A stretch of 64,000 nt of DNA from Cyclobacteriaceae bacterium (lineage in GTDB: Bacteria; Bacteroidota; Bacteroidia; Cytophagales; Cyclobacteriaceae), in the NCBI GenBank assembly GCA_016786585.1, contig JAEUUI010000022.1, positions 7,826-71,825 of the forward strand, written 5' to 3'. The notes under the pieces are model-generated. The model had not been told where the DNA came from, did not search any database, and saw only the letters and a list, made by a program, of their open reading frames with translations. Shown piece after piece: positions 1 through 64,000 of the stretch. Both the position numbers and the translations under genes were made by a program. Every line of letters starts with the position of its first letter. Positions within the stretch are counted from its first letter, which is position 1.

Positions 1-907
1 GATTTTGAACTTTATATTGCAAAACGATTGGCAATGCTCTTAGTGAGTCAAGCTGTTGCTGGCTTTTTATGTACCCACGCGAATAGAGCTTGCCAAAAAT
101 TTCATTGCGCTTCGAAAGAGAGTTTTCGTAATTGGTTTTAGGGTTGAAACGCGAAGTTGCCTGCAACATTCCTACCAGTACAGCTGACTCCTGAATGTTC
201 AGGCTGTCGGGCATCTTATTAAAGAACGTTTTTGCAGCGACCTGGATGCCGCCCACGTTTCCAAACGGAACCGTGTTCAAATACATCGCGATGATTTCTT
301 CTTTCGTGAAGTTTTTTTCGAGCTGAACGGCAATGATCCATTCTTTCGTTTTATCGAATACACGTTTTGGATATTTTCCGGTAAATACATTTCTGACAAT
401 AGAACCATCAAGGTTCATATCGGCATTTTGTGTGTACAGGTTTTTTGCAAGCTGCTGCGTGATGGTACTACCGCCACCGCTTGGATTAAGTGTTAATAAT
501 CCTTTTGCTACACGAAGGTATGCCCAGAAGTCCATGCCTGAGTGATCATGAAAGCGGTGATCTTCTGAGTTAATGAGCGTGTTGATGAGTTCGGGTGAAA
601 GATCTTCATAGCGCGTCTGGCTCCGATCATACCGGAAATAGCGACCCAGCGAAACGCCATCGGCTGAAATTAGCTCAGAAGAAAGGTCATTTTCAGGATT
701 TTCAATGGATTTAAGGCTGGGCATACCTCCGTAAAACCCAAACAAATCGATGCTTACGGTGTATACGTACAGTGGAAAGCCAATCAGAAAACCAAAGAAC
801 AGTATCCATATGGCAATAAATATCTTTCTGAACCAGGGCCGTTCGATGGCGGCAAACTCACGGATTTTGTGAGCGATAGTTTTTTTCGAAGAAGCGCGTG
901 TACTCAT
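1..907 (-). CDS. Penicillin-binding protein 1A-type (class A PBP), N-terminal membrane anchor plus GT51 transglycosylase domain; partial, C-terminus lies beyond the window start
   Basis: My own minus-strand translation from the ATG at 905-907 gives MSTRASSKKTIAHKIREFAAIERPWFRKIFIAIWILFFGFLIG (TM anchor), then NSEDHRFHDHSGMDFW and GGGSTITQQLAKNLY. These match the GT51 motifs EDxxFxxHxG and GxSTITQQ. The frame is open to the window edge, so it is absent from the ORF track. It overlaps the 3' end of the upstream gene by about 50 nt. Confidence 0.8.
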   Translation of the reverse strand, partial: MSTRASSKKTIAHKIREFAAIERPWFRKIFIAIWILFFGFLIGFPLYVYTVSIDLFGFYGGMPSLKSIENPENDLSSELISADGVSLGRYFRYDRSQTRYEDLSPELINTLINSEDHRFHDHSGMDFWAYLRVAKGLLTLNPSGGGSTITQQLAKNLYTQNADMNLDGSIVRNVFTGKYPKRVFDKTKEWIIAVQLEKNFTKEEIIAMYLNTVPFGNVGGIQVAAKTFFNKMPDSLNIQESAVLVGMLQATSRFNPKTNYENSLSKRNEIFGKLYSRGYIKSQQQLDSLRALPIVLQYKVQN

Positions 908-3419
908 CAATTCCCTTTGTACGGTAAAATATATCGAAATTGTCTTTAGTAATTACAAAGTAACTGAATTTATAGTTCTTCAATCCGGTGAGCGACTCAC
1001 GTTTTTCGCTGAACGTTTTGAGATACTCTTGGGCTGGCTGAAGTCCGCTTAAATCGGATACCAGCGTTAACGTGTAGGTGTCGTTCAGAATCAGATTACT
1101 CACTTTCAGCTTGCGGTCGCTGAAGTTAGTGGCATTAAAGTTTTCCAGTTCGCGTGCGGCTATGCCTTCAATCGCATCTTTTTTTTCAGAAATCAGCACG
1201 AAGAAGTGGGACTCATTTAGTGAGGCGATGTATTGGATGCCCTTTTCTTTTTCGCGTTGCAACGTGTATGCACGGGACGACTCCAGCAGCCGTTGAGCAT
1301 ATTTCGCTAAATCTGTACCGGTGTATTCTTTAGCGAACGCTTCGAGCTTAAGTTGATACTGGCTAATGTTTTCAGTTTTTCCAATAATCAGAATCGAGAG
1401 CAATTTCAGATTAGGGGTAAATTCTGTCTCACCCATTGATACTCCTTCCTGGATAAGAATCGCTGCGCTTCCCAAGTCGCCCGCATCGTAATGATCATAC
1501 GCTTTTTTATAAATCGCTTTTTGCTGTTCAACTACCAACCCCGACTCCTGCAAGTAGTTTGGATTAACAAGAATCCTGGCGTATGACGACTCCGGATATT
1601 TTTTCTTTAACTCATCGGCAAGTTGATTGGCGCGTGCGGGATCAGATTCTTTTAAGATCAGGTAAAGTTTATACAGCGTCTCCGCGCGATATTCAGTAGC
1701 CGGGTAGCGTGACAGCAACGCTTCATAAGATTTGATTGCATTGTCCGTCTCTTTCAAATCGAAATAATAAATATTTCCGAGATTGAAATAGGCATCTTCA
1801 ATTTTACCATTCGCGATAGCAACGGCTGAATCGGTTAATGGTAGCTCCGTTAGAATACGATCGAACTCTACTTTAACAGGATCTTTGGCGACAACCGCTT
1901 CTGTTGCTGCAGGCTGAACAGTTTGATTGGAAGCCTGAGCTGCCTGAGATCGTTCAACGGCCCCGGCTGCGCGTGACGAGCGCCTCCAGTTGTCGGCCAA
2001 TGGAATGCTTCCCCATACCCGTGTAAATTCTGTTTGGCCCAGCGCAACTGCGGTAGGATTGCCAAAATACCAGTCCGGCAGGTCAAATGAGCCTTCGTTA
2101 TTAACCGTTGTGCTGACTTCGCTGATTGCGACTCGGTTTTTTTTCTGCTTTTTCGTCTTGATTTCAGGCTTTTTCTGGCTTTCGAGAACTTTAGCAATAT
2201 GTTTACGCAGCGAAGCGGTGTCCATCTTTGCCATCACGAGTAGGCTGTCCTGCCAGGCGATGGTATTCAGATTTTTGACAAACTCATTCAGGATTTTTTG
2301 TCGTGCCTGAATGGCCTTATAATTCTCGTGTGTTGTAGGCAACGAAGAAACCGCACTGTCGTAATAAGCTTGCGACAGCTGGAAGTTCTTCAGTGTGTCG
2401 TAATAGATTTCACCGAGTCGCAGGTACGCTTCACCATCGATTAACTTATTCGAACCTTCACGAACAGCCAGGTTATAATTGGCCATTGCTTCTTTGAGAT
2501 TGTGTTGTTTAAACTCGAACACGGCCATCTCATAGTAAATTTTATCGCGGAAGTCTTTGTTCTTGGAATCTTTTAAAAGTTTTCGAAATGATTTACGGGC
2601 ACTTGCCAAGTCACGGCTTCGCGAGATTTCCGCAACCTGTGCCATGTATAGACGAGCGTAAAAATCGATCTCGTATTCAGGATTGGTTGAAATCGTTTTC
2701 TTATAAAAGTTAAAAGCCTCCGCCTCAAGGCCAAGTTCCTGGTAGACCTGACCGATGATGAAATAGATTCTTCCCCTGCGGTCGCCTTTCTTTAGTAATG
2801 GAATAGCTTTGGTAAGATTCCGCACCATATAATCATAGTTCTTTCTTTTCTGAAAATAATTGGCGCGTTGCAGGTAAAAATTCTTCTGATTGGTCTTATT
2901 GAGCTTCTCCTTCTCAAGGAAGTCGAATGCCGCTACTGCATTATTGAATTCGTTATGCTCCGTAAATGTTCGTGCGAGCTGAATGATTGCCTCATGCCGC
3001 GCATCCGGATTTTTGCTTTTCGTATTAACATACTTGAAAGTTTGAATCGCATTACCCCAATCAAGACTGAGCAAACGTGCTTTGCCCACCATGATGTAGG
3101 AGTCGTCAACCCACTTACTGTTAGGATGGCGCTGGATAGCCAGTGAAGCCATCTTGATTGCTTCCTGAATCTCTTTATCATAACCCTTCGCGCGCGCGGA
3201 GTCGAGCGGAGGGTAGAGCAGAAGAATTTCGTTGTAGTCGTCAGTGTGAGCTTTGAGGTTATCTTTTTCGATTTTTGTAACCTCTTCTTTAGCGTACCAG
3301 TAGCCGTTGAAATGAGCTGTGGTGTTATGAAAAGCTTTGCTGGTAACCGTGTTCGATTGTGATGAACAGCCGGCCAGCAGGAGCGCATAAATACAGATAT
3401 AAAAACCCCCTCTTTTCAA
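858..3419 (-). CDS. Large TPR-repeat lipoprotein, PorW/SprE-like (type IX secretion / gliding-associated)
   Basis: 853-aa ORF with a lipobox (LLAGC) followed by SKAFHNTTAHFNGYWYAKEE. Multiple TPR-like helical repeats run throughout. Size and N-terminal motif resemble the SprE/PorW family; the family name is from memory and unverified. Confidence 0.8.
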   Translation of the reverse strand: MKRGGFYICIYALLLAGCSSQSNTVTSKAFHNTTAHFNGYWYAKEEVTKIEKDNLKAHTDDYNEILLLYPPLDSARAKGYDKEIQEAIKMASLAIQRHPNSKWVDDSYIMVGKARLLSLDWGNAIQTFKYVNTKSKNPDARHEAIIQLARTFTEHNEFNNAVAAFDFLEKEKLNKTNQKNFYLQRANYFQKRKNYDYMVRNLTKAIPLLKKGDRRGRIYFIIGQVYQELGLEAEAFNFYKKTISTNPEYEIDFYARLYMAQVAEISRSRDLASARKSFRKLLKDSKNKDFRDKIYYEMAVFEFKQHNLKEAMANYNLAVREGSNKLIDGEAYLRLGEIYYDTLKNFQLSQAYYDSAVSSLPTTHENYKAIQARQKILNEFVKNLNTIAWQDSLLVMAKMDTASLRKHIAKVLESQKKPEIKTKKQKKNRVAISEVSTTVNNEGSFDLPDWYFGNPTAVALGQTEFTRVWGSIPLADNWRRSSRAAGAVERSQAAQASNQTVQPAATEAVVAKDPVKVEFDRILTELPLTDSAVAIANGKIEDAYFNLGNIYYFDLKETDNAIKSYEALLSRYPATEYRAETLYKLYLILKESDPARANQLADELKKKYPESSYARILVNPNYLQESGLVVEQQKAIYKKAYDHYDAGDLGSAAILIQEGVSMGETEFTPNLKLLSILIIGKTENISQYQLKLEAFAKEYTGTDLAKYAQRLLESSRAYTLQREKEKGIQYIASLNESHFFVLISEKKDAIEGIAARELENFNATNFSDRKLKVSNLILNDTYTLTLVSDLSGLQPAQEYLKTFSEKRESLTGLKNYKFSYFVITKDNFDIFYRTKGIDEYTRFFEKNYRSQNP

Positions 3420-3513
3420 TTAAACCGGATTAACGAAGACTAAACGTAAAAATCATATATTCAATATTTTAATCGGTCAGAATATCTAATTTTACCCCCA
3501 AAAATAGCGCGAT

Positions 3514-4377
3514 TTGAAGCCTAAAAAAACCATATCGAACTGGCTCACTAACCGATACCAGCTCGTTATCCGGAATGAAGAGAACTTTGCTGAAAAAACA
3601 AGCGTAGGGTTTACCTATTCGAAGGTAATTCTTTTTTCGGTTATCCTTTTTTCGGTGATTTTCGTCATCAGCCTTTTCCTCTCAAAAACATTACTGGCAA
3701 AATGGTTTGATCCACGTCATGCACAGATTGAAATGAACCGTCAGCTTGTGCAATTAAAAGATCAGTTTGATTCACTCTCGGTAGAAGTAGAGCGGAAAGA
3801 TCAATTCATCCTGAATTTTCAGCGGGTATTAAGCGGTGACACAAGTGAGTTCAAAGATCCGGCAGAGATTATGAACGCGGAGCGGAAGCAAAACATGAAG
3901 CCTGTGGAGAATCAGACTGAACCAAATGATTCCAGCTTCCGTAAAGAATTTGAAAAATCAGATTTGTCATTGGTTTCTTTAACCAGCGTGAAGTATCGTG
4001 AACTTCAGGAGACATTTTTCTTTTCACCGATCACCGGATTTATCTCCGCTCACTACAACATGAAGCAAGGGCATTACGGTGTTGATGTTGTAGCGAAGAC
4101 AAATGAAGCCGTAAAGAATGTTGCCGATGGTTCGGTGGTGTTTGCTTCGTGGACACAAGATGCGGGCTATGTCATTATGATTCAGCATCGGGGGAACCTG
4201 ATCTCCGTATACAAGCACAACGCGGAACTCTTGAAAAAAGTCGGTACATTTGTTAATGCAGGCGAAATCATTTCTATTGTTGGCAATAGCGGTGAGATGA
4301 CTGACGGACCACACCTGCACTTTGAATTGTGGTACAATGGTAATCCGCTTAACCCGGAAGAATTTGTAACATTTTAA
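3514..4377 (+). CDS. M23 family (LytM-type) metallopeptidase with N-terminal TM segment and coiled coil
   Basis: 287-aa ORF with TTG start. M23 motifs HYGVDV and GPHLHFELW are in the C-terminal half. Confidence 0.85.
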   Translation: MKPKKTISNWLTNRYQLVIRNEENFAEKTSVGFTYSKVILFSVILFSVIFVISLFLSKTLLAKWFDPRHAQIEMNRQLVQLKDQFDSLSVEVERKDQFILNFQRVLSGDTSEFKDPAEIMNAERKQNMKPVENQTEPNDSSFRKEFEKSDLSLVSLTSVKYRELQETFFFSPITGFISAHYNMKQGHYGVDVVAKTNEAVKNVADGSVVFASWTQDAGYVIMIQHRGNLISVYKHNAELLKKVGTFVNAGEIISIVGNSGEMTDGPHLHFELWYNGNPLNPEEFVTF

Positions 4378-4388
4378 CAGTTTAGAAC

Positions 4389-4826
4389 ATGCTTACTTCA
4401 AAAGAACAAAAACGAGTGGCAGAAGAAATCAGCAACTCGAGCAACACGATCGGAAAAGGAACTGTACTCGAAGGAAACATCGAAACGTATGGTAACATCC
4501 GCATTGAAGGCAAGGTGATTGGAAATGTGAAGTCGAAATCGAAAGTTGCTCTTGGCAACTCGTCAAACATCCAAGGAAATATTACAGCTCAGAACGCAGA
4601 CATTGAAGGTGAAGTGAAAGGAAAAATTGAGATCTCCGAGTTGCTGGTGTTAAAAGCAACCGCGATTATCAATGGCGATATCGTTACGGGCAAGCTGGTA
4701 GTTGAACCGGGCGCAGTGTTTAACGGAAGCTGCCGCATGGGCGCTGCCGTAAAAGACATCAAAACAGGCGATGCAAGCCTTCCGTCACGCTCTTTTAACC
4801 CTACCCAGGAAGTTAAAGTCAACTAG
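4389..4826 (+). CDS. Bactofilin (polymer-forming cytoskeletal protein, CcmA-like)
   Basis: 145 aa. Repetitive beta-helix pattern G-x-I/V-x-G (GNIETYGNIRIEGKVIGNVKSKSKVALGNSSNIQGNITAQNADIEGEVKGKI) is typical of the bactofilin/DUF583 fold. Confidence 0.8.
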   Translation: MLTSKEQKRVAEEISNSSNTIGKGTVLEGNIETYGNIRIEGKVIGNVKSKSKVALGNSSNIQGNITAQNADIEGEVKGKIEISELLVLKATAIINGDIVTGKLVVEPGAVFNGSCRMGAAVKDIKTGDASLPSRSFNPTQEVKVN

Positions 4827-4836
4827 TTATCGTCTC

Positions 4837-5346
4837 ATGAAGAAGCTTTGCTTATACCTCGTTTTTGCGGTTGGTTTATTTGTTCAATCGTTCGCTCAGG
4901 AAAACGCAAAGCCGACTCTGTATAATCCGACAGCCGATGCCAAGGCTGACATTGCAGCTGCCGTTAAGAAAGCTGCAGCCGAAAACAAGCACGTGTTTTT
5001 ACAGCTTGGTGGTAACTGGTGCAGCTGGTGCATCCTTTATAACAATCTTGTTACGACAAACGACACACTCAAAACCTACATGGCTCAAAACTATGTGACG
5101 GTTCATGTAAACTACAGCCAGGAAAACTTTAACGATGAGGTATTCAAGTCGCTTGGTTTTCCACAACGTTTCGGATTCCCGGTATTTGTTATTCTCGATA
5201 CGAAAGGCAACCGGCTGCATACCCAAAACAGCGCGTACCTTGAAAAAGGGAAGGGGCATGATCCACAAAAGGTACTTGAGTTCCTGATGCAGTGGTCACC
5301 CGCCAGCCTCGATCCGAAATTATACCGGCCGATCGGCAAGTATTGA
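4837..5346 (+). CDS. Secreted thioredoxin-fold protein (CxxC)
   Basis: Internal ATG at 4837 gives MKKLCLYLVFAVGLFVQSFAQ, a signal peptide. A redox motif GGNWCSWC is present. The upstream extension to 4771 overlaps the bactofilin gene and is unlikely. Confidence 0.75.
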   Translation: MKKLCLYLVFAVGLFVQSFAQENAKPTLYNPTADAKADIAAAVKKAAAENKHVFLQLGGNWCSWCILYNNLVTTNDTLKTYMAQNYVTVHVNYSQENFNDEVFKSLGFPQRFGFPVFVILDTKGNRLHTQNSAYLEKGKGHDPQKVLEFLMQWSPASLDPKLYRPIGKY

Positions 5347-5348
5347 TC

Positions 5349-5573
5349 ATGACCGAAGAGGAGAAAGAAAAAATCAAAAAAGGCACAAATTCTTATCTCA
5401 AATGGAGCGGCCTTGCCTTTCAGCTTTTGGGCGGAATCGGACTTTTCGGCTGGCTCGGATACAAGCTGGACAATTACCTGGGGCTTAGTTTTCCGGTATT
5501 TATGCTGGTATTCGGATTATTGGTATTTATCGGCATCATGTACCAGGTTTATAAATCGGTAAAAAACCAATAA
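5349..5573 (+). CDS. AtpZ/AtpI-family small membrane protein preceding the ATP synthase operon
   Basis: The ATG at 5349 gives MTEEEKEKIKKGTNSYLKWSGLAFQLLGGIGLFGWLGYKLD, followed by two TM helices. Position directly upstream of the atp genes supports the call. Confidence 0.65.
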   Translation: MTEEEKEKIKKGTNSYLKWSGLAFQLLGGIGLFGWLGYKLDNYLGLSFPVFMLVFGLLVFIGIMYQVYKSVKNQ

Positions 5574-5578
5574 CGTCA

Positions 5579-5944
5579 TTGATTAGGTTCGTCATCGCTT
5601 CAGTTGTTGTTGCCGCGGCTCTGGTAGCGGGCGGAAGCCTGGCCTTTCAGACCAAACCACTATTTTTCTTTCAAACGATCGGATTACTGTTTATCAGCAC
5701 AGCTGGCCTATACAAAGTGCTGATCGATATGAAAAGAGACAGGCCGGAGTACTTCATACACACCTATCTCGCCACACTCGGAATAAAGCTAATCGCGTAT
5801 GCCGCCTACCTTGTTTTTATGGTAAAACGACAACCCGAAATGACCGTTGAAAATGTGGTATTTTTTATGATCGGGTACGTCATTTTTACGGCTCTTGAAA
5901 CGGTGTTTTTATATCGTTTTGTCCAACAGGCTAACAAACCCTGA
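5579..5944 (+). CDS. Small polytopic membrane protein (ATP synthase protein I-like position)
   Basis: 121-aa ORF with TTG start and four hydrophobic segments. Sits between the AtpZ-like gene and atpB. No diagnostic motif. Confidence 0.55.
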   Translation: MIRFVIASVVVAAALVAGGSLAFQTKPLFFFQTIGLLFISTAGLYKVLIDMKRDRPEYFIHTYLATLGIKLIAYAAYLVFMVKRQPEMTVENVVFFMIGYVIFTALETVFLYRFVQQANKP

Positions 5945-5991
5945 AACCGGGAAAAAAGCAGGGAAAAATTTCTTAGTGATCTGCAAATTAA

Positions 5992-5999
5992 TACCTTTG
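5992..5999 (+). promoter_or_regulatory. Candidate Bacteroidetes sigma-A -7 box (TACCTTTG = TAnnTTTG) upstream of atpB
   Basis: Exact TAnnTTTG match 36 nt upstream of the atpB ATG. No clean TTTG -33 element seen. Confidence 0.3.
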
Positions 6000-6034
6000 C
6001 GGTCGGATTTTTCCACCCTGTAAAATCATCTAAA

Positions 6035-7081
6035 ATGAGCCTTTTCTCGAGCAAATTCAGCAAAATTGTACCGTTTTTTATCGCGCTGTTCTTTGCTGGA
6101 ATTTTAGCTTTTGGTCAGGAGCACGAGCAGGCCGTTGCGACCGACAGCGCGGCAAAAAATGAGGCTGAAAGTTTCAATGCAAGCGAGGTGATTTTGCACC
6201 ACGTACTGGATGACCATGTTTGGCATTTTTGGGACGGTCACCATGGCACCTTGTTCCTGCCTGTAATCGTTTATTCATCAGAGCGCGGACTGGAAACTTT
6301 TTCGTCCAGAAATTTCTACGATGAGCATCACAACATAGTTGCTTACAATGGCTACACCCTGGAGCATGGCCATATTTATCTTAACGGTGCACGGGTGTTC
6401 GATGTGTCCATCACGAAGAATGTTGCGATGTTGTTTATCACTGCGGCCTTACTGATGGTTGTATTTCTGGCAGTAGCCCGTGGCTACAAGAAAAATGCTG
6501 GTAAAGCTCCAACAGGCATCCAGTCGTTTTTTGAACCCATCATCGTTTTTATACGCGATGAAATTGTAAAACCTAACATTGGACATCATTACGAAAAATA
6601 TTTCCCGTACCTGTTAACGCTGTTCTTCTTTATCCTGTTCGGAAACTTGCTAGGGTTGGTACCAGGGTCTGCAAACCTTACGGGTAACATTGCTGTAACG
6701 CTTACGCTGGCGGTGTTGACCTTTATTCTTACCAATGTAAGTGGTAATAAAGCGTATTGGGGCCATATCTTCTGGACCCCTGGTGTTCCTCTTCCATTGC
6801 GAATTATTATTCTTCCGGTGGAACTTATCGGAATCTTTACTAAGCCGATTTCATTAACAGTACGTTTGTTTGTGGCGATAACGGCCGGTCACATCGTGTT
6901 ATTAAGCTTGATCTGTCTGGCGTTCATCTTCCATAGCGTGGTTGTTGGCGGAGTATCAAGTTTGATTGTACTATTCATTAACCTGATTGAATTATTGGTT
7001 GCCGGGATTCAGGCGTATGTGTTTACCCTTTTTACGTCACTGTACATCGGGCAAGCAACTGCTGATCACGACCATCATTAA
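6035..7081 (+). CDS. atpB: F0F1 ATP synthase subunit a
   Basis: 348 aa, polytopic. Conserved region LSLTVRLFVAITAGHIVL carries the subunit-a arginine. Operon context fits. Confidence 0.95.
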   Translation: MSLFSSKFSKIVPFFIALFFAGILAFGQEHEQAVATDSAAKNEAESFNASEVILHHVLDDHVWHFWDGHHGTLFLPVIVYSSERGLETFSSRNFYDEHHNIVAYNGYTLEHGHIYLNGARVFDVSITKNVAMLFITAALLMVVFLAVARGYKKNAGKAPTGIQSFFEPIIVFIRDEIVKPNIGHHYEKYFPYLLTLFFFILFGNLLGLVPGSANLTGNIAVTLTLAVLTFILTNVSGNKAYWGHIFWTPGVPLPLRIIILPVELIGIFTKPISLTVRLFVAITAGHIVLLSLICLAFIFHSVVVGGVSSLIVLFINLIELLVAGIQAYVFTLFTSLYIGQATADHDHH

Positions 7082-7123
7082 AGATTTCCCAACTGAACTT
7101 GTCAGAAGGGTTGTTTTACTTAA

Positions 7124-7381
<258 letters not shown>

Positions 7382-7391
7382 TAAAGTCTTT

Positions 7392-7430
7392 GAAACTTGT
7401 TCGGACACTGGGTCCGGACAAGTTTCTTTT
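7392..7430 (+). terminator. Intra-operon stem-loop plus T-run after atpE (partial terminator or attenuator)
   Basis: GAAACTTGTTCGGAC / GTCCGGACAAGTTTC forms a stem of about 15 bp (one G-T pair) with a 5-nt loop, followed by TTTT. Confidence 0.45.
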
Positions 7431-7461
7431 AATCGACATTAAACATTAGAAACATCGTAAT

Positions 7462-7956
7462 ATGGATCTTTTAATACCTGGCGAAGGACTTATCATCTGG
7501 CAACTGATCGTTTTTGTTGCGCTCGTTTTCCTGTTGAGCAAGCTTGCCTGGAAGCCGATCATCAACTCCCTCAAAGAGCGTGAAGAATCAATTCAGAACG
7601 CACTGAACACCGCAGAACGGGCACGTGCTGAGATGGCGCAGCTGAAGTCAGACAATGAGAAGTTGCTGAAAGAGGCCCGCGAAGAGCGCGACAAAATGCT
7701 GAAGGAAGCTCGTGAAGTAGCTAACCGCATGAAAGACGAGGCGCAGACAGATGCCAAGAAAGCCGCAGATAAAATTCTTGCAGAAGCCCGCGCAGCAATC
7801 AATGTCGAGAAAGAAGCTGCCATGCGCGATGTGAAAGCACAGGTTGCCCTTTTCTCACTTGAAGTAGCCGAGAAACTGATGAAGAAGAACCTTTCTTCTG
7901 ATAAAGAGCAGAAGACCCTGGTTGAAGGATACATCAAAGATTTAAAACTCAACTAA
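7462..7956 (+). CDS. atpF: F0F1 ATP synthase subunit b
   Basis: 164 aa. One N-terminal TM segment, then a long charged E/K/A-rich helix. Operon position fits. Confidence 0.9.
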   Translation: MDLLIPGEGLIIWQLIVFVALVFLLSKLAWKPIINSLKEREESIQNALNTAERARAEMAQLKSDNEKLLKEAREERDKMLKEAREVANRMKDEAQTDAKKAADKILAEARAAINVEKEAAMRDVKAQVALFSLEVAEKLMKKNLSSDKEQKTLVEGYIKDLKLN

Positions 7957-7959
7957 GCG

Positions 7960-8520
7960 ATGGCCGAAACACGGGTAGCATCACGATACGTAAAATCACT
8001 GCTTAGCCTTGCGGTTGAGCAGAATGCCCTTGATGCGGTTTACAGCGATATGCTGAGCTTTTCAAAGATCGTAAAAGAGAACCGTGAGTTCGCGCTGATG
8101 CTTCGTAACCCGATTATCAAGCACGACAAGAAACGCGACATCCTCGAGAAAATTTTCAAAGGCAAAGTAAACAACCTCACGCTCGCAATTTTCGACATCA
8201 TCACCGCGAAAAATCGTGAGCCGCTTTTGCCCGCGATTGCAGAAGAGTTTCATCACGCATACAACGTTTACAAGAACATTGGCGAAGCAACGGTAACAAC
8301 CGCTGTTCCATTGGACGCTGCGTTACGTGCTGAAATTGAAGGCATCGTTAAGAAGCTCAGTGATAAGAAGCAGGTTGAGATTAAAGAAAAGGTCGATCCT
8401 GAAATGATCGGTGGCTTTGTGCTGAACGTAGGCGATCGCCAGGTTGACGCATCAATCAAGAATAAATTGAAAGCGCTGAAAGTGAAGTTCAGCGAAAATC
8501 CATACATAAAAGAATTCTAA
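7960..8520 (+). CDS. atpH: F0F1 ATP synthase subunit delta (OSCP)
   Basis: 186 aa. N-terminal RYVKSLLSLAVEQN and C-terminal IGGFVLNVGDRQVDASIK are typical of delta/OSCP. Confidence 0.9.
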   Translation: MAETRVASRYVKSLLSLAVEQNALDAVYSDMLSFSKIVKENREFALMLRNPIIKHDKKRDILEKIFKGKVNNLTLAIFDIITAKNREPLLPAIAEEFHHAYNVYKNIGEATVTTAVPLDAALRAEIEGIVKKLSDKKQVEIKEKVDPEMIGGFVLNVGDRQVDASIKNKLKALKVKFSENPYIKEF

Positions 8521-8538
8521 GACTACAACATAAAGGTT

Positions 8539-10113
8539 ATGGCAGAAATTAAACCAGAAGAAGTATCAGCAATATTGCGCGAACAACTTTCGCAAAGCCG
8601 TACCAGCGCGCAGCTGGAAGAAGTAGGAACCGTGCTTACCATCGGTGACGGTGTGGCCCGTATCTACGGCCTTACACAAGCACAGGCCGGTGAGCTCCTG
8701 GTTTTCGAAAACGGTTTGAAAGCATTGGTGTTGAACCTGGAAGAAGATAACGTGGGTGCTGTACTTCTCGGAGAATCGAAAGGTATCCGCGAAGGCGATA
8801 CAGTAAAACGCACAGGCCAGATCGGTTCAATTAAAGCTGGTGATGGCATGCTCGGCCGCGTGGTCGATACACTTGGCGAACCAGTTGATGGCAAAGGACC
8901 AATTAAAGGTGAATTGTTTGAAATGCCGCTTGAGCGCAAAGCTCCGGGGGTAATCTTCCGTCAGCCGGTGAACGAACCGCTTCAAACCGGTATCAAAGCG
9001 ATCGATTCGATGATTCCGATTGGTCGCGGTCAGCGCGAATTGATTATCGGTGATCGTCAGACAGGTAAAACTGCTGTTGCGATCGATACGATCATCAACC
9101 AGAAAGAATTTTATGAGAAAGGCCAGCCGGTTTACTGTATCTATGTTGCCGTTGGACAAAAAGCATCAACTGTTGCAGCTGTAACGGCTGAACTTGAAAA
9201 GGCTGGTGCACTTCCATATACCGTAATTGTAATGGCGTCAGCTTCTGATCCGGCTCCACTTCAGTTCTTTGCTCCGTTTACCGGTGCAGCGATTGGTGAG
9301 TTCTTCCGTGATACCGGCCGCCCGGCATTGGTTATCTACGATGACCTTTCGAAGCAGGCTGTTGCCTACCGTGAAGTATCACTGTTGTTGAGAAGACCTC
9401 CGGGTCGCGAGGCTTATCCGGGAGACGTGTTCTACCTGCACTCCCGTTTGCTTGAGCGCGCTGCGAAAATCATCAACAACGATGAGATCGCTAAAAATAT
9501 GAACGACCTTCCTGCTTCATTGAAGAGCAAGGTAAAAGGTGGCGGATCATTAACCGCACTTCCGATCATCGAAACACAAGCGGGTGACGTGTCGGCTTAC
9601 ATCCCAACAAACGTAATCTCCATTACAGACGGCCAGATATTCCTTGAAACGAACTTGTTCAACTCAGGTATCCGTCCTGCGATTAACGTAGGTATCTCGG
9701 TATCACGCGTAGGAGGTTCGGCACAGATCAAATCAATGAAGAAAGTTGCCGGTACCTTAAAGCTTGATCAGGCTCAGTTCCGCGAACTTGAAGCTTTTGC
9801 GAAATTCGGTTCGGACCTGGATGCAGCTACAAAACTTACCATCGAACGCGGAAGAAGAAACCAGGAAATTTTGAAGCAGGATCAGTACGCTCCGGTTTCA
9901 GTTGAACAGCAGGTTGCGATCATTACCGCCTCAACCCGTGGTTTCATGGACAATGTTCCGGTTAACAAAGTACGCGAGTTCGAAAAGGAGTTCGCTGCCA
10001 TAATGAACGGAGCACATCGTCAGGTGTTGGATAACCTGCGTGCCGGTAAGTTCGAAGATGCCGATGTTGCAACAATTAAGAAAGTAGCAACTGATTTAGC
10101 AGCGAGATATTAA
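8539..10113 (+). CDS. atpA: F0F1 ATP synthase subunit alpha
   Basis: 524 aa. Walker A GDRQTGKT and the motifs [27 protein letters not shown] and ITDGQIFLE are present. Confidence 0.97.
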
Positions 10114-10120
10114 TTGAGTT

Positions 10121-11005
10121 ATGCCAAGTTTAAAGGAAGTTAAAAGCAGAATCGGGTCGGTTATTTCAACCCAGCAGATTACCAAAGCCATGAAAATGGT
10201 GGCGGCTGCAAAACTGCGTAAATCGCAGGACCGGATTACACAGATGCGTCCCTTTGCGCAGAAACTGTCGGCTATTCTGCAAAATCTTTCTTCTGCCCAG
10301 GAAGCAGGCAGCGACAACTGGTATTCGGTGAAACGCGAGGAGAAGAAAATTCTTATTGTGGCTATCAGTTCCGATCGCGGATTGTGCGGATCGTTTAACA
10401 GTACTGTATTTAAAGGTGTAAACAAACTGATTGCCGATAAGTACGAGCAACAATTCCGTAAAGGAGATGTAACTGTTCTGCCGTTAGGCAAGAAAGCGTT
10501 CGACTTTTTCGCAAAGCGTAAGGTTAGCGTGGTGGATAATTACGTGGGCACCATCGGTCAGATTTCTTATGAGAATGTTTCGGATGTGGCTGAATACCTG
10601 ATGGAGGCTTTCAAGAAAGGGACATTCGATAAAATTGAGATTGTATACAACGAATTTAAAAACGTTGCGACACAGATTTTAAGAACCGAGCAATTCCTTC
10701 CGGTTTTACCTCCGGCAAAGGCAAGCAAGTCGAAAGTAGAGGTTGATTACCTGTACGAACCAGGCAAAGAAGAAATCATCAAGGGTTTGATTCCCAAATC
10801 ACTGAAGATTCAGTTGTTCAAGGCAGTGCTGGATTCAAACGCCTCGGAAAACGGTGCGCGTATGACAGCTATGGATAAAGCAACGGAAAACGCAGGTGAA
10901 CTTTTAAAAGAACTTAAGCTTACCTACAACCGTTCCCGCCAGGCAGCGATCACGAAGGAAATCCTCGAGATCGTGGGTGGTGCCGAAGCGTTGAAATCTG
11001 CGTAA
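10121..11005 (+). CDS. atpG: F0F1 ATP synthase subunit gamma
   Basis: 294 aa. N-terminal MPSLKEVKSRIGSVISTQQITKAMKMVAAAKLRK and C-terminal LTYNRSRQAAITKEILEIVGGAEAL. Confidence 0.95.
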   Translation: MPSLKEVKSRIGSVISTQQITKAMKMVAAAKLRKSQDRITQMRPFAQKLSAILQNLSSAQEAGSDNWYSVKREEKKILIVAISSDRGLCGSFNSTVFKGVNKLIADKYEQQFRKGDVTVLPLGKKAFDFFAKRKVSVVDNYVGTIGQISYENVSDVAEYLMEAFKKGTFDKIEIVYNEFKNVATQILRTEQFLPVLPPAKASKSKVEVDYLYEPGKEEIIKGLIPKSLKIQLFKAVLDSNASENGARMTAMDKATENAGELLKELKLTYNRSRQAAITKEILEIVGGAEALKSA

Positions 11006-11031
11006 GCAAATCTGCAGGAAATGATAACTTT

Positions 11032-11067
11032 AAAGTCCTGGCCCCAACGGTCAGGACTTTTTGTTTT
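11032..11067 (+). terminator. Rho-independent terminator of the atp operon
   Basis: AAAGTCCTGGCC / GGTCAGGACTTT forms a 12-bp stem (one G-T) with a 5-nt loop, followed by TTTTTGTTTT. Confidence 0.7.
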
Positions 11068-11886
11068 ATGAATACGCCCGGTAAAGTCTATCGCTTGTTG
11101 AATGTGCTGAGCCTTGATGTTGCATTGGGTGCGGTTTGCTGTGCTGCGTGGTTTGCTAAAGGCTTTCAGGTTCAGCTTCGCCCGTATGCTTATTTAGCGC
11201 TTGGGTTAACCGTGTGGATCATTTATACGGCTGATCATTTGCTTGATGCCTCCAAGATTACCCGTGAGGCTTCTACGTATCGCCACCGGTTTCATCAAAA
11301 ACGTTTTAAAATATTGCTCACAATCATATTGCTGGCCGTGATTGTCGACTTCACGCTTTTATTCTTTATCCGGTTGAAGATTTTATATGCAGGCCTGGGG
11401 TTGTTTTCGATTGTGATTTTATACCTGCTTGTTAACCGGTGGCTGAGCTTTGCCAAAGAAATTGTTATTGCACTGGTATACAGCTGTGGAGTTCTATTAC
11501 CTGCGTTCTCGTTGAAACAAACTTCGCTTTCAATGTCGGACACGTTGTGGGTCGCCTCATTCTTTTTGACCACGCTGATCAATTTGATTTTATTTTCGGT
11601 ATATGATGCGCATTCCGATCAGGCCGATGGCAGCAACTCATTCGTGCTAACATTTGGCGAAGTATTCACCCGGAAAATTTTAAACGGTTTTTTTATTTTG
11701 CAGGCTGTGCTAATCGGAACGCTTGTTTACAAAGCGATGCTGCCGGTTAGTGTTGTTCTTTTTCTGATGAATGCAACCCTGCTCGTACTTTTTCTTAATC
11801 AACTTTTCTTCAGACAGTTTGACCGTTATAGGCTCTACGGAGATGTAATTTTTCTTTTCCCTGTCGTTTTACTGTATGTTGGGTAG
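11068..11886 (+). CDS. Polytopic membrane protein, UbiA-type prenyltransferase-like
   Basis: 272 aa with about 8 TM segments. Two Asp-rich motifs (YTADHLLD and YDAHSDQADG) resemble the UbiA DxxxD motifs. Confidence 0.6.
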   Translation: MNTPGKVYRLLNVLSLDVALGAVCCAAWFAKGFQVQLRPYAYLALGLTVWIIYTADHLLDASKITREASTYRHRFHQKRFKILLTIILLAVIVDFTLLFFIRLKILYAGLGLFSIVILYLLVNRWLSFAKEIVIALVYSCGVLLPAFSLKQTSLSMSDTLWVASFFLTTLINLILFSVYDAHSDQADGSNSFVLTFGEVFTRKILNGFFILQAVLIGTLVYKAMLPVSVVLFLMNATLLVLFLNQLFFRQFDRYRLYGDVIFLFPVVLLYVG

Positions 11887-12020
11887 TTTTTTACTCAAAA
11901 CACGCCTGAAAAACTTACAAAAAGTTACAAAATCTTATTTCAGCTATGGAGAATAGCCAAGACAAATTATCTTTAGAAGCCTTTATTTTAACCCATAGTC
12001 TACTCCACAAATAGGCTTCA

Positions 12021-13841
12021 TTGATGCACGATTTTATTCAACAATTGCCAGGAGTAATCTATGAAATCACCATCAGTGCAGATGGCTCCCGCAAGTTTAC
12101 ATTCATTAGTGCGAATAGTTTAGAGCTTCTTGGATTAAAGTCTGAGGAAGTGATGCGTAATCCAGGTGCGCTGGACAATATCATTATTCCGGAAGACCGT
12201 GAAGGGTTCAATGAATCGACCCGTGGCAATCGTAATCGCGAAGAATTGTGGACATGGGAAGGCCGGGTGCTTGTGCGGGACGAGGTACGATGGATAGAAG
12301 CACGCTCAAATTTCGAAAAGAGCGGTGCGGATACCATTCGAAGAGGTATCATCCTTGATATAACCGACCGGAAACACCGTGAGCAGGAAAGTGAGATCCG
12401 GTATCAGTTGTTAGTTGAACATCTTCCGCTGGGCGTTGGAGTACACGTGAACGGAAAATTTGTTTTCGCCAACCAGTATGCGCACAAAATTCTTGCCGCC
12501 AAACAAAATGAACTGATCGGAAAAAATATCATTGAGCTGGTCCATCCGGATTTTCGCCCTGCGGTATTGGAGCGCATGCAGAAACTTGTGCAGGGCGAAT
12601 CGCTTCCAATGATCGAGGAAAAGTATGTGCGGCTTGACGGAACAATCATCGATGTTGAAACGGTGGGCATACCCTTTATTTATAAGGGTGAAGCCGCTAA
12701 TCAGGTGATCATTCGCGATATCACCGATCGTAAAAAAGCAGAAGCAGCCAGCAAGAAAAATGAAACGTTGTTCACACAACTTTTCAACAGCACTCCGATG
12801 GGACTAGTAATGCTTGATGAGCAGGGAAAGGTTGAGCAGGTAAACAATGGTTTCCAGCTGATGTTCGGTTATCGTCCGCAGGAACTGAAAGGAAAAAACC
12901 TGAACGATTTTATTGTTCCGGAAACGTTAACCAACGAAGGGATTGACCTGAACAACATCATTGCTGCGAACGAGATTGTAAGTGTTGTTACCAAACGTCA
13001 GCATCGCGATGGTCACCTGGTGGATGTACTGATTTATGGTGTTCCGGTACTGCTGGACAATCGAACGATCAGTATCTATGGTGTTTATGTTGATATCACT
13101 GAACGCAGAAAGGTAGAGGAGGAGTTGAAGGTAAGAAATACCGAACTCGACAATTTTGTGTATAAAGTGTCGCACGATTTGCGCGCTCCGCTTTCGTCTA
13201 TTTTAGGATTGGTCAACCTCGCCAAACTTCCGGGTAATGACGACAACCCGATGGATTACATCAATATCATCGGAAGGAAAGTGGAGGATCTCGACCACTT
13301 TATCAGTGATGTGCTTAGCCATTCGAAAAACCTGAAGATGGAGGTAAGCATCACAAAAGTCGATTTCAACGGCATCATCTCGAAAACGTTCATGGACCTT
13401 AACTATCTCGAAGGCGCTTCCGATGTTCTCGTGTATCGCAGGGTTGAAGGCAAGGAGTTTTATGGCGACCGCTGGCGCATCTCTGAGATATTCAGAAATC
13501 TTGTTTCGAACGCAATTAAATACCGGCAGATAGGAGGCACAAAGCCTGAAATCCGGATTGAAATAGTTACCACTCCGTACGAGGCAACGATCATTTTCTC
13601 GGACAACGGAATCGGCATCGAAAAAAACGATCTGGCCAAAATCTTCGAGATGTTCTACCGGGCCACGGTACAGTCGGACGGCTCCGGAATAGGCCTCTAC
13701 ATCGTTAAAAATGCGGTTGAAAAACTTGGCGGAAGTATCTCGGTGACAAGCAAAGTTGGGTTTGGTACCACTTTTACTATTAAATTGCCGAATCGCACTG
13801 AAGAAAACGCATCGGGTAACACCGTTCAGTACGCGATGTAA
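12021..13841 (+). CDS. Cytoplasmic multi-PAS sensor histidine kinase
   Basis: 606 aa. Three PAS-like blocks, each ending in DITDRK/DITERRK. H-box VSHDLRAPL, N-box LVSNAIKY, G-boxes DNGIGI and GSGIGLYIV. The start may be the ATG at 12024. Confidence 0.9.
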   Translation: MMHDFIQQLPGVIYEITISADGSRKFTFISANSLELLGLKSEEVMRNPGALDNIIIPEDREGFNESTRGNRNREELWTWEGRVLVRDEVRWIEARSNFEKSGADTIRRGIILDITDRKHREQESEIRYQLLVEHLPLGVGVHVNGKFVFANQYAHKILAAKQNELIGKNIIELVHPDFRPAVLERMQKLVQGESLPMIEEKYVRLDGTIIDVETVGIPFIYKGEAANQVIIRDITDRKKAEAASKKNETLFTQLFNSTPMGLVMLDEQGKVEQVNNGFQLMFGYRPQELKGKNLNDFIVPETLTNEGIDLNNIIAANEIVSVVTKRQHRDGHLVDVLIYGVPVLLDNRTISIYGVYVDITERRKVEEELKVRNTELDNFVYKVSHDLRAPLSSILGLVNLAKLPGNDDNPMDYINIIGRKVEDLDHFISDVLSHSKNLKMEVSITKVDFNGIISKTFMDLNYLEGASDVLVYRRVEGKEFYGDRWRISEIFRNLVSNAIKYRQIGGTKPEIRIEIVTTPYEATIIFSDNGIGIEKNDLAKIFEMFYRATVQSDGSGIGLYIVKNAVEKLGGSISVTSKVGFGTTFTIKLPNRTEENASGNTVQYAM

Positions 13842-13846
13842 GAACT

Positions 13847-15016
13847 ATGAGAGCCATCGAGGTAAAGACGTCCCGGGAGATTCGCGAATTTTTAATGCTT
13901 CCGGTGAGGCTTTATAAGAATCATCCCCACTGGATTCAGCCCCTGAATAAAGACATTGAGTGGGTTTTCGACCCCAAAAAGAATAAGTTTTTTTCGCACG
14001 GTGAGTGTATCCGTTGGATACTGCAAAATGATGCCGGTGAGACCATCGGGCGGGTAGCAGCATTTATTGATAACAAGCTACTGAACAAGGGTAACGATCA
14101 GCCGACAGGCGGAATGGGCTTCTTCGAGTGCATCCACGATCAAAAAGCAGCTTTCATGCTTTTCGATTTATGTAAAGAATGGTTGCAGGCAAGAGGCGTT
14201 GAAGCAATGGACGGGCCGATCAATTTCGGGCCGCGCGACCGGTGGTGGGGCCTGTTGATTGAAGGTTACAACCTTGAGCCTAATTACCAGTGCAATTATA
14301 ACTTCCAGTACTACAAAGACTTTTTCGAAGCCTACGGCTTCCAGGTTTATTTCTATCAGCTTACGTATGGACGAAAGATGATGGAACCGTTGTCGGATAA
14401 ACTCTGGCATAAATTCGAAGTGGTTGCCGAAGACCCGGATTACACGTTCGACTACTACCGTAGCGGAAATCTCGACAAGCTTGCTGATGACATTCGCTCG
14501 GTTTATAACCGCGCATGGGCAAAGCGTGGCGAAACTCCCGAACTATCGCAGGCACAGGCACGTAACATGGTCCGGCAGATGAAGCCGGTCATGGACAAGC
14601 ATTTGGTTTGGTTCGGGTATTATAAAGGAGAACCGATTTCATTTTTTATCTCAATCCCTGAGCTTAACCAGATTTTCAAACACCTGGGCGGAAAACTTAA
14701 CTTCTGGGGTAAGCTGAAATTTGTATGGCATCAGTGGCGCAAGACAAGCCGGAAGGCATTTGGCATTTTATTCGGTATTGTGCCCGAACATCACGGAAAA
14801 GGTGTGGATGGCGGAATGATTTTAGGTTTCCGCAAACTGGTGCAGGAAGAATATCTGCGTTACGAGGATTACGAGTTCGGCTGGATTGGTGATTTCAACC
14901 CAAAGATGATGCGTGTGTCCGAGCAGGTTCAAACCCGCATTGTAAAAAAGCACGCCACGTACCGTAAGCTTTTTGACGAAACCAAGCCGTTCAAGCGTAT
15001 GCCGATTATCGGCTAG
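13847..15016 (+). CDS. Conserved hypothetical protein, possible GNAT-fold acyltransferase
   Basis: 389-aa ORF 5 nt after the kinase gene. The segment GIVPEHHGKGVDGGMILGF resembles the GNAT acetyl-CoA loop. Family assignment is weak. Confidence 0.6.
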   Translation: MRAIEVKTSREIREFLMLPVRLYKNHPHWIQPLNKDIEWVFDPKKNKFFSHGECIRWILQNDAGETIGRVAAFIDNKLLNKGNDQPTGGMGFFECIHDQKAAFMLFDLCKEWLQARGVEAMDGPINFGPRDRWWGLLIEGYNLEPNYQCNYNFQYYKDFFEAYGFQVYFYQLTYGRKMMEPLSDKLWHKFEVVAEDPDYTFDYYRSGNLDKLADDIRSVYNRAWAKRGETPELSQAQARNMVRQMKPVMDKHLVWFGYYKGEPISFFISIPELNQIFKHLGGKLNFWGKLKFVWHQWRKTSRKAFGILFGIVPEHHGKGVDGGMILGFRKLVQEEYLRYEDYEFGWIGDFNPKMMRVSEQVQTRIVKKHATYRKLFDETKPFKRMPIIG

Positions 15017-15060
15017 AAACAAATTTCAAAAGTTTATCAATCGGGATCACCCCTTAATTC

Positions 15061-16311
15061 ATGCCGGTTTCCGATCCATATGCAGCCTTGCGAATACCTG
15101 AATATCTCAGGTTCATTTCTGCGCGTGTTTTTATAACGATTGCCATTCAGATTCAGGCCGTTGTAGTGGGTTGGCAGGTTTATGAACTGACCAAAGATCC
15201 GCTTTCATTAGGATTGATCGGCTTGGCGGAGGCGTTACCCTCAATTGCCGTTTCAATTTTAGGCGCAGGCCATGTGGCAGACTTTGTTCATCGCAAGAAG
15301 ATTATTGTCATCACGGTTACTGCATTGCTGGGCTGCTCTATGGCCTTGCTTTTGTTTACAACGGATCCGGGAGCATTTGTATTCAAATGGGGAGTCGTTC
15401 CGATCTACTCGGTGATCTTCGTTAGCGGAATTGCACGAGGCTTTTTGTCGCCCGCGGTGTTTTCATTTATGCCGCAGCTCGTTCCGCGTGAGCTGTATCA
15501 GAATGCGATCACCTGGAACAGTACCTTGTGGGAAGCAGCGTCCATCACCGGACCAGCCATCGGGGGATTGGTGTACGGTTTTTTTGGAATCACAGCTGCC
15601 TATGCGTTAGACGCTTCGCTTGTACTTGCAGGGTTAACGTTGATATTTTTCATTCAAAAGAAACCACTGCCGCCACCGGCTGACGAAGAAGCGGGTGTAC
15701 TCAATAAACTTACCGCGGGATTTCGCTTTGTGTTTCAGAATAAACTTATCCTGAGCGCTATTACGTTGGATTTGTTCGCGGTATTTTTTGGTGGCGCAGT
15801 AGCGTTACTTCCATTTTTTGCAGATGAGATCTTGCACGTTGGTGCTGTGGGCCTTGGGTTTTTACGATGTGCGCCATCGATTGGCGCGGTGCTTATGGCA
15901 TTTTACATCACACACTATCCAATCCGGAGAAACATGGGAAAAACGCTTCTTTGGGCTGTTGCCGGCTTTGGAGCGTGTATGATTTGTTTTGCGATTTCCG
16001 AAAACTTCTGGCTTTCGCTGGGCCTGCTGATCCTGAGCGGAGTATTCGATTGTGTGAGCGTGATCATTCGCGGGAGTCTCATGCAAACGCTGACACCCGA
16101 AAACATGAAGGGCCGCGTATCGGCCGTCAACTATATTTTTATCGGTTCCTCGAATGAGCTCGGTATGGTGGAATCAGGCTTTGCGGCCAAACTTTTTGGA
16201 TTGATTCCATCCGTAATTTTCGGAGGGCTTATGACAATCGGAGTTGTTGCGGCAACCGCCGGGCTGAGCAAGTCGCTCAGGCAACTGCAAAATCTCGACA
16301 AGGAAACTTAA
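15061..16311 (+). CDS. MFS transporter
   Basis: 416 aa, about 12 TM segments, and the 2-3 loop motif GHVADFVHRKK. Confidence 0.85.
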   Translation: MPVSDPYAALRIPEYLRFISARVFITIAIQIQAVVVGWQVYELTKDPLSLGLIGLAEALPSIAVSILGAGHVADFVHRKKIIVITVTALLGCSMALLLFTTDPGAFVFKWGVVPIYSVIFVSGIARGFLSPAVFSFMPQLVPRELYQNAITWNSTLWEAASITGPAIGGLVYGFFGITAAYALDASLVLAGLTLIFFIQKKPLPPPADEEAGVLNKLTAGFRFVFQNKLILSAITLDLFAVFFGGAVALLPFFADEILHVGAVGLGFLRCAPSIGAVLMAFYITHYPIRRNMGKTLLWAVAGFGACMICFAISENFWLSLGLLILSGVFDCVSVIIRGSLMQTLTPENMKGRVSAVNYIFIGSSNELGMVESGFAAKLFGLIPSVIFGGLMTIGVVAATAGLSKSLRQLQNLDKET

Positions 16312-17597
16312 GATGCTGCAATCTTGAGAACTGCTTCTACGAAGCGGTCAAGATCTTTTATTGTCGTATACACGTGTGGCGTAACACGAACCCCGTTGAT
16401 GTTCTCCCATTTCACGGTTGTCGTGTGAATTTGAAACTCGTTCATCAGCCTGCCGCCAACTTCACCTGAATCAATACCTTCGATATAAAAGTTACCAAGG
16501 GCACAAGAGAACTCCGGCTTCAAGGAAATATTCAGCTTCACGCGCGGATTCTTCGTCACCTTTTCGGCCCAATAATTTTTCAGGTAGCGAAGACGTTCTT
16601 CTTTTCTTTTTGTGCCGATTGCATTTTGGAAATCGATCGCCTGACCGATCGCCTGTTCAGGAGCAAACGACCGGGTGCCGAGTGTTTCAAATTTCCGGAT
16701 GTCGGCAATCTGTGGTTTATCATTTGGAAAGAGCGGCCACAATCCGCCAATGTTCTCTTTTTTCACGCGAAGCATTCCCGTTCCAAACGGAGCGCATAGC
16801 CATTTATGCAGACTGGTTCCGAAATAATCCGGATCGAAATCAGAAATTTTATAATCGAGATGTGCAAATGTGTGGGCACCGTCAACGAGCGAAATAATGT
16901 TACGCTTGCGGGCTTCTTCACATAATTTCTTCACCGGAAATAACTGGCCCGTCCAGTTAATCATGTGGGTGATATGCCAGATTTTTGTTTTTGATGTCGT
17001 TGCGTTGATGAATTCATTTACAATCTGATCTTCACTTTCAATCGGCAACTGGAAGTTCAGCCATTTGATTTTTATACCATCGCGCATTTCCTTTTGTTTC
17101 CATGCCTGAATCATGTTGGGGTAATCCTGTTTTGTCATGATGATCTCGTCACCTTTTGAAAGCGTTAATCCCCACGTAACCGTTGCCATTGCTTCGGTTG
17201 TGTTTCGGTTGATCGCTACTTCATCCGGAGAGCATCCGGCAAGGTCGGCCAGCTTTCTGCGCACAGCTTCACGGCCTTTGTCGAGAATCTGCCACATATA
17301 ATACGATGGCGCCTCGTTACTTAACTGGTAGTAGCGGTTAACGGCATCCTGCACGACTTTCGGTTGCGGGCTAACTCCGCCATTATTCAGGTTTAAAATG
17401 TTAGGCGACACAGTGTATGATTGTGCCATTCGTGCCCACAACTCTTCATCGGTTGCTGCCTCGAGCGGAGAAAGCTTGTTGAGTGAGACCATTGCATCCG
17501 ATACATCTTCTGCAAGCGCAGCTTGTACAAACGGAGTGAGGGTAAGCAAACCAGTCGCACCCAGTGTTTTCTGAAAGAACGATCTGCGTGATGTCAT
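16308..17597 (-). CDS. Class V aminotransferase-fold PLP enzyme with twin-arginine (Tat) signal
   Basis: 429 aa. N-terminus MTSRRSFFQKTLGATGLLTLTPFVQAALA. PLP-lysine region GTSLHKWLCAPFGTG. Resembles the isopenicillin-N epimerase / cysteine desulfurase family. Confidence 0.85.
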   Translation of the reverse strand: MTSRRSFFQKTLGATGLLTLTPFVQAALAEDVSDAMVSLNKLSPLEAATDEELWARMAQSYTVSPNILNLNNGGVSPQPKVVQDAVNRYYQLSNEAPSYYMWQILDKGREAVRRKLADLAGCSPDEVAINRNTTEAMATVTWGLTLSKGDEIIMTKQDYPNMIQAWKQKEMRDGIKIKWLNFQLPIESEDQIVNEFINATTSKTKIWHITHMINWTGQLFPVKKLCEEARKRNIISLVDGAHTFAHLDYKISDFDPDYFGTSLHKWLCAPFGTGMLRVKKENIGGLWPLFPNDKPQIADIRKFETLGTRSFAPEQAIGQAIDFQNAIGTKRKEERLRYLKNYWAEKVTKNPRVKLNISLKPEFSCALGNFYIEGIDSGEVGGRLMNEFQIHTTTVKWENINGVRVTPHVYTTIKDLDRFVEAVLKIAAS

Positions 17598-17644
17598 ACG
17601 GAGGAAGATTAGGAAAGTAAGATAAGGTTTTTGAAGTGAAAACC

Positions 17645-18178
17645 TCAGCGAATTTGTTCCACTGCTGCAATAGCGGCTGCTCTGCGGTCAGCATATTCCC
17701 CGCGGATCACCCGGAAGTTGACGTCTGATTTTTTCAACGCGTTATAATACAAATCAAAAAGTTCCTGTCGCTTGTGCGGATGTTCACGCAACGGATCATC
17801 CTCCCAGGGCAGATCAATATTTGTTAATAAGTGAAGATCATACTTCTGTTGCTGCATCAGTTGTAATATCTCCGGGTCGCAGGTGTGGTATTTAAACTCA
17901 CTCCATATTTTGATGACCAGCAGGGTGGTGTCGCAAAACACAAATTGGTTTGCCTGTTGTGCGATTGCGTTTTCACTTTGCACCTGACCATTTGCAATGG
18001 TTACCAGGTCAGATTGATGATACGATCGCCCGAGATGTTCAAGATACTCGCGTGCAAACTCCGGTACCCAAACCGTATTATAATGATCAGCCAGAAAGCG
18101 GGCTAAATCCGTCTTGCCTGTGCATTCAGGCCCCACAATGGCGATCCTTCTTACCTTCGGGCTGATTTCCGTATCCAT
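17645..18178 (-). CDS. P-loop ATPase, NadR-type (ribosylnicotinamide kinase-like)
   Basis: 177 aa. Walker A GPECTGKT, then VWVPEFAREYL, typical of the NadR C-terminal kinase domain. Confidence 0.7.
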   Translation of the reverse strand: MDTEISPKVRRIAIVGPECTGKTDLARFLADHYNTVWVPEFAREYLEHLGRSYHQSDLVTIANGQVQSENAIAQQANQFVFCDTTLLVIKIWSEFKYHTCDPEILQLMQQQKYDLHLLTNIDLPWEDDPLREHPHKRQELFDLYYNALKKSDVNFRVIRGEYADRRAAAIAAVEQIR

Positions 18179-18254
18179 AGGGCGAAAATGATCTATATTT
18201 TCTTAAAAGTATAACGATCATTATCTTTCTGAAATCTTCAACTAAAGAAGCTAC

Positions 18255-19754
18255 GTGAAAAGAAGAGAAGCACTCAAAAACCTTGGGATGGGCGTTACGG
18301 CAGGCCTTGTTTTACCAGCCTGGTTAACGGCATGTTCGGATGATTCGAACGGCCCCGAGGTTAAATATGATGGTGTTGTTGGTATTGTGGGTGCCGGTGC
18401 GGCCGGACTGGCGGTTGCTGATTATCTTATTTCGAAAGGGATCAAGGTTAAAATTTTTGAAGCGTCAGGAAGAATTGGCGGAAGAATAAAGGCTATTAAA
18501 CCTTCGGACCCAATTTATAATGAACTTGCAGCCGATTTTCATGTTGAACTTGGAGCTGATCGGATTTTCGGCACCGATTCGGAGTTCGGAAATCTCATTA
18601 AGCTGTTAAAAGTTCCTACCGTTAAGTTTCGCGAAGAACCTACGAATGCACAAGATTACTACATCATCAATGATGAATACTCTACGCAGGCGGAAGCAGA
18701 AGCACGGGGCGACTTTCAGGCATTAAAAATCTTTAGGGAAACCGGTCTTGCAGCGTATACCGGTGGAGGTTCGGTTCAGGATGCGGCAGCTACAACCTCT
18801 GATCTGCAACCTATTCTTAACTCATGGTTGGGAAATGCCTATGGATCTTCGGCTGACCGCATTGGGGCAAATGCATTGGGTGAGGCGCTTTCGCTAATCG
18901 AACACGATAAAAAAGAGTTCATGCTGGTGACAAACCCGATTAGTGATGTTCTCACTTCAAAGTATGCGCGAGCGCTTAAACGGGTAACGCTTAACAGCGC
19001 GATTAAGGCAGTAAATTATTCGGGCGCTGGCGTAACGCTGACGGTTTTAGACACCGATGCCAACACGGAAAGCACGGTAGAGGTTACCAAGCTGGTAGTA
19101 ACATCGCCTGTTAATGTGCTGAAAGATTCATCGCTCATTAGCTTCTCTCCGGCGTTGCCGGCTTCAAAAACAAGTGCGTTAAGCCGCATCGGCATGGATG
19201 CATCCATCCGGATTATTCTGGAGTTTACACGCAATAACTTTTTCAAAAAGCCTGATGGCACTGGCCCGGCCCCCGCGTTTATTTACGGGGGTGTAGAATG
19301 TCCTTCTTACTTCTTTTCAGGCGTAGGCCGCAGCGACAAGAATCTGACGGTAAGTCTTACGATCAATGGACCCAAAGCGGAAGAGCTGCGCGCACTGGCA
19401 ACTGACGATGAACGAATCCAGCGGATACTCGATGAAATGGATGTTGTATTCGATGGCAAGGCATCACTGAACATCCGCAAACGCTTTCCGGAAGATGGAG
19501 GAACAATTATTTCCGTTATTAAAGACTGGACAGCGGAGCCCTATATCCTGGGCGGACAATCGTATCCACTTGTAGGCGGAACAAATGATGACCGTGTAGC
19601 GCTTGCTGAACCAATTGCCGATAAGATTTTTTTCGCAGGTGAAGCAACCGATGTTACCGGTGAGTTTGGAACCATCAGTGGTGCAATAAAATCCGGTGAG
19701 CGGGCGGCCGAAGAGGTTGTCGCTGCAATTCTGGAAGAGAACGCATCAGCGTAG
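18255..19754 (+). CDS. FAD-dependent amine oxidase with Tat/lipoprotein signal
   Basis: 499 aa with GTG start. N-terminus MKRREALKNLGMGVTAGLVLPAWLTAC. Dinucleotide fold VGIVGAGAAGLAVADYL...FEASGRIGGR. C-terminal FFAGEAT motif of flavin amine oxidases. Confidence 0.85.
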   Translation: MKRREALKNLGMGVTAGLVLPAWLTACSDDSNGPEVKYDGVVGIVGAGAAGLAVADYLISKGIKVKIFEASGRIGGRIKAIKPSDPIYNELAADFHVELGADRIFGTDSEFGNLIKLLKVPTVKFREEPTNAQDYYIINDEYSTQAEAEARGDFQALKIFRETGLAAYTGGGSVQDAAATTSDLQPILNSWLGNAYGSSADRIGANALGEALSLIEHDKKEFMLVTNPISDVLTSKYARALKRVTLNSAIKAVNYSGAGVTLTVLDTDANTESTVEVTKLVVTSPVNVLKDSSLISFSPALPASKTSALSRIGMDASIRIILEFTRNNFFKKPDGTGPAPAFIYGGVECPSYFFSGVGRSDKNLTVSLTINGPKAEELRALATDDERIQRILDEMDVVFDGKASLNIRKRFPEDGGTIISVIKDWTAEPYILGGQSYPLVGGTNDDRVALAEPIADKIFFAGEATDVTGEFGTISGAIKSGERAAEEVVAAILEENASA

Positions 19755-20531
19755 TTCGCGGAACAATATCCAGCAACCCATAATCAGTACAAACCATCCG
19801 AAGCTCTTTCGAAGCACAGCGGCCGATATTTTTTTGGAGATTCTGTCGCCAATGAGAATGCCGATAACAGACAAGGCAGTAATTGACAATAAAAATTTCC
19901 AATCCATGGAGTAGTTCAGCACATCACCCATGAAACCAACCAGGGAATTAATGGCGATGATGAACAGGGAGGTTCCTACGGCAGTTTTAAACGGCAGTCC
20001 GGTGAGCAACACCAGCGCGGGTATGATGAGAAATCCGCCTCCGGCTCCAACCAAGCCCGTTAAAAATCCGATGATGATTCCTTCAATAATTACGAGCACT
20101 ACCCGAAACCGGTGATTATCATTTGAAATCTCCTTGCTTCCGCGGATCATTGAAATGGAAGCCAGAATCATCAGTACCGAAAATATGCCGAGAATCAGGA
20201 ATCGTTTCGTTAGCGTAAACGATTCGCTTTGATGGATAATTTCAGGTATGGAAGGTACAATCCATTTCCGGGTGCAGAAGATGGTAACGATCGAAGGCAA
20301 GCCGAAAAAGAAACCGGTTCGAAGGTTTACCAAATGTTTCTTGTATTTGGGTATTGCACCAACGAACGAAGTCGTGCCTACAATAAACAACGAATAGGCG
20401 GATGCCATCACTACATCTACATGTAATAGATAAACCAAAATCGGGATGGAAAGGATAGAACCTCCACCGCCAAGAATTCCCAGAATTATTCCGATACAAA
20501 TACACGCAGCATACCCGATAATCTCCATCAT
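19746..20531 (-). CDS. TauE/SafE family sulfite-exporter-like membrane protein
   Basis: 261 aa with 7-8 TM segments. The motif GGGG(S/F)(I/L)xIP occurs in both halves (GILGGGGSILSIP and GLVGAGGGFLIIP). Confidence 0.85.
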   Translation of the reverse strand: MMEIIGYAACICIGIILGILGGGGSILSIPILVYLLHVDVVMASAYSLFIVGTTSFVGAIPKYKKHLVNLRTGFFFGLPSIVTIFCTRKWIVPSIPEIIHQSESFTLTKRFLILGIFSVLMILASISMIRGSKEISNDNHRFRVVLVIIEGIIIGFLTGLVGAGGGFLIIPALVLLTGLPFKTAVGTSLFIIAINSLVGFMGDVLNYSMDWKFLLSITALSVIGILIGDRISKKISAAVLRKSFGWFVLIMGCWILFRELR

Positions 20532-20546
20532 GATTGCGCTGCTGCG

Positions 20547-21227
20547 TTAAAGTTTTTCGTATTCAACGATAAATGTGTCAGGGAATTTTTTTCTGATTTC
20601 ATCACGAAACGTTTCTGCTTTTTCGCGATTGGAGAATTGACCGAGTATCAGACTGTAATATTTCACGCCATTCAGGATTTTTACTTGTACTACAACCTTC
20701 TTTTGATAAGAACTTTTCAGGTTTTCCGCAAGACGTACAAGATTCACCAGTTCCTGATAGGTTCCGATTTGCAAACCAAAGCCTTTTGGATTCTGACGAT
20801 CAACTTTAAATTCATAGAATTCTTTTTCATCGACTACTACGTGATCAATCGCCCGTGCCGGATCGCTAACCTTACCGGTTCCGGCATCGATCACTTCTAT
20901 TTTCACATCCGCCAGGCCGATGTTTACGAATTCCAGTTTCTCAGCTGCCGATTTTGAAAGATCTACCACACGTCCTTCCACGTATGGGCCGCGGTCGTTT
21001 ACTGTAACATCAACCGTTAAATTGTTTTTAAGGTTGGTGACACGAATAACTGTCCCGAACGGTAACGTTTTATGTGCGGCTGTGAGTTTGCTGTGTTTGT
21101 ACTTTTCTCCGCTGGCCGTTGGTCTGCCTTCAAACTTGTCGGCATAAAAAGATGCTTTGCCGGTTTGAGTTTGAGCGAAACAAAAAGTGGCAAAAAGTAA
21201 AAATGCAGTTGAAAAAATAAGTCTCAT
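20547..21227 (-). CDS. rlpA: RlpA-family lytic transglycosylase-like lipoprotein (DPBB domain) with C-terminal SPOR domain
   Basis: Signal peptide starts from the internal Met (MRLIFSTAFLLFATFCFA). DPBB motif GKASFYADKFEGRPTASGEKY...VTVNDRGPY. The C-terminal FGLQIGTYQ...ILGQFSNREKAETF is SPOR-like. Confidence 0.85.
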   Translation of the reverse strand: MRLIFSTAFLLFATFCFAQTQTGKASFYADKFEGRPTASGEKYKHSKLTAAHKTLPFGTVIRVTNLKNNLTVDVTVNDRGPYVEGRVVDLSKSAAEKLEFVNIGLADVKIEVIDAGTGKVSDPARAIDHVVVDEKEFYEFKVDRQNPKGFGLQIGTYQELVNLVRLAENLKSSYQKKVVVQVKILNGVKYYSLILGQFSNREKAETFRDEIRKKFPDTFIVEYEKL

Positions 21228-21301
21228 AGACGTTCGGTATTTGAATTCAAATTTAAAAGGACTTGTTGAATTTATAATTAGCGAATTCGCCACTCAACAC
21301 T

Positions 21302-21309
21302 TATCTTTG
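21302..21309 (+). promoter_or_regulatory. Candidate -7 box (TATCTTTG) upstream of guaB
   Basis: Exact TAnnTTTG match 30 nt upstream of the guaB ATG. It overlaps a short palindrome, TTTGCC-C-GGCAAA. Confidence 0.35.
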
Positions 21310-21338
21310 CCCGGCAAATAACAGATCGTTTATTTGCC

Positions 21339-22811
21339 ATGGCCTTAGACTCATCAAAATTCCTGTTTGAAGCGCTAACGTACGATGATGTTCTTCTCGT
21401 ACCCGCGTATTCCGAAGTTCTTCCCCGCGAAACCAGCACCGCCAGCCGCCTGACGTCAAAAATCACGCTTAACATCCCGATTGTATCAGCCGCAATGGAT
21501 ACGGTTACGGAAGCTGAGCTGGCCATCGCCATGGCCCTTGAAGGTGGGCTCGGATTTATTCACAAAAACATGCGAATCGATCAGCAGGCCGAGCAGGTAC
21601 GCAAGGTAAAGCGTTCGCAAAGCGGATTGATTCTCGATCCGGTAACATTGTCAGTTAATTCAACCGTGCAGGATGCTGAAAACATTATGCGTGAATTTAA
21701 AATCGGTGGTATCCCGGTAATTGACGGTAACGGAAAGCTACTGGGCATCATCACCAATCGTGACCTGCGTTTTCAAAAAGATATGAAAGTGGCGGTGGAG
21801 AGGATCATGACAAAAGAAAATCTGATCACTGCGCCTGAGAACATCACACTCGATAAAGCCGAAACAATTCTTCAGCAGTATAAAATTGAAAAGCTTCCGA
21901 TCGTCAATAAAAAAGGAAAGCTCACCGGCCTTGTTACGTTCAAGGACATCCAGAAAAAGAAAAACAAACCGAACGCCTGCCAGGACTCATACGGAAGATT
22001 GCGTGTCGGGGCGGCAGTTGGTGTAACACCTGATATTCTTGAGCGCATCGAAGCATTGAAAAATGCGGGTGTTGATGTTATCAGCATTGACACAGCGCAT
22101 GGTCATTCAAAAGGTGTGATGGATGCTGCGAAGCGCGTGAAAAAGAAATATCCTTCCCTTGAGATTATTGTCGGCAACATTGCAACAGGCGAAGCAGCAA
22201 AGGCATTGGCTAAAGTCGGTGCAGATGCGGTTAAAGTAGGTGTTGGCCCCGGATCAATCTGTACGACACGGGTTGTTGCCGGTGTTGGGTTACCGCAACT
22301 TTCAGCCGTGTATGAAGCATCAAAAGCACTGAAAGGTTCTGGTGTTCCGGTCATTGCCGATGGCGGAATCCGATTTTCGGGAGATATTGTGAAAGCGTTA
22401 GCCGCGGGTGCGGATAGTGTAATGATCGGATCGTTACTGGCCGGAACCGATGAAGCTCCGGGTGAGATGATCATCTATGAAGGAAGGAAGTTCAAGTCGT
22501 ATCGCGGTATGGGCTCGCTCGAAGCGATGGAAGTTGGATCGAAAGACCGCTACTTCCAGGATGTGGAAGACGACATCAAGAAACTCGTACCCGAAGGAAT
22601 TTCAGGACGGGTTCCGTTTAAAGGCCTGGTGTCGGAAGTGCTTTACCAGATGGTGGGCGGGTTGCGGGCAGGTATGGGCTACTGCGGAGCAAAGAATATC
22701 GAAGCGCTCAAGAAGGCCAAGTTTGTTAAGATCACGTCAGCCGGGGTAACGGAAAGCCATCCGCACGATGTAGCCATTACCCGCGAGGCCCCGAACTACA
22801 GCCGTAAGTAA
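21339..22811 (+). CDS. guaB: IMP dehydrogenase
   Basis: 490 aa. [15 protein letters not shown], an inserted CBS pair, catalytic loop [11 protein letters not shown], and [17 protein letters not shown]. Confidence 0.97.
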
Positions 22812-22866
22812 ACGCGCTTTAATCAGGCTTTTAGGCCCATAAATCAGCGTAATTTCATATACTTGC

Positions 22867-22895
22867 AAGCCAATCCTGCCCGATTGGCTTTTTTC
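22867..22895 (+). terminator. Rho-independent terminator after guaB
   Basis: AAGCCAATC / GATTGGCTT forms a 9-bp stem with a 6-nt loop, followed by TTTTT. Confidence 0.6.
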
Positions 22896-22923
22896 ATGCC
22901 GGCAGGGTTGATGCTTCGAAATT

Positions 22924-24981
22924 ATGCGCGCAAAGGCTCTATCCAGAATGTTATTCGTGATCGGTGTGATCACCTGGGTGGCCTTGCTGTTTACTGACCT
23001 CTCGGTTGTGTTTAGCGCCAAGAATAACCTGCCGCAGGAAGTTCCAACCTGGCTGCCAGGCATTATTCTTAACCTCTACCTGATCACACTTTATTATTAC
23101 TATAAGTTTAAGATTGATCGCGATGAGCAACTGAACTTTGTTGATCTCCTCTGGCGGGTTTTCGCCACCGGGCTTATCGCTACGGTGCTTTCATTGCTGC
23201 TGCGCCTGGTGGAAGGCTTGTTGAAATCCACCGCGCTTACTGAAAATGTTGTATACGTTGAAGTCATTTACCTGATTAACCTCGGGTTGATGTCGGCATT
23301 CCTGCTGGCTTCTTTCGCTGCATGGAAACGATTGATTCTGTATCAGAAGTCGAAGTGGTTATTGCGCGGCTGGAGCGTGTTTGAGTATTCGTTGCTGCTC
23401 GGTTTGTTGTATACCTGCTTTGATCGCACACCCAACGAAACACTTTACCTTGTTCTTCTGGGCATTTTCGTTGTGATGGGCTTGGTTCTGTCGGCCAATA
23501 TGAAATGGGTTGCGTTCCTGAACTTCCGTCAGAAATGGACGTGTCTGTTACTCCTCTTACTAACGATCTTTTACTTCGGCTATCTGAGTTTCACCAGCAG
23601 CTCGCTGGCCGAAACGGTTAAGCTGGGATTCACCGATCATCGTGCACACCTGTTCATCCAGTCGGTGATGATCTTTGTGATTATTTACAGTGTCTTTTCG
23701 TTTCTCGTAATCCTGTTCAACCTGCCGACTACTTCCGTATTCGAACAGAAGCTGGAGGAGGTAGTAAACTTTCAACGCATCAGTCAGTCAATTCAAACTG
23801 AGCAAAGCGAAGAGAGTGTTTACAACATCTTGTTAGAAACATCGGTGAGTAGCGTGTTTGCCGATGCTGCGTGGCTTGAAACCAAAGACAATGCAACGCA
23901 TCGCGTCTTTACGTACCGGATCACCGAAAAAGAAGCGTACGATATTATAAACCATCTTAAAACGCAAAACGTTACGGGCATCCTTGATCAGGGGCAGGAT
24001 AAAACGAAAAACCTGTCCAAGCACCTTGGGGCATTAAAGGGGTCGCGTTTTCGTTCCATTCTTGCTTTCCCGATTTATGTTAAGGGCGAAAATATCGGTA
24101 CGCTTGCGCTGCTAAAAGAATTGCCCGATGGATTCAATAAAGAGATGACAAAAATCGTCTCTACGTTTGCGAACCAGGCGGGAATTTCCATTGAGAATTT
24201 CAGGTTGCTGGAGGAAGCACTTCAGGGCGAACGCTATAAAGAAGAGCTGAAAATTGCGAAGACGGTTCAAAAGAGTTTGTTGCCGCAGGTTCTTGAGCAG
24301 GATCCACAATTTGAAATCGCAGCTTTTTCAGAATCAGCCGATGAAGTCGGGGGCGATTATTATGATACGCTCCGGATCAATCAGCATGAAACATCACTGA
24401 TCATCGCTGACGTTTCGGGAAAGGGAACAACCGCGGCATTTCACATGTCGCAGATGAAGGGAATTTTTCACAGCCTGGCGCAGGACTGTATTGAGCCCGA
24501 TGAGTTTATGGCCCGTGCAAATAAGGCACTGGTATATTGCTTGGAACGCGGCTCATTTATATCGGCTATTTTCTTTCTAATCAATACAGAGAATAAAACC
24601 GTGCGCTATGCGCGTGCCGGTCACTGCCCGGTACTCTATTACTCAGCAGCGAAAGGCAAGGCTGAGTATTTCAAAGATAAAGGTGTGGCCTTGGGAATGG
24701 TGCGAAACAACAGTTACAAGAATTTTATTGAAGCCAAAGAATTCGCGTATGAACCGGGCGACATTATGGTTTTGTATACCGATGGAATTACCGAAGCAAA
24801 AAGTGCGAAAGGTGAAGAGTTTGGATACGAGCGCCTGGCCGAGATTCTGATGGGCGTGAAAGATCAGTCGCCCCGTGCAATCCAGGAGCAGCTGATTCAG
24901 AAACTGTATGAATTTTCAGGAACGGATAATATCAATGACGATTACACTACGATGATCGTCAAGTTTAATGACCGAACATAA
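22924..24981 (+). CDS. Membrane-bound GAF-domain PP2C (SpoIIE/RsbU-type) serine phosphatase
   Basis: 685 aa. About 8 N-terminal TM helices, a central GAF-like region, and a C-terminal PP2C region (GGDYYD, IADVSGKG, LYTDGITEA, DDYTTMIV). Confidence 0.9.
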   Translation: MRAKALSRMLFVIGVITWVALLFTDLSVVFSAKNNLPQEVPTWLPGIILNLYLITLYYYYKFKIDRDEQLNFVDLLWRVFATGLIATVLSLLLRLVEGLLKSTALTENVVYVEVIYLINLGLMSAFLLASFAAWKRLILYQKSKWLLRGWSVFEYSLLLGLLYTCFDRTPNETLYLVLLGIFVVMGLVLSANMKWVAFLNFRQKWTCLLLLLLTIFYFGYLSFTSSSLAETVKLGFTDHRAHLFIQSVMIFVIIYSVFSFLVILFNLPTTSVFEQKLEEVVNFQRISQSIQTEQSEESVYNILLETSVSSVFADAAWLETKDNATHRVFTYRITEKEAYDIINHLKTQNVTGILDQGQDKTKNLSKHLGALKGSRFRSILAFPIYVKGENIGTLALLKELPDGFNKEMTKIVSTFANQAGISIENFRLLEEALQGERYKEELKIAKTVQKSLLPQVLEQDPQFEIAAFSESADEVGGDYYDTLRINQHETSLIIADVSGKGTTAAFHMSQMKGIFHSLAQDCIEPDEFMARANKALVYCLERGSFISAIFFLINTENKTVRYARAGHCPVLYYSAAKGKAEYFKDKGVALGMVRNNSYKNFIEAKEFAYEPGDIMVLYTDGITEAKSAKGEEFGYERLAEILMGVKDQSPRAIQEQLIQKLYEFSGTDNINDDYTTMIVKFNDRT

Positions 24982-25005
24982 ACCAATTTAAACCGTTAAT
25001 AATAC

Positions 25006-25350
25006 ATGGTCCATATAAAACGACTGCAGGAAGACGGAATCGACATAATTGCGCCCGTGGGCGAGATTGATGCAAGCTCTTCCATTGAACTGGACTTGAC
25101 CATCGCGAAAAGCGTGGGCGAAGGGTTTGCCAAAATTTTGGTTGACTGCGGGGCGCTGGAGTACATCTCTTCGGCCGGTTTAGGGGTTTTCATGTCGTAT
25201 ATCGATGAGTTCAAAGACAAGAATGTGAAAATGGTGCTGTTCGGGATGAGCGAAAAGGTGGCCAACACATTCGAAATTTTAGGATTGTATGATCTGCTGA
25301 CCATTGCACCGGACAAAGCAGAAGCTAAGAAAAAAGTAAATGAAGTATAA
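25006..25350 (+). CDS. STAS-domain anti-sigma-factor antagonist (RsbV/SpoIIAA-like)
   Basis: 114 aa. The phosphorylatable-serine context YISSAGLGV is typical of STAS antagonists. Confidence 0.85.
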   Translation: MVHIKRLQEDGIDIIAPVGEIDASSSIELDLTIAKSVGEGFAKILVDCGALEYISSAGLGVFMSYIDEFKDKNVKMVLFGMSEKVANTFEILGLYDLLTIAPDKAEAKKKVNEV

Positions 25351-25759
25351 ATATAAAGTTGGATGCAGCCTTGAGAACCTTCAGGGAATCCGGGATTTTA
25401 TCCGGACTTCATTGAAGAATCATGGCATATCTGAGCTCGAAATCAGTGAAATGGTTTTGGCGCTGGATGAAATGTGCTCCAACCTGATGATTCATGCCCA
25501 CGATTGCAATCCGAACGAGTTGTTTGAACTTGAAATTGTCATTGACCAGAACAAGCCCGTGGTATTTGAAATCATCGATGACGGAAGTGTATTCGATATC
25601 AATCAGTTTAGCGAACCCAGCATGGACAACCTCATCCATGAAAAACGCAAAGGTGGCCTGGGAATCCGGCTGGTAAAATCAATAATGGACTCGGTAGAAT
25701 ACGGCAAATCAGGAAATAAAAACATCTGCCGGCTCGTTAAGAGAGTTCAGGTAAATTAA
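25340..25759 (+). CDS. Anti-sigma regulatory serine kinase (RsbW/SpoIIAB-like HATPase)
   Basis: 139 aa. N-box-like LDEMCSNLMIHA and G-box GGLGIRLV. Overlaps the STAS gene by 11 nt. Confidence 0.8.
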   Translation: MKYKYKVGCSLENLQGIRDFIRTSLKNHGISELEISEMVLALDEMCSNLMIHAHDCNPNELFELEIVIDQNKPVVFEIIDDGSVFDINQFSEPSMDNLIHEKRKGGLGIRLVKSIMDSVEYGKSGNKNICRLVKRVQVN

Positions 25760-25769
25760 TCCTTAATCA

Positions 25770-27710
25770 ATGACACGATTTTTATTGGCTGCAGCATTTT
25801 TTATGGTGTGCGCTGCAGGCTTGGCTCAGAAGAAAGCAAAACCCGCTGTTCTTTTTTCGGTTGGAAAAGAAAAAGTTTCTGCTGACGAATTCATCTATCT
25901 CTACAAAAAGAATCATCCGGCTAAAGAAGATCTCACGGATCAAAAGATAGAAGAATATCTTGATCTGTACATCAAGTTCAAATTAAAGGTGACAGAGGCT
26001 CGCGCACGCGGAATTGATAAGACACCCGAGTTCACGAAAGAGTATGCTTCTTATAAAGATGAGTTGAGAAAACCATTTCTTCCGGAAAGCAAGATTGTTG
26101 ACAGTCTTGTTACACTTACCTACAACAGGCTTCAGAAAGAAGTCAGTGCTGCCCACATCCTGATTGAAGTTAAACAGGATGCGACACCGCAGGATACGTT
26201 ACAAGCCTATAACACAGCTGTGTCATTAAAGAACCAGATTCTTGCCGGTGAAGATTTTGGTGCGAAAGCAGCTCTGTATTCTGATGACACATACACAAAA
26301 ACCCGCGGAGGCGACCTGGGATACTTTACAACACTTCAGATGGTTTCGCCTTTTGAAGAAGCCGTGTATGGTGGTAAGACCGGAGACATCGTTGGTCCTA
26401 TTCGCACAAGTTTCGGATATCATATTATTAAAGTGGGTGAAAGCCGCCCAGCCCGCGGTGAAGTTGAAGTTTCGCACATTATGCTTCGTGCCGGGAATCG
26501 TGATGAAGCAAAGGCAAAAGCTTTGATCAACGAAATTCACACACGGCTTTTTAAAGGTGAGTCGTGGGATGATCTTGTAAAGAAATATTCCGAAGATCCG
26601 GGCTCAAAAGATCTTGGCGGCAAACTGCGGCCGTTTGGGGTTGGTGCATTGGCGAAAATCCCGGAGTTCGATGCCGTTGCTTTTTCCTTGCATACGGTGG
26701 GTGAAGTGTCAGACCCGTTTCAGACAGCGTTTGGCTGGCACATCGTAAGACTGGAAAGAAAGATACCGATGCCGACATTTGACGAATCTGCGCCTGCACT
26801 GAAAAACAGATTGGCCAGAGATCCACGTGTGCAGCTTTCGAAACAGGCCTTAACTCAAAAATTAAAGAAGGAATATTCATTCACCGAAAATGCGACTACG
26901 AAAGCAAAAGTGCTGGCGCTTGCAGATTCAACGCTCACCAAAGGGAAATGGAAAATCCCGGGATCGTTTGCCGCTGGTAAAGAAACATTGATCATAATTC
27001 AGGGCAAGAAAATTACCGCACATGATTTTCTTGTATACGTTCAGCAAAATCAGCGGGCAAATTCAATGGCACCCGACAAGTACATGGAGTTGCTGTATTT
27101 CACCTATTCGGAAACGATGTTAAGCGAGGCCTTTGAACAAAAGCTGATTGCTACAAATCCGGAGTTTGAAATGCTGTTGAAGGAATATTACGAAGGCATT
27201 CTGCTGTTCGACATCATGGAAAAAGAAGTCTGGAAAAAAGCCAGCGATGATTCTGTAGGGCAGCGCAAGTTCTTCGACAGTCATCCGGAATTATATAAAG
27301 CAGGCGAACGTGTGCATGCCACGATTTACTATTCCGATTCAAAAGAAATTATTGATCAGCTTAGCAAGCAAATACAGGTAAACGACTCAACTGCTGTGCA
27401 GGAAATTTTGAAAAACAAGAACGTGTATTCTGAAACCGGTACATTTCAGCGTGAAGACCGGCCAGCGTTACGCAACATCAACTGGAAGCCCGGACAATAT
27501 CAATCTCAAAACGCGAATACATATCAATTGGTTATTGTTACCAACATGGTGGCGCCCGGATCGCTATCGTTTGAAGATGCGCGCGCATCTGTGATCTCCG
27601 AATACCAAAATGAGCTTGAGAAGAACTGGCTTGATGCTTTGAAGAAGAAATATCCGGTTAAAGTAAATGACAAAACGAAAAAGTATGTCGTTGAAAAAAT
27701 TAAGTCTTAG
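25770..27710 (+). CDS. Periplasmic parvulin-type peptidyl-prolyl isomerase (PpiD/SurA-like)
   Basis: 646 aa with a signal peptide. Two PpiC-type domains (SAAHILI...GGDLGYF...FGYHIIKV and VSHIML...GGKLRPF...FGWHIVRL). Confidence 0.85.
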   Translation: MTRFLLAAAFFMVCAAGLAQKKAKPAVLFSVGKEKVSADEFIYLYKKNHPAKEDLTDQKIEEYLDLYIKFKLKVTEARARGIDKTPEFTKEYASYKDELRKPFLPESKIVDSLVTLTYNRLQKEVSAAHILIEVKQDATPQDTLQAYNTAVSLKNQILAGEDFGAKAALYSDDTYTKTRGGDLGYFTTLQMVSPFEEAVYGGKTGDIVGPIRTSFGYHIIKVGESRPARGEVEVSHIMLRAGNRDEAKAKALINEIHTRLFKGESWDDLVKKYSEDPGSKDLGGKLRPFGVGALAKIPEFDAVAFSLHTVGEVSDPFQTAFGWHIVRLERKIPMPTFDESAPALKNRLARDPRVQLSKQALTQKLKKEYSFTENATTKAKVLALADSTLTKGKWKIPGSFAAGKETLIIIQGKKITAHDFLVYVQQNQRANSMAPDKYMELLYFTYSETMLSEAFEQKLIATNPEFEMLLKEYYEGILLFDIMEKEVWKKASDDSVGQRKFFDSHPELYKAGERVHATIYYSDSKEIIDQLSKQIQVNDSTAVQEILKNKNVYSETGTFQREDRPALRNINWKPGQYQSQNANTYQLVIVTNMVAPGSLSFEDARASVISEYQNELEKNWLDALKKKYPVKVNDKTKKYVVEKIKS

Positions 27711-28560
27711 TGTACTCGCGGTCACCTGCATGTTTGGGTGCGAGTTCATCAAACGGAAAAATGACCAAACCGATTCCGATAATCGTGTGGCGATCGCGCG
27801 GGTAAATACAACCTACTTGTACAAAGATGAGCTTGATGATATTTTAACTCCGGCTACGAGCAAACAAGACAGCGCTGAACGGGCGGAAACGTACATCAAC
27901 AGCTGGGTACGCAAGCAGTTGTTGATCCAGGAAGCGGGCAAGAAGATCAATATCAACGAAGCTGAAGTTGAGCGCAAGATCCTTGATTATCGATTTAGTC
28001 TGATTGCGTATGAATATCAATCGTACTACATCAAGCAACACCTGGATACGGCTGTTTCTGCCGCTGAAATCGAAAACTATTATACGGGCAACATCGATAA
28101 TTTTGTGCTGAAGCAGAACATTGTGCAGGCGGTGTTCATCAAACTGCCAAAAACGGCACCCCGTACAAACCGCGTTAAAGAGTTACTGTTCTCCAGCCGT
28201 GAAAAGGATCAGAGCGAACTTAAGTCGTATTGCCTGAGTTTTTCAACCGCCTACCACCTCAGCGACTCTGCCTGGATGGTTTTTGACGAACTGGTTAAGA
28301 ATTCGCCCCTCGCAGAAATTCCAAATAAAATTCAGTTTTTAAAGGCGAATCGGTATTATGAAACATCTGATGATGGTTATCTTTACTTTTTAAAGGTGGC
28401 CAAATACCGTATTTCTGACAATATTTCGCCACTTGAGTTCGTAAAAGACGACATCCGCAACATCATATTGAATAAACGCAAGGTTGAGCTTGCCAAAAAG
28501 CTGGAAGATGAAGTTTATAACAATGCCGTACGTGAAAAGGAATTTGAAATATTTGAATAG
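27685..28560 (+). CDS. Lipoprotein with SurA N-domain-like chaperone region (no intact parvulin motif seen)
   Basis: Start taken at MSLKKLSLSVLAVTCMFGC, a lipobox-like signal. Sits between two PPIase genes. Family assignment is weak. Confidence 0.55.
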   Translation: MSLKKLSLSVLAVTCMFGCEFIKRKNDQTDSDNRVAIARVNTTYLYKDELDDILTPATSKQDSAERAETYINSWVRKQLLIQEAGKKININEAEVERKILDYRFSLIAYEYQSYYIKQHLDTAVSAAEIENYYTGNIDNFVLKQNIVQAVFIKLPKTAPRTNRVKELLFSSREKDQSELKSYCLSFSTAYHLSDSAWMVFDELVKNSPLAEIPNKIQFLKANRYYETSDDGYLYFLKVAKYRISDNISPLEFVKDDIRNIILNKRKVELAKKLEDEVYNNAVREKEFEIFE

Positions 28561-29911
28561 TGTGATTTTCCGGGCCGCTGCCTGTGTACTGTTCATTGGA
28601 CTGGGTCTTGCAGCACAGGCACAGGACTCGGGTGAAGAATCACAGGGGTTTGTGGTCGACAAGATTGTAGCCAAGGTTGACAATTACATCGTACTTAAAT
28701 CGGAAGTAGATAAAGCGTACCTGGACTATGTTACTAACCAGGGAGGCCGCGGAAACGCAGATCAAATTAAATGTCAGTTCCTCGCGATTCTTATCCGTAA
28801 CAAACTCATGCTCGCAAAAGCCGAGATTGACTCCGTAGTGGTTTCGGATGATGAGGTTGACGCCAACACGGAACGAAGAATCGGAATTATTGCTTCTCAA
28901 TACGGTGATGTGAAAGAACTTGAAAAGCAGTTCGGAAAAACCATGGAGCAAATTAAAGGCGATGTGCGGGATATGGTGCGCGAGCAGATGATTGTGAGTG
29001 AAATGGAACGAACAATCACTAAAGATCTTACGGTTACTCCGGCTGAGATTAAACGATTCTACAACAAGATTCCGAAAGACAGTTTGCCGTTTCTGGATGC
29101 GGAAGCCGAGGTAGCCCAGATTGTTCGGGTAGCAAAAGTAAGTCAGCAACAAAAAGAACAGACTAAAGGAGAGTTGATGGCGATTCGCGATGAGTTGTTG
29201 CGCGGTGCCGATTTCGCTACGCTGGCAAAAAAATATTCATCTGATCCGTCTGTGGCTACGAATGGTGGCGATATGGGTTGGTCTGGTCGCGGCCGAATGG
29301 TTCCGCAGTTTGAAGCAATGGCTTTTAAACTGAAGCCTGGCGAAATCTCGATGCCATTTGAAACTGATTTTGGAATTCACATCATGCAATTGGTAGAGCG
29401 CAGGGGTAACGAATACCACTCGAGACATATTCTGATGTCGCCATCACCTTCACCGGAGGATTTAAAAGTTGCTGAGAAGTACCTCGACAGTTTACGTACG
29501 GTGATAAACAGCGGAAAGATTACATTTCAGGCAGCAGCAAAAGAGTATTCCGATGACATGACAACAAAAGGCAATGGTGGCTTCTTTGCCGATGAAGAGG
29601 GCGGTACGCGTATTCCGTATAAAGACCTGGACCCAGTTGTATACTTCGCCATCGACTCCATGAAAACGGGCACCGTGTCAAAGCCCCTGGTTTATCGTAC
29701 CGAAGATCAAAAAGAAGCGGTCCGGATTATCTTTTACAAATCTAAAACCGCTGCACATGAACTGTCGTTGAAAGACGACTGGAACAAACTGCAAAGTGCT
29801 ACGCTGAACGAGAAGAAAAACGGAGTTTTGAATCGATGGTTTAACAAGGTTCGGCAGGATGTTTTTATCAGCATTGACCCGTCCTTTAATTTTTGCGGTA
29901 TTTTAGATTAG
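28523..29911 (+). CDS. SurA-like periplasmic chaperone / parvulin PPIase
   Basis: Signal-like AACVLFIGLGLAAQAQ. SurA N-domain, then a parvulin domain (GGDMGW...FGIHIMQLVERR) and a second degenerate one (GGFFADEEG). Start uncertain (28484, 28508 or 28523). Confidence 0.85.
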   Translation: MPYVKRNLKYLNSVIFRAAACVLFIGLGLAAQAQDSGEESQGFVVDKIVAKVDNYIVLKSEVDKAYLDYVTNQGGRGNADQIKCQFLAILIRNKLMLAKAEIDSVVVSDDEVDANTERRIGIIASQYGDVKELEKQFGKTMEQIKGDVRDMVREQMIVSEMERTITKDLTVTPAEIKRFYNKIPKDSLPFLDAEAEVAQIVRVAKVSQQQKEQTKGELMAIRDELLRGADFATLAKKYSSDPSVATNGGDMGWSGRGRMVPQFEAMAFKLKPGEISMPFETDFGIHIMQLVERRGNEYHSRHILMSPSPSPEDLKVAEKYLDSLRTVINSGKITFQAAAKEYSDDMTTKGNGGFFADEEGGTRIPYKDLDPVVYFAIDSMKTGTVSKPLVYRTEDQKEAVRIIFYKSKTAAHELSLKDDWNKLQSATLNEKKNGVLNRWFNKVRQDVFISIDPSFNFCGILD

Positions 29912-29986
29912 CAACGGCTGCCGCACGTGTAAAAGCTTCTTGCCGGAACCGTGCGTACGCTATTTTCGTAAAAACAAGTTCTTGCC

Positions 29987-30952
29987 ATGAGCAAATATTC
30001 ATCTGATGTAGAGGCGGCCGATGCACTGGCGGGCACCTATAAAAATCTCGCAAAGGAAATTTCGAAAGTGATCGTTGGCCAGGATGAAGTTGTGAGGCTT
30101 GTTCTTACAGCAATCTTTTGCCAGGGACATTCGCTGCTGATCGGGGTACCGGGGCTTGCAAAAACATTGCTTGTTCAAACCATTTCGCGTGCGCTTGATC
30201 TTCAGTTTAAACGAATCCAATTCACACCCGATCTGATGCCTTCCGATATTCTCGGTGCCGAGACGATGGATAAGGAACGAAACTTCAAGTTCATTAAAGG
30301 CCCGGTGTTTGCAAACATCGTACTGGCCGATGAAATTAACCGGACACCTCCTAAGACGCAGGCTGCCTTGCTCGAATCGATGCAGGAATATGCCGTAACG
30401 ATTGCCGGTCAGCGGTACGAGTTGCCAAAACCATTTTTTGTACTGGCTACACAGAACCCGATTGAGCAGGAAGGAACCTATCCGTTGCCGGAAGCGCAGC
30501 TCGACCGGTTTATGTTCAACATCCTGCTTACGTACCCGTCTTTCGCAGAAGAAGTAAGTGTGGTTAAAAACACTACGAACGATGAAGCGAAATCGCTGAG
30601 CACAATCCTGACATCCGAAGATATTATTGCTTATCAACACCTGGTGCGTAAAGTTCCGGTTCCGGATAATGTTATTGAGTATGCCGTTACGCTGGCGGGC
30701 AAAACCCGTCCGCAAACGATCGGTGCATCACAGGTTGCGAACGATTATCTGGAATGGGGTGCAGGGCCGCGTGCTTCACAGTTCCTGGTGCTCGGTGCCA
30801 AGTGCAACGCGTTATTGAACGGCAAGTACTCACCTGATATCGAAGATGTTCAGGCTATTGCCAAGCCGGTATTGCGTCATCGCATTGTCCGCAACTTCAA
30901 AGCGGAAGCAGAAGGAATTAGTGTAGACGAGGTGATCAGCCGATTGGTCTAG
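29987..30952 (+). CDS. MoxR-family AAA+ ATPase
   Basis: 321 aa. Walker A GVPGLAKT, Walker B LADEINR, and the MoxR signature ATQNPIEQEGTYPLPEAQLDRF. Confidence 0.95.
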   Translation: MSKYSSDVEAADALAGTYKNLAKEISKVIVGQDEVVRLVLTAIFCQGHSLLIGVPGLAKTLLVQTISRALDLQFKRIQFTPDLMPSDILGAETMDKERNFKFIKGPVFANIVLADEINRTPPKTQAALLESMQEYAVTIAGQRYELPKPFFVLATQNPIEQEGTYPLPEAQLDRFMFNILLTYPSFAEEVSVVKNTTNDEAKSLSTILTSEDIIAYQHLVRKVPVPDNVIEYAVTLAGKTRPQTIGASQVANDYLEWGAGPRASQFLVLGAKCNALLNGKYSPDIEDVQAIAKPVLRHRIVRNFKAEAEGISVDEVISRLV

Positions 30953-31071
30953 CAGATTTTAGAAATAGTCATTCCTTATTTGCCGAACGTATTGTATCGC
31001 AGATAAACCGGGATGGGAACAATTTGTTATTTTAGACGGCTGGTTTTCCCCGTAATGTTTCCCGTATTGCT

Positions 31072-31869
31072 ATGAGTGACGTTCCCCCTGATCGATCCGA
31101 TGCCAGATCAGCACTAAGATTCAAGCGTTGGAAGAAGTATGCGTTTGAATTCATCATGGTTTTCCTGGCTGTTTTTTTAGGATTTCTGGCAGAGAATGCT
31201 CGCGAGAATTTTGCTGAAAAACAACAAGCCCGCGAACTGGCGAAGAGTTTTTATGAAGAACTAAAAAGTGATTCCCTTGCTGTAGCGTCTAAAATCCAGG
31301 GCCGGCTCAAAAAGGAACATGCTATTGAGTACATGATCGGCTTCTTCCGCGACAGCAGCCTTACATCGTCCTCCAAACCACTATCCGTAAATTTCATTTG
31401 GGCCATTACGGCAAGAACGCCAATTATCTTCACGCCCCGGACGGTTGTTCTGGAGCAACTGAAAAGCTCAGGATCGCTCCGTTACTTCAGGAATAAGGAG
31501 CTTCGCGATTTGATCGGTGACTTGTCTGTTTCGATTGACTACATCAAAACAAGGCAGGACTATGAAAACTCTATTTTCGAAACGTACATGGAGCCCATTA
31601 TGACTAAGCATATGGACTTCAATTTTCAAAGCCAGCTATTCAAAGGTGAGCAGATTTTTGACCGCTTAGATGCGTATGAGTCAGGCAGTGAGTACATTCC
31701 TTTTCACCTATCGCAGGTTGAAAAATTAGACCGGCAAACGCTTATCAATGCGCTTGGGTATTATCATACGAACGGATTGAAATCTACGCGGCTTATTCCT
31801 TTTAAGAAATACGTTGAGGTTAATGCAGCCACACTAAGTGAATTGCGCAGGGAATTCAATTTGGAGTAA
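31072..31869 (+). CDS. Hypothetical single-pass membrane protein
   Basis: 265-aa ORF with one TM segment (FEFIMVFLAVFLGFLA). No recognisable motif. Confidence 0.55.
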   Translation: MSDVPPDRSDARSALRFKRWKKYAFEFIMVFLAVFLGFLAENARENFAEKQQARELAKSFYEELKSDSLAVASKIQGRLKKEHAIEYMIGFFRDSSLTSSSKPLSVNFIWAITARTPIIFTPRTVVLEQLKSSGSLRYFRNKELRDLIGDLSVSIDYIKTRQDYENSIFETYMEPIMTKHMDFNFQSQLFKGEQIFDRLDAYESGSEYIPFHLSQVEKLDRQTLINALGYYHTNGLKSTRLIPFKKYVEVNAATLSELRREFNLE

Positions 31870-31884
31870 CGACTGTCGGTTCTC

Positions 31885-32412
31885 CTAACGCTTAAACATG
31901 GGCAACGGCCTCAAAGGATGGTTGATAAAATTCTGCAAGGCGCGCCTCATTAAAAACCGGTGAAAACCTTTTGTTGGGAACTGGTTTATAAATTCTGTGA
32001 ATTGCCCTCGCAGAAGTTCGAATTTCAAGACACCCAAACTCAGGTCAATCCAGTCGGCTTTACGAAACACTTCAACAGTTGATTCGTACTGCCCGGTGTA
32101 TCGGCTCATCTTATGATGCATGTCAATCATCAATGAAACCTCAGGTATGAAATTAGTTTTCTGATGCTCGACCAGCCATGCAGTTGCGCGTGCAGCGGAT
32201 GGTTCCAGGTAGTCGAATGTGTTGTTCACCCAAATGCCGATGTCGTGAAACGCAGCCGCTACCGCATAGCGATCACGGTGTTCCGGGTTTGTGTCCAACA
32301 AAATACAAAGATGGTAAACGCGGTAAACGTGATTCCGATATTTATCAAAATCTTCTTTCAGTGAACTTCTGTATTCACTCAGAATCTGATGGATGAGAAC
32401 GTTTGTATCCAC
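31885..32412 (-). CDS. HD-domain phosphohydrolase-like protein
   Basis: 175 aa. H...HD signature (VYHLCILL...AAAFHDIG). Confidence 0.7.
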   Translation of the reverse strand: MDTNVLIHQILSEYRSSLKEDFDKYRNHVYRVYHLCILLDTNPEHRDRYAVAAAFHDIGIWVNNTFDYLEPSAARATAWLVEHQKTNFIPEVSLMIDMHHKMSRYTGQYESTVEVFRKADWIDLSLGVLKFELLRGQFTEFINQFPTKGFHRFLMRRALQNFINHPLRPLPMFKR

Positions 32413-32427
32413 ACATTTCTGAATGGA

Positions 32428-33801
32428 TTACATCTTTATGTCCATTACCTTTTTTGTTTTACGGCTTTCTTCTGCCATAAAGCCCATCACATGACTCTCA
32501 ATGGATTGATCGATGGTTGACGTCAGGAGAGCCGGATTGCGTTGCGCAACGGCCTGCACCCAGTTCCCAGCCAAACGCCAGTCGCCACCCCCATGACCGT
32601 CAGTTGTTTCTTTCCACTCTTCAGTTTTACCGCTTTTAAAATTGGTGATGGTGAATGAATTCATATCACCTACAATGTCACCATGACTACCCATTACGCG
32701 TGTTCTTCTGCCACCGTATGAAGTGAATGCTTCCATGCTGAAACTGGCGGTAACGTTGTCGTCAAACAAAATGTTGGTCACGTAATGATCGGGTTGGTCG
32801 TTATCCATCCGGTAAACGCAACGGCCGTAATTGGTTGTCTTGAGTTGTTCAAGAACATAAGCGGCTTGTTTGTCTTTATCTTCCGGTAAATCGAACACAT
32901 AGTTCCATGAACGTTTGCGATAGTAAATATCCAGCGCTGAATAAGGGCAGGAGCCTTCTACCGCGCACCCGTCCGTACAACGTTCTGTGCTGCCAGCCGG
33001 TGCATTCTTTTTTGTAAACCACGACAAGTCCCCAAATGCATGAATGCTTTTGCTTGGCTTCCCGATCATCCAGCGCAGGATGTCGAGATCGTGGCACGAC
33101 TTAGCAAGAATGATAGGAGTGGTTTGCTTGCTGTTGTGCCAATTTCCACGCACATACGAATGACTCATGTGGATGTGTTCAATCGGCTCCATATGCTGAA
33201 TACTAACTACCTCACCGATAGCTTTGCTTTGGATGAGCTCGCGCAGTTTCACAAAGTACGGAGCATACCGGAGTACGTGACACACGGCTACAATGCGGCC
33301 GGTTTTTTTAGCTAACGTGAGAATATCGCGGCACTCTTTTTCACTTGGCGAAATGGGCTTTTCGAGCAGTACATCGTATCCCATCTCCAGCGCCTTCATG
33401 CAGGGGCCATAGTGCAAATTATCAGGCGTTGTGATGATGATGGCATCGGCAAACTTTGGGCGTTTAAAAACATCTTCCCACGTAACAAAACGATTTTCAT
33501 CTTTGATGGCATGTTTGGCAGCATACCGTTCGTTACGAATAGTAATTGGCTCCGCTACGCCAACAATGTCGAGCTTATCCGGATAGGCCAGCGAGTAGCC
33601 TCCGTATACATTTCCCCGGTTTCCGGCTCCGCACACAATCGCGGTAACGGGCTTATCAAGTTTTTTGTAGTTCGTGTTTTCGGGTAACAGAATCGGGTTG
33701 CCATGTTCATCGCGGGCCTCTAACGAAGCGGGTATTGCGGTAACGGCAGCTGATAATCCGAGTAAGCGAAGCGCATCGCGCCGGGAGAATTTGTTTGACA
33801 T
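32428..33801 (-). CDS. Gfo/Idh/MocA-family NAD-dependent oxidoreductase with Tat signal
   Basis: 457 aa. N-terminus MSNKFSRRDALRLLGLSAAVTAIPA. Rossmann GAGNRGNVYG and the EKP motif LLEKPIS. Confidence 0.9.
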   Translation of the reverse strand: MSNKFSRRDALRLLGLSAAVTAIPASLEARDEHGNPILLPENTNYKKLDKPVTAIVCGAGNRGNVYGGYSLAYPDKLDIVGVAEPITIRNERYAAKHAIKDENRFVTWEDVFKRPKFADAIIITTPDNLHYGPCMKALEMGYDVLLEKPISPSEKECRDILTLAKKTGRIVAVCHVLRYAPYFVKLRELIQSKAIGEVVSIQHMEPIEHIHMSHSYVRGNWHNSKQTTPIILAKSCHDLDILRWMIGKPSKSIHAFGDLSWFTKKNAPAGSTERCTDGCAVEGSCPYSALDIYYRKRSWNYVFDLPEDKDKQAAYVLEQLKTTNYGRCVYRMDNDQPDHYVTNILFDDNVTASFSMEAFTSYGGRRTRVMGSHGDIVGDMNSFTITNFKSGKTEEWKETTDGHGGGDWRLAGNWVQAVAQRNPALLTSTIDQSIESHVMGFMAEESRKTKKVMDIKM

Positions 33802-33890
33802 ACGGTCTGGTTCAGAAAACCAAGCTACGAATTAGTGAAGGTGTATCCAAAAAATGCTGATGCAATGCCTATCTTTGGTATAACCCCACA

Positions 33891-34661
33891 ATGTCAGTAT
33901 TAAAATCACACACCGGCCAGCGTACGGTTTTCGTTCAGTCGAAAGGGTGCAGCAATGCTGTTTTCTTTCCGGTACTCGGAGTGATTGCTGTTTCGGGTTT
34001 TGTGATTCATTACTTTTATCCTGATTTAGGTTCAATGCCCTGGGGGCCTATCAAATTTGGCTGCTGGATAATAACGGGCTTTTTTCTGGTTGTGATCTTT
34101 ATCTCGCGCGGCATTCATAATTCCACACCCCACACATTTATTTTTGATCATGAACATGGAATGGTGATTCTGCAATCAGAATCCGCACAGGAAGAGGCAT
34201 ACATTGCATACAACGAAATTGAGAAGCTTGATATCTATGTCGATGAAAGGAAATCTGACGATAGCACAACCAACTATTTTTACGGGTATCTGCAAAAACG
34301 GGATGGAAGTCAGTGGTCTTTTGTCGATTCGTTGAATGACCAAACCGTTCGTCACGCACTTGACTTGCTGCGTGAAAAAATTACACCCGACCGACCGTTT
34401 ATGCCACCGGAAAAAGCCCGGGTGAGTAATAAAATAAAAAAGGAAGAAAGCAGAACCGCCTCTTTGCTGTATTGGACTAACCGTACGGGCATGCGGTCAG
34501 TTCAACTGGCTGTATACTCCATACTGTATACAGGTGTTTTTGGCTTTTGTCTTTATGTAATCTTTGATATAAGCGGAAGGTTTCCGCCAGAGGCGAAAAT
34601 TGCCTGCTTTTTTGCTACGGCAATATTTGGTACGCTGCTGGCTTTTTGCTGGTGCAAGTGA
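33891..34661 (+). CDS. Hypothetical membrane protein (2+2 TM with a central soluble domain)
   Basis: 256-aa ORF with no recognised motif. Its stop overlaps a possible GTG start of the next gene (GTGA at 34658-34661). Confidence 0.6.
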   Translation: MSVLKSHTGQRTVFVQSKGCSNAVFFPVLGVIAVSGFVIHYFYPDLGSMPWGPIKFGCWIITGFFLVVIFISRGIHNSTPHTFIFDHEHGMVILQSESAQEEAYIAYNEIEKLDIYVDERKSDDSTTNYFYGYLQKRDGSQWSFVDSLNDQTVRHALDLLREKITPDRPFMPPEKARVSNKIKKEESRTASLLYWTNRTGMRSVQLAVYSILYTGVFGFCLYVIFDISGRFPPEAKIACFFATAIFGTLLAFCWCK

Positions 34662-34984
34662 TTCGCAGAAATCTTAAAAATCTCTTCTTACGATTTGCAC
34701 TTTCCGTGAGTGAATCTGCCGTGGAGTACTTCGAGTTTAAGAAGGGAAGCGGTGAGCGTAAAGCAAGCGTATCAGTTGCTGTAGAGGATATCGTTGCAAT
34801 CCGGTACGGTTTTCAGGCATGGCAGAATTACAAAAAGCCATTGGAGATCATTAGCCGTCGGGACCCCGACACCGCCGTTGAGTTATACATGGACAGTCTC
34901 AGTCCCATCGAATGCCTGCAGGTAGAAAACTGGTTGCAGGAAACACTCGAAGCTAAAACCGGAAGAAAGTTAAGCGGGGTTTAG
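34646..34984 (+). CDS. Small hypothetical protein whose C-terminal 69 codons are duplicated 2.3 kb downstream
   Basis: 112-aa ORF. Start is TTG at 34646 or, more plausibly, GTG at 34658, which would be translationally coupled. The C-terminal sequence VAVEDIVAIRYGFQAW...KTGRKLSGV recurs at 37091-37300. Confidence 0.55.
   Translation: MLVQVIRRNLKNLFLRFALSVSESAVEYFEFKKGSGERKASVSVAVEDIVAIRYGFQAWQNYKKPLEIISRRDPDTAVELYMDSLSPIECLQVENWLQETLEAKTGRKLSGV
34775..34984 (+). repeat. Direct repeat copy 1 (210 bp, coding 3' end)
   Basis: Hand alignment against 37091-37300 shows equal length, no indels and 13 mismatches. Confidence 0.9.
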
Positions 34985-35231
34985 CATGGCGCTAACCTGC
35001 AGTATCAAGCTTACGATTTAGAATTTTTGATCGAATCATGGCGCACGGAAATAAAACACATTACAATGCGAATATTTGCTATCAAAGTCTGGTAAAATGA
35101 TTCAGAAATGAGACTACGAATCACATTGAACTAGAAACAGGTATAATAATGAATAGTTAATGTGGAAGCTTAGAATAGAGCTCCCACATTAAATAACGTG
35201 TGTTGAATAGGGCAAGAAATTTTCAGAAATT

Positions 35232-36905
35232 CTAAAAATGACTAATCAAAAGATCTATTTGAGAATCAGTAACTCCAGAAGGTTTATTCTGCTTAAGAAT
35301 CTCAGCAAGAGATGATAGTCCGTAGATATGTTTTAACATCTCGGTTTCAATTCCCGGAAGGGTGTAGCCACTCACCTGGTCATCGACCAAGCCTGTTCCA
35401 CGATCTGGGTAGTAGACATTCAACTGATTGATTTTATCGACTATATCAATATAGATTGAAGTGTATTTTTCAGAGCTTTTTTTAGTCCAATATTGGTATG
35501 CATATGAATTTGGCCTACCGGGAGGTGCAGTCGGAAAATAATCTTCTCTTCCGTAATTGAAAATTCCTCTTTCTCTGTATTCAATATTTGTTATGTACCA
35601 CTCAATAGCAGTTGCCCAACTCTCCTGCAATTGAGGAGAAACTTGCCAGTACTGAAGTACCGTGTTCATTTTTATGACGTGACTTGTATGACCGGTTTCG
35701 TGGGCGGTTGTTGAGAAGATTTCGTCCGAAAGAAATTCGGAATTAATGTCAAAGTATCTCCACACTTTGATAATGGGAACAACAACCCAGTTCGTGCCAC
35801 TGGAATTGCCAACACCATCGATCGCAACGTACACGGTTCGTCTCCGGGTGAAAAAAGGGCCAGCTGCCCACCTGAGTGGTCTTTGTAATCCTCCGATATC
35901 TTTGTAGTGATATCTAAAAGCCGATCTGAAAACGTGTCCCGCAAATCGTTGATAGCTGTTATTTAAATCGTAGTTCCAATCTCCAGAAAGTTTAGGACCG
36001 TTGACCCAAAATGTTGTATTTACGATGTTATGTCGTACCGAAAATCGAGTTTGCGCAAACCAAATAGAGTAATTGCATACTTTGCTAACAGAACGACTCA
36101 TGCGAAAATTACCATTAAAGTCTGTGAATGCCGACAATACCGTAAACCAACGCCTAGCCTGGACTCTAACACCCTCCATTCCAATCCACTGTTGCAGACG
36201 AGTGTCAAATATTCTGATGCGCCCACCCGGGGTAAATCTTCTTGAAGCGGTCGATGCTATGCAATCACCACTGTCAATTAGATCTTCGTTATTGCCTGTT
36301 TGAATATAGGCTTGATTTAATAACTTATCCACAAAGCAATCGTCTTTCCCTCCCTTGGTATAATTAAAAGCAGCATCTTCCTCTGGAATATAGAGTTCAT
36401 CCAGAATTTCATATTCAATGCTTTTTTGAAATACATAGTCCGCCTTAACTGCGCTGTACTGATAAGTTGGCACACTGTCGGGCAGGCTTGCGTCATGATA
36501 ATAATCACCATTTACAAGTATTGTACTTTCAATAGGTATGTCTGAAAATACCAAGGTTGAATCAGAGTGTAAGTTTTCATACTCATCCGAATCTTTGGGT
36601 TTAAATTTCACATAGTAATGAGTTGTGCGAACATTTGTGGATGAGTTAGGTTTCACCCCCATCTTTTCCAGGTATTGCCAGGCTGTTATCATGTTCTGAA
36701 CCGTGTAAGGATTTTGTTTATTTTTTCCTAACACAGTGTTAGTTGCCTCCATATAAGGCACGTCACTTTCTATTTTTGCCTGTAAGGTTGAACTTTTTAA
36801 ACCAGCCACATTGTCGTTTGTTAACTCGTCATCCTGACAGCCAACAAAAAGTAGAGTGAACACCGATAAACTCAATGACCACAATCGTAATTTTTTATTC
36901 TTCAT
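35232..36905 (-). CDS. Lipoprotein with HExxH zinc-metalloprotease motif, family not recognised
   Basis: 557 aa. Lipobox LLFVGC. A beta-sandwich-like segment GGRIRIFDTRLQQWIGMEGVRVQARRW. TAHETGHTSH lies near the C-terminal third. About one third G+C in the lines I counted. Confidence 0.75.
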   Translation of the reverse strand: MKNKKLRLWSLSLSVFTLLFVGCQDDELTNDNVAGLKSSTLQAKIESDVPYMEATNTVLGKNKQNPYTVQNMITAWQYLEKMGVKPNSSTNVRTTHYYVKFKPKDSDEYENLHSDSTLVFSDIPIESTILVNGDYYHDASLPDSVPTYQYSAVKADYVFQKSIEYEILDELYIPEEDAAFNYTKGGKDDCFVDKLLNQAYIQTGNNEDLIDSGDCIASTASRRFTPGGRIRIFDTRLQQWIGMEGVRVQARRWFTVLSAFTDFNGNFRMSRSVSKVCNYSIWFAQTRFSVRHNIVNTTFWVNGPKLSGDWNYDLNNSYQRFAGHVFRSAFRYHYKDIGGLQRPLRWAAGPFFTRRRTVYVAIDGVGNSSGTNWVVVPIIKVWRYFDINSEFLSDEIFSTTAHETGHTSHVIKMNTVLQYWQVSPQLQESWATAIEWYITNIEYRERGIFNYGREDYFPTAPPGRPNSYAYQYWTKKSSEKYTSIYIDIVDKINQLNVYYPDRGTGLVDDQVSGYTLPGIETEMLKHIYGLSSLAEILKQNKPSGVTDSQIDLLISHF

Positions 36906-36943
36906 AAGATTTGTGTTTTATGAAGCTACTTAGTGTAGTCAAT

Positions 36944-36963
36944 TTTTAATGCATGCATTAAAA
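36944..36963. promoter_or_regulatory. Perfect 20-bp palindrome TTTTAATGCATGCATTAAAA upstream of the HExxH lipoprotein gene (candidate operator)
   Basis: Read directly from the sequence. The centre lies between 36953 and 36954, about 40-60 nt upstream of the ATG at 36905 (minus strand). Confidence 0.3.
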
Positions 36964-37090
36964 TACCGCGATTTTTCTCGAGTAAGTTCTCAGTCATTTT
37001 TGTGCAAATAGTTATCTGAAGACAATGAGAACCTAAGGCATTATCTTGAAACAGGTTGATTTTTAACTCTCCTTTAGAGAATACAGAGGG

Positions 37091-37300
37091 GTTGCTGTGG
37101 AGGATATCGTTGCAATCCGGTATGGTTTTCAGGCATGGGAGAATTACAAAAAACCATTGGAGATCATTAGCCGTCGGGACCCCGATACCCCCGTTGAGTT
37201 GTACATGGACAGTCTCAGTCCCATTGAATGTCTGCAGGTAGAAAACTGGTTGCAGGAGACACTCGAAGCTAAAACCGGGAGAAAGTTAAGTGGGGTGTAG
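37091..37300 (+). repeat. Direct repeat copy 2 (210 bp)
   Basis: About 94% identical to 34775-34984 by hand count (13 differences in 210 nt). Confidence 0.9.
37097..37300 (+). pseudogene. 5'-truncated paralogous copy of the 34646-34984 gene (67 codons, GTG-initiated ORF retained)
   Basis: The translation MEDIVAIRYGFQAWENYKKPLEIISRRDPDTPVELYMDSLSPIECLQVENWLQETLEAKTGRKLSGV has only 2 residue changes against the full gene. It lacks the N-terminal 40 or so codons. Whether it is expressed is unknown. Confidence 0.5.
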
Positions 37301-37314
37301 TCAAAACAAGAAGT

Positions 37315-37599
37315 TCATTTATTTCCCGCTCTCCGTTTCGAGCATACGATTATTGTTCCTACCCCGAGCAGTAAAACGGCCGGAACAAATGCAAACCAGA
37401 ACTCTCCCGAGCCGATGTCTGTGGTAAAAAATGCAATGAGCAGGAGGATGATTCCAAAAAAGAACCAGACTTTTTTTCTATTGCTTTTGTAAAGAGCTTT
37501 ATACTGATAGTCAAGAAGTTCTTTTTCAGTTTTATTCATTGAAATCAGGACTTTTATCATTTCATGGTTCACTAAAATTAGACTTTTCCCATGTACCAT
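37315..37599 (-). CDS. Small two-TM membrane protein, hypothetical
   Basis: 94-aa ORF; a more likely start is the internal MNKTEKELL at about 37539. Two hydrophobic helices. No motif. Confidence 0.45.
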   Translation of the reverse strand: MVHGKSLILVNHEMIKVLISMNKTEKELLDYQYKALYKSNRKKVWFFFGIILLLIAFFTTDIGSGEFWFAFVPAVLLLGVGTIIVCSKRRAGNK

Positions 37600-37710
37600 T
37601 CTTAGTTCCAGTGGCCTGCCTTCATATATGACAGGAGTTACAAACGGAAGTTTGCGAAATTTGAACCCGCTGAATCACATCGCCTCCACAAGTTATCAGG
37701 CTAATTATGT

Positions 37711-37941
37711 GATGTTGTTAAAATTCGCAACACGCAAACAACTATCAGCAAGCACATAGCAATTATCTGCATCGCGATTGAAATTATCAGCAAGGACTAT
37801 TAAATAATCTGCAATACAATAATTAACTATAGCAACGCCAGTGAAAATATCGGCAACGGGGTTGTTAAATTCTGCAACGGTTGTGTCAATTTCTGCAACG
37901 ACACTGTAAATATCTGCAACACTTTTGCTAATTATTGCAAG
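37711..37941. repeat. Array of 11 tandem 21-bp units with a conserved 3' half (A/T-rich, then ATCTGCAAC-like) and a variable 5' half
   Basis: GCAA(C/G/T)/GCATC cores start at 37727, 37748, 37769, 37790, 37811, 37832, 37853, 37874, 37895, 37916 and 37937. That is exactly 21 bp apart, eleven times, and the region is non-coding. Confidence 0.9.
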
Positions 37942-38070
37942 CGGGAAGGGGAGATTTCGCGTTTGGGAGGGGTTTTTGGACCTTCCTAAAAATACTTGAC
38001 ACTTTTGGGGCTGTTTACTAGAAGTGGTTTACAGGGCTAGCGGTTATTCCTGATTCAATATCAGCTGTGA

Positions 38071-38130
38071 CCAAACGTGATTTGAAATCAACTAAACTGC
38101 AAAGTTACACCGAATCCAGCCATTGATTAT
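38071..38130 (-). repeat. Reiterated intergenic module, copy X (contains TAACTTTG -7 box on the minus strand at 38100-38107)
   Basis: About 84% identical by hand alignment (51/61 columns) to 39856-39916. It lies immediately 3' of the 38155-38790 gene. Confidence 0.7.
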
Positions 38131-38154
38131 GGGCATTGCTGCGCGCTGGTTTTT

Positions 38155-38790
38155 TTAACTGGTCGTGTAATAAGTAATCAATAATTCATTACCGCGTCTC
38201 CACTTAATCCAGCCACTCTTTATTTCAGTTTTATTTTGCCCTTCGTCACAATAGTTGGTCGTGAAAATTTCAATCCAGTCTCCTTTTAGAGATTTTACTT
38301 GAAAACAATCTCGTCCTTCATATTTTATTTCTTCAGCCGTATCAGCAGGTTGTATTCTTATCTTTTGTTTATGCTCAGCAAGCCTGTCTACCGCGAACAT
38401 TTGTTTAAGGTACTCTTCCCAGGTCAAGAGTTTTGTCGTCTTATTCTTTTTAATCCAGTAAGTCTGTCCGTTGTCGTTGTTCACAATAAGTTCTAACCAT
38501 TCACCATTTGTCGATTTACACCTGAAGTTAACTTGTGAATAGTCCAGCCATAGTAATTCTGGTTTTAACCAAGTCTGTTCAGTTTTCAGATTCTTTATGT
38601 TCCAACTGTTTATCGCTTTGTCGTCAAAGAACTCAATTCTCTTTGAGTACACCGTGTCAGCCGGCTTAGTGTAAAAGTCGATTATTGTCTTGTCGTCAAA
38701 TTCTATTTTTACAATCCCTGTCCCAAGTGTCACTTGCCCGTGCGTCTGGGTTAGAATTGTCATTAATAGCATGGTGGTCCAAATTCTCAT
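38155..38790 (-). CDS. Hypothetical secreted protein
   Basis: 211 aa with signal peptide MRIWTTMLLMTILTQTHGQ. W/K/E-rich with no motif. AT-rich. Confidence 0.65.
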   Translation of the reverse strand: MRIWTTMLLMTILTQTHGQVTLGTGIVKIEFDDKTIIDFYTKPADTVYSKRIEFFDDKAINSWNIKNLKTEQTWLKPELLWLDYSQVNFRCKSTNGEWLELIVNNDNGQTYWIKKNKTTKLLTWEEYLKQMFAVDRLAEHKQKIRIQPADTAEEIKYEGRDCFQVKSLKGDWIEIFTTNYCDEGQNKTEIKSGWIKWRRGNELLITYYTTS

Positions 38791-38854
38791 AAGAAACTTG
38801 TGTACAACATTAGGCTAGAAGCCGTTGCCGGAATGTTTGGCGTTACTAAGTCGG

Positions 38855-38947
38855 AACTGTTCCACGTGACCTAGCGTGAACCGAAGATACAAATTAAAAT
38901 TAGTTGAAAACCCGGCAATGACTTTAGCCAGCGCCGTGGGCTGCGGC
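38855..38947 (-). repeat. Reiterated intergenic module, diverged copy Z
   Basis: Shares blocks with copies X and Y: CTGTTCCACGTGACC, and GAAAACCCGGCAATGACTTTA against GAACCCCGCCATTGATTATG. It is more diverged, and the alignment was done by eye. Confidence 0.45.
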
Positions 38948-38958
38948 CTACTCCGAAA

Positions 38959-39549
38959 TTATTTGCCAACCGTTTCTTTTCTCTTTAGTCGTCCGTTGCC
39001 CGCTTTGTCGTAATGGTGAATCTCCTTTTTCCGTCCGTCCGGATGATAGAAGATTAATTGTCCCACGGGATTACCTTTCTTAAAATATCCTTCTAGTCGC
39101 TTATTTCCATTGTCAAAATAATCCACGTTGTACCCTTCACATAATTGGTCGCAACAAGAGTATCCACAGTCTCCCGCACTTTGTGGTGGTAGAACACAAT
39201 TTATAACATAACAGTCCATTATAGCGGACCTTGTTAACGTGTCGTAATTTTTTCCTTGAGATATTGTAATAACCTTTACCGAGTCGACCAAACGATAAAG
39301 CGTGTAGTCAAAAACCTTCAACTTATAAATTCCAGGATCTGGCAAATAAATTGTCCCAAGAGTATCTGAAATCTGAAACATCTTTCCATCCTTAACTAAA
39401 TGAACGAGTAATTCATTTTCATAAGTCGAATTGCATGGATTAAAAGTTACTACGTTTAGTGTGATTCCTTGTCCATGAGTCAAATCTGTCCAGAAGTTGA
39501 AAAATAATATGATTGCTAATACTCTCATGTCTTTTTGGCCGTTGCCCAC
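38959..39549 (-). CDS. Secreted protein with C-terminal MORN-variant / YwqK-like repeats
   Basis: Likely start at MRVLAIILFFNFW (39528). The C-terminus YFDNGNKRLEGYFKKGNPVGQLIFYHPDGRKKEIHHYDKAGNG resembles YwqK-family repeats. Confidence 0.6.
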   Translation of the reverse strand: MGNGQKDMRVLAIILFFNFWTDLTHGQGITLNVVTFNPCNSTYENELLVHLVKDGKMFQISDTLGTIYLPDPGIYKLKVFDYTLYRLVDSVKVITISQGKNYDTLTRSAIMDCYVINCVLPPQSAGDCGYSCCDQLCEGYNVDYFDNGNKRLEGYFKKGNPVGQLIFYHPDGRKKEIHHYDKAGNGRLKRKETVGK

Positions 39550-39855
39550 AACGTTGGTTTTTATGCAGTGTGCGGAGTAGGAGGGCTTAAAAATGAAGCG
39601 CAGCGGAATGTTTTACTCTACCAGTTGCGGCCAACCAGCTACTATAACAAAAATTGAAATATCTAATTTAGAGTTGTCCTAAAAATGGGGAGCTTACAAT
39701 CCGTGACTGCAGTCTCTTCACCCCAGATAGATTTATTGATTATTTCTTTTTTAAAATCAGTCGCCGTTTTCATTGGTACTTAGTTGTTGATATGATTACC
39801 GCTAACGCTTGTGCATAAGCAGTGGCGGGTCTTCGAAGCGCTTCACTGCCCCACG

Positions 39856-39916
39856 ATACCAAACTTATTTTGAAAAACTAAACTACAAATTTACACTGAA
39901 CCCCGCCATTGATTAT
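39856..39916 (-). repeat. Reiterated intergenic module, copy Y (contains TAAATTTG -7 box on the minus strand at 39886-39893)
   Basis: See copy X. It lies between the 40094-41281 and 38959-39549 genes. Confidence 0.7.
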
Positions 39917-40093
39917 GCACTTTGTTGCCGGCTGTTGGCCTTTGTCCATTCAATTGCATGTTGTCCTTCAGTCCAATTCGTATTACTTTCTACTTCTGAA
40001 TTGTCGGCTTACTCTAAGTTTAGTGTGTTGGCCGCTCCGTTTTCTTTTCTCCTGTTAAATTTTTGAATATTCAAGAAAGTGAATTTCAAAGAT

Positions 40094-41281
40094 TTATCGA
40101 ATCCAGGATACACTCAAGGTATTAAAGTCATATATCTTATTTTGGTCATTCAACAGAAACTGCCAGAGAATGGAAACATTTTCAAATTTCATAACATAGC
40201 TGTAATCAAAAGATTCTTGAAATTTCTCTTTATGTATCAATTCCAATGACTTTAAGTCCCCAAATTTTCCATAGATATTCTTAATATTATCTTCTGATTT
40301 TTTTAAATCAAGAGCAAAGTTTTCTGTAAGATCAGTGTATTTCAATTTTCCATTTGCTACTTCACTAAATAAATTTTGAATTTTGGCTGTTATTTCATGT
40401 TCTTGGTTAGGCAATGGCTTATACATTGTCAAAATATGTCTGTGCATATTTAGTGTCAATGGCATTACTGTTTGGTGTATTTGATTAGAAATATTTGATG
40501 TCTCATAGTAATGTCCCCCCTTTTTCAATTCTTCAAAAAGATTAAGTTTTGTATTTTCATTTGGATTAGCGAAGTTATAAAATACGATTTCTCCAGTTTT
40601 TAAATCATACGAGTTTGAGTATTTAGTGCCGCCATCTCCAGGAACTACACATTGCCTTAGAATTTCGGCACCTTCATTTATACTTGGGGTATTTCCCTCT
40701 TTATATAATCTATCAAAAGTGGCTTCACCAAAGCCCGAACCCCTACTTTTAATTGTGGTATCAAAATATAGATTGCCATTTTTTGAGCCAATAATTACGG
40801 ACATTCCTGATTTGTCAGCTATAAATAATGTAGTCCTTGCGAATGCTGGTTCGCTGTATTTCTGGTAAAATTTTATAGCTTCCTGCACAGTCTTGCATCT
40901 CTCAAGCATCCATTGGGCCGTGTTTACATTCAAATGAATCTTTTTTTTGTCAGGCACATAGTTGGAGTCAACGGTGTAACTATCTCCATCAACAGTAACC
41001 CACTCAAAAGCTAACCCTTTTGTATTTAGTCCACCTTGAGCTTCTCCATCATTAAAACCCACATAAGCACTACCGAAATGACCTTTCCCTTCTGGAACAA
41101 ACCAAATCCTTGTTTTAGGGTTAGTAAAATCTTCATTGTTAAAAAAGTAAGTATGCTTACCATCTGTCAATACAAAAACAGTACAAGCGTTTGAAGAAAG
41201 TACTCCCCCTAAGAATATTATTAGAAATAAAATTCCTGAGACAGAAAATGAATATGGAAAACGAAACATGATTTTGTCCAT
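40094..41281 (-). CDS. Secreted Ntn-hydrolase-like protein (choloylglycine hydrolase / linear amide C-N hydrolase type)
   Basis: 395 aa. The signal sequence ends in SSNA, followed by CTVFVLTDGKHTYFFNNEDF, so a Cys would be the N-terminal nucleophile after cleavage. AT-rich. Confidence 0.65.
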   Translation of the reverse strand: MDKIMFRFPYSFSVSGILFLIIFLGGVLSSNACTVFVLTDGKHTYFFNNEDFTNPKTRIWFVPEGKGHFGSAYVGFNDGEAQGGLNTKGLAFEWVTVDGDSYTVDSNYVPDKKKIHLNVNTAQWMLERCKTVQEAIKFYQKYSEPAFARTTLFIADKSGMSVIIGSKNGNLYFDTTIKSRGSGFGEATFDRLYKEGNTPSINEGAEILRQCVVPGDGGTKYSNSYDLKTGEIVFYNFANPNENTKLNLFEELKKGGHYYETSNISNQIHQTVMPLTLNMHRHILTMYKPLPNQEHEITAKIQNLFSEVANGKLKYTDLTENFALDLKKSEDNIKNIYGKFGDLKSLELIHKEKFQESFDYSYVMKFENVSILWQFLLNDQNKIYDFNTLSVSWIR

Positions 41282-41543
41282 TTGCTTTAGTTTTTAATAA
41301 TAAATATTGTGGTTTGCCTTATGTTACACCCTGATAACGGTCATCTTTCGAACAGGTTTTCCACGAGTACAATTTTTTAAATCTCAATTTAGTTTATGTA
41401 CGTCACAAGAGGAAAAGTCAATCTTTCGTTTTTCCATTGTCAACCGAAAACTTAGCCGTCTGGTCCGTCACTGTCCACGAAGGCGACCAATTGCCGGCAA
41501 CGTCCGGATATAAGCCACACTATGGCCTATATTTCTTTACTAA

Positions 41544-42281
41544 TTACCCCAACCTCTTCGCTACCTCATCCCAATTCACAACGTTCCACCAGTTGGTAAT
41601 GTATTCGTTGCGTTTGTTTTGGTATTTCAAATAGTAGGCGTGTTCCCAAACGTCCAGACCCAAAAGTGGTGTACCTTTTACTTCAGCAGTATCCATCAGC
41701 GGGTTATCCTGGTTGGGTGTAGAGGTGATCTGTAGCTTGCCGCTCGCATCTTTTACCAGCCACGCCCAGCCTGAACCGAACCGACCCATCGCAGCGGCAT
41801 TAAATTGTTCCATAAACTTAGGCACGGAACCGAACGATCCATCAAGCGCAGCAACAATTTTCCCATACGGAGTTCCGCTTGCGCCCGGCTTCATCACCTG
41901 CCAGAAGAAATTATGATTCCATGCACCACCGGCATTGTTGCGAACTTTGGCTGACAGCTTCGAAGCATTGTCAAAAAATTCTTTTTCCGAAGAGTACGTG
42001 AGTTTCTCTGCCACAATCGCTTCGTTCACGTTTTTAATGTACGCAGCATGATGTTTTGTATAATGAATGTCCATCGTGAGGGCATCAATGCTCGGTTCGA
42101 GTGCATTCTTCTCGTACGGCAACGGTATCTGTTTGAATTCAAATGCGGCTGCGGTTCCTGCTTTACCTAAGTTGCCGGCAGGCTGTGCAAATGCGTTCTC
42201 TAAAATGAACGATGAGCCTACGGCTGCGCCAACGGATGCTTTGAGCGAATCGCTCATAAATTTTCTGCGTGATGTTTTCAT
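41544..42281 (-). CDS. sodA: Fe/Mn-family superoxide dismutase with N-terminal Tat signal
   Basis: 245 aa. N-terminus MKTSRRKFMSDSLKASVGAAVGSSFILENAFA, then the canonical HYTKHHAAYIKNVN and GLDVWEHAYYLKYQNKR. Confidence 0.93.
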   Translation of the reverse strand: MKTSRRKFMSDSLKASVGAAVGSSFILENAFAQPAGNLGKAGTAAAFEFKQIPLPYEKNALEPSIDALTMDIHYTKHHAAYIKNVNEAIVAEKLTYSSEKEFFDNASKLSAKVRNNAGGAWNHNFFWQVMKPGASGTPYGKIVAALDGSFGSVPKFMEQFNAAAMGRFGSGWAWLVKDASGKLQITSTPNQDNPLMDTAEVKGTPLLGLDVWEHAYYLKYQNKRNEYITNWWNVVNWDEVAKRLG

Positions 42282-42338
42282 AACGATTGTTTTTAATGAT
42301 AATCCGAACTGATTTTCGGAGCGAGGCTTCTCACAGGT

Positions 42339-43370
42339 ATGGCATTAAATTTAGGCAAAAAATTTTTAGCTTGCAGTAACCAACCGATGAACGGTATGAG
42401 CGACATCTTATACAACGAAATACCCTCACTTGATCTCGCAGATTTCTATGGTGGTGATCCGGTAAAAAAGAAGAAGTTCGTGGCTGACCTGGGCGCTGCA
42501 TACAATACCATCGGATTTGTAGCTATTCGCAATCACTACCTGACGGATGAACTTTCGGATAAGCTTTATACAGCGGTTAAGAAATTCTATGCGTTGCCGG
42601 AAGATGTTAAGAAGAAATATGAAATTCCGGGATTGGCCGGCCAGCGCGGGTACATCGGCAAAGGAAAGGAGCATGCAAAAGGCCGCAACACGGGTGATCT
42701 AAAAGAGTTTTATCATGTCGGACAGGAAGTAACCGACAATGATCCGATAAAGAAGGAGTACCCGGACAATGTTTGGCCTGCGGAAGTGCCCGAGTTTAAA
42801 GAAATCGCGCTTGATGTTTACCGCAGACTGGAGAAGACCGGTGTGTACATGCTTCGCGCGATTGCGTTGTACTTAAATCTGCCGGAAGATTACTTCGATC
42901 CGAAAGTTCGGCACGGCAATAGTATTCTTCGCCCGATACATTACTATCCGATTGAAGATCCGGATTCAGTTCCTGCCGATGCGGTTCGCGCAGCGGAACA
43001 TGGCGACATCAACCTGATCACTTTATTAATGGGCGCAAGTGCGGATGGCCTGCAAGTTCTTCGCAGGGATGGCAAGTGGATTCCGATTACGGCATTGCCC
43101 GATCAGCTTGTGGTAAATGTGGGCGACATGCTCGAACGTCATACCAACAAAAAATTAAAGTCAACGATCCATCGCGTGGTTAATCCGCCCCGCGAAAAAA
43201 TGAATACACCGCGGTATTCAATTCCATTCTTCATGCACCCAAGATCTGAAATGGATCTTACCTGTTTACCGGGATGCATTGATGCGGAACATCCGAAATT
43301 GTTCGAAGACATTACTGCCGGAGCTTTTTTGGATCAGCGACTGGCTGAAATCGGTTTAAAGAAAAAGTAA
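42339..43370 (+). CDS. 2-oxoglutarate/Fe(II)-dependent oxygenase (isopenicillin N synthase family)
   Basis: The likely true start is MSDILYNEIP at 42396. HxD (EHGDIN) plus a distal His (STIHRV) form the facial triad. Confidence 0.85.
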   Translation: MALNLGKKFLACSNQPMNGMSDILYNEIPSLDLADFYGGDPVKKKKFVADLGAAYNTIGFVAIRNHYLTDELSDKLYTAVKKFYALPEDVKKKYEIPGLAGQRGYIGKGKEHAKGRNTGDLKEFYHVGQEVTDNDPIKKEYPDNVWPAEVPEFKEIALDVYRRLEKTGVYMLRAIALYLNLPEDYFDPKVRHGNSILRPIHYYPIEDPDSVPADAVRAAEHGDINLITLLMGASADGLQVLRRDGKWIPITALPDQLVVNVGDMLERHTNKKLKSTIHRVVNPPREKMNTPRYSIPFFMHPRSEMDLTCLPGCIDAEHPKLFEDITAGAFLDQRLAEIGLKKK

Positions 43371-43385
43371 GCCTAATCCATAAGC

Positions 43386-44618
43386 TTGTATCAGCAAGTC
43401 CGATATGGTGTTTTTCTGCGGGATGTGCTCATGCTCGCAGTCACTTCATTTGGCGGACCCCAAGCGCACCTGGCACATTTTCATAAAATCCTCGTAACCA
43501 AACGCAACTATCTGTCGGAAGCCGACCTGATGGAACTGAATTCGCTTTGCCAGATTCTTCCGGGGCCGAGTTCTACACAAACATTGGTAGCCGTGGGTTT
43601 TAAAATTGGTGGTACCAGTCTTGCGTATCTAACCTTGCTTGTCTGGACATTACCCTCGGTTATTTTCATGACGATCATGGCGATTTCGCTTTTTGACATT
43701 GAGCAAAAAAACTGGTCGCTTGAGTTTACACGATTCATTCAGCCGATGGCCGTGGGGTTCATCAGCTATGCTGCGTATTCGATCAGCGTTAAAACGATCA
43801 ATACAAAAACGGGTATCAGCCTGATGATCATGGCGGCTGTTACCTCGTATTTCATTCAAACACCTTTTGTGTTTCCGGCTATTTTGTTTGTTGCCGGATT
43901 AATCAGTGCGCTGAAATACCGCGCACAACCGAAAGAGGAGAAAAAGAAAATCAGCATCCGTTGGACAAGCTTAATACTCTGGGCGGGTGTACTGGTATTC
44001 GCGGCGTTGATGGGCTGGGCAACTAAAAAGGTTCCGGAAGTAACACGCCCGATCAGGTTGTTTGAGAACTTCTATCGAAACGGCAGCCTGGTGTTTGGCG
44101 GAGGCCAGGTACTGGCACCGATGCTGTATACCGAGTTTGTAAAAAAGGATTCAACTGAAGAACATGTACGGCCGGTGGAGTTTAGCAAAAAACCTTTTTT
44201 GAATCACGATGAGTTTCTGACAGGCTACGCCATTGTTCAAACACTTCCCGGACCAGTATTCGCGTTCAGTGCTTTCATTGGTTCCCTATCGATGCGCGAG
44301 TATGGAACGTTTGGTGAGATCATGGGTGCGTTTATGTCGGCCCTTGGAATTTTCCTTCCGGGAACATTTTTGATATTCTTTGTGATCAGGTTTTGGGACA
44401 GCCTGAAAAAGTATCGCGCGATCCGGGCTTCACTGGAAGGAATAACGGCTGCGAGCGCAGGATTGATTGCGGCATCGGCTGTGATCTTGTTTCAACCGTT
44501 GGATAATACCGTAATGAATTTTGCTTTTACAATCGGCACGTTCTGCATGCTTGCTTTTACACGCGTGCCGGCTCCGTATATAATCCTGGGCGGTCTTGCG
44601 CTAGGATTGTTGCTGTGA
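43386..44618 (+). CDS. chrA: Chromate transporter (ChrA family)
   Basis: 410 aa. Duplicated CHR domains, with SFGGPQAHLAHF near the N-terminus and GGGQVLAPML in the second half. Confidence 0.88.
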   Translation: MYQQVRYGVFLRDVLMLAVTSFGGPQAHLAHFHKILVTKRNYLSEADLMELNSLCQILPGPSSTQTLVAVGFKIGGTSLAYLTLLVWTLPSVIFMTIMAISLFDIEQKNWSLEFTRFIQPMAVGFISYAAYSISVKTINTKTGISLMIMAAVTSYFIQTPFVFPAILFVAGLISALKYRAQPKEEKKKISIRWTSLILWAGVLVFAALMGWATKKVPEVTRPIRLFENFYRNGSLVFGGGQVLAPMLYTEFVKKDSTEEHVRPVEFSKKPFLNHDEFLTGYAIVQTLPGPVFAFSAFIGSLSMREYGTFGEIMGAFMSALGIFLPGTFLIFFVIRFWDSLKKYRAIRASLEGITAASAGLIAASAVILFQPLDNTVMNFAFTIGTFCMLAFTRVPAPYIILGGLALGLLL

Positions 44619-45335
44619 TTATTTCCGGTTTCCGAAAAATAATGTAAGAAAGAGTGTCGGGTAAACAGAATAGTTTTTAGCCAACACCATCATATCGATT
44701 TTGCGTGTGTATACATCAACCAGCACACCGGCTTCAAAACCTGTAACCTGGCTTTTAAAAATCCCCAACTCAAAGTTCATGGCTGCTTTCAGGTTAAGAC
44801 CCGGAACAATCTTTGAATCGCCCAGTCCCTGAAACAACCGCCCAGGACCCAGGATGTTTTCTTTGGCCATCGTTTCGTTATACTGTGCGCGAATGGTGAT
44901 ATCGTCTTTCAGGTATTCAACATAGTAAGGCGCTTCAACGCCAATGCTTGGACCCGCGGCAAACACAGCTTTTATTTCAACGCCCTGTTGTGGCGCTTTC
45001 TTGAACAGGATAAAATCGCGGCCGTATTGAAGCCTGAAGGTGTAGAGGTAGTTCTGTTTGCCGAACGTGAAGAAGTTGCCGTAAGCCGAATTGAATCGTA
45101 CTTCCTGCGGATGACGAACGTTCATGATCTCCAGCCCGAAGGTTTGCAGCATCCGGTCGGTCATTTTGAATGACTTCTTGAACACGAATCCACCAATTAA
45201 TCCGCCTGACGTATTCTTGTTTAGCCCCCAGGTAAATTCCGACTCATATTCATACCCGTCCTGAACCTGGGCAACCAGGGTTCCGGCAAACATTAACAAA
45301 GTGAGGGAAATCGCTAAAATTCTAATCAACCGCAT
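44619..45335 (-). CDS. Hypothetical outer-membrane beta-barrel-like protein
   Basis: 238 aa with a signal peptide, alternating hydrophobic beta-strand pattern and a C-terminal aromatic-rich end. Confidence 0.6.
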   Translation of the reverse strand: MRLIRILAISLTLLMFAGTLVAQVQDGYEYESEFTWGLNKNTSGGLIGGFVFKKSFKMTDRMLQTFGLEIMNVRHPQEVRFNSAYGNFFTFGKQNYLYTFRLQYGRDFILFKKAPQQGVEIKAVFAAGPSIGVEAPYYVEYLKDDITIRAQYNETMAKENILGPGRLFQGLGDSKIVPGLNLKAAMNFELGIFKSQVTGFEAGVLVDVYTRKIDMMVLAKNYSVYPTLFLTLFFGNRK

Positions 45336-45406
45336 GATCCTTCCGGTAACTTTCTGATAAATTTAGAGGCTTTTAAGGTAACGCAAAAAATTAACTTACG
45401 GTATTT

Positions 45407-45811
45407 ATGACCACACTTACTTCTGTCTACAAAGGCTCATTACGCACTGAAAATACACATACGCGCTCCGGCCAGGTGGTGATTACCGATGCCCCGGTTG
45501 ATAACAAAGGAAAGGGTGAGGCTTTTAGCCCTACCGACCTGGTGTGTACGGCCCTCAGCAGTTGCATGCTTACCACGATGGCCATCGTAGCAGACCGTGA
45601 GCAGGTTGATATGACTGGCATGACCACGGAAGTGGTAAAGATCATGGGTGCGAACCCCAGGAAAATTGCCGAGATACAGGTTACGCTCACCCATCCGGGG
45701 TTAAAGGCCAGCGCTGAGCAAATTGATAAACTGAAACATGCTGCGCATACATGCCCTGTTGCGCTGAGTCTTCATGATTCAGTGAAGCAAACGATCACAT
45801 TTAACTTTTAG
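45407..45811 (+). CDS. OsmC-family peroxiredoxin-like protein
   Basis: 134 aa with two conserved Cys contexts (LSSCMLTTM and HTCPVALSL). Confidence 0.88.
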   Translation: MTTLTSVYKGSLRTENTHTRSGQVVITDAPVDNKGKGEAFSPTDLVCTALSSCMLTTMAIVADREQVDMTGMTTEVVKIMGANPRKIAEIQVTLTHPGLKASAEQIDKLKHAAHTCPVALSLHDSVKQTITFNF

Positions 45812-45905
45812 CATTCGCTAATGCTATAACGGATGACAAATCCGGACAAACTACCATTTCTGCAACGTTTGGCAGCACTTCATCGTCTTCTCAAAAAGAG
45901 TTTTT

Positions 45906-46373
45906 ATGAAGCGATTGATTACCCCAACCACCCTGTGTTTGCTTACATTTTTTGGAACCTTGAGCTTGTCCGCACAAGTACAGTCTGAATTAAAGATCGT
46001 AGACCTTTCAAAAAAAGAGGTCAGGGTTTTTAATGCCGCCCAAAAATTGCCGGATGAGGCGCGCATGAATCTAATAATGGATTCGCTTTTTATTCCCTAT
46101 ACACAATTCTGGAGCAGTTATTTAGGAAGCGAGAAAAAATTTCTTCGATGGGTGAAAAAGGATGTTTATCCGAATCTTGAAAAGCTTAATGAATTGAACG
46201 ACACATTGAATCGTGAAGCCGTTCTGAAAATTGTTTCAGCAGATAAAAGACGTAAGCGCGATAGTATTGTTTACGTGGTGTTTGGACCGGGATGTACAGA
46301 CGTGGGGAGGTTTCAGGATGGCACCGAGGTTGTCGATTTGATGCATGAAAAGTACTCAGCATTGAATCGTTAG
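45906..46373 (+). CDS. Hypothetical secreted protein
   Basis: 155 aa with a signal peptide and no motif. Its 3' end overlaps the convergent ytxJ-like gene by 4 nt. Confidence 0.5.
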   Translation: MKRLITPTTLCLLTFFGTLSLSAQVQSELKIVDLSKKEVRVFNAAQKLPDEARMNLIMDSLFIPYTQFWSSYLGSEKKFLRWVKKDVYPNLEKLNELNDTLNREAVLKIVSADKRRKRDSIVYVVFGPGCTDVGRFQDGTEVVDLMHEKYSALNR

Positions 46374-46711
46374 CCGACTACCTTTCTTTTGATCGCACTA
46401 AAATCGATCCCGTAATGTGAGTTGTCGTACACGGATTTTCCGTTGCGGATAATCAGCACCTGTGGCGACTGATGTTCAACGTTAAACTGCTCGGCAATTG
46501 CATTGGAGATATTCCGGTATGATAACAGATCCAGAAAATATGGCTTGACGTTTGGCACTTCGGCCTCTTTCCAGTTGCGTTCCAGCCGGTCGAGTGCTGC
46601 ACGACTAATGTTGCAGCGGGTGCTGTGTTTGAAGATTAAGATGGTGTTGTCAGACGATTCGTTGACAATGTCGTTCAACTGTTCAGTGCGTTCGAGATAA
46701 TTCCAGTTCAT
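46370..46711 (-). CDS. ytxJ: YtxJ-type monothiol thioredoxin-fold protein (bacillithiol system-associated family)
   Basis: 113 aa. The TRCNIS motif (T-x-C-x-x-S) is in the characteristic KHSTRCNISRAAL context. Confidence 0.75.
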   Translation of the reverse strand: MNWNYLERTEQLNDIVNESSDNTILIFKHSTRCNISRAALDRLERNWKEAEVPNVKPYFLDLLSYRNISNAIAEQFNVEHQSPQVLIIRNGKSVYDNSHYGIDFSAIKRKVVG

Positions 46712-46719
46712 ACAAGTTG

Positions 46720-49455
46720 TTAATCATACCACAAGCCTTTCTCGCCTTTATCGTAGCGTGGCTTTTTCACCTTGTCTTTCAGGTGATCGGGCTGATTTTC
46801 GTTTTTCTTGAATAAACGCGCCCACCATAGCCTAAAGTTCGTGAGCAAGCTTCTTTCTTCGTCTGTATTGTTTTTATTCGTTTTCACGAAACGGGAATCC
46901 GGATAAAGATCTTTCTTCCTGAAAAAGTCGAAACGCTTAAGCTTGATGTTTCCCTGGTAATGGGTGGCATCAAGAAAAGCTTTGCCCGGCTCGCGCACAT
47001 GCAATGCCGCTCGTGCACTGCTTGGATTGCGTTTGTAGTCCCAGTCTCTGCGAACAACGCTGGTGTATTCGCTGGCCCGGATTGAATTTTTGCCTGGTGC
47101 AATTCCCGGCATGGAGCCATCGGCTGCGTGCGGGCGTTTCTTGTAATCTTTTTCTTTAACCTTAACCTGCAGCCCGTTTACGAGATAAGTGGTTTTATCC
47201 GGACGGCTTTTCTTCAGTGCTTCATCGGCCTGGTTAGGATTCTTCAGGTAGTTTTTCTTAAACCTCGGCAACTTAATGCTTCCGGTGTATGCTTCACCCT
47301 GATCGCGCATGGATGGTTGAAAATCAAACTGCCGTTTCTTTTGCGGGAAGTAATCGACATCCGGTTTTTCTTTTTTGCCGCCTTTAATATTTCCCTGGAA
47401 GCGTGCGAGACCTGTACTATTATTATTGCGCACCGTGGTCGGCTGCTCATTGTTGTTCCAATGTTTGCCGCTAACACTTCCGCCACCTTTCGCCTTTGGC
47501 TTGAATTTAATGTTACCCTGATAACGCGAAACGGAGGCATCACCACCGGGATAACGACCTGCGATGGCGCGACCATTATTATTCCAGCTTCCGCTGATGC
47601 TGCCACCTCCTTTTTCTTTGCGCTGAAACTTCATGTTGCCCTGGTACCGGGATACCGAAGCATCGCCACCGGGATACCGACCTGCAATGGCACGGCCATT
47701 ATTATTCCAGCTTCCGCTGATGCTGCCACCACCTTTCGCCTTGCGTTGGAATTTAACATTGCCCTGATAACGCGATACGGAAGGATCTCCACCGGCATTT
47801 CTTCCTGCGATAGCGCGGCCATTGTTATTCCAGCTTCCGCTGATGCTTCCCCCGCCTTTCGCCTTGCGTTGGAATTTAACATTCCCCTGATAACGCGATA
47901 CGGAAGGATTACCTCCGGCATTTCTTCCTGCAATGGCACGGCCATCGTTATTCCAAGAGCCGCTGATGCTTCCGCCACCGGTTACCCGCTTACGTGCCTT
48001 CATGTTACCGGTATACGTTTCACCTTGCGGTGAGTATCCCTTGCGCGGCCGTACGTTGCCTGAATAAAATCCTAAGTTTCCATTAGCCCCGGCATTCTTG
48101 CCTGCAATTGCGCGACCATTGTTGTTCCACGCGCCACTGATGCTTCCGCCACCCTTGATACGTTTGCGTGACTTCATGTTGCCGGAATATGTTTCACCTT
48201 GCGGTGAATAACCTTTGCGTGGCCGTACGTTGCCTGAATAAAATCCTAAGTTTCCGTTAGCTCCGGCATTCTTGCCTGCCACTGCACGGCCATTGTTGTT
48301 CCATGCACCGCTGATGCTTCCGCCACCTTTTATTCGTTTGCGCGATTTAAGATTGCCTGAAAAAAATCCGAGGTTGCCATTCGCCCCGGCATTTCGCGGT
48401 GCAACGGCTCTTCCTCTATTGTTCCAGCTTCCGCGACCAAGTGACCGAACGGGGTTAGCGCTGCCACCTGTGCTTATTTTTCCGGAGACCGAACGATAGC
48501 CGCTTCCCGGTAGTGATGCTGAACGACCGCGGTTTTTTCCACTGATTGATGTCGGAGGCGGAAAGATTCGCTTACCGCCCGGAGCAGGTCGTTTGGTTGA
48601 ATAGTTTCTCCCTTTGATTTTTCTGCCGGCAATGTCGCCCTTCCAGGGTCTTCCGGATTTCGATGCGGTTACATACCCTCCGCGAATCGGTCCACTGTAG
48701 GTACGATCGCCACGCGAAGGCCGCACGCGATAAGGATTAGCGGTTGGATTGATAACAACAGGCTTGCGGGTTTCAAAGTTTTTGGTGCGCAACGGGCGGC
48801 CGGCCAGATCGCCTTTGGTGTAGGGTCGTTCACCTTTTGGTTTTTGATTCCAAAATCCCGCAAAGGGTGTTGTGCTTTTCCGTGAAATGAATGGTCGCGA
48901 TGCCGTACGGGGAGCGGGAGTTCCGTTTACACGTGGTGGATTTTGTTTGGTGCCAAAACGTTTTGCGCGTGCTACCTGACTTCGGTTCGAATAAATCCGG
49001 TAACGCTGCGATCGTTGTGAAGTCGAACGATTATTGACATACCGGTTTCGTTGCGAAAAAAAGTTTCGCGTTCGTCCGGATGCTGAGCCTACAGAAATTC
49101 TTCCGCCCGACTTTGCATTTCGTTTCGAAAGTTGTCCGCTAACTGAGCGGTTATTGGTAAAAGCGTTTTGTCGGTAAAAATTACGATTCGATTTTGTTGG
49201 CCGCGATATCCGCGCGCTGCTGGCCGGAGAAAACCTTCTGGGCCGGAGGCGGTTGTACTTGGGCTTTGACTGATTCTTTTTCCGCGAAACTTTGAAACGG
49301 TTTTCACGCTTGCTGCCTGATCGGACTTCGGGCCGATCACCTTTGGTATTTTGTGCGCTTGCGTCAACGGCATTTAATCCCAATAAGATCAACACAAACC
49401 CGAAGCATAGCAGGGCCTTGCGTAAAAGTTGGGGATATGAGTTGCCTGGAGTCAA
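46720..49455 (-). CDS. Secreted, extremely basic G/N/S/R/K-rich repeat protein of unknown family
   Basis: 911-aa ORF with a signal peptide (LLCFGFVLILLGLNAVDASAQ). Residues 36-340 or so are R/K/S/N-rich low complexity. Eight WNNxGRA(I/V)AG repeats fall at about residues 344-666. A [YF]xG(N/S)[ILMV]K motif recurs along the whole length. Confidence 0.8.
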   Translation of the reverse strand: MTPGNSYPQLLRKALLCFGFVLILLGLNAVDASAQNTKGDRPEVRSGSKRENRFKVSRKKNQSKPKYNRLRPRRFSPASSARISRPTKSNRNFYRQNAFTNNRSVSGQLSKRNAKSGGRISVGSASGRTRNFFSQRNRYVNNRSTSQRSQRYRIYSNRSQVARAKRFGTKQNPPRVNGTPAPRTASRPFISRKSTTPFAGFWNQKPKGERPYTKGDLAGRPLRTKNFETRKPVVINPTANPYRVRPSRGDRTYSGPIRGGYVTASKSGRPWKGDIAGRKIKGRNYSTKRPAPGGKRIFPPPTSISGKNRGRSASLPGSGYRSVSGKISTGGSANPVRSLGRGSWNNRGRAVAPRNAGANGNLGFFSGNLKSRKRIKGGGSISGAWNNNGRAVAGKNAGANGNLGFYSGNVRPRKGYSPQGETYSGNMKSRKRIKGGGSISGAWNNNGRAIAGKNAGANGNLGFYSGNVRPRKGYSPQGETYTGNMKARKRVTGGGSISGSWNNDGRAIAGRNAGGNPSVSRYQGNVKFQRKAKGGGSISGSWNNNGRAIAGRNAGGDPSVSRYQGNVKFQRKAKGGGSISGSWNNNGRAIAGRYPGGDASVSRYQGNMKFQRKEKGGGSISGSWNNNGRAIAGRYPGGDASVSRYQGNIKFKPKAKGGGSVSGKHWNNNEQPTTVRNNNSTGLARFQGNIKGGKKEKPDVDYFPQKKRQFDFQPSMRDQGEAYTGSIKLPRFKKNYLKNPNQADEALKKSRPDKTTYLVNGLQVKVKEKDYKKRPHAADGSMPGIAPGKNSIRASEYTSVVRRDWDYKRNPSSARAALHVREPGKAFLDATHYQGNIKLKRFDFFRKKDLYPDSRFVKTNKNNTDEERSLLTNFRLWWARLFKKNENQPDHLKDKVKKPRYDKGEKGLWYD
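47386..48438 (-). repeat. Intragenic tandem repeats (about 120-177 bp units) inside the basic repeat protein gene
   Basis: WNN motifs start at residues 344, 384, 442, 501, 542, 583, 624 and 666, giving spacings of 40, 58, 59, 41, 41, 41 and 42 aa. Adjacent DNA units are highly similar by eye. Confidence 0.85.
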
Positions 49456-49526
49456 AAAAATAGCCGTGAAAACAGGCTAAGATAGCAATTTTCAGTCATT
49501 TCGACCGGGATGCTTCAAGCCATGAT

Positions 49527-51506
49527 CTAAAACGCCAGCAGTTCTTCAATCTTACTTTTCAGCCGGCCTTTTGGCAGAAAATTTTGTTCGAGTGTTGGAG
49601 CGAAAGGTATGGCTGTATCGAGGCTCGCTACCCGCATTACCGGTGCATCCAGATCGGCAAAGCAATGCTCGCTGATCCACGCTGCTATTTCTCCACCAAT
49701 GCCGCCTGTTAATGTGTCCTCATGAAGAATCAGCACGCGATTGGTTTTCTTAACAGTTTGCTCAACCGCTGCTTTGTCCCAGGGTAATAAGGTGCGTAAA
49801 TCCAGCACATCAGCTTTTACATCCGGCATAGTTTCGAGAATCTCTTTCGCCCAGTGCACTCCCATGCCGTACGTAATAATGGAAAGGTCACTTCCCTCTG
49901 ATACCAGATTGGCTTTACCGATTTCAATGGTGTAATAGTCGTCAGGAATAGAATCTTTTATTGAACGATACAACAACTTATGTTCGAAATACAAATACGG
50001 ATTCGGATCTTCAATGGCTGCACACAGCAATCCCTTTGCATCGTATGGATTGGAAGGATAAACGATCTTCAATCCGGGTGTGTGAAAAAACCACGCTTCA
50101 TTACTCTGAGAATGGAACGGACCGGCAGCCGTTCCTGCTCCGGTTGGCATCCGCACGACAACATCGGCCTGCTGTGCCCAGCGCCAATGTGCTTTTGCCA
50201 GGTTGTTAACAATCTGATTAAAGCCTTCGGTTACGAAGTCTGCAAACTGCATTTCAACCATCGCCTTCATACCCTTGATGGAAAGCCCAAGGCCAGCGCC
50301 TACAATGGCCGATTCACAAATAGGAGTGTTGCGTACACGAGGCTTACCGAATTTTTCAACAAAGCCATCTGTAATTTTAAATACTCCGCCATACTCGGCA
50401 ATATCCTGTCCCATTAAAACAAGATTGTCGTAACGCTCCATGCTTTGTCGCAAGCCATCGCTGATTGCATCAATGAAACGTTTTTCAGTTTTCTTTTCCT
50501 TCTTCGGTTCTACAATAGCTTGCGTGAAGGGCGCATACATGTCAGCAGTTTCAATTTCAGTACTGGCTTCCGGATGCTTTTCTTCAAATGCTGTCGCAAG
50601 TCCGGCTTCAATCTCTTTCTTGATTTTCTTTCGGATAGTCTCTGTGTATTTGGTGTCAATTACACCTTCCGCTATCAGATACTGTTCGTAGTTCTCAACC
50701 GGATCTTTTTTCGCCCACGTTTCCATCAGTTCTTTCGGAACATACTTCGTTCCGGAAGCTTCTTCGTGTCCGCGCATGCGGAATGTGATGCATTCCAATA
50801 ATACCGGACGTGGATTTTTCCGGATTGACTCCGCTAATGTTTTTACGGTGTGGTAAACTTCGAGGACGTTGTTGCCGTCAACCTGAACACCTTCAATTCC
50901 ATAACCGATAGCTTTGTCAACAAATGCCTTGCAACGAAACTGCTCCTGACTGGGCGTAGAAAGTCCGTAGCCATTATTCTCAACAACAAAAATTACAGGC
51001 AAATCCCATACGGCAGCCACGTTAACGGCTTCATGAAAATCGCCTTCGCTCGTGCCACCGTCACCATTGAAAACAACCGTTACTTTCTTTTCACTTTTAA
51101 GTTTTGATGCGAGCGCGATTCCATCAGCAACTCCGTTTTGCGGACCGAGATGTGAAATCATCCCAACAATGTGATGTTCGTTTGTGCCGAAGTGAAACGA
51201 CCGGTCGCGGCCCTTTGTGTAACCCATCATCGTTCCCTGCCATTGCGCAAACAACCTGTCGAACGGCATGTTGCGCGAAGTGAAAACGCCCAGGTTCCGG
51301 TGCATCGGCAGAATGTATTCGTCTTCCTCCAGTGCCTCGGTAATTCCAACGGCAATTGCTTCCTGCCCGATGCCGCTGAACCATTTACTGATCTTGTTCT
51401 GGCGAAGCAGGATGAGCATTTTTTCCTCGATCATCCGGGGTTTCAGGATGGCTTCAAAAAGTTGCTTTAAAACGTTGTCAGCGTATGCCTGGCGGTTGAA
51501 GTTCAT
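49527..51506 (-). CDS. Fused alpha/beta E1 component of a 2-oxoacid (branched-chain type) dehydrogenase, TPP-dependent
   Basis: 659 aa. The N-terminal half has the E1-alpha TPP motif (GDGGTSEGDFHEAVNVAAVW...VVENNGYG). The C-terminal half is E1-beta-like (RVRNTPICESAIVG...). Confidence 0.9.
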   Translation of the reverse strand: MNFNRQAYADNVLKQLFEAILKPRMIEEKMLILLRQNKISKWFSGIGQEAIAVGITEALEEDEYILPMHRNLGVFTSRNMPFDRLFAQWQGTMMGYTKGRDRSFHFGTNEHHIVGMISHLGPQNGVADGIALASKLKSEKKVTVVFNGDGGTSEGDFHEAVNVAAVWDLPVIFVVENNGYGLSTPSQEQFRCKAFVDKAIGYGIEGVQVDGNNVLEVYHTVKTLAESIRKNPRPVLLECITFRMRGHEEASGTKYVPKELMETWAKKDPVENYEQYLIAEGVIDTKYTETIRKKIKKEIEAGLATAFEEKHPEASTEIETADMYAPFTQAIVEPKKEKKTEKRFIDAISDGLRQSMERYDNLVLMGQDIAEYGGVFKITDGFVEKFGKPRVRNTPICESAIVGAGLGLSIKGMKAMVEMQFADFVTEGFNQIVNNLAKAHWRWAQQADVVVRMPTGAGTAAGPFHSQSNEAWFFHTPGLKIVYPSNPYDAKGLLCAAIEDPNPYLYFEHKLLYRSIKDSIPDDYYTIEIGKANLVSEGSDLSIITYGMGVHWAKEILETMPDVKADVLDLRTLLPWDKAAVEQTVKKTNRVLILHEDTLTGGIGGEIAAWISEHCFADLDAPVMRVASLDTAIPFAPTLEQNFLPKGRLKSKIEELLAF

Positions 51507-51561
51507 GCAGAAATTTTAATGCACGAAGGTAGATGTTTACCGGGCATTTGTAAAACCGGCT

Positions 51562-51596
51562 GAAAACACAAAGGCCCTGATAAACAGGGCCTTTGA
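51562..51596 (-). terminator. Rho-independent terminator downstream of the 51616-52470 gene
   Basis: AAAGGCCCTG / CAGGGCCTTT forms a 10-bp stem with a 5-nt loop, followed on the minus strand by GTGTTTTC. Confidence 0.6.
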
Positions 51597-51615
51597 ATTA
51601 ACATGTTATTTGTGT

Positions 51616-52470
51616 TTACGGGTTAGCATTGGCGCCAATGTTCGATGACGCTATGTAGGTTGTAGGCGAACCCATTGTTCCTACGGCAACGTGCCCGTTA
51701 AAGGCATTCAGTTGATCGTATGTTAACGCACCGCCTGCGTCAAGTTGCGATACACTGGTTGTGCTCACGGCAGTTGAACCTGTAGACCCGTTAACGTTAG
51801 TCAAGGCGATCGCAGATGCTCCCGGTGATGCTAATGATCCGTCATAAATAACAACCGGATACGTGGTACCGGTTTCAGTACCTTCGAGGTTTGTTGTAAC
51901 GAGTGTATTACCATTCATTCTTTTTGCAAATGTTACAGTCCCGTTTACAGCACTTTCTCCAACTGAAGTAAGATTATAAGTTCTCGAAGTAGTTGTAAGC
52001 TCGTTCGTACCGATGTCAGATTGAGACACAACGGTTTCACCACTGTTAGAAACTACCAGGGTTCCGTTCAGGCCCATCAGGTCATCGTAGGTAAATGACG
52101 TGCCGTTGTCGCGTTCATCCAGCGTAGTAGTGCTCATTCCGGTTTCGCCATTCACCGGTTCAAGCTGTACGATGGTAGTACCGGTTTGATTAGCCGCATT
52201 GCTGCGGATATAAACGGGATACGATTGGCCAGACGTTGTTCCGTCCATGTCTACCGTTACCACCATGGAACCGTCTGTGCGTTCGCGAAACTGTGCCGTG
52301 CCGGAAATGTTACTGTTACCTTCCTCCATCAGGGTGTACGTATGGGTTTCACCTGTGAAGCCGGGTGCATTGTCTTTGTTGTCGTCATCATCGCTGCAGC
52401 TAAACGCAAAAGCCGATGCTACAAAGGCCAGTGCTGTCATTTTTAAAAGAGATTGAATGCTTTTTTTCAT
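51616..52470 (-). CDS. Lipoprotein with two tandem domains of about 120-130 aa, unknown function
   Basis: Start taken at MKKSIQSLLKMTALAFVASAFAFSC (lipobox), followed by an Asp-rich linker. The two halves share the pattern SGTAQFRERTDGSMVVTVDMDGT / NGTVTFAKRMNGNTLVTTNLEGT ... YP(V)xI ... LTYDQL/FTYDDL. Confidence 0.65.
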   Translation of the reverse strand: MKKSIQSLLKMTALAFVASAFAFSCSDDDDNKDNAPGFTGETHTYTLMEEGNSNISGTAQFRERTDGSMVVTVDMDGTTSGQSYPVYIRSNAANQTGTTIVQLEPVNGETGMSTTTLDERDNGTSFTYDDLMGLNGTLVVSNSGETVVSQSDIGTNELTTTSRTYNLTSVGESAVNGTVTFAKRMNGNTLVTTNLEGTETGTTYPVVIYDGSLASPGASAIALTNVNGSTGSTAVSTTSVSQLDAGGALTYDQLNAFNGHVAVGTMGSPTTYIASSNIGANANP

Positions 52471-52645
52471 AATATTGATGTTTATGATTACCTGTTGTTG
52501 AGCATGTACCTGGGAAATTTTCATGCCACGCGTAAAACATCTGTTCTACTTATTAATCAAACACACCTGCCAGAAAGACGGGGTGTATGTTGGACACTGA
52601 TTCAACACTCTGGCGGAATGTGTATGCAATTCAACATTTTTATAA

Positions 52646-53899
52646 ATGATCGTATTTAAAGAGTTCCGGCTGAAAAATGGCCTGCATGTAATTGTTCACG
52701 AAGATCCAACCGTACAGATCGCGGTAATGAACATCCTGTACGATGTTGGTTCACGGGATGAGCAGGAAGAAAAAACCGGATTTGCCCACCTGTTCGAGCA
52801 TTTAATGTTCGGAGGTTCTGTAAACATTCCAAACTACGATGAACCGTTGCAAATGGTAGGCGGAGAGAACAATGCATTTACCAACACCGATATAACAAAT
52901 TACTATTTGACGGTTCCGGCTGCCAATATTGAAACCGCATTCTGGCTGGAAAGCGACCGCATGCTAAGCTTATCGTTCGATCCGAAGGTGCTTGATGTGC
53001 AGCGAAAAGTAGTAGTGGAAGAATTCAAGCAGCGGTACTACAATCAGCCGTATGGCGATGTGTGGCTTAAGCTGCGTCCGCTTGCCTACAAACAACATCC
53101 GTATAAATGGGCAACCATTGGCAAAGAGATCAGCCACATCGAGAATGCTACGGATGCCGATGTGAAAGAATTCTTTTTCAAACATTACGTGCCGAGTAAT
53201 GCCATACTTGTGGTGGCCGGAAATGTTACCGAAGAACAGGTACGATCACTTGCTGAAAAATGGTTCGGCTCCATACCACCCGGGAAGAAACCCGCACGGA
53301 ACCTGGTAAAAGAAACTGCACAAACCGCTAAACGCATTGAGGAAACGAAGGCAAAAGTTCCGGCCAACGCGTTGTACAAAACTTACCACATGGGTGGGCG
53401 GTTCGAGAAAAGTTATTATGCGGCAGATCTGTTAAGTGATATCCTAAGCCGTGGCCAATCGAGCAGGCTCTATCATAAGCTTGTAAAAGAACTTGAAATC
53501 TTCACCTCTATCTCTTCTTTCGTGATGGGTACCATTGATCCGGGTTTATTAGTGATCAGCGGAAGGGTAAAAGACGGGATCAGCCTGGAAGAGGCTGAGC
53601 TTGAAATCGACAAAATTTTGCACGACATCGTAACAAACGGAGTGACGGAGGAGGAGCTTGAAAAGGTAAAAAATCAGGCAATGGCCACCGTTGAGTTTGG
53701 TGAAGTAGAAGTTATTAACCGGGCGATGGCACTCGCATTTGCGGCACTATCCGGAAATACGAACCTGGTTAATACAGAAAAGGCTGAACTATCTGCCGTA
53801 ACCCGCGATGACATCCACGAAGCGGCAAAAACTATTTTGCGTGATGAAAATTCGAGCGTGCTTTATTACCGGAGTGCTATGCAGGAATTGCAAACGTAA
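52646..53899 (+). CDS. M16 (pitrilysin) family zinc peptidase
   Basis: 417 aa with the inverted zinc motif HxxEH (GFAHLFEHLMF). Confidence 0.9.
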   Translation: MIVFKEFRLKNGLHVIVHEDPTVQIAVMNILYDVGSRDEQEEKTGFAHLFEHLMFGGSVNIPNYDEPLQMVGGENNAFTNTDITNYYLTVPAANIETAFWLESDRMLSLSFDPKVLDVQRKVVVEEFKQRYYNQPYGDVWLKLRPLAYKQHPYKWATIGKEISHIENATDADVKEFFFKHYVPSNAILVVAGNVTEEQVRSLAEKWFGSIPPGKKPARNLVKETAQTAKRIEETKAKVPANALYKTYHMGGRFEKSYYAADLLSDILSRGQSSRLYHKLVKELEIFTSISSFVMGTIDPGLLVISGRVKDGISLEEAELEIDKILHDIVTNGVTEEELEKVKNQAMATVEFGEVEVINRAMALAFAALSGNTNLVNTEKAELSAVTRDDIHEAAKTILRDENSSVLYYRSAMQELQT

Positions 53900-55601
53900 A
53901 TACTGAGCCTTCTCCGGGTGTTGACTCTATCCAGATTGTTCCGCCCATTTTTTGTAAGGTTTCCTTTACGATGTAAAGGCCAAGCCCCGAACCTTCCGAC
54001 TTTGTGGATGCCCGGAAGAACATATCAAAAATTTTGCTGTGATAGTCGGGTTCAATGCCCATACCGTTATCAGCAATTTTAATCACAACCGAGTTATCGC
54101 TTTTGTAAGCACTGAATGCGATGTAGGGGTCGGCCTGATCAAGCCGGTGATATTTGTATGCGTTCGAAAGCAGGTTGTTCAGGATCACTTTTAAGCGACT
54201 CGGGTCGGTTAGCAGAACTATTTTTTCTGTCAGGTTGATTTCAATGCGAACCTTACCGGTAACATCCGCCAAGTTTTGCGCTACTCCCCGGATCAATTCA
54301 TCCAGGTCAGTTTCTTCCAGTGTCAGGTCAAGGCGTGTATTGCGTGAGTAGTCAGTCACTTCGCGGATAAATCCTTCCATTGTGCGGATTCGTCCCTTCA
54401 TCATCTGTAAATATGAATGCAGCTCTTCGGGGTTCGTTGTTTTTTCGGAAATGTTGATTAATCCAAGCAGTGAGCTTAGCGGTGCACGCATGTCGTGTGA
54501 AGCACTGTACACAAACCGGTCAAGTTCTTCATTGGTTTTCGCCAGCTGAATATTCTTGGAAAGAATTTCCTCTTCTGCACGCTTTCGGTCTTCAATGTCA
54601 ACAATTGATCCAACGAGTGTGGCAACATTTCCGTGTTCGTCAACCTTGAAGGTGCCGCTGTCTAAAAACCAGCGGTATAAACCTTGTTTGGTTTTCATAC
54701 GAAGTTCGTTTTGGTAGGGTGCAAGTGTTTTGGTGTGGGTTTCCATAATCGCCTGCATTTTCTTCAGGTCATCGGGATGAAGAATTTCACTGAACTTTTC
54801 GGTAGGAACAACATCCGGATCACTGTCAGAATACCCCATCAAATGTTTCCATGTCTTGCTAACGTAGGTTGTGCTTTTATGAATATTCCATTCATAGATT
54901 CCGGCATTTGAACCTTGTACGGCAAGTGCGAAGCGCTCGCGGCTTACTTCCAGATCTTTGGCTATCTGAATCAGGTTTTTTTCGCTTTCGCGAAGTGACT
55001 CTTCTGATTCCTGGTTGCGATTGATGAGGAAGGAAACAATAAAAATATTGGAGAGAAGTCCGATGACAAAATTTACTACGAAGTTGATTCGAATAACCTG
55101 CGGATCATAAGAGGGGGGAGGTAATATGCTGAGATCAGCGGTATATGCAATGTACCCCAGTACAATTGGCAGTGTAGCAAACGCAAGCCCCGCATAGGTA
55201 CTATGGTTACCAGCCAAAATTAATCCCGCTACGGAACAGGTCATGAAAAAAAAGTACACTCCGCCAAAAGGGTGATCGTTCGTGCAAAACACAAATACAA
55301 TTGCATTCGCAAAGGCCAGCAGGAGAAATCCGGAAAACGTGTAATACTTTTTCCGGTTCAGCCACACCACTATGACGGCCATTGCTATCATTAACAGATA
55401 ACCGGGCAGGAACCGGTAAACACCATTGATGGGATCAAGAATGCAATAGAAAGCCCCAATCAGAAAAATGATAACGGCAAACTGGCCCCGGAGCAGCGAG
55501 TACTTGAACTCCAGGCGTGAAGGAATGAAGTCCTTGCCTACCAGTAAATCACGGAAGAATGATCTTTTTCCAGCCATTGCTATCGACAAAATAAGAAACA
55601 A
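53877..55601 (-). CDS. Membrane-bound PAS sensor histidine kinase
   Basis: 574 aa. Six or so N-terminal TM helices, one PAS domain, H-box ASHDMRAPL, N-box LLSNAYKY, G-boxes DNGMGI and GSGLGLYIV. No response regulator gene is adjacent. Confidence 0.9.
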   Translation of the reverse strand: MFLILSIAMAGKRSFFRDLLVGKDFIPSRLEFKYSLLRGQFAVIIFLIGAFYCILDPINGVYRFLPGYLLMIAMAVIVVWLNRKKYYTFSGFLLLAFANAIVFVFCTNDHPFGGVYFFFMTCSVAGLILAGNHSTYAGLAFATLPIVLGYIAYTADLSILPPPSYDPQVIRINFVVNFVIGLLSNIFIVSFLINRNQESEESLRESEKNLIQIAKDLEVSRERFALAVQGSNAGIYEWNIHKSTTYVSKTWKHLMGYSDSDPDVVPTEKFSEILHPDDLKKMQAIMETHTKTLAPYQNELRMKTKQGLYRWFLDSGTFKVDEHGNVATLVGSIVDIEDRKRAEEEILSKNIQLAKTNEELDRFVYSASHDMRAPLSSLLGLINISEKTTNPEELHSYLQMMKGRIRTMEGFIREVTDYSRNTRLDLTLEETDLDELIRGVAQNLADVTGKVRIEINLTEKIVLLTDPSRLKVILNNLLSNAYKYHRLDQADPYIAFSAYKSDNSVVIKIADNGMGIEPDYHSKIFDMFFRASTKSEGSGLGLYIVKETLQKMGGTIWIESTPGEGSVFTFAIPA

Positions 55602-55686
55602 AAGGGCATTGCCCGTAAGGCCTTAATATATATTTCCGCGACTTGGTAACGGCCCCTTGGGTATATTTGAAGAAATCTTGAAGATC

Positions 55687-56199
55687 ATGAATTTGCGTAT
55701 CGGAATGGGCTTTGACGTGCACGAGCTGGAAAAAGGCAAGACATTTTACCTGGGAGGCATTGAGCTGAAAGGCGCACCGCACGGTGCTGTCGGTCATTCG
55801 GATGCTGATGTGTTGATCCACGCTATTTGCGATGCGTTACTGGGCGCAGCAAACATGCGCGACATCGGCTTTCATTTCTCTAACAAGGATGAGCGCTGGC
55901 GCGGAGCCGACAGTAAGATTTTTTTGAAAGAGGTTGTCAGAATGCTTTCTGAAAAAGGCTGGTTCATCGGGAATGTAGACTGCACCATATGCCTGGAGGC
56001 ACCCAAGGTTAATCCGCATATTCCGGATATGCAAAGCGTGCTGGCGCCACTCATGAAGATTGAGAAGGATTGTGTTTCTATTAAAGCAACTACCAACGAA
56101 AAGCTTGGTTATGTAGGCCGCGAAGAGGGTGTATGTGCATATGCCGTTGCACTGATCTACAAAGCCGGATTTCCGGTTGAGTTGAAATTCAAATATTAA
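55687..56199 (+). CDS. ispF: 2-C-methyl-D-erythritol 2,4-cyclodiphosphate synthase
   Basis: From the internal Met: MNLRIGMGFDVHEL...GHSDADVLIHAICDALLGA... Confidence 0.93.
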   Translation: MNLRIGMGFDVHELEKGKTFYLGGIELKGAPHGAVGHSDADVLIHAICDALLGAANMRDIGFHFSNKDERWRGADSKIFLKEVVRMLSEKGWFIGNVDCTICLEAPKVNPHIPDMQSVLAPLMKIEKDCVSIKATTNEKLGYVGREEGVCAYAVALIYKAGFPVELKFKY

Positions 56200-56203
56200 T
56201 GCA

Positions 56204-56869
56204 GTGCTGCAGATTATCACCACCAAAGACGGTTCTGTATCGCTGCTCAACTCAGAGCTAAACGAAACGTATCATTCCATCCATGGCGCACGACAGGAAT
56301 CACTCCATGTGTTTATCCGAAACGGATTGGAATATTTCTCAGCGCAGAATAAAAAAACTCCGGTGCGGATTTTAGAAGTCGGATTTGGCACAGGGCTGAA
56401 CGCACTTCTTTCGGCTACATATGCTGCGGAGCATCGGCTGGGTATTGAATATTCAACACTCGAGGCGTTTCCGATCAACGAAAGCCTTTGGCAACAGTTG
56501 AACTTCGCACAAACAGACGATGAAGCAAAAACTTTTTATAAGCTTCATCATGAGCCATGGGAGCAATGGACGGAAATCGTCCCGGGCTTTATGCTGAAGA
56601 AGATCAATACAACCCTTCAGCTTGCATCACTTGATCATAACTACTTTGATGTTGTTTATTTTGATGCGTTCGCACCGAATAAGCAGCCTGAAATGTGGAA
56701 GTTGCCTATGCTTCAGAAAACAATTGAATCACTTACTCCAAACGGAGTCTTTGTAACGTATTGCGCGAAGGGCCAACTTAAACGTGACTTAGCATCACTT
56801 GGCACCGTTGTTCAAACACTACCGGGCCCTCCCGGCAAGCGCGAAATGATTCGTGCGATTAAAAACTGA
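56204..56869 (+). CDS. mnmD: tRNA (mnm5s2U34) methyltransferase, MnmD-type stand-alone SAM methyltransferase
   Basis: 221 aa with GTG start. TKDGSVSLLNSELNETYHSIHGA...ILEVGFGTGLN...DVVYFDAFAP fits the MnmC C-domain / MnmD family. Confidence 0.78.
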   Translation: MLQIITTKDGSVSLLNSELNETYHSIHGARQESLHVFIRNGLEYFSAQNKKTPVRILEVGFGTGLNALLSATYAAEHRLGIEYSTLEAFPINESLWQQLNFAQTDDEAKTFYKLHHEPWEQWTEIVPGFMLKKINTTLQLASLDHNYFDVVYFDAFAPNKQPEMWKLPMLQKTIESLTPNGVFVTYCAKGQLKRDLASLGTVVQTLPGPPGKREMIRAIKN

Positions 56870-57025
56870 ACATCGCGAATTTCGCACCACTTGAGTGCAA
56901 ACGTTTTCGGGATTATATTCTGTATAAATTATTCTGTTCAAACTAAAATTTTGTCAGAAAACGCGTTGCGTAAAATATTGATCTGTTATTTTTAACTTCT
57001 CAATATTTAATTCTGTCTACTACAG

Positions 57026-60000
57026 ATGAGCAACAACCACGCTAACCGTTCCGGTAAAGGGCTTTACACACCCGAACTTGAACATGATGCTTGCGGCATC
57101 GGCTTCATAGCAAACATTAATGGTTTCAAAACCAATCAGACTCTTTCTGATGCGCTCACCATGCTGGAAAATATGGAGCATCGCGGAGGCAAAGGGGCGA
57201 GTCCTAAAACAGGAGACGGGGCCGGTGTATTGCTACAAATTCCACACGACTTTTTTGTCGAGGAAGCTGCACGATTGAAGTTTACGCTTCCTGCTCCAGG
57301 GTTCTACGGAGCAGGTGTTGTGTTTTTTCCGCGCAACAAAAAAGTAATGAATGCATGTCGCGAGTTATTGCGAAAGAACATCCAGTTGTTGGGCCTCGAT
57401 TTATTGGGATGGAGATCAGTTCCTGTCGACCACAGCATTCCCGGGCCGGGTGCGGCAGAAGTGGAGCCTGTTATCGAACAATTCTTTGTTAAGCCAAAAG
57501 ATGAAGCCCTTGATCCGGATGCGTTCGAGCGCAAGTTGTTTGTGCTGCGAAACTTCACCACGCATTCGGTAACGCGTGAAATAAAAGGAAGCAACAAGGA
57601 ATTTTATATTCCAAGCCTTTCAAGCCGAACGATTATCTATAAAGGTCAGCTTCGTACGGAGCAGCTTCGTGCGTACTTCTATGACCTGCAGGATGCACGA
57701 TTGAAAACTGCACTCGCGCTGGTTCACTCACGCTTTTCTACCAATACGTTTCCGAACTGGAAGCTTGCCCAGCCGTTCCGGTACATCGCACACAACGGTG
57801 AGATTAACACCATTCGCGGTAACGTAAACAAAATGAAATCGAAAGAAGCGTTGTTCAAGTCAACACTTTTTACCGACGAAGAATTAAAGATGCTTTTGCC
57901 GATCACCAATCCCGAAGGTTCGGATTCGGCAAACCTCGATGCTCTTGTTGAAATGCTGGTATTATCGGGAAGAACAATTCCGCACGTGCTGATGATGCTG
58001 GTGCCGGAAGCGTGGCAGGATAACAAACTGATGGACAAACACCGCAAGGCATTCTATAAATATCATGCTTCGATGATGGAGCCATGGGATGGTCCCGCGG
58101 CACTTGTGTTTACAGATGGCTGTCGCATTGGGGCGACACTGGATCGTAATGGCCTGCGTCCGCTGCGCTATTGCGTTACCCGCACCGGCAAAGTGATCGC
58201 TGCATCGGAAGCCGGAGCGTTGCCTGTGAATCCAAAAGAAATTTTGGAGAAAGGCCGCATTACTCCGGGCAAGATGCTGATGGTTGATCTTGAAAAGGGA
58301 AAGGTACTGGGCGATGACGTGGTGAAGCGCACGGTGTATGAAGGCAAGCCGTACTTCGAATGGATTAAAGAAAATCGTTTAAAACTCAGGCTGGAACCTG
58401 AACAGAAGTCGTTCAAGAATGTCTTTGATGCAAAAACACTGTTACAGCGTCAGAACGCTTACGGTTTTACATCAGAAGATTTAAAAACAATTATTACCCC
58501 GATGGCCGCAACCGGGTATGAAGCAATCGGTTCCATGGGCGATGATACTCCGCATGCAGTTCTCTCGAAAGAAAGCCGCCACATCTCGAACTACTTCCGG
58601 CAGCATTTTGCGCAGGTAAGTAATCCGCCAATCGATCCGATCCGTGAACGTTTGGTAATGTCGTTATTTACGCGAATCGGGGTGAGCTTGAATGTGCTGG
58701 AAGAAACGCCTAAACACACGAATCAAATTCACATCGGGCAGCCGGTGTTGCTGAATTCTGATCTGGAGAAACTAAAACATTTACCCGAACACGGCTTTGA
58801 CTACGCGGTAATCAACTCGGTGTTCAAAGCTGATGGAAAGCCCGGTCGCCTGGAAGAGGCAATTAAAAAGATTTGCAACGAAGCTGAAAAGGTTGTTAAA
58901 GAAGGCAAGAAGATTATTGTTATCTCTGATCGTAACATCAATGCCGACTATGCGCCTATTCCATCGTTGCTTGCTATCGGTGCCGTGCATCATTCCCTCG
59001 TTGAAAAAAGATTGCGTGCATTAACCGGCTTGCTCGTTGAAGCGGGCGATGTTTGGGAAGTTCATCACTTCGCCACCATCATCGGGTATGGAGCAAGCGC
59101 TGTCAATCCATACATGGCGTTTGAAACCATTCACCATCTGAATCAACAGGGAGCGTTTAACAAAGAAATCTCAGACGACTACGCATTTGCAAACTATCAG
59201 AAAGCTATCGGCAACGGACTGCTGAAAGTTATGTCGAAGATGGGGATCAGTACGCTGCAGTCGTACCAGTCGTCACAAATCTTTGAAGCGTTGGGTATTG
59301 GCAGCGATGTAGTAGAAAAGTGTTTTCGCGGAACGATCAGTCGCATCGAAGGTATGTCGTTCGATGACCTCGCGAAGGAAGTTCTGGTACGTCATAATCT
59401 GGCGTTTAACAATCCGGGAACTGAATTGCCGGTTGGCGGAATTTATCAGTGGAAACGAAGAGGCGAAAAACACCTCTTCAGCCCTGAGATTATTCACCTG
59501 CTTCAGCACTCAACAAAAAGTAACAATTACGAACTCTATAAAAAGTACGCACAGAAAATCAACAACCTCGCGCAGGATACCATTACGTTCCGCGGATTGT
59601 TTGAATTCAAGAAGCGAAATGCTGTTCCGCTCAGCGAAGTAGAGCCGGTTGAAGAAATTTTTAAGCGCTTTGCCACAGGGGCGATGTCGTTTGGATCAAT
59701 TTCTCATGAAGCTCACACCACGCTGGCTATAGCCATGAACCGGATTGGCGGCAAAAGCAACAGCGGGGAAGGTGGTGAGGATGAAATCCGTTACGAACGA
59801 AAAGAAAATGGAGATTGGGAAAGGTCGGCCATTAAACAGGTTGCTTCCGGGCGTTTTGGTGTAACCAGCTACTATTTAACCAATGCCGAAGAGCTTCAGA
59901 TAAAAATGGCGCAGGGTGCTAAGCCCGGTGAAGGTGGTCAGTTGCCGGGAGATAAAGTTGATGAGTGGATCGGCCGGGTGCGACATTCAACTCCCGGTGT

Positions 60001-61558
60001 CGGATTGATTTCACCTCCGCCACATCACGATATCTATTCGATCGAAGACCTTGCGCAATTGATTTATGATTTGAAAAATGCGAATCGCCAGGCACGTATC
60101 AATGTAAAGCTTGTTTCGCAAGCCGGCGTCGGAACGGTTGCAGCAGGCGTTGCAAAAGCAAAGGCCGATGCAATCCTGATCTCAGGCGGTGATGGTGGCA
60201 CGGGAGCTTCTCCAATCAGTTCGATCCGTCATGCCGGCCTGCCGTGGGAACTTGGTCTTGCGGAAGCGCATCAAACGTTGGTAAAGAATAATCTACGCAA
60301 CCGGGTTACACTTCAAACAGATGGACAAATCCGTACGGGTCGTGATATCGCAATAGCTGCTCTGCTTGGCGCAGAAGAGTGGGGCGTTGCAACGGCAGCA
60401 CTTGTTGTGGAGGGTTGCATCATGATGCGCAAGTGTCATTTGAATACGTGTCCTGTGGGTATCGCTACGCAGGATTCAGAATTGCGTAAGCTCTTCACCG
60501 GAAACCCGGATCATGTAGTCAACTTCTTTACTTTCCTTGCCAATGATTTGCGTGAAGTAATGGCAAGCCTCGGTTTCCGTACAGTGAACGAGATGATTGG
60601 ACGTGCGGATGTTATGCGTGTCCGCCAGGATATCGACCACTGGAAAATCAATAAACTTGATCTTTCACCGGTTCTTCATCGCGAATCAGCGCGTGACAAT
60701 GTCGGACTATTCAAACAAATCGAGCAGGACTTTGAACTTGAAAAAGTTCTCGACTGGAAACTGCTTGAGGCTGCGCGCACAGCATTGGATGAAGGTGAGC
60801 CGGTTCAGGAAAAGTTTGTGATTTGTAATACCGACCGGACAACCGGGGCACTTTTATCGAACGAGATCTCGAAGAAATATAAAGGCAAAGGCCTTCCGGC
60901 TGATACGATCCAATTCTCTTTCAAAGGTTCTGCGGGACAAAGTTTTGGCGCATTTGTCGCACCCGGAGTTACGTTCAGGCTTGAAGGCGAAGCGAACGAT
61001 TATTTCGGAAAGGGATTATCCGGTGGAAAGCTGATTGTTTATCCTGACAAAGAGGCTTCGCTGATGGCGGAAGACAATATCATCATCGGTAACGTTGCAT
61101 TTTACGGAGCTACCTCGGGCGAGGCCTTTATCCGGGGCCAGGCGGGTGAACGTTTCTGCGTGCGTAACTCGGGTGTTAAAGCCGTTGTTGAAGGCGTTGG
61201 CGATCATGCATGCGAATACATGACTGGCGGGCGCGTAGTTGTATTGGGCAAAACAGGCCGAAATTTCGCGGCCGGTATGAGCGGAGGTGTTGCATATGTG
61301 TATGATCCTCAAAACAACCTCGCCAAACTCACCAACCTTGATATGGTTGAACTGGAGAAGGTTCAGTCAGAAGACGAGGCTGAGCTTAAGTCAATGATCA
61401 AACAGCATTACGAATATACCTTGAGCGATCCGGCTGAATGGATCCTGGATAACTGGGCAACCGCATTGCCTTTGTTTATCAAGGTGATGCCGAAGGACTA
61501 CAAGGCCGTACTGCTGAAGCAGAAGAATCAGAAAAAGCAGGAAACAGTTACTGCTTAA
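57026..61558 (+). CDS. gltB: Glutamate synthase large subunit
   Basis: 1510 aa. N-terminal amidotransferase Cys (EHDACGIGF), FMN domain (GEGGEDE...KPGEGGQLPG) and a C-terminal GXGXG beta-helix. Confidence 0.97.
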   Translation: MSNNHANRSGKGLYTPELEHDACGIGFIANINGFKTNQTLSDALTMLENMEHRGGKGASPKTGDGAGVLLQIPHDFFVEEAARLKFTLPAPGFYGAGVVFFPRNKKVMNACRELLRKNIQLLGLDLLGWRSVPVDHSIPGPGAAEVEPVIEQFFVKPKDEALDPDAFERKLFVLRNFTTHSVTREIKGSNKEFYIPSLSSRTIIYKGQLRTEQLRAYFYDLQDARLKTALALVHSRFSTNTFPNWKLAQPFRYIAHNGEINTIRGNVNKMKSKEALFKSTLFTDEELKMLLPITNPEGSDSANLDALVEMLVLSGRTIPHVLMMLVPEAWQDNKLMDKHRKAFYKYHASMMEPWDGPAALVFTDGCRIGATLDRNGLRPLRYCVTRTGKVIAASEAGALPVNPKEILEKGRITPGKMLMVDLEKGKVLGDDVVKRTVYEGKPYFEWIKENRLKLRLEPEQKSFKNVFDAKTLLQRQNAYGFTSEDLKTIITPMAATGYEAIGSMGDDTPHAVLSKESRHISNYFRQHFAQVSNPPIDPIRERLVMSLFTRIGVSLNVLEETPKHTNQIHIGQPVLLNSDLEKLKHLPEHGFDYAVINSVFKADGKPGRLEEAIKKICNEAEKVVKEGKKIIVISDRNINADYAPIPSLLAIGAVHHSLVEKRLRALTGLLVEAGDVWEVHHFATIIGYGASAVNPYMAFETIHHLNQQGAFNKEISDDYAFANYQKAIGNGLLKVMSKMGISTLQSYQSSQIFEALGIGSDVVEKCFRGTISRIEGMSFDDLAKEVLVRHNLAFNNPGTELPVGGIYQWKRRGEKHLFSPEIIHLLQHSTKSNNYELYKKYAQKINNLAQDTITFRGLFEFKKRNAVPLSEVEPVEEIFKRFATGAMSFGSISHEAHTTLAIAMNRIGGKSNSGEGGEDEIRYERKENGDWERSAIKQVASGRFGVTSYYLTNAEELQIKMAQGAKPGEGGQLPGDKVDEWIGRVRHSTPGVGLISPPPHHDIYSIEDLAQLIYDLKNANRQARINVKLVSQAGVGTVAAGVAKAKADAILISGGDGGTGASPISSIRHAGLPWELGLAEAHQTLVKNNLRNRVTLQTDGQIRTGRDIAIAALLGAEEWGVATAALVVEGCIMMRKCHLNTCPVGIATQDSELRKLFTGNPDHVVNFFTFLANDLREVMASLGFRTVNEMIGRADVMRVRQDIDHWKINKLDLSPVLHRESARDNVGLFKQIEQDFELEKVLDWKLLEAARTALDEGEPVQEKFVICNTDRTTGALLSNEISKKYKGKGLPADTIQFSFKGSAGQSFGAFVAPGVTFRLEGEANDYFGKGLSGGKLIVYPDKEASLMAEDNIIIGNVAFYGATSGEAFIRGQAGERFCVRNSGVKAVVEGVGDHACEYMTGGRVVVLGKTGRNFAAGMSGGVAYVYDPQNNLAKLTNLDMVELEKVQSEDEAELKSMIKQHYEYTLSDPAEWILDNWATALPLFIKVMPKDYKAVLLKQKNQKKQETVTA

Positions 61559-61591
61559 TATTTTCAGGTAAAATAACCACACAATAAAGAG

Positions 61592-63058
61592 ATGGGACAA
61601 ACAGACGGATTTATGAAGTTCAACCGCGAGATGCCACAGTCGCGCGATAAAAAGGAACGTCTGAAAGATTATCAGGAAGTGTATACACCGCTTCCGAAAG
61701 AAAAAGTACACCAGCAAAGTGCGCGTTGTATGGATTGCGGTGTTCCGTTTTGTCATAACGGGTGCCCGCTCGGTAATAATATTCCGGATTTCAACGATGC
61801 GGTGTACCAGGGTAAGTGGGAGGAAGCAATCAAAATTCTCAGCAGCACCAATAACTTTCCGGAATTCACCGGAAGGATTTGTCCCGCACCGTGCGAAGCA
61901 AGCTGCGTGCTATCGATTAACAACAAGCCTGTTACAATCGAGTACATCGAGAAAACTATTGCCGAGGTTGCATTCGAGAAAGGCTACATCAAGGCTAACC
62001 CCCCTAAAACCAGAACCGGTAAAAAGGTTGCGGTTGTGGGTTCTGGTCCTGCCGGGCTGGCCGCTGCTGCACAGTTAAACAAAGCCGGGCATGAAGTGAC
62101 GGTATTTGAACGCAATGATCGCATAGGCGGCTTGCTGCGATATGGAATTCCTGACTTCAAGCTCGAAAAGCATGTTGTTGACAGGCGTGTTAAGCTGATG
62201 GAGAAAGAAGGTGTTGTATTCAAAACTAACGCACACATTGGTGTTAATACCAGTGCTAAAAAATTAACGGATGATTTTGATGCCGTGCTGGTGAGTGGTG
62301 GAGCATCGGCACCACGCGATCTTCCGATCCCCGGAAGAAATCTGAAAGGTGTTCACTTTGCAATGGAATTTTTGCCGCAACAGAACAAGCGTGTAGCAGG
62401 CGATAAGCTTAGTGATAACATTCTGGCTACCGGAAAAAATATATTGGTTATTGGTGGCGGTGACACCGGTTCCGATTGCGTTGGCACATCGAATCGCCAT
62501 GGAGCAAAGTCTGTGACACAAATCGAATTGCTGGTTAAACCACCGGTAACACGTACAGCCGAAAATCCCTGGCCACTCTGGCCAATGGTACTGATGACAT
62601 CTTCATCACACGAAGAAGGTTGCGAGCGGCAGTGGTCAATCCTGACAAAGGAATTTACCGGAGATGCAGAGGGAAATCTTACCGGCTTGAAAGTGGTGGA
62701 GATCAAATGGGGACTGAATGCAGCCGGAAAGATGGGTTTTGAAGAAATCCCTGGAACGGAACGTGTTCTTCCATGCGAACTGGCATTATTGGCTATTGGT
62801 TTTGTGGGTGCTGAAAAAACCGGACTTGTTCAGGAACTTGAACTTGAGCTTGATGAACGCGGCAATCTGAAGACAGAAAATTTCATGACCACCCGCGAAG
62901 GTGTTTTTGCTGCCGGCGATATGCGCAGAGGACAATCGTTGGTGGTTTGGGCAATTTCGGAAGGACGCGAAGCTGCCCGCGCGATCGATATGTGGCTGAT
63001 GGGTGAATCGCACCTGGAGACAAAAGACGAGTCGTTCGTTCATCTGGAACGTGACTAA
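61592..63058 (+). CDS. gltD: Glutamate synthase small subunit (NADPH)
   Basis: 488 aa. Fe-S cysteine clusters (CMDCGVPFCHNGCPLGN; CPAPCEASC) and dinucleotide folds VAVVGSGPAGLAAA and VIGGGDTGSDC. Confidence 0.95.
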   Translation: MGQTDGFMKFNREMPQSRDKKERLKDYQEVYTPLPKEKVHQQSARCMDCGVPFCHNGCPLGNNIPDFNDAVYQGKWEEAIKILSSTNNFPEFTGRICPAPCEASCVLSINNKPVTIEYIEKTIAEVAFEKGYIKANPPKTRTGKKVAVVGSGPAGLAAAAQLNKAGHEVTVFERNDRIGGLLRYGIPDFKLEKHVVDRRVKLMEKEGVVFKTNAHIGVNTSAKKLTDDFDAVLVSGGASAPRDLPIPGRNLKGVHFAMEFLPQQNKRVAGDKLSDNILATGKNILVIGGGDTGSDCVGTSNRHGAKSVTQIELLVKPPVTRTAENPWPLWPMVLMTSSSHEEGCERQWSILTKEFTGDAEGNLTGLKVVEIKWGLNAAGKMGFEEIPGTERVLPCELALLAIGFVGAEKTGLVQELELELDERGNLKTENFMTTREGVFAAGDMRRGQSLVVWAISEGREAARAIDMWLMGESHLETKDESFVHLERD

Positions 63059-63101
63059 GTCAATTCTCCGGTCTTTCGGAAATTTTGTATTCTTGTCGTG
63101 A

Positions 63102-63692
63102 TTGTTACAAGTCGCACAGATGCAAAAGCTTTACAAAGAGGGAGAAACGTTTGACCGACTGAATGCTGATGAACCGCTGCTTAAAGGCGAATACGAAAAC
63201 TGTTCTTTTCTTAATTCTGATTTATCGAATCAAGACCTTTCGGGTTTCGTCTTCATCGATTGCCAGTTTCGCGAGTGTAATCTCAGCCTGGCCAAACTCA
63301 ATCAAACTTCTTTCCGCGATGTACAGTTCCTCAACTGCAAGTTGCTTGGGTTGCAGTTCAGCACGTGTAATTCATTGGGAGTATCCTTTTCCTTTACCAA
63401 ATGTGTGCTTGATCATTCGAGCTTCTTCAGAATAAAAATCAAGAAGACAAGCTTTCATAACTGTCAGCTTCATGAGACGGATTTTACAGAGGCTGATTTA
63501 ACGGGTTCCGTGTTTGATTCATGCGATTTGAAAGATGCCGTATTTGAAAATACGTTACTTGAAAAGGTCGATTTCAGAACAGCGGCTAATTATTCTTTTG
63601 ATCCGGAACGAAATTATATAAAGAAAGCCCGATTCTCAGCGAATGGCGTAATCGGTTTGTTAGACAAGTATGACATTTCCATTGAGCCATGA
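63102..63692 (+). CDS. Pentapeptide-repeat protein (Qnr/McbG/MfpA-like fold)
   Basis: 196 aa; the start may be the ATG at 63120. Continuous A(D/N)LxX-type repeats: NSDLSNQDLSGFVFIDCQFRECNLSLAKLNQTSFRDVQF... Confidence 0.85.
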   Translation: MLQVAQMQKLYKEGETFDRLNADEPLLKGEYENCSFLNSDLSNQDLSGFVFIDCQFRECNLSLAKLNQTSFRDVQFLNCKLLGLQFSTCNSLGVSFSFTKCVLDHSSFFRIKIKKTSFHNCQLHETDFTEADLTGSVFDSCDLKDAVFENTLLEKVDFRTAANYSFDPERNYIKKARFSANGVIGLLDKYDISIEP

Positions 63693-64000
63693 CTCCAAGA
63701 ATTGTGCACCTCACGGAAAAGAAGCTTGTCGGCATGCGGGTGTCGATGAGTTTTACTGATAACAAAACCGGACTGCTTTGGCAACGGTTTATGCCAAAGC
63801 GCAGGGAAATCACCAATAACATCTCAGGTGATTTAATCTCCATGCAGATTTATCCGCCAGCGTTCGACTTTAACTCATCTACGCAATTCGAGAAGTGGGC
63901 AGCGGTCGAAGTGACGGATTTTGACCAGGTACCCGAACCGTTGGAAACGTTTGTTCTGTCTGCCGGAACGTACGCGGTGTTCGATTATAAAGGTTCGGGC
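63689..64000 (+). CDS. GyrI-like / AraC effector-binding-domain small-molecule-binding protein; 3' partial at window end
   Basis: My own translation from the ATG at 63689, which overlaps the upstream TGA as ATGA: MTPRIVHLTEKKLVGMRVSMSFTDNKTGLLWQRFMPKRREI...KWAAVEV...VLSAGTYAVFDYKGSG. This pattern is typical of GyrI-like domains. Confidence 0.65.
   Translation, partial: MTPRIVHLTEKKLVGMRVSMSFTDNKTGLLWQRFMPKRREITNNISGDLISMQIYPPAFDFNSSTQFEKWAAVEVTDFDQVPEPLETFVLSAGTYAVFDYKGSG

What the first reader, a model, noticed from the sequence alone, without database searches (positions are those of the whole stretch)
34775..37300. A 210-bp direct duplication of a gene's 3' end brackets a single orphan HExxH lipoprotein gene
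The last 69 codons plus stop of the 34646-34984 gene recur at 37091-37300. The two copies have the same length, no indels and 13 mismatches. Only the oppositely oriented 35232-36905 metalloprotease-like gene and its flanks lie between them, giving a repeat spacing of 2316 bp.

A gene whose 3' end is duplicated across an insert is the classic scar of site-specific integration into a gene's 3' end. In that case the incoming DNA supplies a replacement tail, in the manner of attL/attR. Here, though, the insert is only about 2.1 kb and carries no recombinase. Homologous recombination between the copies could also loop the protease gene out as a circle.
Basis: seen in the sequence. Interest (0 to 1): 0.7.

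Follow-up and report, generated by a model that had tools for sequence, protein, structure and literature searches.

The report
Recombination scar: gene tail duplicated around insert
One Cyclobacteriaceae strain gained a 2.1-kb lipoprotein gene just behind a conserved membrane-protein gene, and the 210-bp duplicated gene tail is most likely a scar of ordinary recombination between two strain variants of a variable chromosomal hot spot, not the mark of a new mobile element.

Summary
Copies at 34775-34984 and 37091-37300 are 210 nt long, with 13 mismatches and no indels. Separate contigs in independent metagenome assemblies cover both junctions and the interior.

Three corrections apply.
- The "34646-34984 gene" is the 3' part of a 364-aa gene (33891-34984, "geneX"). 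It is split by a genuine 1-nt deletion near 34640.
- The HExxH lipoprotein is not an orphan. It has more than 300 Bacteroidota homologs. The closest (75% aa) sits in the same hot spot in a sister clade.
- No recombinase, transposase or tRNA gene was found among the window's ORFs of at least 150 aa.

Four relatives carry an empty site: geneX stop, 14-15 nt, then the small gene that follows copy B in the window. The insertion reading is therefore supported.

Eleven of the 13 differences are synonymous (P <= 8e-5). The two tails are therefore alleles that diverged inside working genes of different strains, not an in-situ duplication.

My best explanation is general homologous recombination through the shared geneX tail plus one illegitimate joint at 37090|37091. 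The likeliest topology is a Campbell-type single crossover of a re-circularised fragment. This is a known kind of event, so interest is low to moderate.

The parts
32428..33801 (-). GFO/IDH/MocA oxidoreductase. This is the conserved left flank of the strain-variable hot spot.
   Evidence: Pfam hit. It is 92-99% aa identical and syntenic in all relatives.
33891..34984 (+). geneX, a 364-aa membrane protein with two TM-hairpin plus PH-like modules. Here it is split by a 1-nt deletion near 34640 into ORFs 33891-34661 and 34646-34984.
   Evidence: Intact 364-aa homologs P0001-P0008 exist. The deletion is seen in the alignment. The frameshifted ORF is on 19 contigs. AF2 and Foldseek give EROS and PH-domain hits.
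34775..34984 (+). Repeat copy A, the last 69 codons plus stop of geneX. It carries Q for an invariant E and A for a P that the five closer homologs share.
34985..35231 (.). Spacer between the geneX stop and the stop of the lipoprotein gene. It contains a 14-bp-stem terminator-like hairpin at 35157-35192 on the minus strand. It has no homolog in any fetched locus.
   Evidence: GC is 34%.
35232..36905 (-). 557-aa predicted lipoprotein with HETGH (residues 402-406), H409 and E428 invariant. It is a gluzincin-like, uncharacterised family with no Pfam or NCBIfam model.
   Evidence: GC3 is 37.6% against about 51% in core genes.
36906..37090 (.). Upstream spacer of the lipoprotein gene, with a 20-nt perfect palindrome at 36944-36963. 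Its right end, 37090|37091, is the one novel (illegitimate) junction.
   Evidence: Junction-spanning contig L030.
37091..37300 (+). Repeat copy B, a displaced geneX tail allele. Its amino-acid sequence is identical to the tail of P0001. It is contiguous with the ancestral downstream DNA.
   Evidence: It starts inside a strand of the second PH-like domain, so it is an incomplete domain.
37315..37599 (-). Small membrane protein (94 aa, or 74 aa from the internal ATG). It is the ancestral downstream neighbour of geneX.
   Evidence: It lies 14-15 nt after the geneX stop in L004, L013, L019 and L041.
37620..37705 (+). Remnant of the 3' end of a DUF6973 gene. The gene is intact in L010 and L041. The same remnant stretch aligns in L004.
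38046..41501 (.). Second strain-specific block of the hot spot, with three minus-strand genes of 211, 196 and 395 aa and GC of 33-38%. About 780 bp with a 146-aa gene stand here in L004.
41544..42281 (-). Fe/Mn superoxide dismutase. This is the conserved right flank of the hot spot.

Best explanation
The slot between the oxidoreductase gene (32428-33801) and the superoxide dismutase gene (41544-42281) is a strain-variable hot spot in this group of Cyclobacteriaceae. Different lineages carry different cargo there. The conserved 3' tail of geneX marks the left edge of the variable cargo and serves as a homology arm.

In the window's strain, two haplotypes have been joined additively.
- One haplotype, not itself sampled, has geneX followed by the lipoprotein gene.
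- The other has geneX followed by the small p94 gene and a DUF6973 remnant.

The join needed only general (RecA-type) homologous recombination within the shared 210-nt tail and one illegitimate joint at 37090|37091.

I favour this topology. A donor fragment ran from geneX nucleotide 886 to 185 nt upstream of the lipoprotein gene. It re-circularised and then integrated by a single Campbell-type crossover into the resident tail. This duplicates exactly the homologous segment. The duplication ends at the stop codon because homology between the haplotypes ends there.

A linear, homology-facilitated illegitimate join would give the same product and is not excluded.

What is shown: the insertion polarity, the two distinct alleles, and the absence of any recombinase among the tested ORFs of the window. 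What is inferred: the recombination topology and the donor haplotype.

The insert is a self-contained transcription unit, with upstream spacer, gene and terminator hairpin. The event itself left geneX intact. The frameshift and the two non-conservative changes in copy A are separate changes whose timing relative to the insertion is not known. The two repeats remain a substrate for RecA-mediated deletion of the insert.
For: Empty sites:
- Window 30000-34984 aligns with L004 6111-11095, and window 37091-38045 aligns with L004 10886-11859.
- The same holds for L019 and L013 and for L041.

Polarity:
- L041 has geneX, then p92, then an intact DUF6973.
- The same 69-nt DUF6973 remnant aligns next to the p94 homolog in both the window and L004.
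- The geneX-p94 arrangement is therefore the older one.

Two alleles:
- 11 of 13 differences are synonymous (P <= 8e-5).
- The 5 changes unique to copy B are all synonymous (P about 0.0004-0.003).
- Copy B alone is an incomplete domain.
- The A-B distance of 13 is at or above the between-strain tail distances of 7-13.

The tail as a crossover zone:
- L041's geneX is L008-like until about 40-70 nt before the stop, then L004-like.
- Homology between the window and L007 ends at the geneX stop.
- Divergence from L004 rises towards the variable blocks.

A mosaic is compatible with a single crossover near position 138. B(1-138)+A(139-210) differs from L004 at 4 sites. A(1-138)+B(139-210) differs at 13.

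No mobile-element machinery:
- No recombinase or transposase domain in the ORFs of at least 150 aa that were scanned or that carry precomputed Pfam annotation in syntenic loci.
- No tRNA.
- No terminal inverted repeats.

The cargo is compositionally distinct. GC3 is 28-42% against about 51% in core genes, while the tails are core-like.

A homolog of the lipoprotein at 75% aa identity occupies the same slot in L010-L012.

Experimental precedent: single crossover of re-circularised, partly degraded DNA produced 109-950-bp duplications of the homologous segment in 56 of 60 clones. True homology-facilitated illegitimate recombination accounted for 4 of 60 (PMC3240628).
Against: - The donor haplotype (geneX directly followed by the lipoprotein gene, without a second tail) was not found in any collection searched.
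- The single-breakpoint mosaic is not statistically significant (permutation p = 0.12). Circle and linear routes therefore cannot be separated.
- No microhomology can be assessed at 37090|37091, because the parental sequence is unknown.
- Nothing is known here about natural competence or other DNA-uptake routes in this organism.
- A trans-acting recombinase encoded outside the 64-kb window cannot be excluded.
Confidence: 0.7

Rival explanations
1. Site-specific integration. The 2.3-kb unit is a non-autonomous integrative element, like a cis-mobilizable element. An integrase encoded elsewhere in the genome moves it, and the geneX tail is its att site.
For: The topology is attL/attR-like, and there are exact empty sites. 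The repeat reaches the stop codon, so the gene stays whole. Identical runs of up to 32 nt could hide a core.
Against: No integrase was found in the insert or among the tested ORFs of the 64 kb. The other geneX loci fetched show a single geneX-tail match each, although cargo begins right after the stop in most of them. The 210-nt repeat has 13 scattered mismatches, far longer and less exact than typical att cores. The lipoprotein family sits among housekeeping genes elsewhere, with no flanking repeats.
Confidence: 0.1
2. Old in-situ segmental duplication in the common ancestor. Copy B was kept because it encodes a useful 67-aa peptide, and the empty sites arose by repeated deletion between the copies.
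For: Copy B keeps an open frame from GTG 37097 and has no amino-acid change relative to P0001. A, B, L004 and L019 are roughly equidistant. The lipoprotein gene, the DUF6973 remnant and the 21-nt array lie in the same order as in L010.
Against: The geneX-p74 adjacency is also present in the more distant L013 and L041 (about 74-83% nt identity in geneX), so it is far older than the 6% A-B divergence. Several independent precise losses would be needed. L004's tail is not of the A(5')+B(3') type that deletion would give. Copy B starts in the middle of a beta strand of a PH-like domain.
Confidence: 0.07
3. Assembly artefact. A collapsed or chimeric join of two strains in a metagenome-assembled genome.
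For: The source is a MAG. Many short-read contigs break inside the repeat.
Against: Single contigs identical or nearly identical to the window, from independent runs and assemblers, span each junction and the interval 34840-37183.
Confidence: 0.02

Closest known systems
Campbell-type single-crossover integration of a circular or re-circularised DNA by general homologous recombination
   Same: The insert is bracketed by a direct duplication of exactly the shared homologous segment. The duplication size (210 bp) lies within the experimentally observed 109-950 bp (PMC3240628). No dedicated recombinase is needed. The event is reversible by recombination between the repeats.
   Different: Here it is inferred from natural strains, not observed. 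The circle, its origin and the route of DNA entry are unknown. The two repeats are distinguishable alleles.
Homology-facilitated illegitimate recombination (described in Streptococcus pneumoniae, Acinetobacter baylyi and Pseudomonas stutzeri; summarised in PMC3240628 and PMC5361080)
   Same: One homologous anchor plus one illegitimate joint adds DNA that has no homolog in the recipient. The scale is about 1-2 kb.
   Different: The classical outcome is an insertion coupled with a deletion of recipient DNA, not a duplication. Microhomology at the joint cannot be checked here.
Displaced 'orphan' 3' gene ends in Rhs, CDI and T6SS effector-immunity arrays (PMC5361080)
   Same: The gene keeps a complete 3' end. 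A second 3' fragment lies downstream of newly added DNA. The conserved part of the gene serves as the recombination anchor.
   Different: The two tails here are near-identical alleles, not polymorphic toxin domains. There is no toxin or immunity gene. The inserted gene is on the opposite strand and is unrelated to geneX.
Integrase-mediated islands in the 3' ends of genes or tRNAs, and their integrase-less derivatives (cis-mobilizable elements; the term appears in ICEberg 2.0, PMC6323972, whose text was not read here; the features are from my own knowledge)
   Same: Direct repeats flank the insert, the target gene's 3' end is reconstituted, and empty sites exist in relatives.
   Different: There is no integrase, no short exact core, no recurrence at this site, and the repeat is much longer.
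Hot spots between conserved genes whose cargo is swapped by flanking homologous recombination, for example the 'minimal mobile elements' of Neisseria (my own knowledge, not checked here)
   Same: Conserved flanks (oxidoreductase or geneX tail, and SOD) carry lineage-specific, low-GC cargo. A crossover inside the geneX tail is seen in L041.
   Different: Simple flank-mediated replacement leaves no duplication. The window shows an additive event on top of such a hot spot.

Membership tests
Site-specific integrative element (attL/attR, including cis-mobilizable elements) | A tyrosine or serine recombinase encoded in the element or nearby | tested here: not met
   Pfam scans of window ORFs of at least 150 aa, together with precomputed Pfam annotation of syntenic loci, show no recombinase. 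A few ORFs, including the 1510-aa one at 57026-61558, were not scanned. The rest of the genome was not available.
Site-specific integrative element (attL/attR, including cis-mobilizable elements) | An empty site with a single att in relatives | tested here: met
   L004/5/6, L019, L013 and L041.
Site-specific integrative element (attL/attR, including cis-mobilizable elements) | A short exact core shared by both repeats, and recurrent use of the same site by other cargo | tested here: not met
   The repeat is 210 nt with 13 scattered mismatches, and the longest identical run is 32 nt. The other geneX loci examined by tblastn show a single tail.
Site-specific integrative element (attL/attR, including cis-mobilizable elements) | Excision to a circle with restoration of the empty site | not testable with these tools
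   Only assembled contigs are available. None shows a deletion or circle junction.
Campbell-type homologous single-crossover insertion | A direct duplication of the whole segment shared by the incoming and resident DNA, bracketing the insert | tested here: met
   The duplication ends where inter-haplotype homology ends, at the stop codon.
Campbell-type homologous single-crossover insertion | Reciprocal chimeric repeats: resident 5' with incoming 3' in one copy, and the converse in the other | tested here: inconclusive
   The pattern is present, with 11 of 13 sites concordant for a breakpoint near position 138. Permutation gives p = 0.12.
Homology-facilitated illegitimate recombination | One homologous anchor, one illegitimate joint (often with 3-10 bp microhomology), and a usually coupled deletion | tested here: inconclusive
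   One novel joint at 37090|37091 and homologous flanks are shown. Microhomology cannot be tested without the parent sequence. A duplication rather than a deletion is observed (compare PMC3240628).
Transposon or IS insertion | A transposase, terminal inverted repeats and a short target-site duplication | tested here: not met
   There is no transposase, no inverted repeats at the insert ends, and the duplication is 210 nt.
Polymorphic-toxin orphan arrays (Rhs, CDI, T6SS) | Variable toxic C-terminal domains with cognate immunity genes | tested here: not met
   The tails are 97% identical in protein. geneX is a PH-like membrane protein. No toxin or immunity domain was found.
Zinc metallopeptidase (gluzincin type), for the inserted gene | HExxH plus a downstream Glu ligand on a thermolysin-like fold | tested here: inconclusive
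   H402, E403, H406, H409 and E428 are invariant in 35 homologs. There is no Pfam, NCBIfam or PDB sequence hit. Foldseek gives only weak M4 and M36 matches, with E above 0.01.

The most novel reading that the evidence does not exclude
The geneX tail plus lipoprotein gene is a recombinase-free cassette that hitch-hikes on homology. RecA loops it out between the two tails as a 2.3-kb circle. The circle can then re-insert by single crossover into any strain that carries geneX. A fragment of a host gene would thus act as a portable attachment site, and the hot-spot cargo would circulate in the population this way.
Probability: 0.12. Interest if true: 0.5.

Novelty: new member of a known kind. Interest (0 to 1): 0.25.

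Why it matters
This is a clean natural example of how accessory genes are added at a chromosomal hot spot without any mobile-element machinery. The two repeat copies are still recognisable as different strain alleles. The empty site and an older intermediate haplotype (L041) are both sampled.

It also serves as a caution. A duplicated gene 3' end around an insert does not by itself indicate an integrase.

Two side products may be more useful to annotators:
- a widespread Bacteroidota lipoprotein family with an invariant HExxH..E signature and no Pfam or NCBIfam model;
- a rare membrane protein built from two PH-like modules interrupted by TM hairpins, resembling EROS.

Tried and rejected
- I looked for the donor haplotype (geneX followed by the lipoprotein gene without a second tail). 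I used the protein database, the GTDB genome scan and the JGI metagenome scan. Only empty sites and the window's own strain were found.
- I looked for deletion or circle junctions in contigs of the same strain. None were found.
- I looked for homologs of the two spacers in all fetched loci. Only about 23 nt upstream of the start codon align with L010.
- I looked for repeats around the lipoprotein homolog in L010. There were none apart from the 21-nt array.
- I tested the single-crossover mosaic statistically. It was not significant.
- I tried to use flank divergence to decide which side was incoming. The pattern is star-like and uninformative.
- Rfam and tRNA scans of the region were empty.
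- I folded the 59-80-nt repeat found after two hot-spot genes. There was no structure beyond that of shuffled sequences.
- A PDB sequence search for the lipoprotein returned nothing. Foldseek was weak.
- Two primary papers on homology-facilitated illegitimate recombination (PMC122324 and PMC122325) are not held in the library.
Full report
**Observation**

A 210-nt direct repeat is present at 34775-34984 (copy A) and 37091-37300 (copy B). The copies are 94% identical, with 13 mismatches and no indels, and the spacing is 2316 nt. It is the only dispersed repeat of at least 60 nt in the window. Similarity starts abruptly at GTTGCTG and stops exactly at the TAG stop codon.

Between the copies lie three things:
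- a 247-nt spacer with a strong terminator-like hairpin at 35157-35192;
- a 557-aa minus-strand ORF at 35232-36905;
- a 185-nt upstream spacer with a 20-nt palindrome at 36944-36963.

The arrangement is real. Contigs identical or nearly identical to the window, from many independent runs and two assemblers, cover 34840-37183 (L001). Others span the junction 34984|34985 (L025, L037, L038, L040) and the junction 37090|37091 (L030).

**What the repeated gene is**

The ORF at 34646-34984 is not a gene of its own. A search with ORFs 33891-34661 and 34646-34984 joined end to end found intact 364-aa homologs that cover 100% of the query (P0001 at 97% identity, and others at 83%, 71-73% and 43%).

The window has a 1-nt deletion (CTGGGC to CTGGC, about 34640) relative to L004, L019 and L013. 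The resulting 256-aa ORF occurs on 19 contigs, and the 8 fetched come from 8 different runs or assemblies. The frameshift is therefore real and not an assembly error.

I call the gene geneX. It is rare. It forms 8 protein clusters in 5.8 billion sequences and occurs in 3 GTDB species, all Cyclobacteriaceae or Flammeovirgaceae. It has no Pfam or NCBIfam family.

An AlphaFold model (pLDDT 74) shows two modules. Each has a beta hairpin, a TM hairpin and a PH-like sheet with a C-terminal helix. The best structural match is EROS (8kei_D, E = 3e-5), followed by other PH domains.

The 69-residue tail starts inside a strand of the second PH-like domain. Copy B on its own would therefore be an incomplete domain.

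**The inserted gene**

The source organism is a Cyclobacteriaceae MAG (locus tag JNJ75_12385). The 557-aa protein has 314 homologs at E <= 1e-3 across Bacteroidota, so it is not an orphan.

C23 of the signal peptide (LFVGC) is at least 90% conserved. H402, E403, H406, H409 and E428 are invariant in 35 homologs. This fits a lipoprotein with a gluzincin-type HExxH...E signature.

No Pfam, NCBIfam or PDB sequence match exists. A confident model (pLDDT 84) gives only weak fold matches, to a transthyretin-like sandwich and to M4 and M36 peptidases.

Its closest relative (P0010, 75% aa) lies in L010-L012, genomes of a sister clade. There it occupies the same slot, directly next to the same oxidoreductase gene and in the same orientation, with no geneX. 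More distant homologs sit among housekeeping genes.

**Empty sites and the hot spot**

In L004/L005/L006 (about 97.4% nt identity):
- window 30000-34984 aligns with L004 6111-11095;
- window 37091-38045 aligns with L004 10886-11859.

One intact geneX is thus followed by the sequence that follows copy B in the window. The window therefore has 2316 extra bases. L019, L013 (about 83% nt) and L041 show the same geneX-stop, 14-15 nt, small-gene adjacency.

The interval between the oxidoreductase and SOD genes differs in every lineage examined. Its cargo has low GC (GC3 28-42% against about 51% in core genes), while both tails are core-like. Divergence from L004 rises towards the variable blocks. 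Window 38046-41501 is a second strain-specific block.

**Polarity**

L041 carries geneX, then p92, then an intact DUF6973 gene, then p157, the 21-nt array, p146 and SOD.

The window and L004 retain the same 69-nt remnant of the DUF6973 3' end next to the p94 homolog. It lies at about window 37620-37705 by tblastn, and its 69-nt core is 37628-37696. The geneX-p94 arrangement is therefore older. The part of the window to the right of 37091 derives from it.

**The two tails are different alleles**

Eleven of the 13 differences are synonymous, which is improbable for neutral divergence (P <= 8e-5 for kappa 1-8).

Polarising with L004, L019 and L013 gives five changes unique to copy B (positions 63, 141, 168, 189, 201). 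All five are synonymous third-position changes (P about 0.0004-0.003). Copy A has five unique changes (9, 49, 96, 100, 207). Two of these are non-conservative. One is Q at E312, which is invariant. The other is A at a P that the five closer homologs share.

A non-functional fragment that diverged in place should not show only synonymous change. The simplest reading is that both tails diverged inside working genes of different strains and were then brought together. The A-B distance (13) is at or above the between-strain tail distances (7-13).

**Mechanism**

No recombinase or transposase domain was found in the window ORFs of at least 150 aa that were scanned, or in the precomputed Pfam annotation of the syntenic loci. 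A few ORFs, including the 1510-aa one at 57026-61558, were not scanned. There is no tRNA and no terminal inverted repeats. The other geneX loci examined have only a single tail.

The tail is demonstrably a crossover zone. L041's geneX is L008-like up to about 40-70 nt before the stop and L004-like from there on.

The boundary at 34984|34985 coincides with the point where homology with L007 ends. Only 37090|37091 therefore needs to be a new, illegitimate joint.

Two routes give this product.
- Route (a): a fragment of a geneX-lipoprotein haplotype re-circularises and integrates by a single homologous crossover in the tail.
- Route (b): a linear, homology-facilitated illegitimate join.

Route (a) predicts a duplication of the shared segment. 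In E. coli experiments, such single crossovers of re-circularised DNA gave 109-950-bp duplications in 56 of 60 clones. True homology-facilitated illegitimate recombination gave insertion plus deletion in 4 of 60 (PMC3240628).

Route (a) also predicts reciprocal chimeric repeats. The data are compatible with this. B(1-138)+A(139-210) differs from L004 at 4 sites, while A(1-138)+B(139-210) differs at 13. The breakpoint test is not significant, however (p = 0.12).

I therefore commit to recombinase-independent additive recombination, with a probability of about 0.7. I favour the Campbell-type topology but have not shown it.

**Rivals**

- A trans-acting integrase (about 0.1) is not excluded, because only 64 kb of the genome is available.
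- An old in-situ duplication with repeated loss (about 0.07) conflicts with three observations. The geneX-p74 adjacency occurs in much more distant relatives. L004's tail is not of the A(5')/B(3') type that deletion would give. Copy B is an incomplete domain.
- An assembly artefact is excluded by the junction-spanning contigs.

**Comparison with known systems, and verdict**

The locus works like a Campbell-type homologous insertion in a recombination hot spot. It resembles the displaced 3' ends of Rhs and T6SS arrays (PMC5361080), but it is not a member of that class, because it has no polymorphic toxin or immunity content. It fails the tests for integrase-borne elements and for transposons.

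It is a new instance of a known kind of event. It is of modest interest as a well-resolved natural example and as a caution against reading every duplicated gene tail as an att site.

Noticed in passing
window 34636-34645: geneX carries a 1-nt deletion (CTGGGC to CTGGC) that splits it into 256-aa and 108-112-aa ORFs. The frameshifted ORF was found on 19 contigs, and the 8 fetched come from 8 different runs or assemblies. Copy A also has Q at the invariant E312 and A at a P that the five closer homologs share. geneX may be decaying in this strain.
   Followed up: yes
window 37720-37940 (also L010 6820-6981, L004 about 11500-11780, L041 3876-4060): An array of about 10 units with a 21-nt period. 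Each unit has a conserved ATC(T/A)GCAA-like 8-mer and variable spacers. It lies in non-coding DNA between p94 and the next gene and is conserved across clades. There is no Rfam match. It could be a set of phased binding sites.
   Followed up: partly
window 37620-37705: A remnant of the 3' end of a DUF6973 gene (tblastn E = 7e-6; 83-86% nt identity over a 69-nt core). The gene is intact in L010-L012 and L041. The same 69-nt stretch aligns in L004.
   Followed up: yes
window 38070-38148 and 39858-39934; L007 14066-14151: A 60-80-nt element at about 80% identity, repeated downstream of minus-strand hot-spot genes (p211, p395 and an Mrr-like gene in L007). It has no predicted structure beyond that of shuffled sequences. 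It may be a shared 3' UTR, terminator or cassette-boundary sequence.
   Followed up: partly
window 38046-41501: A second strain-specific block with three low-GC minus-strand genes of 211, 196 and 395 aa. The last has a weak match to a C45-family acyltransferase/hydrolase. About 780 bp with a 146-aa gene stand here in L004 and L041.
   Followed up: partly
L041 102-887 against L008 and L004: geneX of L041 is a mosaic. It is L008-like (90-97%) up to about 40-70 nt before the stop, and L004-like (93-96%) from there into the downstream gene. This marks a homologous crossover inside the tail.
   Followed up: yes
window 47468-48357 (inside ORF 46720-49455, minus strand): Tandem repeats of 123 nt and 174 nt (41- and 58-codon units, 65-84% identical) inside a 911-aa ORF with no Pfam match.
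   Followed up: no
L035 6784-7251; L036 7701-8201: In distant relatives the lipoprotein homolog is followed on the same strand by a small gene of 155-166 aa with no Pfam match. This may be a partner protein. It is absent from the window's insert.
   Followed up: no
window 36944-36963: A perfect 20-nt palindrome (TTTTAATGCATGCATTAAAA) lies 40-60 nt upstream of the lipoprotein start codon. It is a candidate operator.
   Followed up: no

What the first reader, a model, noticed from the sequence alone, without database searches (positions are those of the whole stretch)
37091..37300. Substitution pattern between the two repeat copies is almost purely synonymous
I aligned the two copies codon by codon. 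Of the 13 differences, 11 are third-position synonymous changes: gta/gtg, tac/tat, aag/aaa, gac/gat, tta/ttg, atc/att, tgc/tgt, gaa/gag, gga/ggg, agc/agt and gtt/gtg. Only 2 change an amino acid (Q to E and A to P). No stop or frameshift has accumulated in the truncated copy, which retains a GTG-initiated 67-codon ORF.

A dead relic of a local duplication should accumulate changes at all codon positions. This pattern has two likely explanations:
- The two tails diverged as orthologues in different lineages and were then juxtaposed by horizontal transfer.
- The truncated copy is still translated and under selection.
Basis: seen in the sequence. Interest (0 to 1): 0.6.

Follow-up and report, generated by a model that had tools for sequence, protein, structure and literature searches.

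The report
Gene tail duplicated by cassette insertion
The two copies of a gene's last 69 codons differ almost only at silent sites because they are two naturally diverged versions of one working gene end, set side by side when a one-gene cassette was recombined into a gene-swapping hotspot; this is ordinary bacterial recombination, not evidence for a new small protein.

Summary
Copies 34775-34984 and 37091-37300 differ at 13 of 210 bases: 11 synonymous third-position changes and 2 replacements. dN/dS is 0.04, with p between 2e-6 and 2e-4 depending on the transition bias assumed.

The copies bracket a 2106-bp insert carrying one HExxH lipoprotein gene. A same-species relative (97.6% identical) and four more distant relatives have the empty site. 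There the tail is followed directly by window 37301 onwards.

The copies are not each other's closest relatives. Copy 2 differs from the single-copy relative at 7 bases, copy 1 at 10, and the two copies from each other at 13. Their dS of 0.32 is about 3.5 times the strain background of about 0.09. The silent differences therefore arose while each tail belonged to an intact gene in a separate lineage.

The orphan is probably not a gene:
- It starts inside a beta-strand of a PH-like domain.
- It has no stand-alone homologues among 1.84 billion representative proteins.

Unexpectedly, the "full-length" gene is itself frameshifted at about 34639. Both amino-acid changes lie in that copy, at otherwise invariant positions.

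Interest is low: this is a clean example of a known process.

The parts
33891..34661 (+). 5' part of geneX. This is a roughly 364-aa membrane protein of unknown function with two [2 TM + PH-like] modules. Here it ends after 256 codons because of a frameshift.
   Evidence: ORF list. Intact orthologues of 362-364 aa exist in G002/L005 and L009. The exact 256-aa product is found on 19 independent contigs.
34638..34640 (+). 1-nt deletion (a missing G) relative to L009. It shifts geneX out of frame.
   Evidence: MAFFT alignment of the window against L009 shows a gap at 34639. The translations are compared.
34646..34984 (+). 3' part of geneX, read in the shifted frame. It is a 112-codon ORF and contains copy 1.
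   Evidence: ORF list. It is 84% identical at the amino-acid level to the C-terminus of the 362-aa G002 protein.
34775..34984 (+). Repeat copy 1: the last 69 codons plus the stop of geneX. It carries the only two amino-acid changes (E to Q, P to A), at positions invariant in six orthologues.
34985..37090 (.). 2106-bp insert that is absent from relatives. It is a self-contained single-gene cassette with G+C of about 0.39, against about 0.46 in the core.
   Evidence: The site is empty in L009, L010, L011, L039, L032 and L031.
35232..36905 (-). Gene for a 557-aa lipoprotein with an HExxH motif. It is a putative gluzincin-like metallopeptidase from an uncharacterised family.
   Evidence: ORF. It has 131 homologues, the nearest at 75% identity. 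C23, H402, E403, H406 and H409 are invariant. The AF2 model has pLDDT 86 but no significant PDB match. There is no Pfam or NCBIfam hit.
35157..35192 (-). Terminator-like hairpin with a 14-bp stem, just downstream of the lipoprotein gene and inside the insert.
37091..37300 (+). Repeat copy 2: the orphan geneX tail in the ancestral position. Its amino-acid sequence is identical to the tail of the intact L009 gene. It contains the 67-codon ORF 37097-37300.
   Evidence: Its downstream flank is syntenic with L009, L039, L032 and L031.
37315..37599 (-). Small 2-TM protein gene of 74 or 94 aa. It converges on the geneX tail and is the ancestral downstream neighbour of geneX.
   Evidence: ORF. A 74-aa gene is called in L009, L032 and L031. 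The exact 74-aa product is found on 6 contigs.
37628..37696 (+). Relic of the 3' end of a DUF6973 gene. That gene is intact in L027 and L031.
   Evidence: blastn identity is 82.6% to L027 and 85.5% to L031.

Best explanation
The two 210-nt copies are two alleles of the conserved 3' end of one gene, geneX. GeneX is a roughly 364-aa membrane protein with two PH-like modules. The alleles diverged under purifying selection while each belonged to an intact gene in a separate lineage or haplotype of a Cyclobacteriaceae population.

They were placed side by side in the G000 lineage when a 2.1-kb single-gene cassette entered a hypervariable locus between the GFO/IDH/MocA oxidoreductase gene and the superoxide dismutase gene. 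The cassette carries the HExxH lipoprotein gene with its own promoter region and terminator.

The most likely mechanism is homology-facilitated illegitimate recombination (HFIR). A homologous crossover occurred in or upstream of geneX. One illegitimate join occurred at 37090|37091, inside codon region 296 of the resident geneX. That leaves the resident tail as an orphan behind the cassette. Similarity ends exactly at the stop codon because the two haplotypes share geneX but not what follows it.

A Campbell-type single crossover of a circle carrying a tail plus the cassette is a sub-variant I cannot exclude.

On this reading the synonymous bias records past selection on full-length genes, not present selection on the 67-codon ORF. 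It is shown that:
- the repeat and its substitution pattern are real;
- relatives have the empty site;
- the distances are ordered as described;
- a breakpoint lies inside the tail in another lineage.

The mechanism (HFIR) and the identity of the immigrant copy are inferred. Copy 1 with the cassette is weakly favoured as the immigrant.
For: (1) Empty site. L009, L010 and L011 are 97.6% identical to the window over 11 kb. Their intact geneX tail is followed directly by window 37301-38045. L039, L032 and L031 have the same arrangement.

(2) The copies are not sister sequences. The differences are 13 between the copies, 10 between copy 1 and L009, and 7 between copy 2 and L009. Copy 2 has no amino-acid change against L009.

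(3) dS between the copies is 0.316. Pooled pS between G000 and L009 in 14 flanking genes is 0.083-0.088. P(at least 11 synonymous differences at the background rate) is 7e-4.

(4) L009 and L039 cannot be deletion products of copy 1 x copy 2. A deletion product would carry copy 1's left end and copy 2's right end. Both relatives are copy-2-like at the leftmost variable site and copy-1-like at site 12.

(5) The tail is a proven recombination junction elsewhere. L031 differs from copy 1 at 42 of the first 150 bases but at only 1 of the last 60. Its downstream 287 nt are about 94% identical to window 37301-37587.

(6) The locus is a swapping hotspot.
- G002 and L029 have an extra SMI1 gene.
- L027 and L028 have the lipoprotein orthologue next to the GFO gene and no geneX.
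- A second replaced block lies at 38046-41501.
- Divergence steps from 11% to 1-2% inside the SOD gene.

(7) The pattern of mostly silent differences is the norm for all allele pairs of this tail. L009 against L039 has 6 synonymous and 2 non-synonymous changes. Copy 2 against L009 has 7 and 0.

(8) Orphaned 3' ends left behind by HFIR-type cassette insertion are described for T6SS and Rhs loci (PMC5361080, read).
Against: - No donor haplotype was found. I looked for geneX followed directly by the lipoprotein gene, or the lipoprotein upstream region continuing past 37090 into other sequence. The next-closest lipoprotein is only 75% identical and lies in a different arrangement.
- Which copy is the immigrant rests on small counts. 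Copy 1 against L009 gives 10 of 210, p = 0.03 against the background rate. Copy 2 gives 7 of 210, p = 0.24.
- The apparent mosaic, with L009 copy-2-like on the left and copy-1-like on the right, is not significant once the breakpoint is left free (permutation p = 0.09-0.12). HFIR and Campbell integration therefore cannot be told apart.
Confidence: 0.8

Rival explanations
1. Site-specific integrative element of the e14/phage 21 icd type. On this reading, an element that targets the 3' end of geneX carries its own replacement tail, and copies 1 and 2 are attL and attR. The present 2.1 kb would be a remnant, or a cassette moved by an integrase acting in trans.
For: The geometry is the same. The gene is completed by one tail and the other tail is left as an orphan at the far end. 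The tails differ mostly at silent sites. Identical stretches of up to 32 nt between the variable sites could serve as a crossover core.
Against: - The insert has room for only one gene, with its terminator and promoter region. It contains no integrase, excisionase or transposase.
- The accessory genes out to 41.5 kb gave no mobility-family hit in Pfam or NCBIfam: four (37315-37599, 38155-38790, 38959-39549, 40094-41281) were scanned against both libraries and none is a recombinase. ORFs under 40 aa were not examined.
- A scan of viral contigs with the tail alignment found nothing.
- No second occurrence of the cassette at another geneX was found.
Confidence: 0.07
2. Old in-situ duplication. 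On this reading, the tail, or a whole geneX, was duplicated locally long ago. Both copies were kept under purifying selection, and relatives lost one copy and the cassette.
For: Copies 1 and 2 share T at 34897/37213 where L009 and L039 have C. They also share T at 34903/37219 against L009. This could reflect common descent or gene conversion. The lipoprotein orthologue sits at the same locus in L027 and L028, so the gene might be old here.
Against: - It requires independent losses in L009/L039, L032, L031 and the G002 group.
- The single-copy tails do not have the copy-1-left/copy-2-right composition that a repeat-mediated deletion must give.
- Copy 2 is closer to L009 than to copy 1.
- The shared sites are homoplasic across the other alleles. 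L032 has T at the first and L039 has T at the second.
Confidence: 0.06
3. The orphan 67-codon ORF (37097-37300) is translated into a small protein that is itself under purifying selection.
For: The ORF is open and starts with GTG. It has no replacement relative to the functional L009 tail: 7 synonymous and 0 non-synonymous differences. A sigma-70-like match on the + strand at 36936-36964 could read into it. In this lineage geneX is frameshifted, so a spare intact tail is conceivable as a substitute.
Against: - In the AF2 model the orphan begins inside strand 290-297 of the C-terminal PH-like sandwich. It lacks about half of its strands, so it is not a folding unit.
- An exhaustive HMMER search of 1.84 billion representatives finds only two relatives. 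They are 308 and 364 aa long, and both match at their C-termini.
- A word-indexed search with the 112-aa tail ORF (candidates of about 62-196 aa) found none.
- No gene with this product is on record in 153 billion called genes.
- The GTG is the ancestral Val codon.
- The silent-site pattern is fully accounted for by divergence before the juxtaposition.
- The promoter-like match count is below the shuffle expectation (7 against 9.2).
Confidence: 0.04

Closest known systems
Homology-facilitated illegitimate recombination (HFIR) and the displacement of gene 3' ends in Rhs, CDI and T6SS effector-immunity loci. HFIR: de Vries & Wackernagel 2002; Prudhomme et al. 2002. Displacement: Jackson et al. 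2009; Kirchberger et al. 2017, PMC5361080.
   Same: - A conserved coding stretch acts as the homology anchor.
- Non-homologous cargo is joined by one illegitimate junction.
- The resident 3' end is pushed downstream and stays as an orphan carrying a piece of the conserved sequence.
- The locus is a hotspot with alternative cassettes among close relatives.
   Different: - In the known systems the conserved anchor is the 5'/core part and the variable 3' tip is displaced. Here the duplicated piece is the conserved tail itself.
- The cargo is an unrelated, oppositely oriented lipoprotein gene. It is not a new tip-immunity pair.
- No toxin or immunity function is shown for geneX.
- The mechanism is inferred. 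It was not demonstrated.
Prophage e14 and phage 21 integration into the 3' end of icd in Escherichia coli (Hill et al. 1989; Wang, Whittam & Selander 1997; from my own knowledge).
   Same: An inserted element supplies an alternative 3' end that keeps the gene intact. The original 3' end remains as a pseudo-tail on the other side. The two tails differ mainly at synonymous sites because they evolved as functional ends in different lineages.
   Different: Those are 21-kb and larger prophages with their own integrase and a defined att core. Here the insert is 2.1 kb, has one gene and has no recombinase.
Campbell-type integration of a circular DNA by a single homologous crossover.
   Same: It yields an insert flanked by direct repeats of the homologous segment, each repeat a hybrid of donor and recipient alleles. 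The clustering of copy-1-private variants on the left and copy-2-private variants on the right is what this would give if the resident allele was the divergent one.
   Different: The clustering is not statistically significant (p about 0.1). It also requires a pre-existing circle carrying exactly the tail plus the cassette, for which there is no evidence.

Membership tests
Orphaned gene tail left by recombinational cassette insertion (HFIR/displacement type) | Close relatives carry the uninterrupted (empty) site. | tested here: met
   In L009, L010 and L011 (97.6% identity), L039, L032 and L031, the tail is followed directly by the homologue of window 37301 onwards.
Orphaned gene tail left by recombinational cassette insertion (HFIR/displacement type) | The repeat copies are diverged alleles, not products of a recent local copy. 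Their distance exceeds the strain divergence, and each is at least as close to a single-copy allele as to the other copy. | tested here: met
   The differences are 13 between the copies, against 10 and 7 to L009. dS is 0.316 against a background pS of about 0.085, p = 7e-4.
Orphaned gene tail left by recombinational cassette insertion (HFIR/displacement type) | One boundary is a natural limit of homology and the other is an abrupt novel junction. | tested here: met
   Similarity stops at the stop codon on the right. It starts abruptly at 34775/37091 inside the coding sequence on the left.
Orphaned gene tail left by recombinational cassette insertion (HFIR/displacement type) | A donor haplotype with the cargo next to the anchor gene can be identified. 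| tested here: not met
   The only exact matches to the cargo are the same arrangement. The nearest homologue, at 75% identity, lies next to the GFO gene without geneX. The donor was not sampled.
Site-specific integrative element with a replacement 3' end (e14/icd type) | The element encodes, or is accompanied by, an integrase or recombinase. | tested here: not met
   The insert has a single ORF of at least 120 aa, with no recombinase domain. Four neighbouring accessory ORFs between 37315 and 41281 also gave no recombinase hit in Pfam or NCBIfam.
Site-specific integrative element with a replacement 3' end (e14/icd type) | The gene is completed by the element-borne tail, and the native tail is orphaned at the other end. 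| tested here: met
   Copy 1 completes the geneX reading frame up to the stop, and copy 2 is orphaned. The gene is now frameshifted further upstream for a separate reason.
Functional small ORF under purifying selection | Stand-alone homologues of similar length exist in other genomes. | tested here: not met
   There are two hits in 1.84 billion representatives, both 308-364 aa with C-terminal matches. The word-indexed search with the 112-aa tail ORF found no short homologue. There is no exact gene call.
Functional small ORF under purifying selection | The ORF corresponds to an autonomous folding unit. | tested here: not met
   In the AF2 model of the intact orthologue, the orphan starts within strand 290-297 of a sandwich spanning 267-357. 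Overall pLDDT is 66, and 70-88 in this region.
Functional small ORF under purifying selection | The ORF is transcribed and translated. | not testable with these tools
No Ribo-seq or proteomics data are available.
In-situ tandem or segmental duplication | The copies are each other's closest relatives, and the single-copy state in relatives is explicable by repeat-mediated deletion. | tested here: not met
   Copy 2 is closer to L009 than to copy 1. L009 and L039 lack the copy-1-left/copy-2-right composition at the outermost variable sites.

The most novel reading that the evidence does not exclude
The conserved geneX tail is not just an accidental crossover point. It would be a recurrent homology anchor that lets this Cyclobacteriaceae hotspot capture and exchange single-gene secreted-protein cassettes without any integrase. 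This would be analogous to Rhs/CDI/T6SS tip displacement, but would use a gene's 3' end. Orphan tails would be retained because they keep the anchor, or the terminator for the convergent small 2-TM gene, available for the next exchange. A weaker variant is that the orphan tail is expressed as a spare after geneX was frameshifted.
Probability: 0.08. Interest if true: 0.45.

Novelty: new member of a known kind. Interest (0 to 1): 0.2.

Why it matters
This is a clean worked case of a common trap. A truncated gene copy with dN/dS far below 1 looks like a selected small ORF. Here the silent-site signature was laid down before the two copies were brought together. A relative with the empty site, and a comparison of the distances, settle the question.

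It also documents three other things:
- a gene-swapping hotspot in an environmental Cyclobacteriaceae population, with breakpoints resolved to a few tens of bases;
- a very narrow membrane-protein family with twin PH-like modules (geneX);
- an uncharacterised HExxH lipoprotein family with a confident predicted fold and no solved relative.

None of this changes current understanding of recombination.

Tried and rejected
- **Assembly artefact or strain chimera.** Rejected. Independent assemblies from at least four studies reproduce every junction at 100% identity.
- **Transition bias as the cause of the synonymous excess.** Rejected. p is at most 1.6e-4 even at kappa 20.
- **L009 and L039 as deletion derivatives of a duplicated ancestor.** Rejected from the composition at the outermost variable sites.
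- **Mosaic test for a crossover inside the repeat.** A maximum chi-square test with permutation gave p = 0.09-0.12. This is suggestive only and is not used as evidence.
- **Family assignment.** Pfam and NCBIfam gave nothing for geneX, the orphan or the lipoprotein. A PDB sequence search with the lipoprotein gave no hit.
- **Other copies of the tail.** The search for homologous proteins with the 112-aa tail ORF found nothing. A scan of viral contigs found nothing. The genome-contig scan found only the G002 MAG. The metagenome scan added one locus, L039.
- **A donor haplotype for the cassette.** Not found.
- **Reads and RNA evidence.** No read-level or expression check could be made.
- **Exact-protein look-ups.** The look-ups for the 67-aa orphan and for the 93-aa form of the small neighbour gene found no record. 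The 74-aa form of the neighbour did.

Full report
**1.

The repeat finder reports one long direct repeat in the region: 34775-34984 and 37091-37300. It is 210 nt, 94% identical, ungapped, with a spacing of 2316 bp.

Outside these limits the two places are unrelated, with 13-19 matches per 60 bases. Similarity stops exactly at the TAG stop codon.

There are 11 synonymous third-position differences and 2 replacements, Q/E and A/P.

Nei-Gojobori estimates give S = 42.7, N = 161.3, dS = 0.316, dN = 0.0125 and omega = 0.04. Binomial p is 1.7e-6.

Ten of the 13 changes are transitions, so I recomputed the neutral expectation with transition bias. P(at least 11 of 13 synonymous) stays at or below 1.6e-4 up to kappa = 20.

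The 67-codon ORF 37097-37300 exists. Its GTG is the ancestral valine codon, which is also GTG in relatives.

**2. The structure is real and recurs in independent assemblies**

The window lies in a 4.19-Mb, 30-contig genome, G000. A congener is a Cyclobacteriaceae MAG.

Contigs assembled independently from other runs match the window at 100% identity:
- L033-L038 and L036 carry geneX into copy 1. L036 crosses the junction between copy 1 and the insert.
- L024, seen in 15 samples, spans the 3' 145 nt of copy 1, the whole insert and the first 93 nt of copy 2.
- L041 spans the 5' end of the lipoprotein gene, all of copy 2 and 870 nt beyond it.

Only these two copies of the tail exist in the genome.

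**3. What the repeated piece belongs to**

In the congener G002, the tail is the end of a single 362-aa ORF.

A word-indexed protein search found six clusters of this protein, geneX, of 361-364 aa. One of them, P0003, is 364 aa and about 97% identical to the window's version.

In the window, geneX is split into a 256-aa ORF (33891-34661) and a 112-codon ORF (34646-34984). The cause is a 1-nt deletion at about 34639 relative to L009.

The exact truncated 256-aa product is on 19 contigs from several studies. The frameshift is therefore a fixed feature of this lineage, not an error.

GeneX has no Pfam or NCBIfam family. An AF2 model of P0003 has pLDDT 66, rising to 70-88 in the C-terminal domain. 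It shows two modules, each with two TM helices, a beta-sandwich and a closing helix.

The best PDB matches are PH-domain proteins. EROS (8kei_D) scores E = 8e-4. The tandem PH domains of Rtt106 and the bacterial PH domains 3hsa and 3dcx match weakly.

The repeat starts at residue 296, inside strand 290-297 of the second sandwich.

**4. What lies between the copies**

The interval 34985-37090 holds one gene, 35232-36905 on the minus strand. It encodes a 557-aa lipoprotein with an HExxH motif. Within the insert it has its own terminator-like hairpin (35157-35192) and 185 bp of upstream sequence.

The family has 131 homologues, mostly in Bacteroidota metagenomes. C23, H402, E403, H406 and H409 are invariant.

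The fold is predicted with confidence (pLDDT 86). No solved structure matches at E < 1e-3, and there is only a weak M4 vibriolysin match.

G+C of the insert is about 0.39, against about 0.46 in the core flanks.

There is no recombinase in the insert. The four neighbouring accessory ORFs scanned between 37315 and 41281 also gave no recombinase hit.

**5. Relatives have the empty site**

L009, L010 and L011 are Logan contigs carrying P0003. They align to window 23890-34984 at 97.6% identity. They then continue from the tail straight into window 37301-38045.

L039 (about 95% identical), L032 (83%) and L031 (74% in the geneX body) have the same adjacency. In each, the tail is followed by the small convergent 2-TM gene.

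The single-copy arrangement is therefore ancestral. One repeat unit plus the 2106 bp is an insertion peculiar to the G000 lineage.

L009 and L039 cannot be secondary deletions by copy 1 x copy 2 recombination. Such a product must carry copy 1's left end and copy 2's right end. Both relatives are copy-2-like at the leftmost variable site and copy-1-like at site 12.

**6. The copies are alleles, not daughters of a local duplication**

| Comparison (210 nt) | Differences |
|---|---|
| copy 1 vs copy 2 | 13 |
| copy 1 vs L009 | 10 |
| copy 2 vs L009 | 7 |
| L009 vs L039 | 8 |
| copy 1 vs L039 | 12 |
| copy 2 vs L039 | 13 |

The dS between the copies (0.316) is about 3.5 times the pooled synonymous divergence of 14 flanking genes between G000 and L009. 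That pooled pS is 0.083-0.088. P(at least 11 synonymous differences at that rate) is 7e-4.

The insertion is younger than the split between G000 and L009, yet the copies are older than that split. They must therefore have diverged elsewhere, as ends of intact genes. That is why the differences are silent.

All allele pairs of this tail show the same bias. Copy 2 against L009 has 7 synonymous and 0 non-synonymous changes. L009 against L039 has 6 and 2.

**7. The tail is a recombination junction in another lineage too**

L031 differs from copy 1 at 42 of the first 150 bases of the tail but at only 1 of the last 60. Its next 287 nt are about 94% identical to window 37301-37587. This is an inter-species crossover inside the tail's most conserved stretch.

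The wider locus is a swapping hotspot:
- G002 and L029 have an extra SMI1/KNR4 gene.
- L027 and L028 have the lipoprotein orthologue (75% aa) directly beside the GFO gene. They have no geneX, and an intact DUF6973 gene follows.
- A relic of the 3' end of that DUF6973 gene survives at window 37628-37696.
- Window 38046-41501 replaces 780 bp of L009.
- Divergence from L009 drops from 11% to 1-2% at about 42000, inside the SOD gene.

**8. Mechanism**

The simplest account needs one homologous exchange and one illegitimate join, which is homology-facilitated illegitimate recombination. Two haplotypes share geneX but differ downstream of it, which explains why similarity ends at the stop codon. The only novel junction is 37090|37091.

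This process, and the resulting orphaned 3' ends, are discussed for T6SS effector-immunity and Rhs loci in PMC5361080.

Which copy came in is not settled:
- Copy 2 and its right flank sit at background divergence from L009: 18 differences in 630 nt and 7 of 210, p = 0.24.
- Copy 1 and the adjacent geneX body are somewhat more diverged: 10 of 210, p = 0.03, and 27 differences over 34390-34984.
- This weakly favours copy 1 plus the cassette as the immigrant.

The private variants of copy 1 cluster on the left and those of copy 2 on the right. That would fit a Campbell-type single crossover. With a free breakpoint, however, the clustering is not significant (p = 0.09-0.12).

**9. Is the orphan a gene?**

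Nothing requires it to be:
- It starts mid-strand in a PH-like sandwich.
- An exhaustive HMMER pass over 1.84 billion representatives finds only two relatives. Both are 308-364 aa long and match at their C-termini.
- A word-indexed search with the 112-aa tail ORF found no short homologue.
- Its product is not on record as a called gene.

**10. An unexpected twist**

Both amino-acid replacements lie in copy 1, the copy attached to the now frameshifted gene. They are E to Q and P to A, at columns invariant in the six other orthologues.

The orphan copy 2 is identical in protein sequence to the tail of the intact L009 gene.

So the copy showing possible decay is the 'full-length' one, not the truncated one.

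**11. Verdict**

This is an instance of a known process in an undescribed locus. Interest is low (0.2). Confidence in the main explanation is 0.8.

Noticed in passing
window 34638-34640: GeneX is frameshifted by a 1-nt deletion relative to the intact 364-aa orthologue. The truncated 256-aa product recurs on 19 contigs from several studies, so the pseudogene or split gene is fixed in this lineage.
   Followed up: yes
window 41502-42001 (SOD gene 41544-42281, minus strand): Divergence from L009 steps sharply from 11% (56 of 500 nt) to 1-2% at about 42000, inside the superoxide dismutase gene. SOD dS is 0.355 against about 0.09 for its neighbours. Together with the non-homologous block 38046-41501 (780 bp in L009), this marks a second, separate recombination tract.
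   Followed up: partly
window 37739-37920: Tandem array of 21-bp units (TRF: 2.7 plus 4.2 copies, about 70% matches) in the non-coding gap after the small 2-TM gene. It is conserved at 88-94% in L031 and L039.
   Followed up: no
window 38090-38148 and 39876-39934: A 59-nt intergenic module is repeated at 81% identity between accessory cassettes. It also matches L029 (12066-12151), from a different species.
   Followed up: no
window 37628-37696: A 69-nt relic of the 3' end of a DUF6973 gene, which is intact in L027/L028 and L031. It shows that a DUF6973 gene once lay to the right of this site.
   Followed up: partly
L031 677-1174: An inter-species recombination breakpoint lies inside the geneX tail. 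The first 150 nt are 28% different from the window. The last 60 nt and the next 287 nt are 94-98% identical to it.
   Followed up: yes
window 35232-36905: The HExxH lipoprotein family (131 homologues, mostly Bacteroidota) has a confident AF2 model (pLDDT 86) but no significant solved-structure match and no Pfam or NCBIfam model. It contains a transthyretin/CarboxypepD_reg-like sandwich and shows a weak M4 vibriolysin similarity.
   Followed up: partly
L027 1-2295 and L028 1-1947: In the species that carries the lipoprotein orthologue next to the GFO gene, a Multi_ubiq / Prok-E2 / ThiF operon lies about 4 kb away (with a BubE gene called in L027 only). This is a bacterial ubiquitin-like system. 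The hotspot therefore also hosts defence-type cargo.
   Followed up: no
window 33891-34984 (geneX family): GeneX is a very narrow family. There are six 90%-identity clusters in 5.8 billion proteins. Only two 50%-identity representatives match the tail. It is found in 3 of 33 genomes of the genus.
   Followed up: partly

What the first reader, a model, noticed from the sequence alone, without database searches (positions are those of the whole stretch)
37711..37941. Perfectly phased array of eleven 21-bp half-conserved repeats in a 555-bp non-coding gap (iteron- or centromere-like)
The array has eleven consecutive units of exactly 21 bp, about two helical turns each.
- **Unit structure:** each unit ends in an A/T-rich stretch plus ATC(T/A)GCAA(C/G). 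Examples are GACACTGTAAATATCTGCAAC, GGTTGTGTCAATTTCTGCAAC and GGGGTTGTTAAATTCTGCAAC.
- **Variable half:** the first 8 nt or so of each unit vary freely.
- **Phasing:** the cores start at 37727, 37748 and so on to 37937 with no slippage. That would place any bound protein on one face of the helix.
- **Possible flanking copies:** a degenerate unit may precede the array (ATCAGGCTA at about 37694). An inverted, indel-containing look-alike (GTTTGCGAAATTTGAAC, 37650-37666) lies about 60 bp away.
- **Coding ruled out:** the frame that would give a heptad peptide is interrupted by TAA.

The architecture matches plasmid or phage replication iterons, ParR/ParB-type centromeres, or multi-site transposase or regulator landing pads. 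However, no rep, par, integrase or HTH gene is visible nearby. The array sits inside an AT-rich accessory region, downstream of a conserved promoter-bearing module, so it could also be transcribed as a repeat RNA.
Basis: partly seen in the sequence, partly recalled or inferred. Interest (0 to 1): 0.72.

Follow-up and report, generated by a model that had tools for sequence, protein, structure and literature searches.

The report
Orphan phased 21-bp DNA repeat array
A real, non-coding run of eleven 21-bp repeats with a conserved 11-12-bp core lies at the edge of a gene-swapping hotspot in a Cyclobacteriaceae chromosome; it looks like a landing pad for an unidentified DNA-binding protein, not a replication origin or a gene.

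Summary
Eleven units of exactly 21 bp (37711-37941) give the strongest periodic signal in the window. Read on the minus strand, each unit is sTTGCnGAWWWT plus about 9 variable bases.

The window comes from a Cyclobacteriaceae (Bacteroidota) chromosome. The array sits between housekeeping genes, at the edge of a variable accessory and defence hotspot.

Three related lineages carry the same array with 11, 8 and 12 units. More distant relatives with the same gene order lack it.

Core positions are significantly more conserved than the rest, both among units (P=0.0003) and between strains (5/110 vs 22/121 variable sites, p=0.0017).

The minus strand reads as an open heptad frame, but coding is rejected:
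- it has no start codon;
- third codon positions are invariant;
- most codon changes are nonsynonymous;
- one relative has a frameshift.

No RNA structure, Rfam hit, or phage or plasmid similarity was found. No rep, par, integrase, DnaA boxes or unwinding element lies nearby.

Best reading (about 0.4): a cis-acting, one-face array of direct-repeat half-sites on predicted curved DNA, bound by a protein encoded elsewhere. The architecture resembles iterons and LytTR sites, but the array meets the defining features of neither family.

The parts
37711..37941 (-). Array of eleven 21-bp direct repeats (u11 at 37941-37921 down to u1 at 37731-37711). Minus-strand consensus is sTTGCnGAWWWT followed by about 9 variable nt.
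   Evidence: register, periodicity, chance. (position-specific conservation). Orthologous arrays are in L133/L336 (11 units), L134-137 (8 units) and L334/335 (12 units).
37921..37941 (-). First unit, u11 (CTTGCAATAATTAGCAAAAGT). It is internally palindromic (TTGC-N8-GCAA), so it carries a core match on both strands.
   Evidence: a + strand core hit at 37924 scoring 11.2, and a minus-strand hit at 37941 scoring 11.7.
37942..38045 (-). C-rich leader that travels with the array. It is about 95% identical over 92% of its length in L334; the last 38 bp are shared with L133 and the last ~26 bp with L134. The junctions with the variable cargo lie in or just upstream of it.
37651..37662 (+). Single inverted core site (TTTGCGAAATTT) facing the last unit across 57 bp.
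   Evidence: pair I3, 11 nt, 91% complementary. It is conserved in L133 and L334. It occurs as TTTGCGATATTT in L134 and in the array-less relative L264.
37628..37696 (.). Spacer segment conserved in all array-bearing relatives and partly in array-less L264. It contains the inverted site.
38090..38131 (-). 42-bp module with the Bacteroidota -7 box TAACTTTG (38107-38100). It could drive transcription through the leader and array in this strain only.
   Evidence: No intrinsic terminator is predicted between it and the array. The module is absent upstream of the array in L133, L134 and L334.
37315..37539 (-). Downstream 74-aa gene for a two-helix membrane protein. It is the only constant coding neighbour of the array, and it is also present in relatives that lack the array.
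   Evidence: 96-99% nucleotide identity; 2-5 amino-acid differences among array-bearing strains.

Best explanation
The array is a cis-acting DNA element. It consists of eleven head-to-tail half-sites (minus strand sTTGCnGAWWWT, about one helical turn each), each followed by about 9 unconstrained bases. Successive sites are therefore exactly two helical turns apart and face the same side of the helix.

**Most likely mechanism.** A sequence-specific DNA-binding protein encoded elsewhere in the genome recognises single half-sites as direct repeats. It loads cooperatively along one face of intrinsically curved DNA and forms an extended or wrapped nucleoprotein complex. The complex ends at an inverted site 57 bp beyond the last unit.

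**Most likely effect.** The complex would have a regulatory or architectural effect on the adjacent DNA: the downstream small membrane-protein gene and the boundary of the variable accessory/defence island. Replication or partition is unlikely.

**Shown:**
- the repeat geometry;
- nucleotide-level constraint on the core;
- conservation of the module across strains while both flanks are swapped;
- absence of coding and RNA-structure signals.

**Inferred:**
- that a protein binds;
- the identity of that protein;
- the biological effect.
For: - **Geometry:** the 21-bp register is perfect over 11 units. It is the strongest periodicity in the window (z about 7.5), with 0 matches in shuffles.
- **Constraint among units:** unit positions 3, 4, 5 and 12 are invariant, while positions 17-20 are near random. 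Heterogeneity P=0.0003.
- **Constraint between strains:** pooled variable orthologous sites are 5/110 in the core vs 22/121 elsewhere (Fisher p=0.0017). Positions 1-5, 9, 10 and 12 never vary. For window vs L133 alone the counts are 1/110 vs 11/121, p=0.006, and the single core change moves toward the consensus.
- **Rate calibration:** the array as a whole diverges like the flanking non-coding DNA, but its core is 3-5 times more conserved.
- **Nucleotide-level, not peptide-level, constraint:** T is invariant at codon third positions (unit positions 3 and 12), while the encoded residues vary.
- **Discrete module:** in L134, homology to the window is confined to about 26 bp of leader, the array and 4 bp beyond it. 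Upstream cargo differs in all four lineages, and L134 also has an insertion downstream of its array.
- **Extra site:** an additional inverted core site is conserved, even in an array-less relative.
- **Predicted curvature:** end-to-end/contour ratio 0.61 vs 0.93 +/- 0.06 for window tiles; only 0.3% of tiles are as bent.
- **Precedents:** LytTR regulators bind 9-11-nt repeats separated by 11-13 nt (PMC4847170). BldC forms head-to-tail multimers on variable numbers of direct repeats (PMC5859096). Rep_3 iterons of the same unit length were seen in session on L124.
Against: - No binding protein is identified, and none is encoded within 64 kb.
- The motif is not enriched anywhere else in the window.
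- No homologous array was found in genome, viral, plasmid, phage or metagenome searches. The genome scan, however, used a mis-specified pattern.
- The array is absent from relatives with the same synteny, so it is dispensable.
- Unit number varies (8, 11, 12), and one variant has a 20-bp duplication that shifts the phase by 1 bp. Phasing is therefore not strictly enforced.
- The constraint statistics rest on 27 variable sites in four non-independent sequences. Six of the differences cluster in one unit of L133.
- The curvature estimate uses wedge parameters recalled from memory.
Confidence: 0.4

Rival explanations
1. A functionless minisatellite (VNTR). A 21-bp unit was amplified by slippage or unequal crossing-over in an accessory region, and the array is now drifting and decaying.
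For: - The array is restricted to a young subclade and absent from syntenic relatives.
- Copy number varies (8, 11, 12), including a 63-bp loss and a 20-bp slipped duplication.
- Overall divergence equals that of flanking non-coding DNA.
- There is no partner gene and no other copies of the motif.
Against: - Uniform decay does not explain four invariant positions next to near-random ones (P=0.0003).
- It also does not explain the 4-fold deficit of between-strain changes in the core (p=0.0017).
- Units differ from each other by about 50% in the variable half. That is far more than the 1-13% divergence between strains, so the array is older than the strain splits and its core has been held.
- The module persists intact while both flanks are replaced.
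Confidence: 0.2
2. A relic or decoy iteron array. It would be left by, or directed against, a plasmid or phage replicon, as with the copy-control arrays of iteron plasmids. It would bind an initiator (Rep) protein that is not encoded here.
For: - The architecture is that of iterons: 21-bp units in direct orientation, phased, with 8-12 copies. An inverted copy sits near the end, like a rep-promoter operator.
- True 21-bp iterons upstream of a Rep3_C protein were seen on L124.
- The array lies in an accessory/defence hotspot; in L133 it is next to a type VI retron.
Against: - No rep, par, integrase or transposase gene occurs in 64 kb.
- There are no DnaA boxes or AT-rich unwinding element nearby.
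- There is no similarity to 72,556 plasmids or 50,697 phage records.
- Only one half of each unit is conserved. From my own knowledge, two-domain Rep initiators usually constrain most of an iteron.
- A dead relic would not keep its core under constraint.
Confidence: 0.13
3. The array acts through sequence-directed DNA shape alone. Phased A/T tracts make a static bend that influences promoter geometry or local recombination at the hotspot edge, without a dedicated sequence-specific protein.
For: - One A/T-rich block per 21 bp lies in helical phase.
- Predicted curvature is in the top 0.3% of the window and the top 0.7% of shuffles.
- Cargo junctions cluster within about 30-130 bp upstream of the array.
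Against: - Curvature does not explain the invariant G4 and C5, or the orientation-specific core.
- The junctions are not at one precise point.
- The curvature model is approximate, because the parameters were recalled from memory.
Confidence: 0.08
4. The array is transcribed and works as RNA. It would be a repeat-rich 5' leader, or a sponge RNA presenting 11 copies of UUGCnGAU to an RNA-binding protein.
For: - In the window, a Bacteroidota -7 box (TAACTTTG, 38107-38100) lies 166 nt upstream on the same strand.
- No terminator is predicted before the array or before the downstream 74-aa gene.
Against: - No such box is conserved upstream of the array in L134 or L334, and in L133 the nearest box is about 295 nt away in unrelated DNA.
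- There is no Rfam match.
- Folding is no better than shuffles on either strand (z = -0.57 and +1.38).
- The inverted extra site fits DNA recognition better than RNA recognition.
Confidence: 0.08
5. The minus strand encodes a heptad-repeat micro-protein, (V/L/I)-A-(D/E)-x-x-x-x repeated 11 times.
For: - All 11 units lie in one stop-free minus-strand frame of 107 codons.
- The 'variable' base before GCAA is the wobble base of an Ala codon, and all four Ala codons are used.
Against: - The frame has no ATG at all. The first GTG or TTG falls in the ninth of the 11 units.
- Unit positions 3 and 12 are codon third positions, yet they are invariant T while the residues vary.
- Between-strain differences by codon position are 7/1/4 and 4/4/7. 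Changed codons are 3 synonymous vs 8 nonsynonymous, and 6 vs 7.
- L334 has a 20-bp insertion that frameshifts into TAA.
- There is no Pfam match, and NCBI annotates no gene here.
Confidence: 0.02

Closest known systems
Iterons of theta-replicating plasmids (Rep_3, RepA, pi or TrfA type) and their copy-control arrays (such as P1 incA and F incC; own knowledge)
   Same: - Tandem direct repeats of about 19-22 bp, phased at two helical turns, in 4-12 copies.
- An inverted partial copy lies nearby.
   Different: - No initiator gene, DnaA boxes, unwinding element or replicon context. The locus is a syntenic chromosomal site.
- Only half of each unit is conserved.
- No sequence similarity to any plasmid or phage record.
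Binding sites of LytTR-domain response regulators (AgrA, ComE, YpdB and others)
   Same: - The geometry matches: 9-11-nt direct repeats separated by 11-13 nt, so 20-24 bp centre to centre (PMC4847170). Here the core is 11-12 nt and the spacer 9-10 nt, giving 21 bp.
- A His_kinase/LytTR pair sits beside the same 74-aa gene in some array-less relatives (L258, L259, L261).
   Different: - Known LytTR sites come as pairs close to a promoter, not as runs of 8-12.
- No LytTR gene is in the window.
- The core does not resemble the LytTR motifs I know.
- The relatives with the adjacent LytTR pair are the ones that lack the array.
Plasmid centromeres made of repeat arrays (ParR-parC of R1 and pSK41, omega heptads, SopB-sopC; own knowledge)
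   Same: Many phased direct repeats are bound cooperatively, so that DNA wraps into a higher-order complex. Such arrays often double as operators.
   Different: - No partition genes occur anywhere in 64 kb.
- The site is chromosomal and dispensable among close relatives.
- The unit length and half-site layout differ from those examples.
BldC-type head-to-tail multimerisation on direct repeats
   Same: A small regulator binds variable numbers of direct repeats head to tail. It reads AT-rich segments plus one G-C contact and bends the DNA (PMC5859096).
   Different: - BldC repeats are about 9 bp and contiguous, not spaced at 21 bp.
- BldC is actinobacterial.
- No BldC-like gene was identified here.
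Other long 21-bp intergenic arrays in Bacteroidota found here (L090 Mariniphaga, L017 Thermophagus)
   Same: - They are intergenic and have a TTGC-containing core in 21-bp register, with 12-14 units.
- L090's array ends at a -7 box 35 nt upstream of an HTH_26 gene, in the same orientation relative to the downstream gene.
- L090 gives the best non-orthologous alignment to the window array (67% over 125 bp).
   Different: - Similarity beyond the core is within what selection on the core plus AT-richness would give, so homology is not established.
- L090 has a 42-bp super-repeat of nearly identical copies.
- The neighbouring genes are different.

Membership tests
Replication iterons / plasmid or phage origin | Tandem direct repeats of about 17-22 bp phased with the helical repeat | tested here: met
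   11 units of exactly 21 bp.
Replication iterons / plasmid or phage origin | A cognate initiator (Rep) gene in cis | tested here: not met
   Pfam scans of 39 of the window's 55 large ORFs (>=90 aa), including every island gene and both neighbours of the array, found no Rep family. The unknown island proteins have no Rep-like hits in NCBIfam or PADLOC.
Replication iterons / plasmid or phage origin | Adjacent DnaA boxes and an AT-rich unwinding element | tested here: not met
   The nearest DnaA-box-like sites (at most 1 mismatch) are at 36636 and 39160, and the window count equals chance. The flanks are 30-48% GC with no distinct AT-rich block.
Replication iterons / plasmid or phage origin | Located on a replicon or an integrated mobile element; similar to known replicons | tested here: not met
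   The array lies in a syntenic chromosomal interval between SOD and a Gfo/Idh/MocA oxidoreductase in all relatives. There is no match in the phage or plasmid collections.
Replication iterons / plasmid or phage origin | Supports autonomous replication, or exerts incompatibility | not testable with these tools
   Needs a replication or incompatibility assay.
ParR/ParB-type centromere | Repeat array adjacent to a partition operon (ParA/ParM/TubZ plus an adaptor) | tested here: not met
   No partition-family domains in the window.
LytTR regulator binding site | 9-11-nt repeats separated by 11-13 nt (PMC4847170) | tested here: inconclusive
   The core is 11-12 nt and the spacer 9-10 nt, so the 21-bp centre-to-centre distance lies within the 20-24-bp range. 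The spacer itself is slightly short.
LytTR regulator binding site | Usually a pair of repeats just upstream of the regulated promoter | tested here: not met
   There are 8-12 repeats. No promoter box is conserved in a fixed position relative to the array.
LytTR regulator binding site | A cognate LytTR protein that binds the motif | not testable with these tools
   None in the window.
Protein-coding heptad repeat | Start codon, coding-type substitution pattern, and a reading frame preserved in relatives | tested here: not met
   No ATG, and the first GTG/TTG is late in the frame. Third codon positions are invariant. Changed codons are 3 synonymous vs 8 nonsynonymous, and 6 vs 7. L334 is frameshifted into TAA.
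Structured non-coding RNA | Stable or conserved secondary structure, or a match to a known family | tested here: not met
   No Rfam hit at gathering threshold. Folding z-scores are -0.57 and +1.38.
CRISPR array | Repeats of 24-48 nt with spacers of similar size and cas genes nearby (own knowledge) | tested here: not met
   The unit is 21 bp in total, with about 9 variable nt. No cas-family domains in the window.

The most novel reading that the evidence does not exclude
The array is a selectively maintained chromosomal 'orphan iteron' array that works in trans on foreign DNA. Sitting at the edge of a defence hotspot (next to a type VI retron in one strain), it would titrate or handcuff the initiator or partition protein of an invading plasmid or phage. 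That would be a DNA-only incompatibility or defence element. Alternatively, it could nucleate a protein-bound boundary that organises cargo exchange at the hotspot. Nothing in the evidence excludes either version, and nothing directly supports either.
Probability: 0.08. Interest if true: 0.8.

Novelty: new variant of a known kind. Interest (0 to 1): 0.4.

Why it matters
If a protein does load on this array, it would be a chromosomal, partner-less example of the phased direct-repeat architecture known mainly from plasmid origins, centromeres and a few regulators. It would also be in Bacteroidota, where such elements are barely described.

Its position at the edge of a hotspot that swaps defence and accessory genes makes it a possible handle on how such hotspots are delimited or regulated.

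As it stands, it is a well-defined and testable cis element of unknown partner. It is restricted to a small clade and is probably of local importance.

Tried and rejected
- **Coding heptad peptide on the minus strand.** I took this seriously because the frame is open across all units. It was rejected on the lack of a start codon, invariant third codon positions, the substitution pattern and a frameshifted relative.
- **Structured RNA or a known RNA family.** No Rfam match, no tRNA genes, and folding no better than shuffles.
- **Linkage to the upstream 211-aa gene.** Its homologs at 68-79% identity in other Bacteroidota have no array and sit among immunity-type genes.
- **Genome-collection scan.** I mis-specified the pattern, placing the T at unit position 13 instead of 12. 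Only analogues (L017, L090, L124) came out of it.
- **Viral scans.** Both returned coding heptad repeats and perfect tandem repeats.
- **Metagenome scan with three consensus cores.** It found no homologous array, only unrelated 4 x 21-bp repeats upstream of genes on small contigs, plus coding repeats.
- **Phage and plasmid BLAST.** No match.
- **Homology of the L090 array to this one.** It gives the best alignment, but the similarity is not beyond what a shared core and AT-richness would give. L090's HTH is unrelated to L133's HTH.
- **A single precise recombination (att) site.** The cargo junctions differ by tens of bases between lineages.
- **A regulon.** The motif is not enriched outside the array, and all other hits are inside genes.
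- **Origin features.** No DnaA boxes or unwinding element.
- **The 'degenerate unit' at about 37694.** It is out of register and has no core match.
Full report
**Observation.** The sequence shows GCAA (GCAT once) at 37727, 37748 ... 37937. That gives eleven units of exactly 21 bp spanning 37711-37941. Lag-21 self-identity is 0.529, against a window-wide mean of 0.267 +/- 0.035. It is the highest periodic signal for any lag from 5 to 60 in the 64 kb. Tandem Repeats Finder reports period 21 in two pieces. A four-unit phased core pattern matches five times here and never in 100 shuffles.

**Anatomy.** On the minus strand each unit reads s-T-T-G-C-n-G/A-A-W-W-W-T followed by about 9 variable bases. 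Positions 3, 4, 5 and 12 are invariant in all 11 units, while positions 17-20 are close to random.
- The first unit (u11, CTTGCAATAATTAGCAAAAGT) is palindromic (TTGC-N8-GCAA), so it carries a core on both strands.
- A single extra core (TTTGCGAAATTT, + strand, 37651-37662) lies 57 bp beyond the last unit and faces it. The pair is 11 nt long and 91% complementary.
- A simple wedge model, using parameters I recalled from memory, predicts strong static curvature. The end-to-end/contour ratio is 0.61, against 0.93 +/- 0.06 for window tiles, and only 0.3% of tiles are as bent. This fits one A/T block per two helical turns.

**Genomic setting.** Exact protein look-ups place the window in a Cyclobacteriaceae bacterium MAG (JNJ75_ locus tags). 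NCBI annotates no gene over the array.
- The 64 kb is ordinary chromosome: ATP synthase, IMPDH, glutamate synthase, SurA-like rotamases, MoxR and so on. It has no Rep, Par, integrase, transposase or LytTR gene.
- The array lies in a low-GC interval (about 34-42 kb) between a superoxide dismutase gene (41544-42281) and a Gfo/Idh/MocA oxidoreductase gene (32428-33801).
- Upstream on the minus strand are three small genes of unknown function (395, 196 and 211 aa). A 42-bp module that carries a Bacteroidota -7 box (TAnnTTTG) lies downstream of the 395-aa gene and again downstream of the 211-aa gene (38090-38131 and 39876-39917).
- Downstream is a small ORF. Conservation shows it to be a 74-aa protein with two membrane helices (37315-37539).

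**Relatives.** Public contigs encoding the 211-aa neighbour exactly are 100% identical to the window and so are uninformative. Its more distant homologs have no array and sit among immunity-type genes. The useful anchor was the 74-aa protein.
- **L133/L336** (96% identical across the array region) have the same 11 units. The upstream island is replaced by a type VI retron on the other strand.
- **L134-L137** (about 88% identical) have 8 units, having lost exactly 63 bp. Homology to the window is confined to about 26 bp of leader, the array and 4 bp beyond it. The array is separated from the small ORF by a 2.7-kb insertion.
- **L334/L335** have 12 units. The extra unit is a 20-bp duplicate of u5. 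This is the simplest layout: SOD, a 146-aa gene, the leader, the array, then the 74-aa gene.
- **L258-L266**, more distant relatives with the same synteny (SOD about 84% identical), lack the array and show no 21-bp periodicity. One of them, L264, still keeps the inverted single site.

The array is thus a discrete module confined to a young subclade. It is retained while both flanks are exchanged.

**Constraint.**
- Among units, four invariant positions next to near-random ones are not expected from uniform decay (P=0.0003; variance P=0.0024).
- Between strains, variable orthologous sites number 5/110 in core positions (2-5 and 7-12) against 22/121 elsewhere (Fisher p=0.0017). Positions 1-5, 9, 10 and 12 never vary.
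- For window vs L133 alone the counts are 1/110 vs 11/121 (p=0.006), and the one core change moves toward the consensus.
- Overall the array diverges like its non-coding flanks: 95%, 99% and 87% identity, against 95-97%, 95-98% and 83-86% for the flanks. Its core is therefore 3-5 times more conserved than neutral-looking DNA.
- Caveats: only 27 variable sites, four non-independent sequences, and six differences clustered in one unit of L133.

**Coding is rejected.** On the minus strand all units lie in one stop-free frame of 107 codons reading (V/L/I)-A-(D/E)-x-x-x-x, and the 'variable' base is an Ala wobble position. I reject coding for these reasons:
- The frame has no ATG, and the first GTG or TTG falls in the ninth of the 11 units.
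- Unit positions 3 and 12 are third codon positions, yet they are invariant T while the encoded residues vary (I, F, V, Y, N, S). This is the opposite of coding constraint.
- Between-strain differences fall 7/1/4 and 4/4/7 by codon position. Changed codons are 3 synonymous vs 8 nonsynonymous, and 6 vs 7.
- The 20-bp duplication in L334 frameshifts into TAA.
- There is no Pfam match.

**RNA is unlikely.** There is no Rfam match or tRNA gene. Folding energy is no better than shuffles on either strand (z = -0.57 and +1.38). In the window a TAACTTTG box lies 166 nt upstream with no predicted terminator in between. That module belongs to the strain-specific cargo, however, and no box is conserved upstream of the array in L134 or L334.

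**Origin and centromere features are not met.** There is no initiator or partition gene. There are no DnaA boxes nearby, and the window count is at chance. There is no AT-rich unwinding block. There is no similarity to phage or plasmid records. The locus is syntenic chromosome. The motif is not enriched elsewhere in the window, and all other hits are inside genes.

**Searches for the same kind elsewhere.**
- My one genome-collection scan used a pattern with the T one position off, so it returned generic 21-bp repeats. I record this as an error.
- From those hits, ranking by the array's weight matrix surfaced analogues. L124 is a Fusobacteriaceae 4.2-kb contig with five 21-bp units upstream of a Rep3_C protein and a ParA-like ORF, which makes them true iterons. 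L090 (Mariniphaga) has a 12-14-unit array ending at a -7 box 35 nt before an HTH_26 gene. L017 (Thermophagus) has a 13-unit intergenic array.
- L090 gives the best alignment to the window array (67% over 125 bp). Periodic sequences inflate such scores, and the similarity beyond the core is not convincing.
- Viral scans and a consensus-core metagenome scan found no homolog.

**Interpretation.** The evidence best fits a cis-acting array of head-to-tail half-sites presented on one face of curved DNA, with a terminal inverted site, recognised by a protein encoded elsewhere. This is inferred from geometry and constraint; no binder is shown. The geometry equals that of iterons. It is also close to the LytTR rule of 9-11-nt repeats with 11-13-nt spacers (PMC4847170), although the spacer here is slightly short. 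BldC shows that regulators can multimerise head to tail on variable numbers of direct repeats (PMC5859096). Membership in the iteron, centromere or LytTR families is not supported, because defining features were tested and not met. I put this explanation at about 0.4. The rivals are:
- a functionless minisatellite, 0.2;
- a relic or decoy iteron array, 0.13;
- a shape-only curved element, 0.08;
- a transcribed repeat RNA, 0.08;
- a micro-protein, 0.02.

**Novelty and interest.** The array is a chromosomal, partner-less, half-site variant of a known architecture. It is lineage-restricted and dispensable among close relatives. It is a clean, testable element, and its position at the edge of a defence/accessory hotspot is suggestive, but nothing here would overturn expectations. 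Interest is 0.4. The most novel reading not excluded is a DNA-only decoy or boundary element acting on foreign replicons or on cargo exchange (probability about 0.08).

Noticed in passing
L133 2611-4000 (minus strand), adjacent to that strain's copy of the array: A type VI retron (PADLOC RT_VI 3.7e-74, HTH_VI 4e-26, SP_VI 7.5e-6) occupies the position where the window has three unknown genes. The interval between SOD and the array is therefore a defence/accessory hotspot.
   Followed up: partly
window 38090-38131 and 39876-39917: A 42-bp module (88% identical) is repeated in the accessory island, downstream of the 211-aa and 395-aa genes. Each copy carries a Bacteroidota -7 box (TAACTTTG / TAAATTTG) on the minus strand. 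The layout resembles cassette-type promoter repeats.
   Followed up: partly
window 37091-37300 and 34775-34984: A 210-bp direct duplication (94% identical) brackets the 557-aa gene of unknown function (35232-36905, minus strand), which is absent from L133 and L334. The duplicated piece is the 3' end of a 364-aa gene. In the window that gene appears frameshifted (33891-34661 plus 34646-34984).
   Followed up: partly
window 46720-49455 (minus strand): A 911-aa ORF with no Pfam match contains long tandem repeats (periods 123 and 174 bp, 47483-48342). They encode Gly/Asn-rich units such as GGGSISGSWNNNGRAIAGRNAGG.
   Followed up: no
L009-L012, L262-L266 (homologs of the window's 211-aa protein and neighbouring loci): The 211-aa neighbour belongs to a widespread Bacteroidota family with no Pfam domain. 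Elsewhere it sits beside immunity-type genes (Imm33, Imm-NTF2-2, DUF4272). SUKH/SMI1 genes also occur in the same hotspot in relatives.
   Followed up: partly
L090 3287-3540 (Mariniphaga MAG); L017 3356-3619 (Thermophagus): Other long intergenic 21-bp arrays with a TTGC core occur in Bacteroidota. L090's array has a 42-bp super-repeat and ends at a TATATTTG box 35 nt upstream of a Cro/C1-type HTH_26 gene. This may be a recurrent regulatory architecture.
   Followed up: partly
L124 1925-2029 (Fusobacteriaceae MAG, 4.2-kb contig): Five 21-bp units (GTTGCAGATAGGTTCA...) lie directly upstream of a 577-aa protein with a Rep3_C domain and next to a ParA-like ORF. This is a small plasmid replicon with true iterons.
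   Followed up: partly
L320, L322, L325, L326, L330, L333 (metagenome Ga0080003 contigs): Four 21-bp repeats (GTTGCCGATTTT...) lie just upstream of a TTGACA-type promoter and a ribosome-binding site on several small contigs. They look like iteron or operator sets of a plasmid family.
   Followed up: no
window ~11751-11980: This is the most strongly curved DNA predicted in the window (end-to-end/contour ratio 0.445). It coincides with 10-bp AAAAACTTAC repeats at 11909-11937 between two genes.
   Followed up: no
window 37943-37972 (+ strand): The leader next to the array has four G-runs on the + strand (GGGAAGGGGAGATTTCGCGTTTGGGAGGGG), a possible G-quadruplex motif with one long loop. The runs are broken in L133 and L334, so it is probably not conserved.
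   Followed up: no
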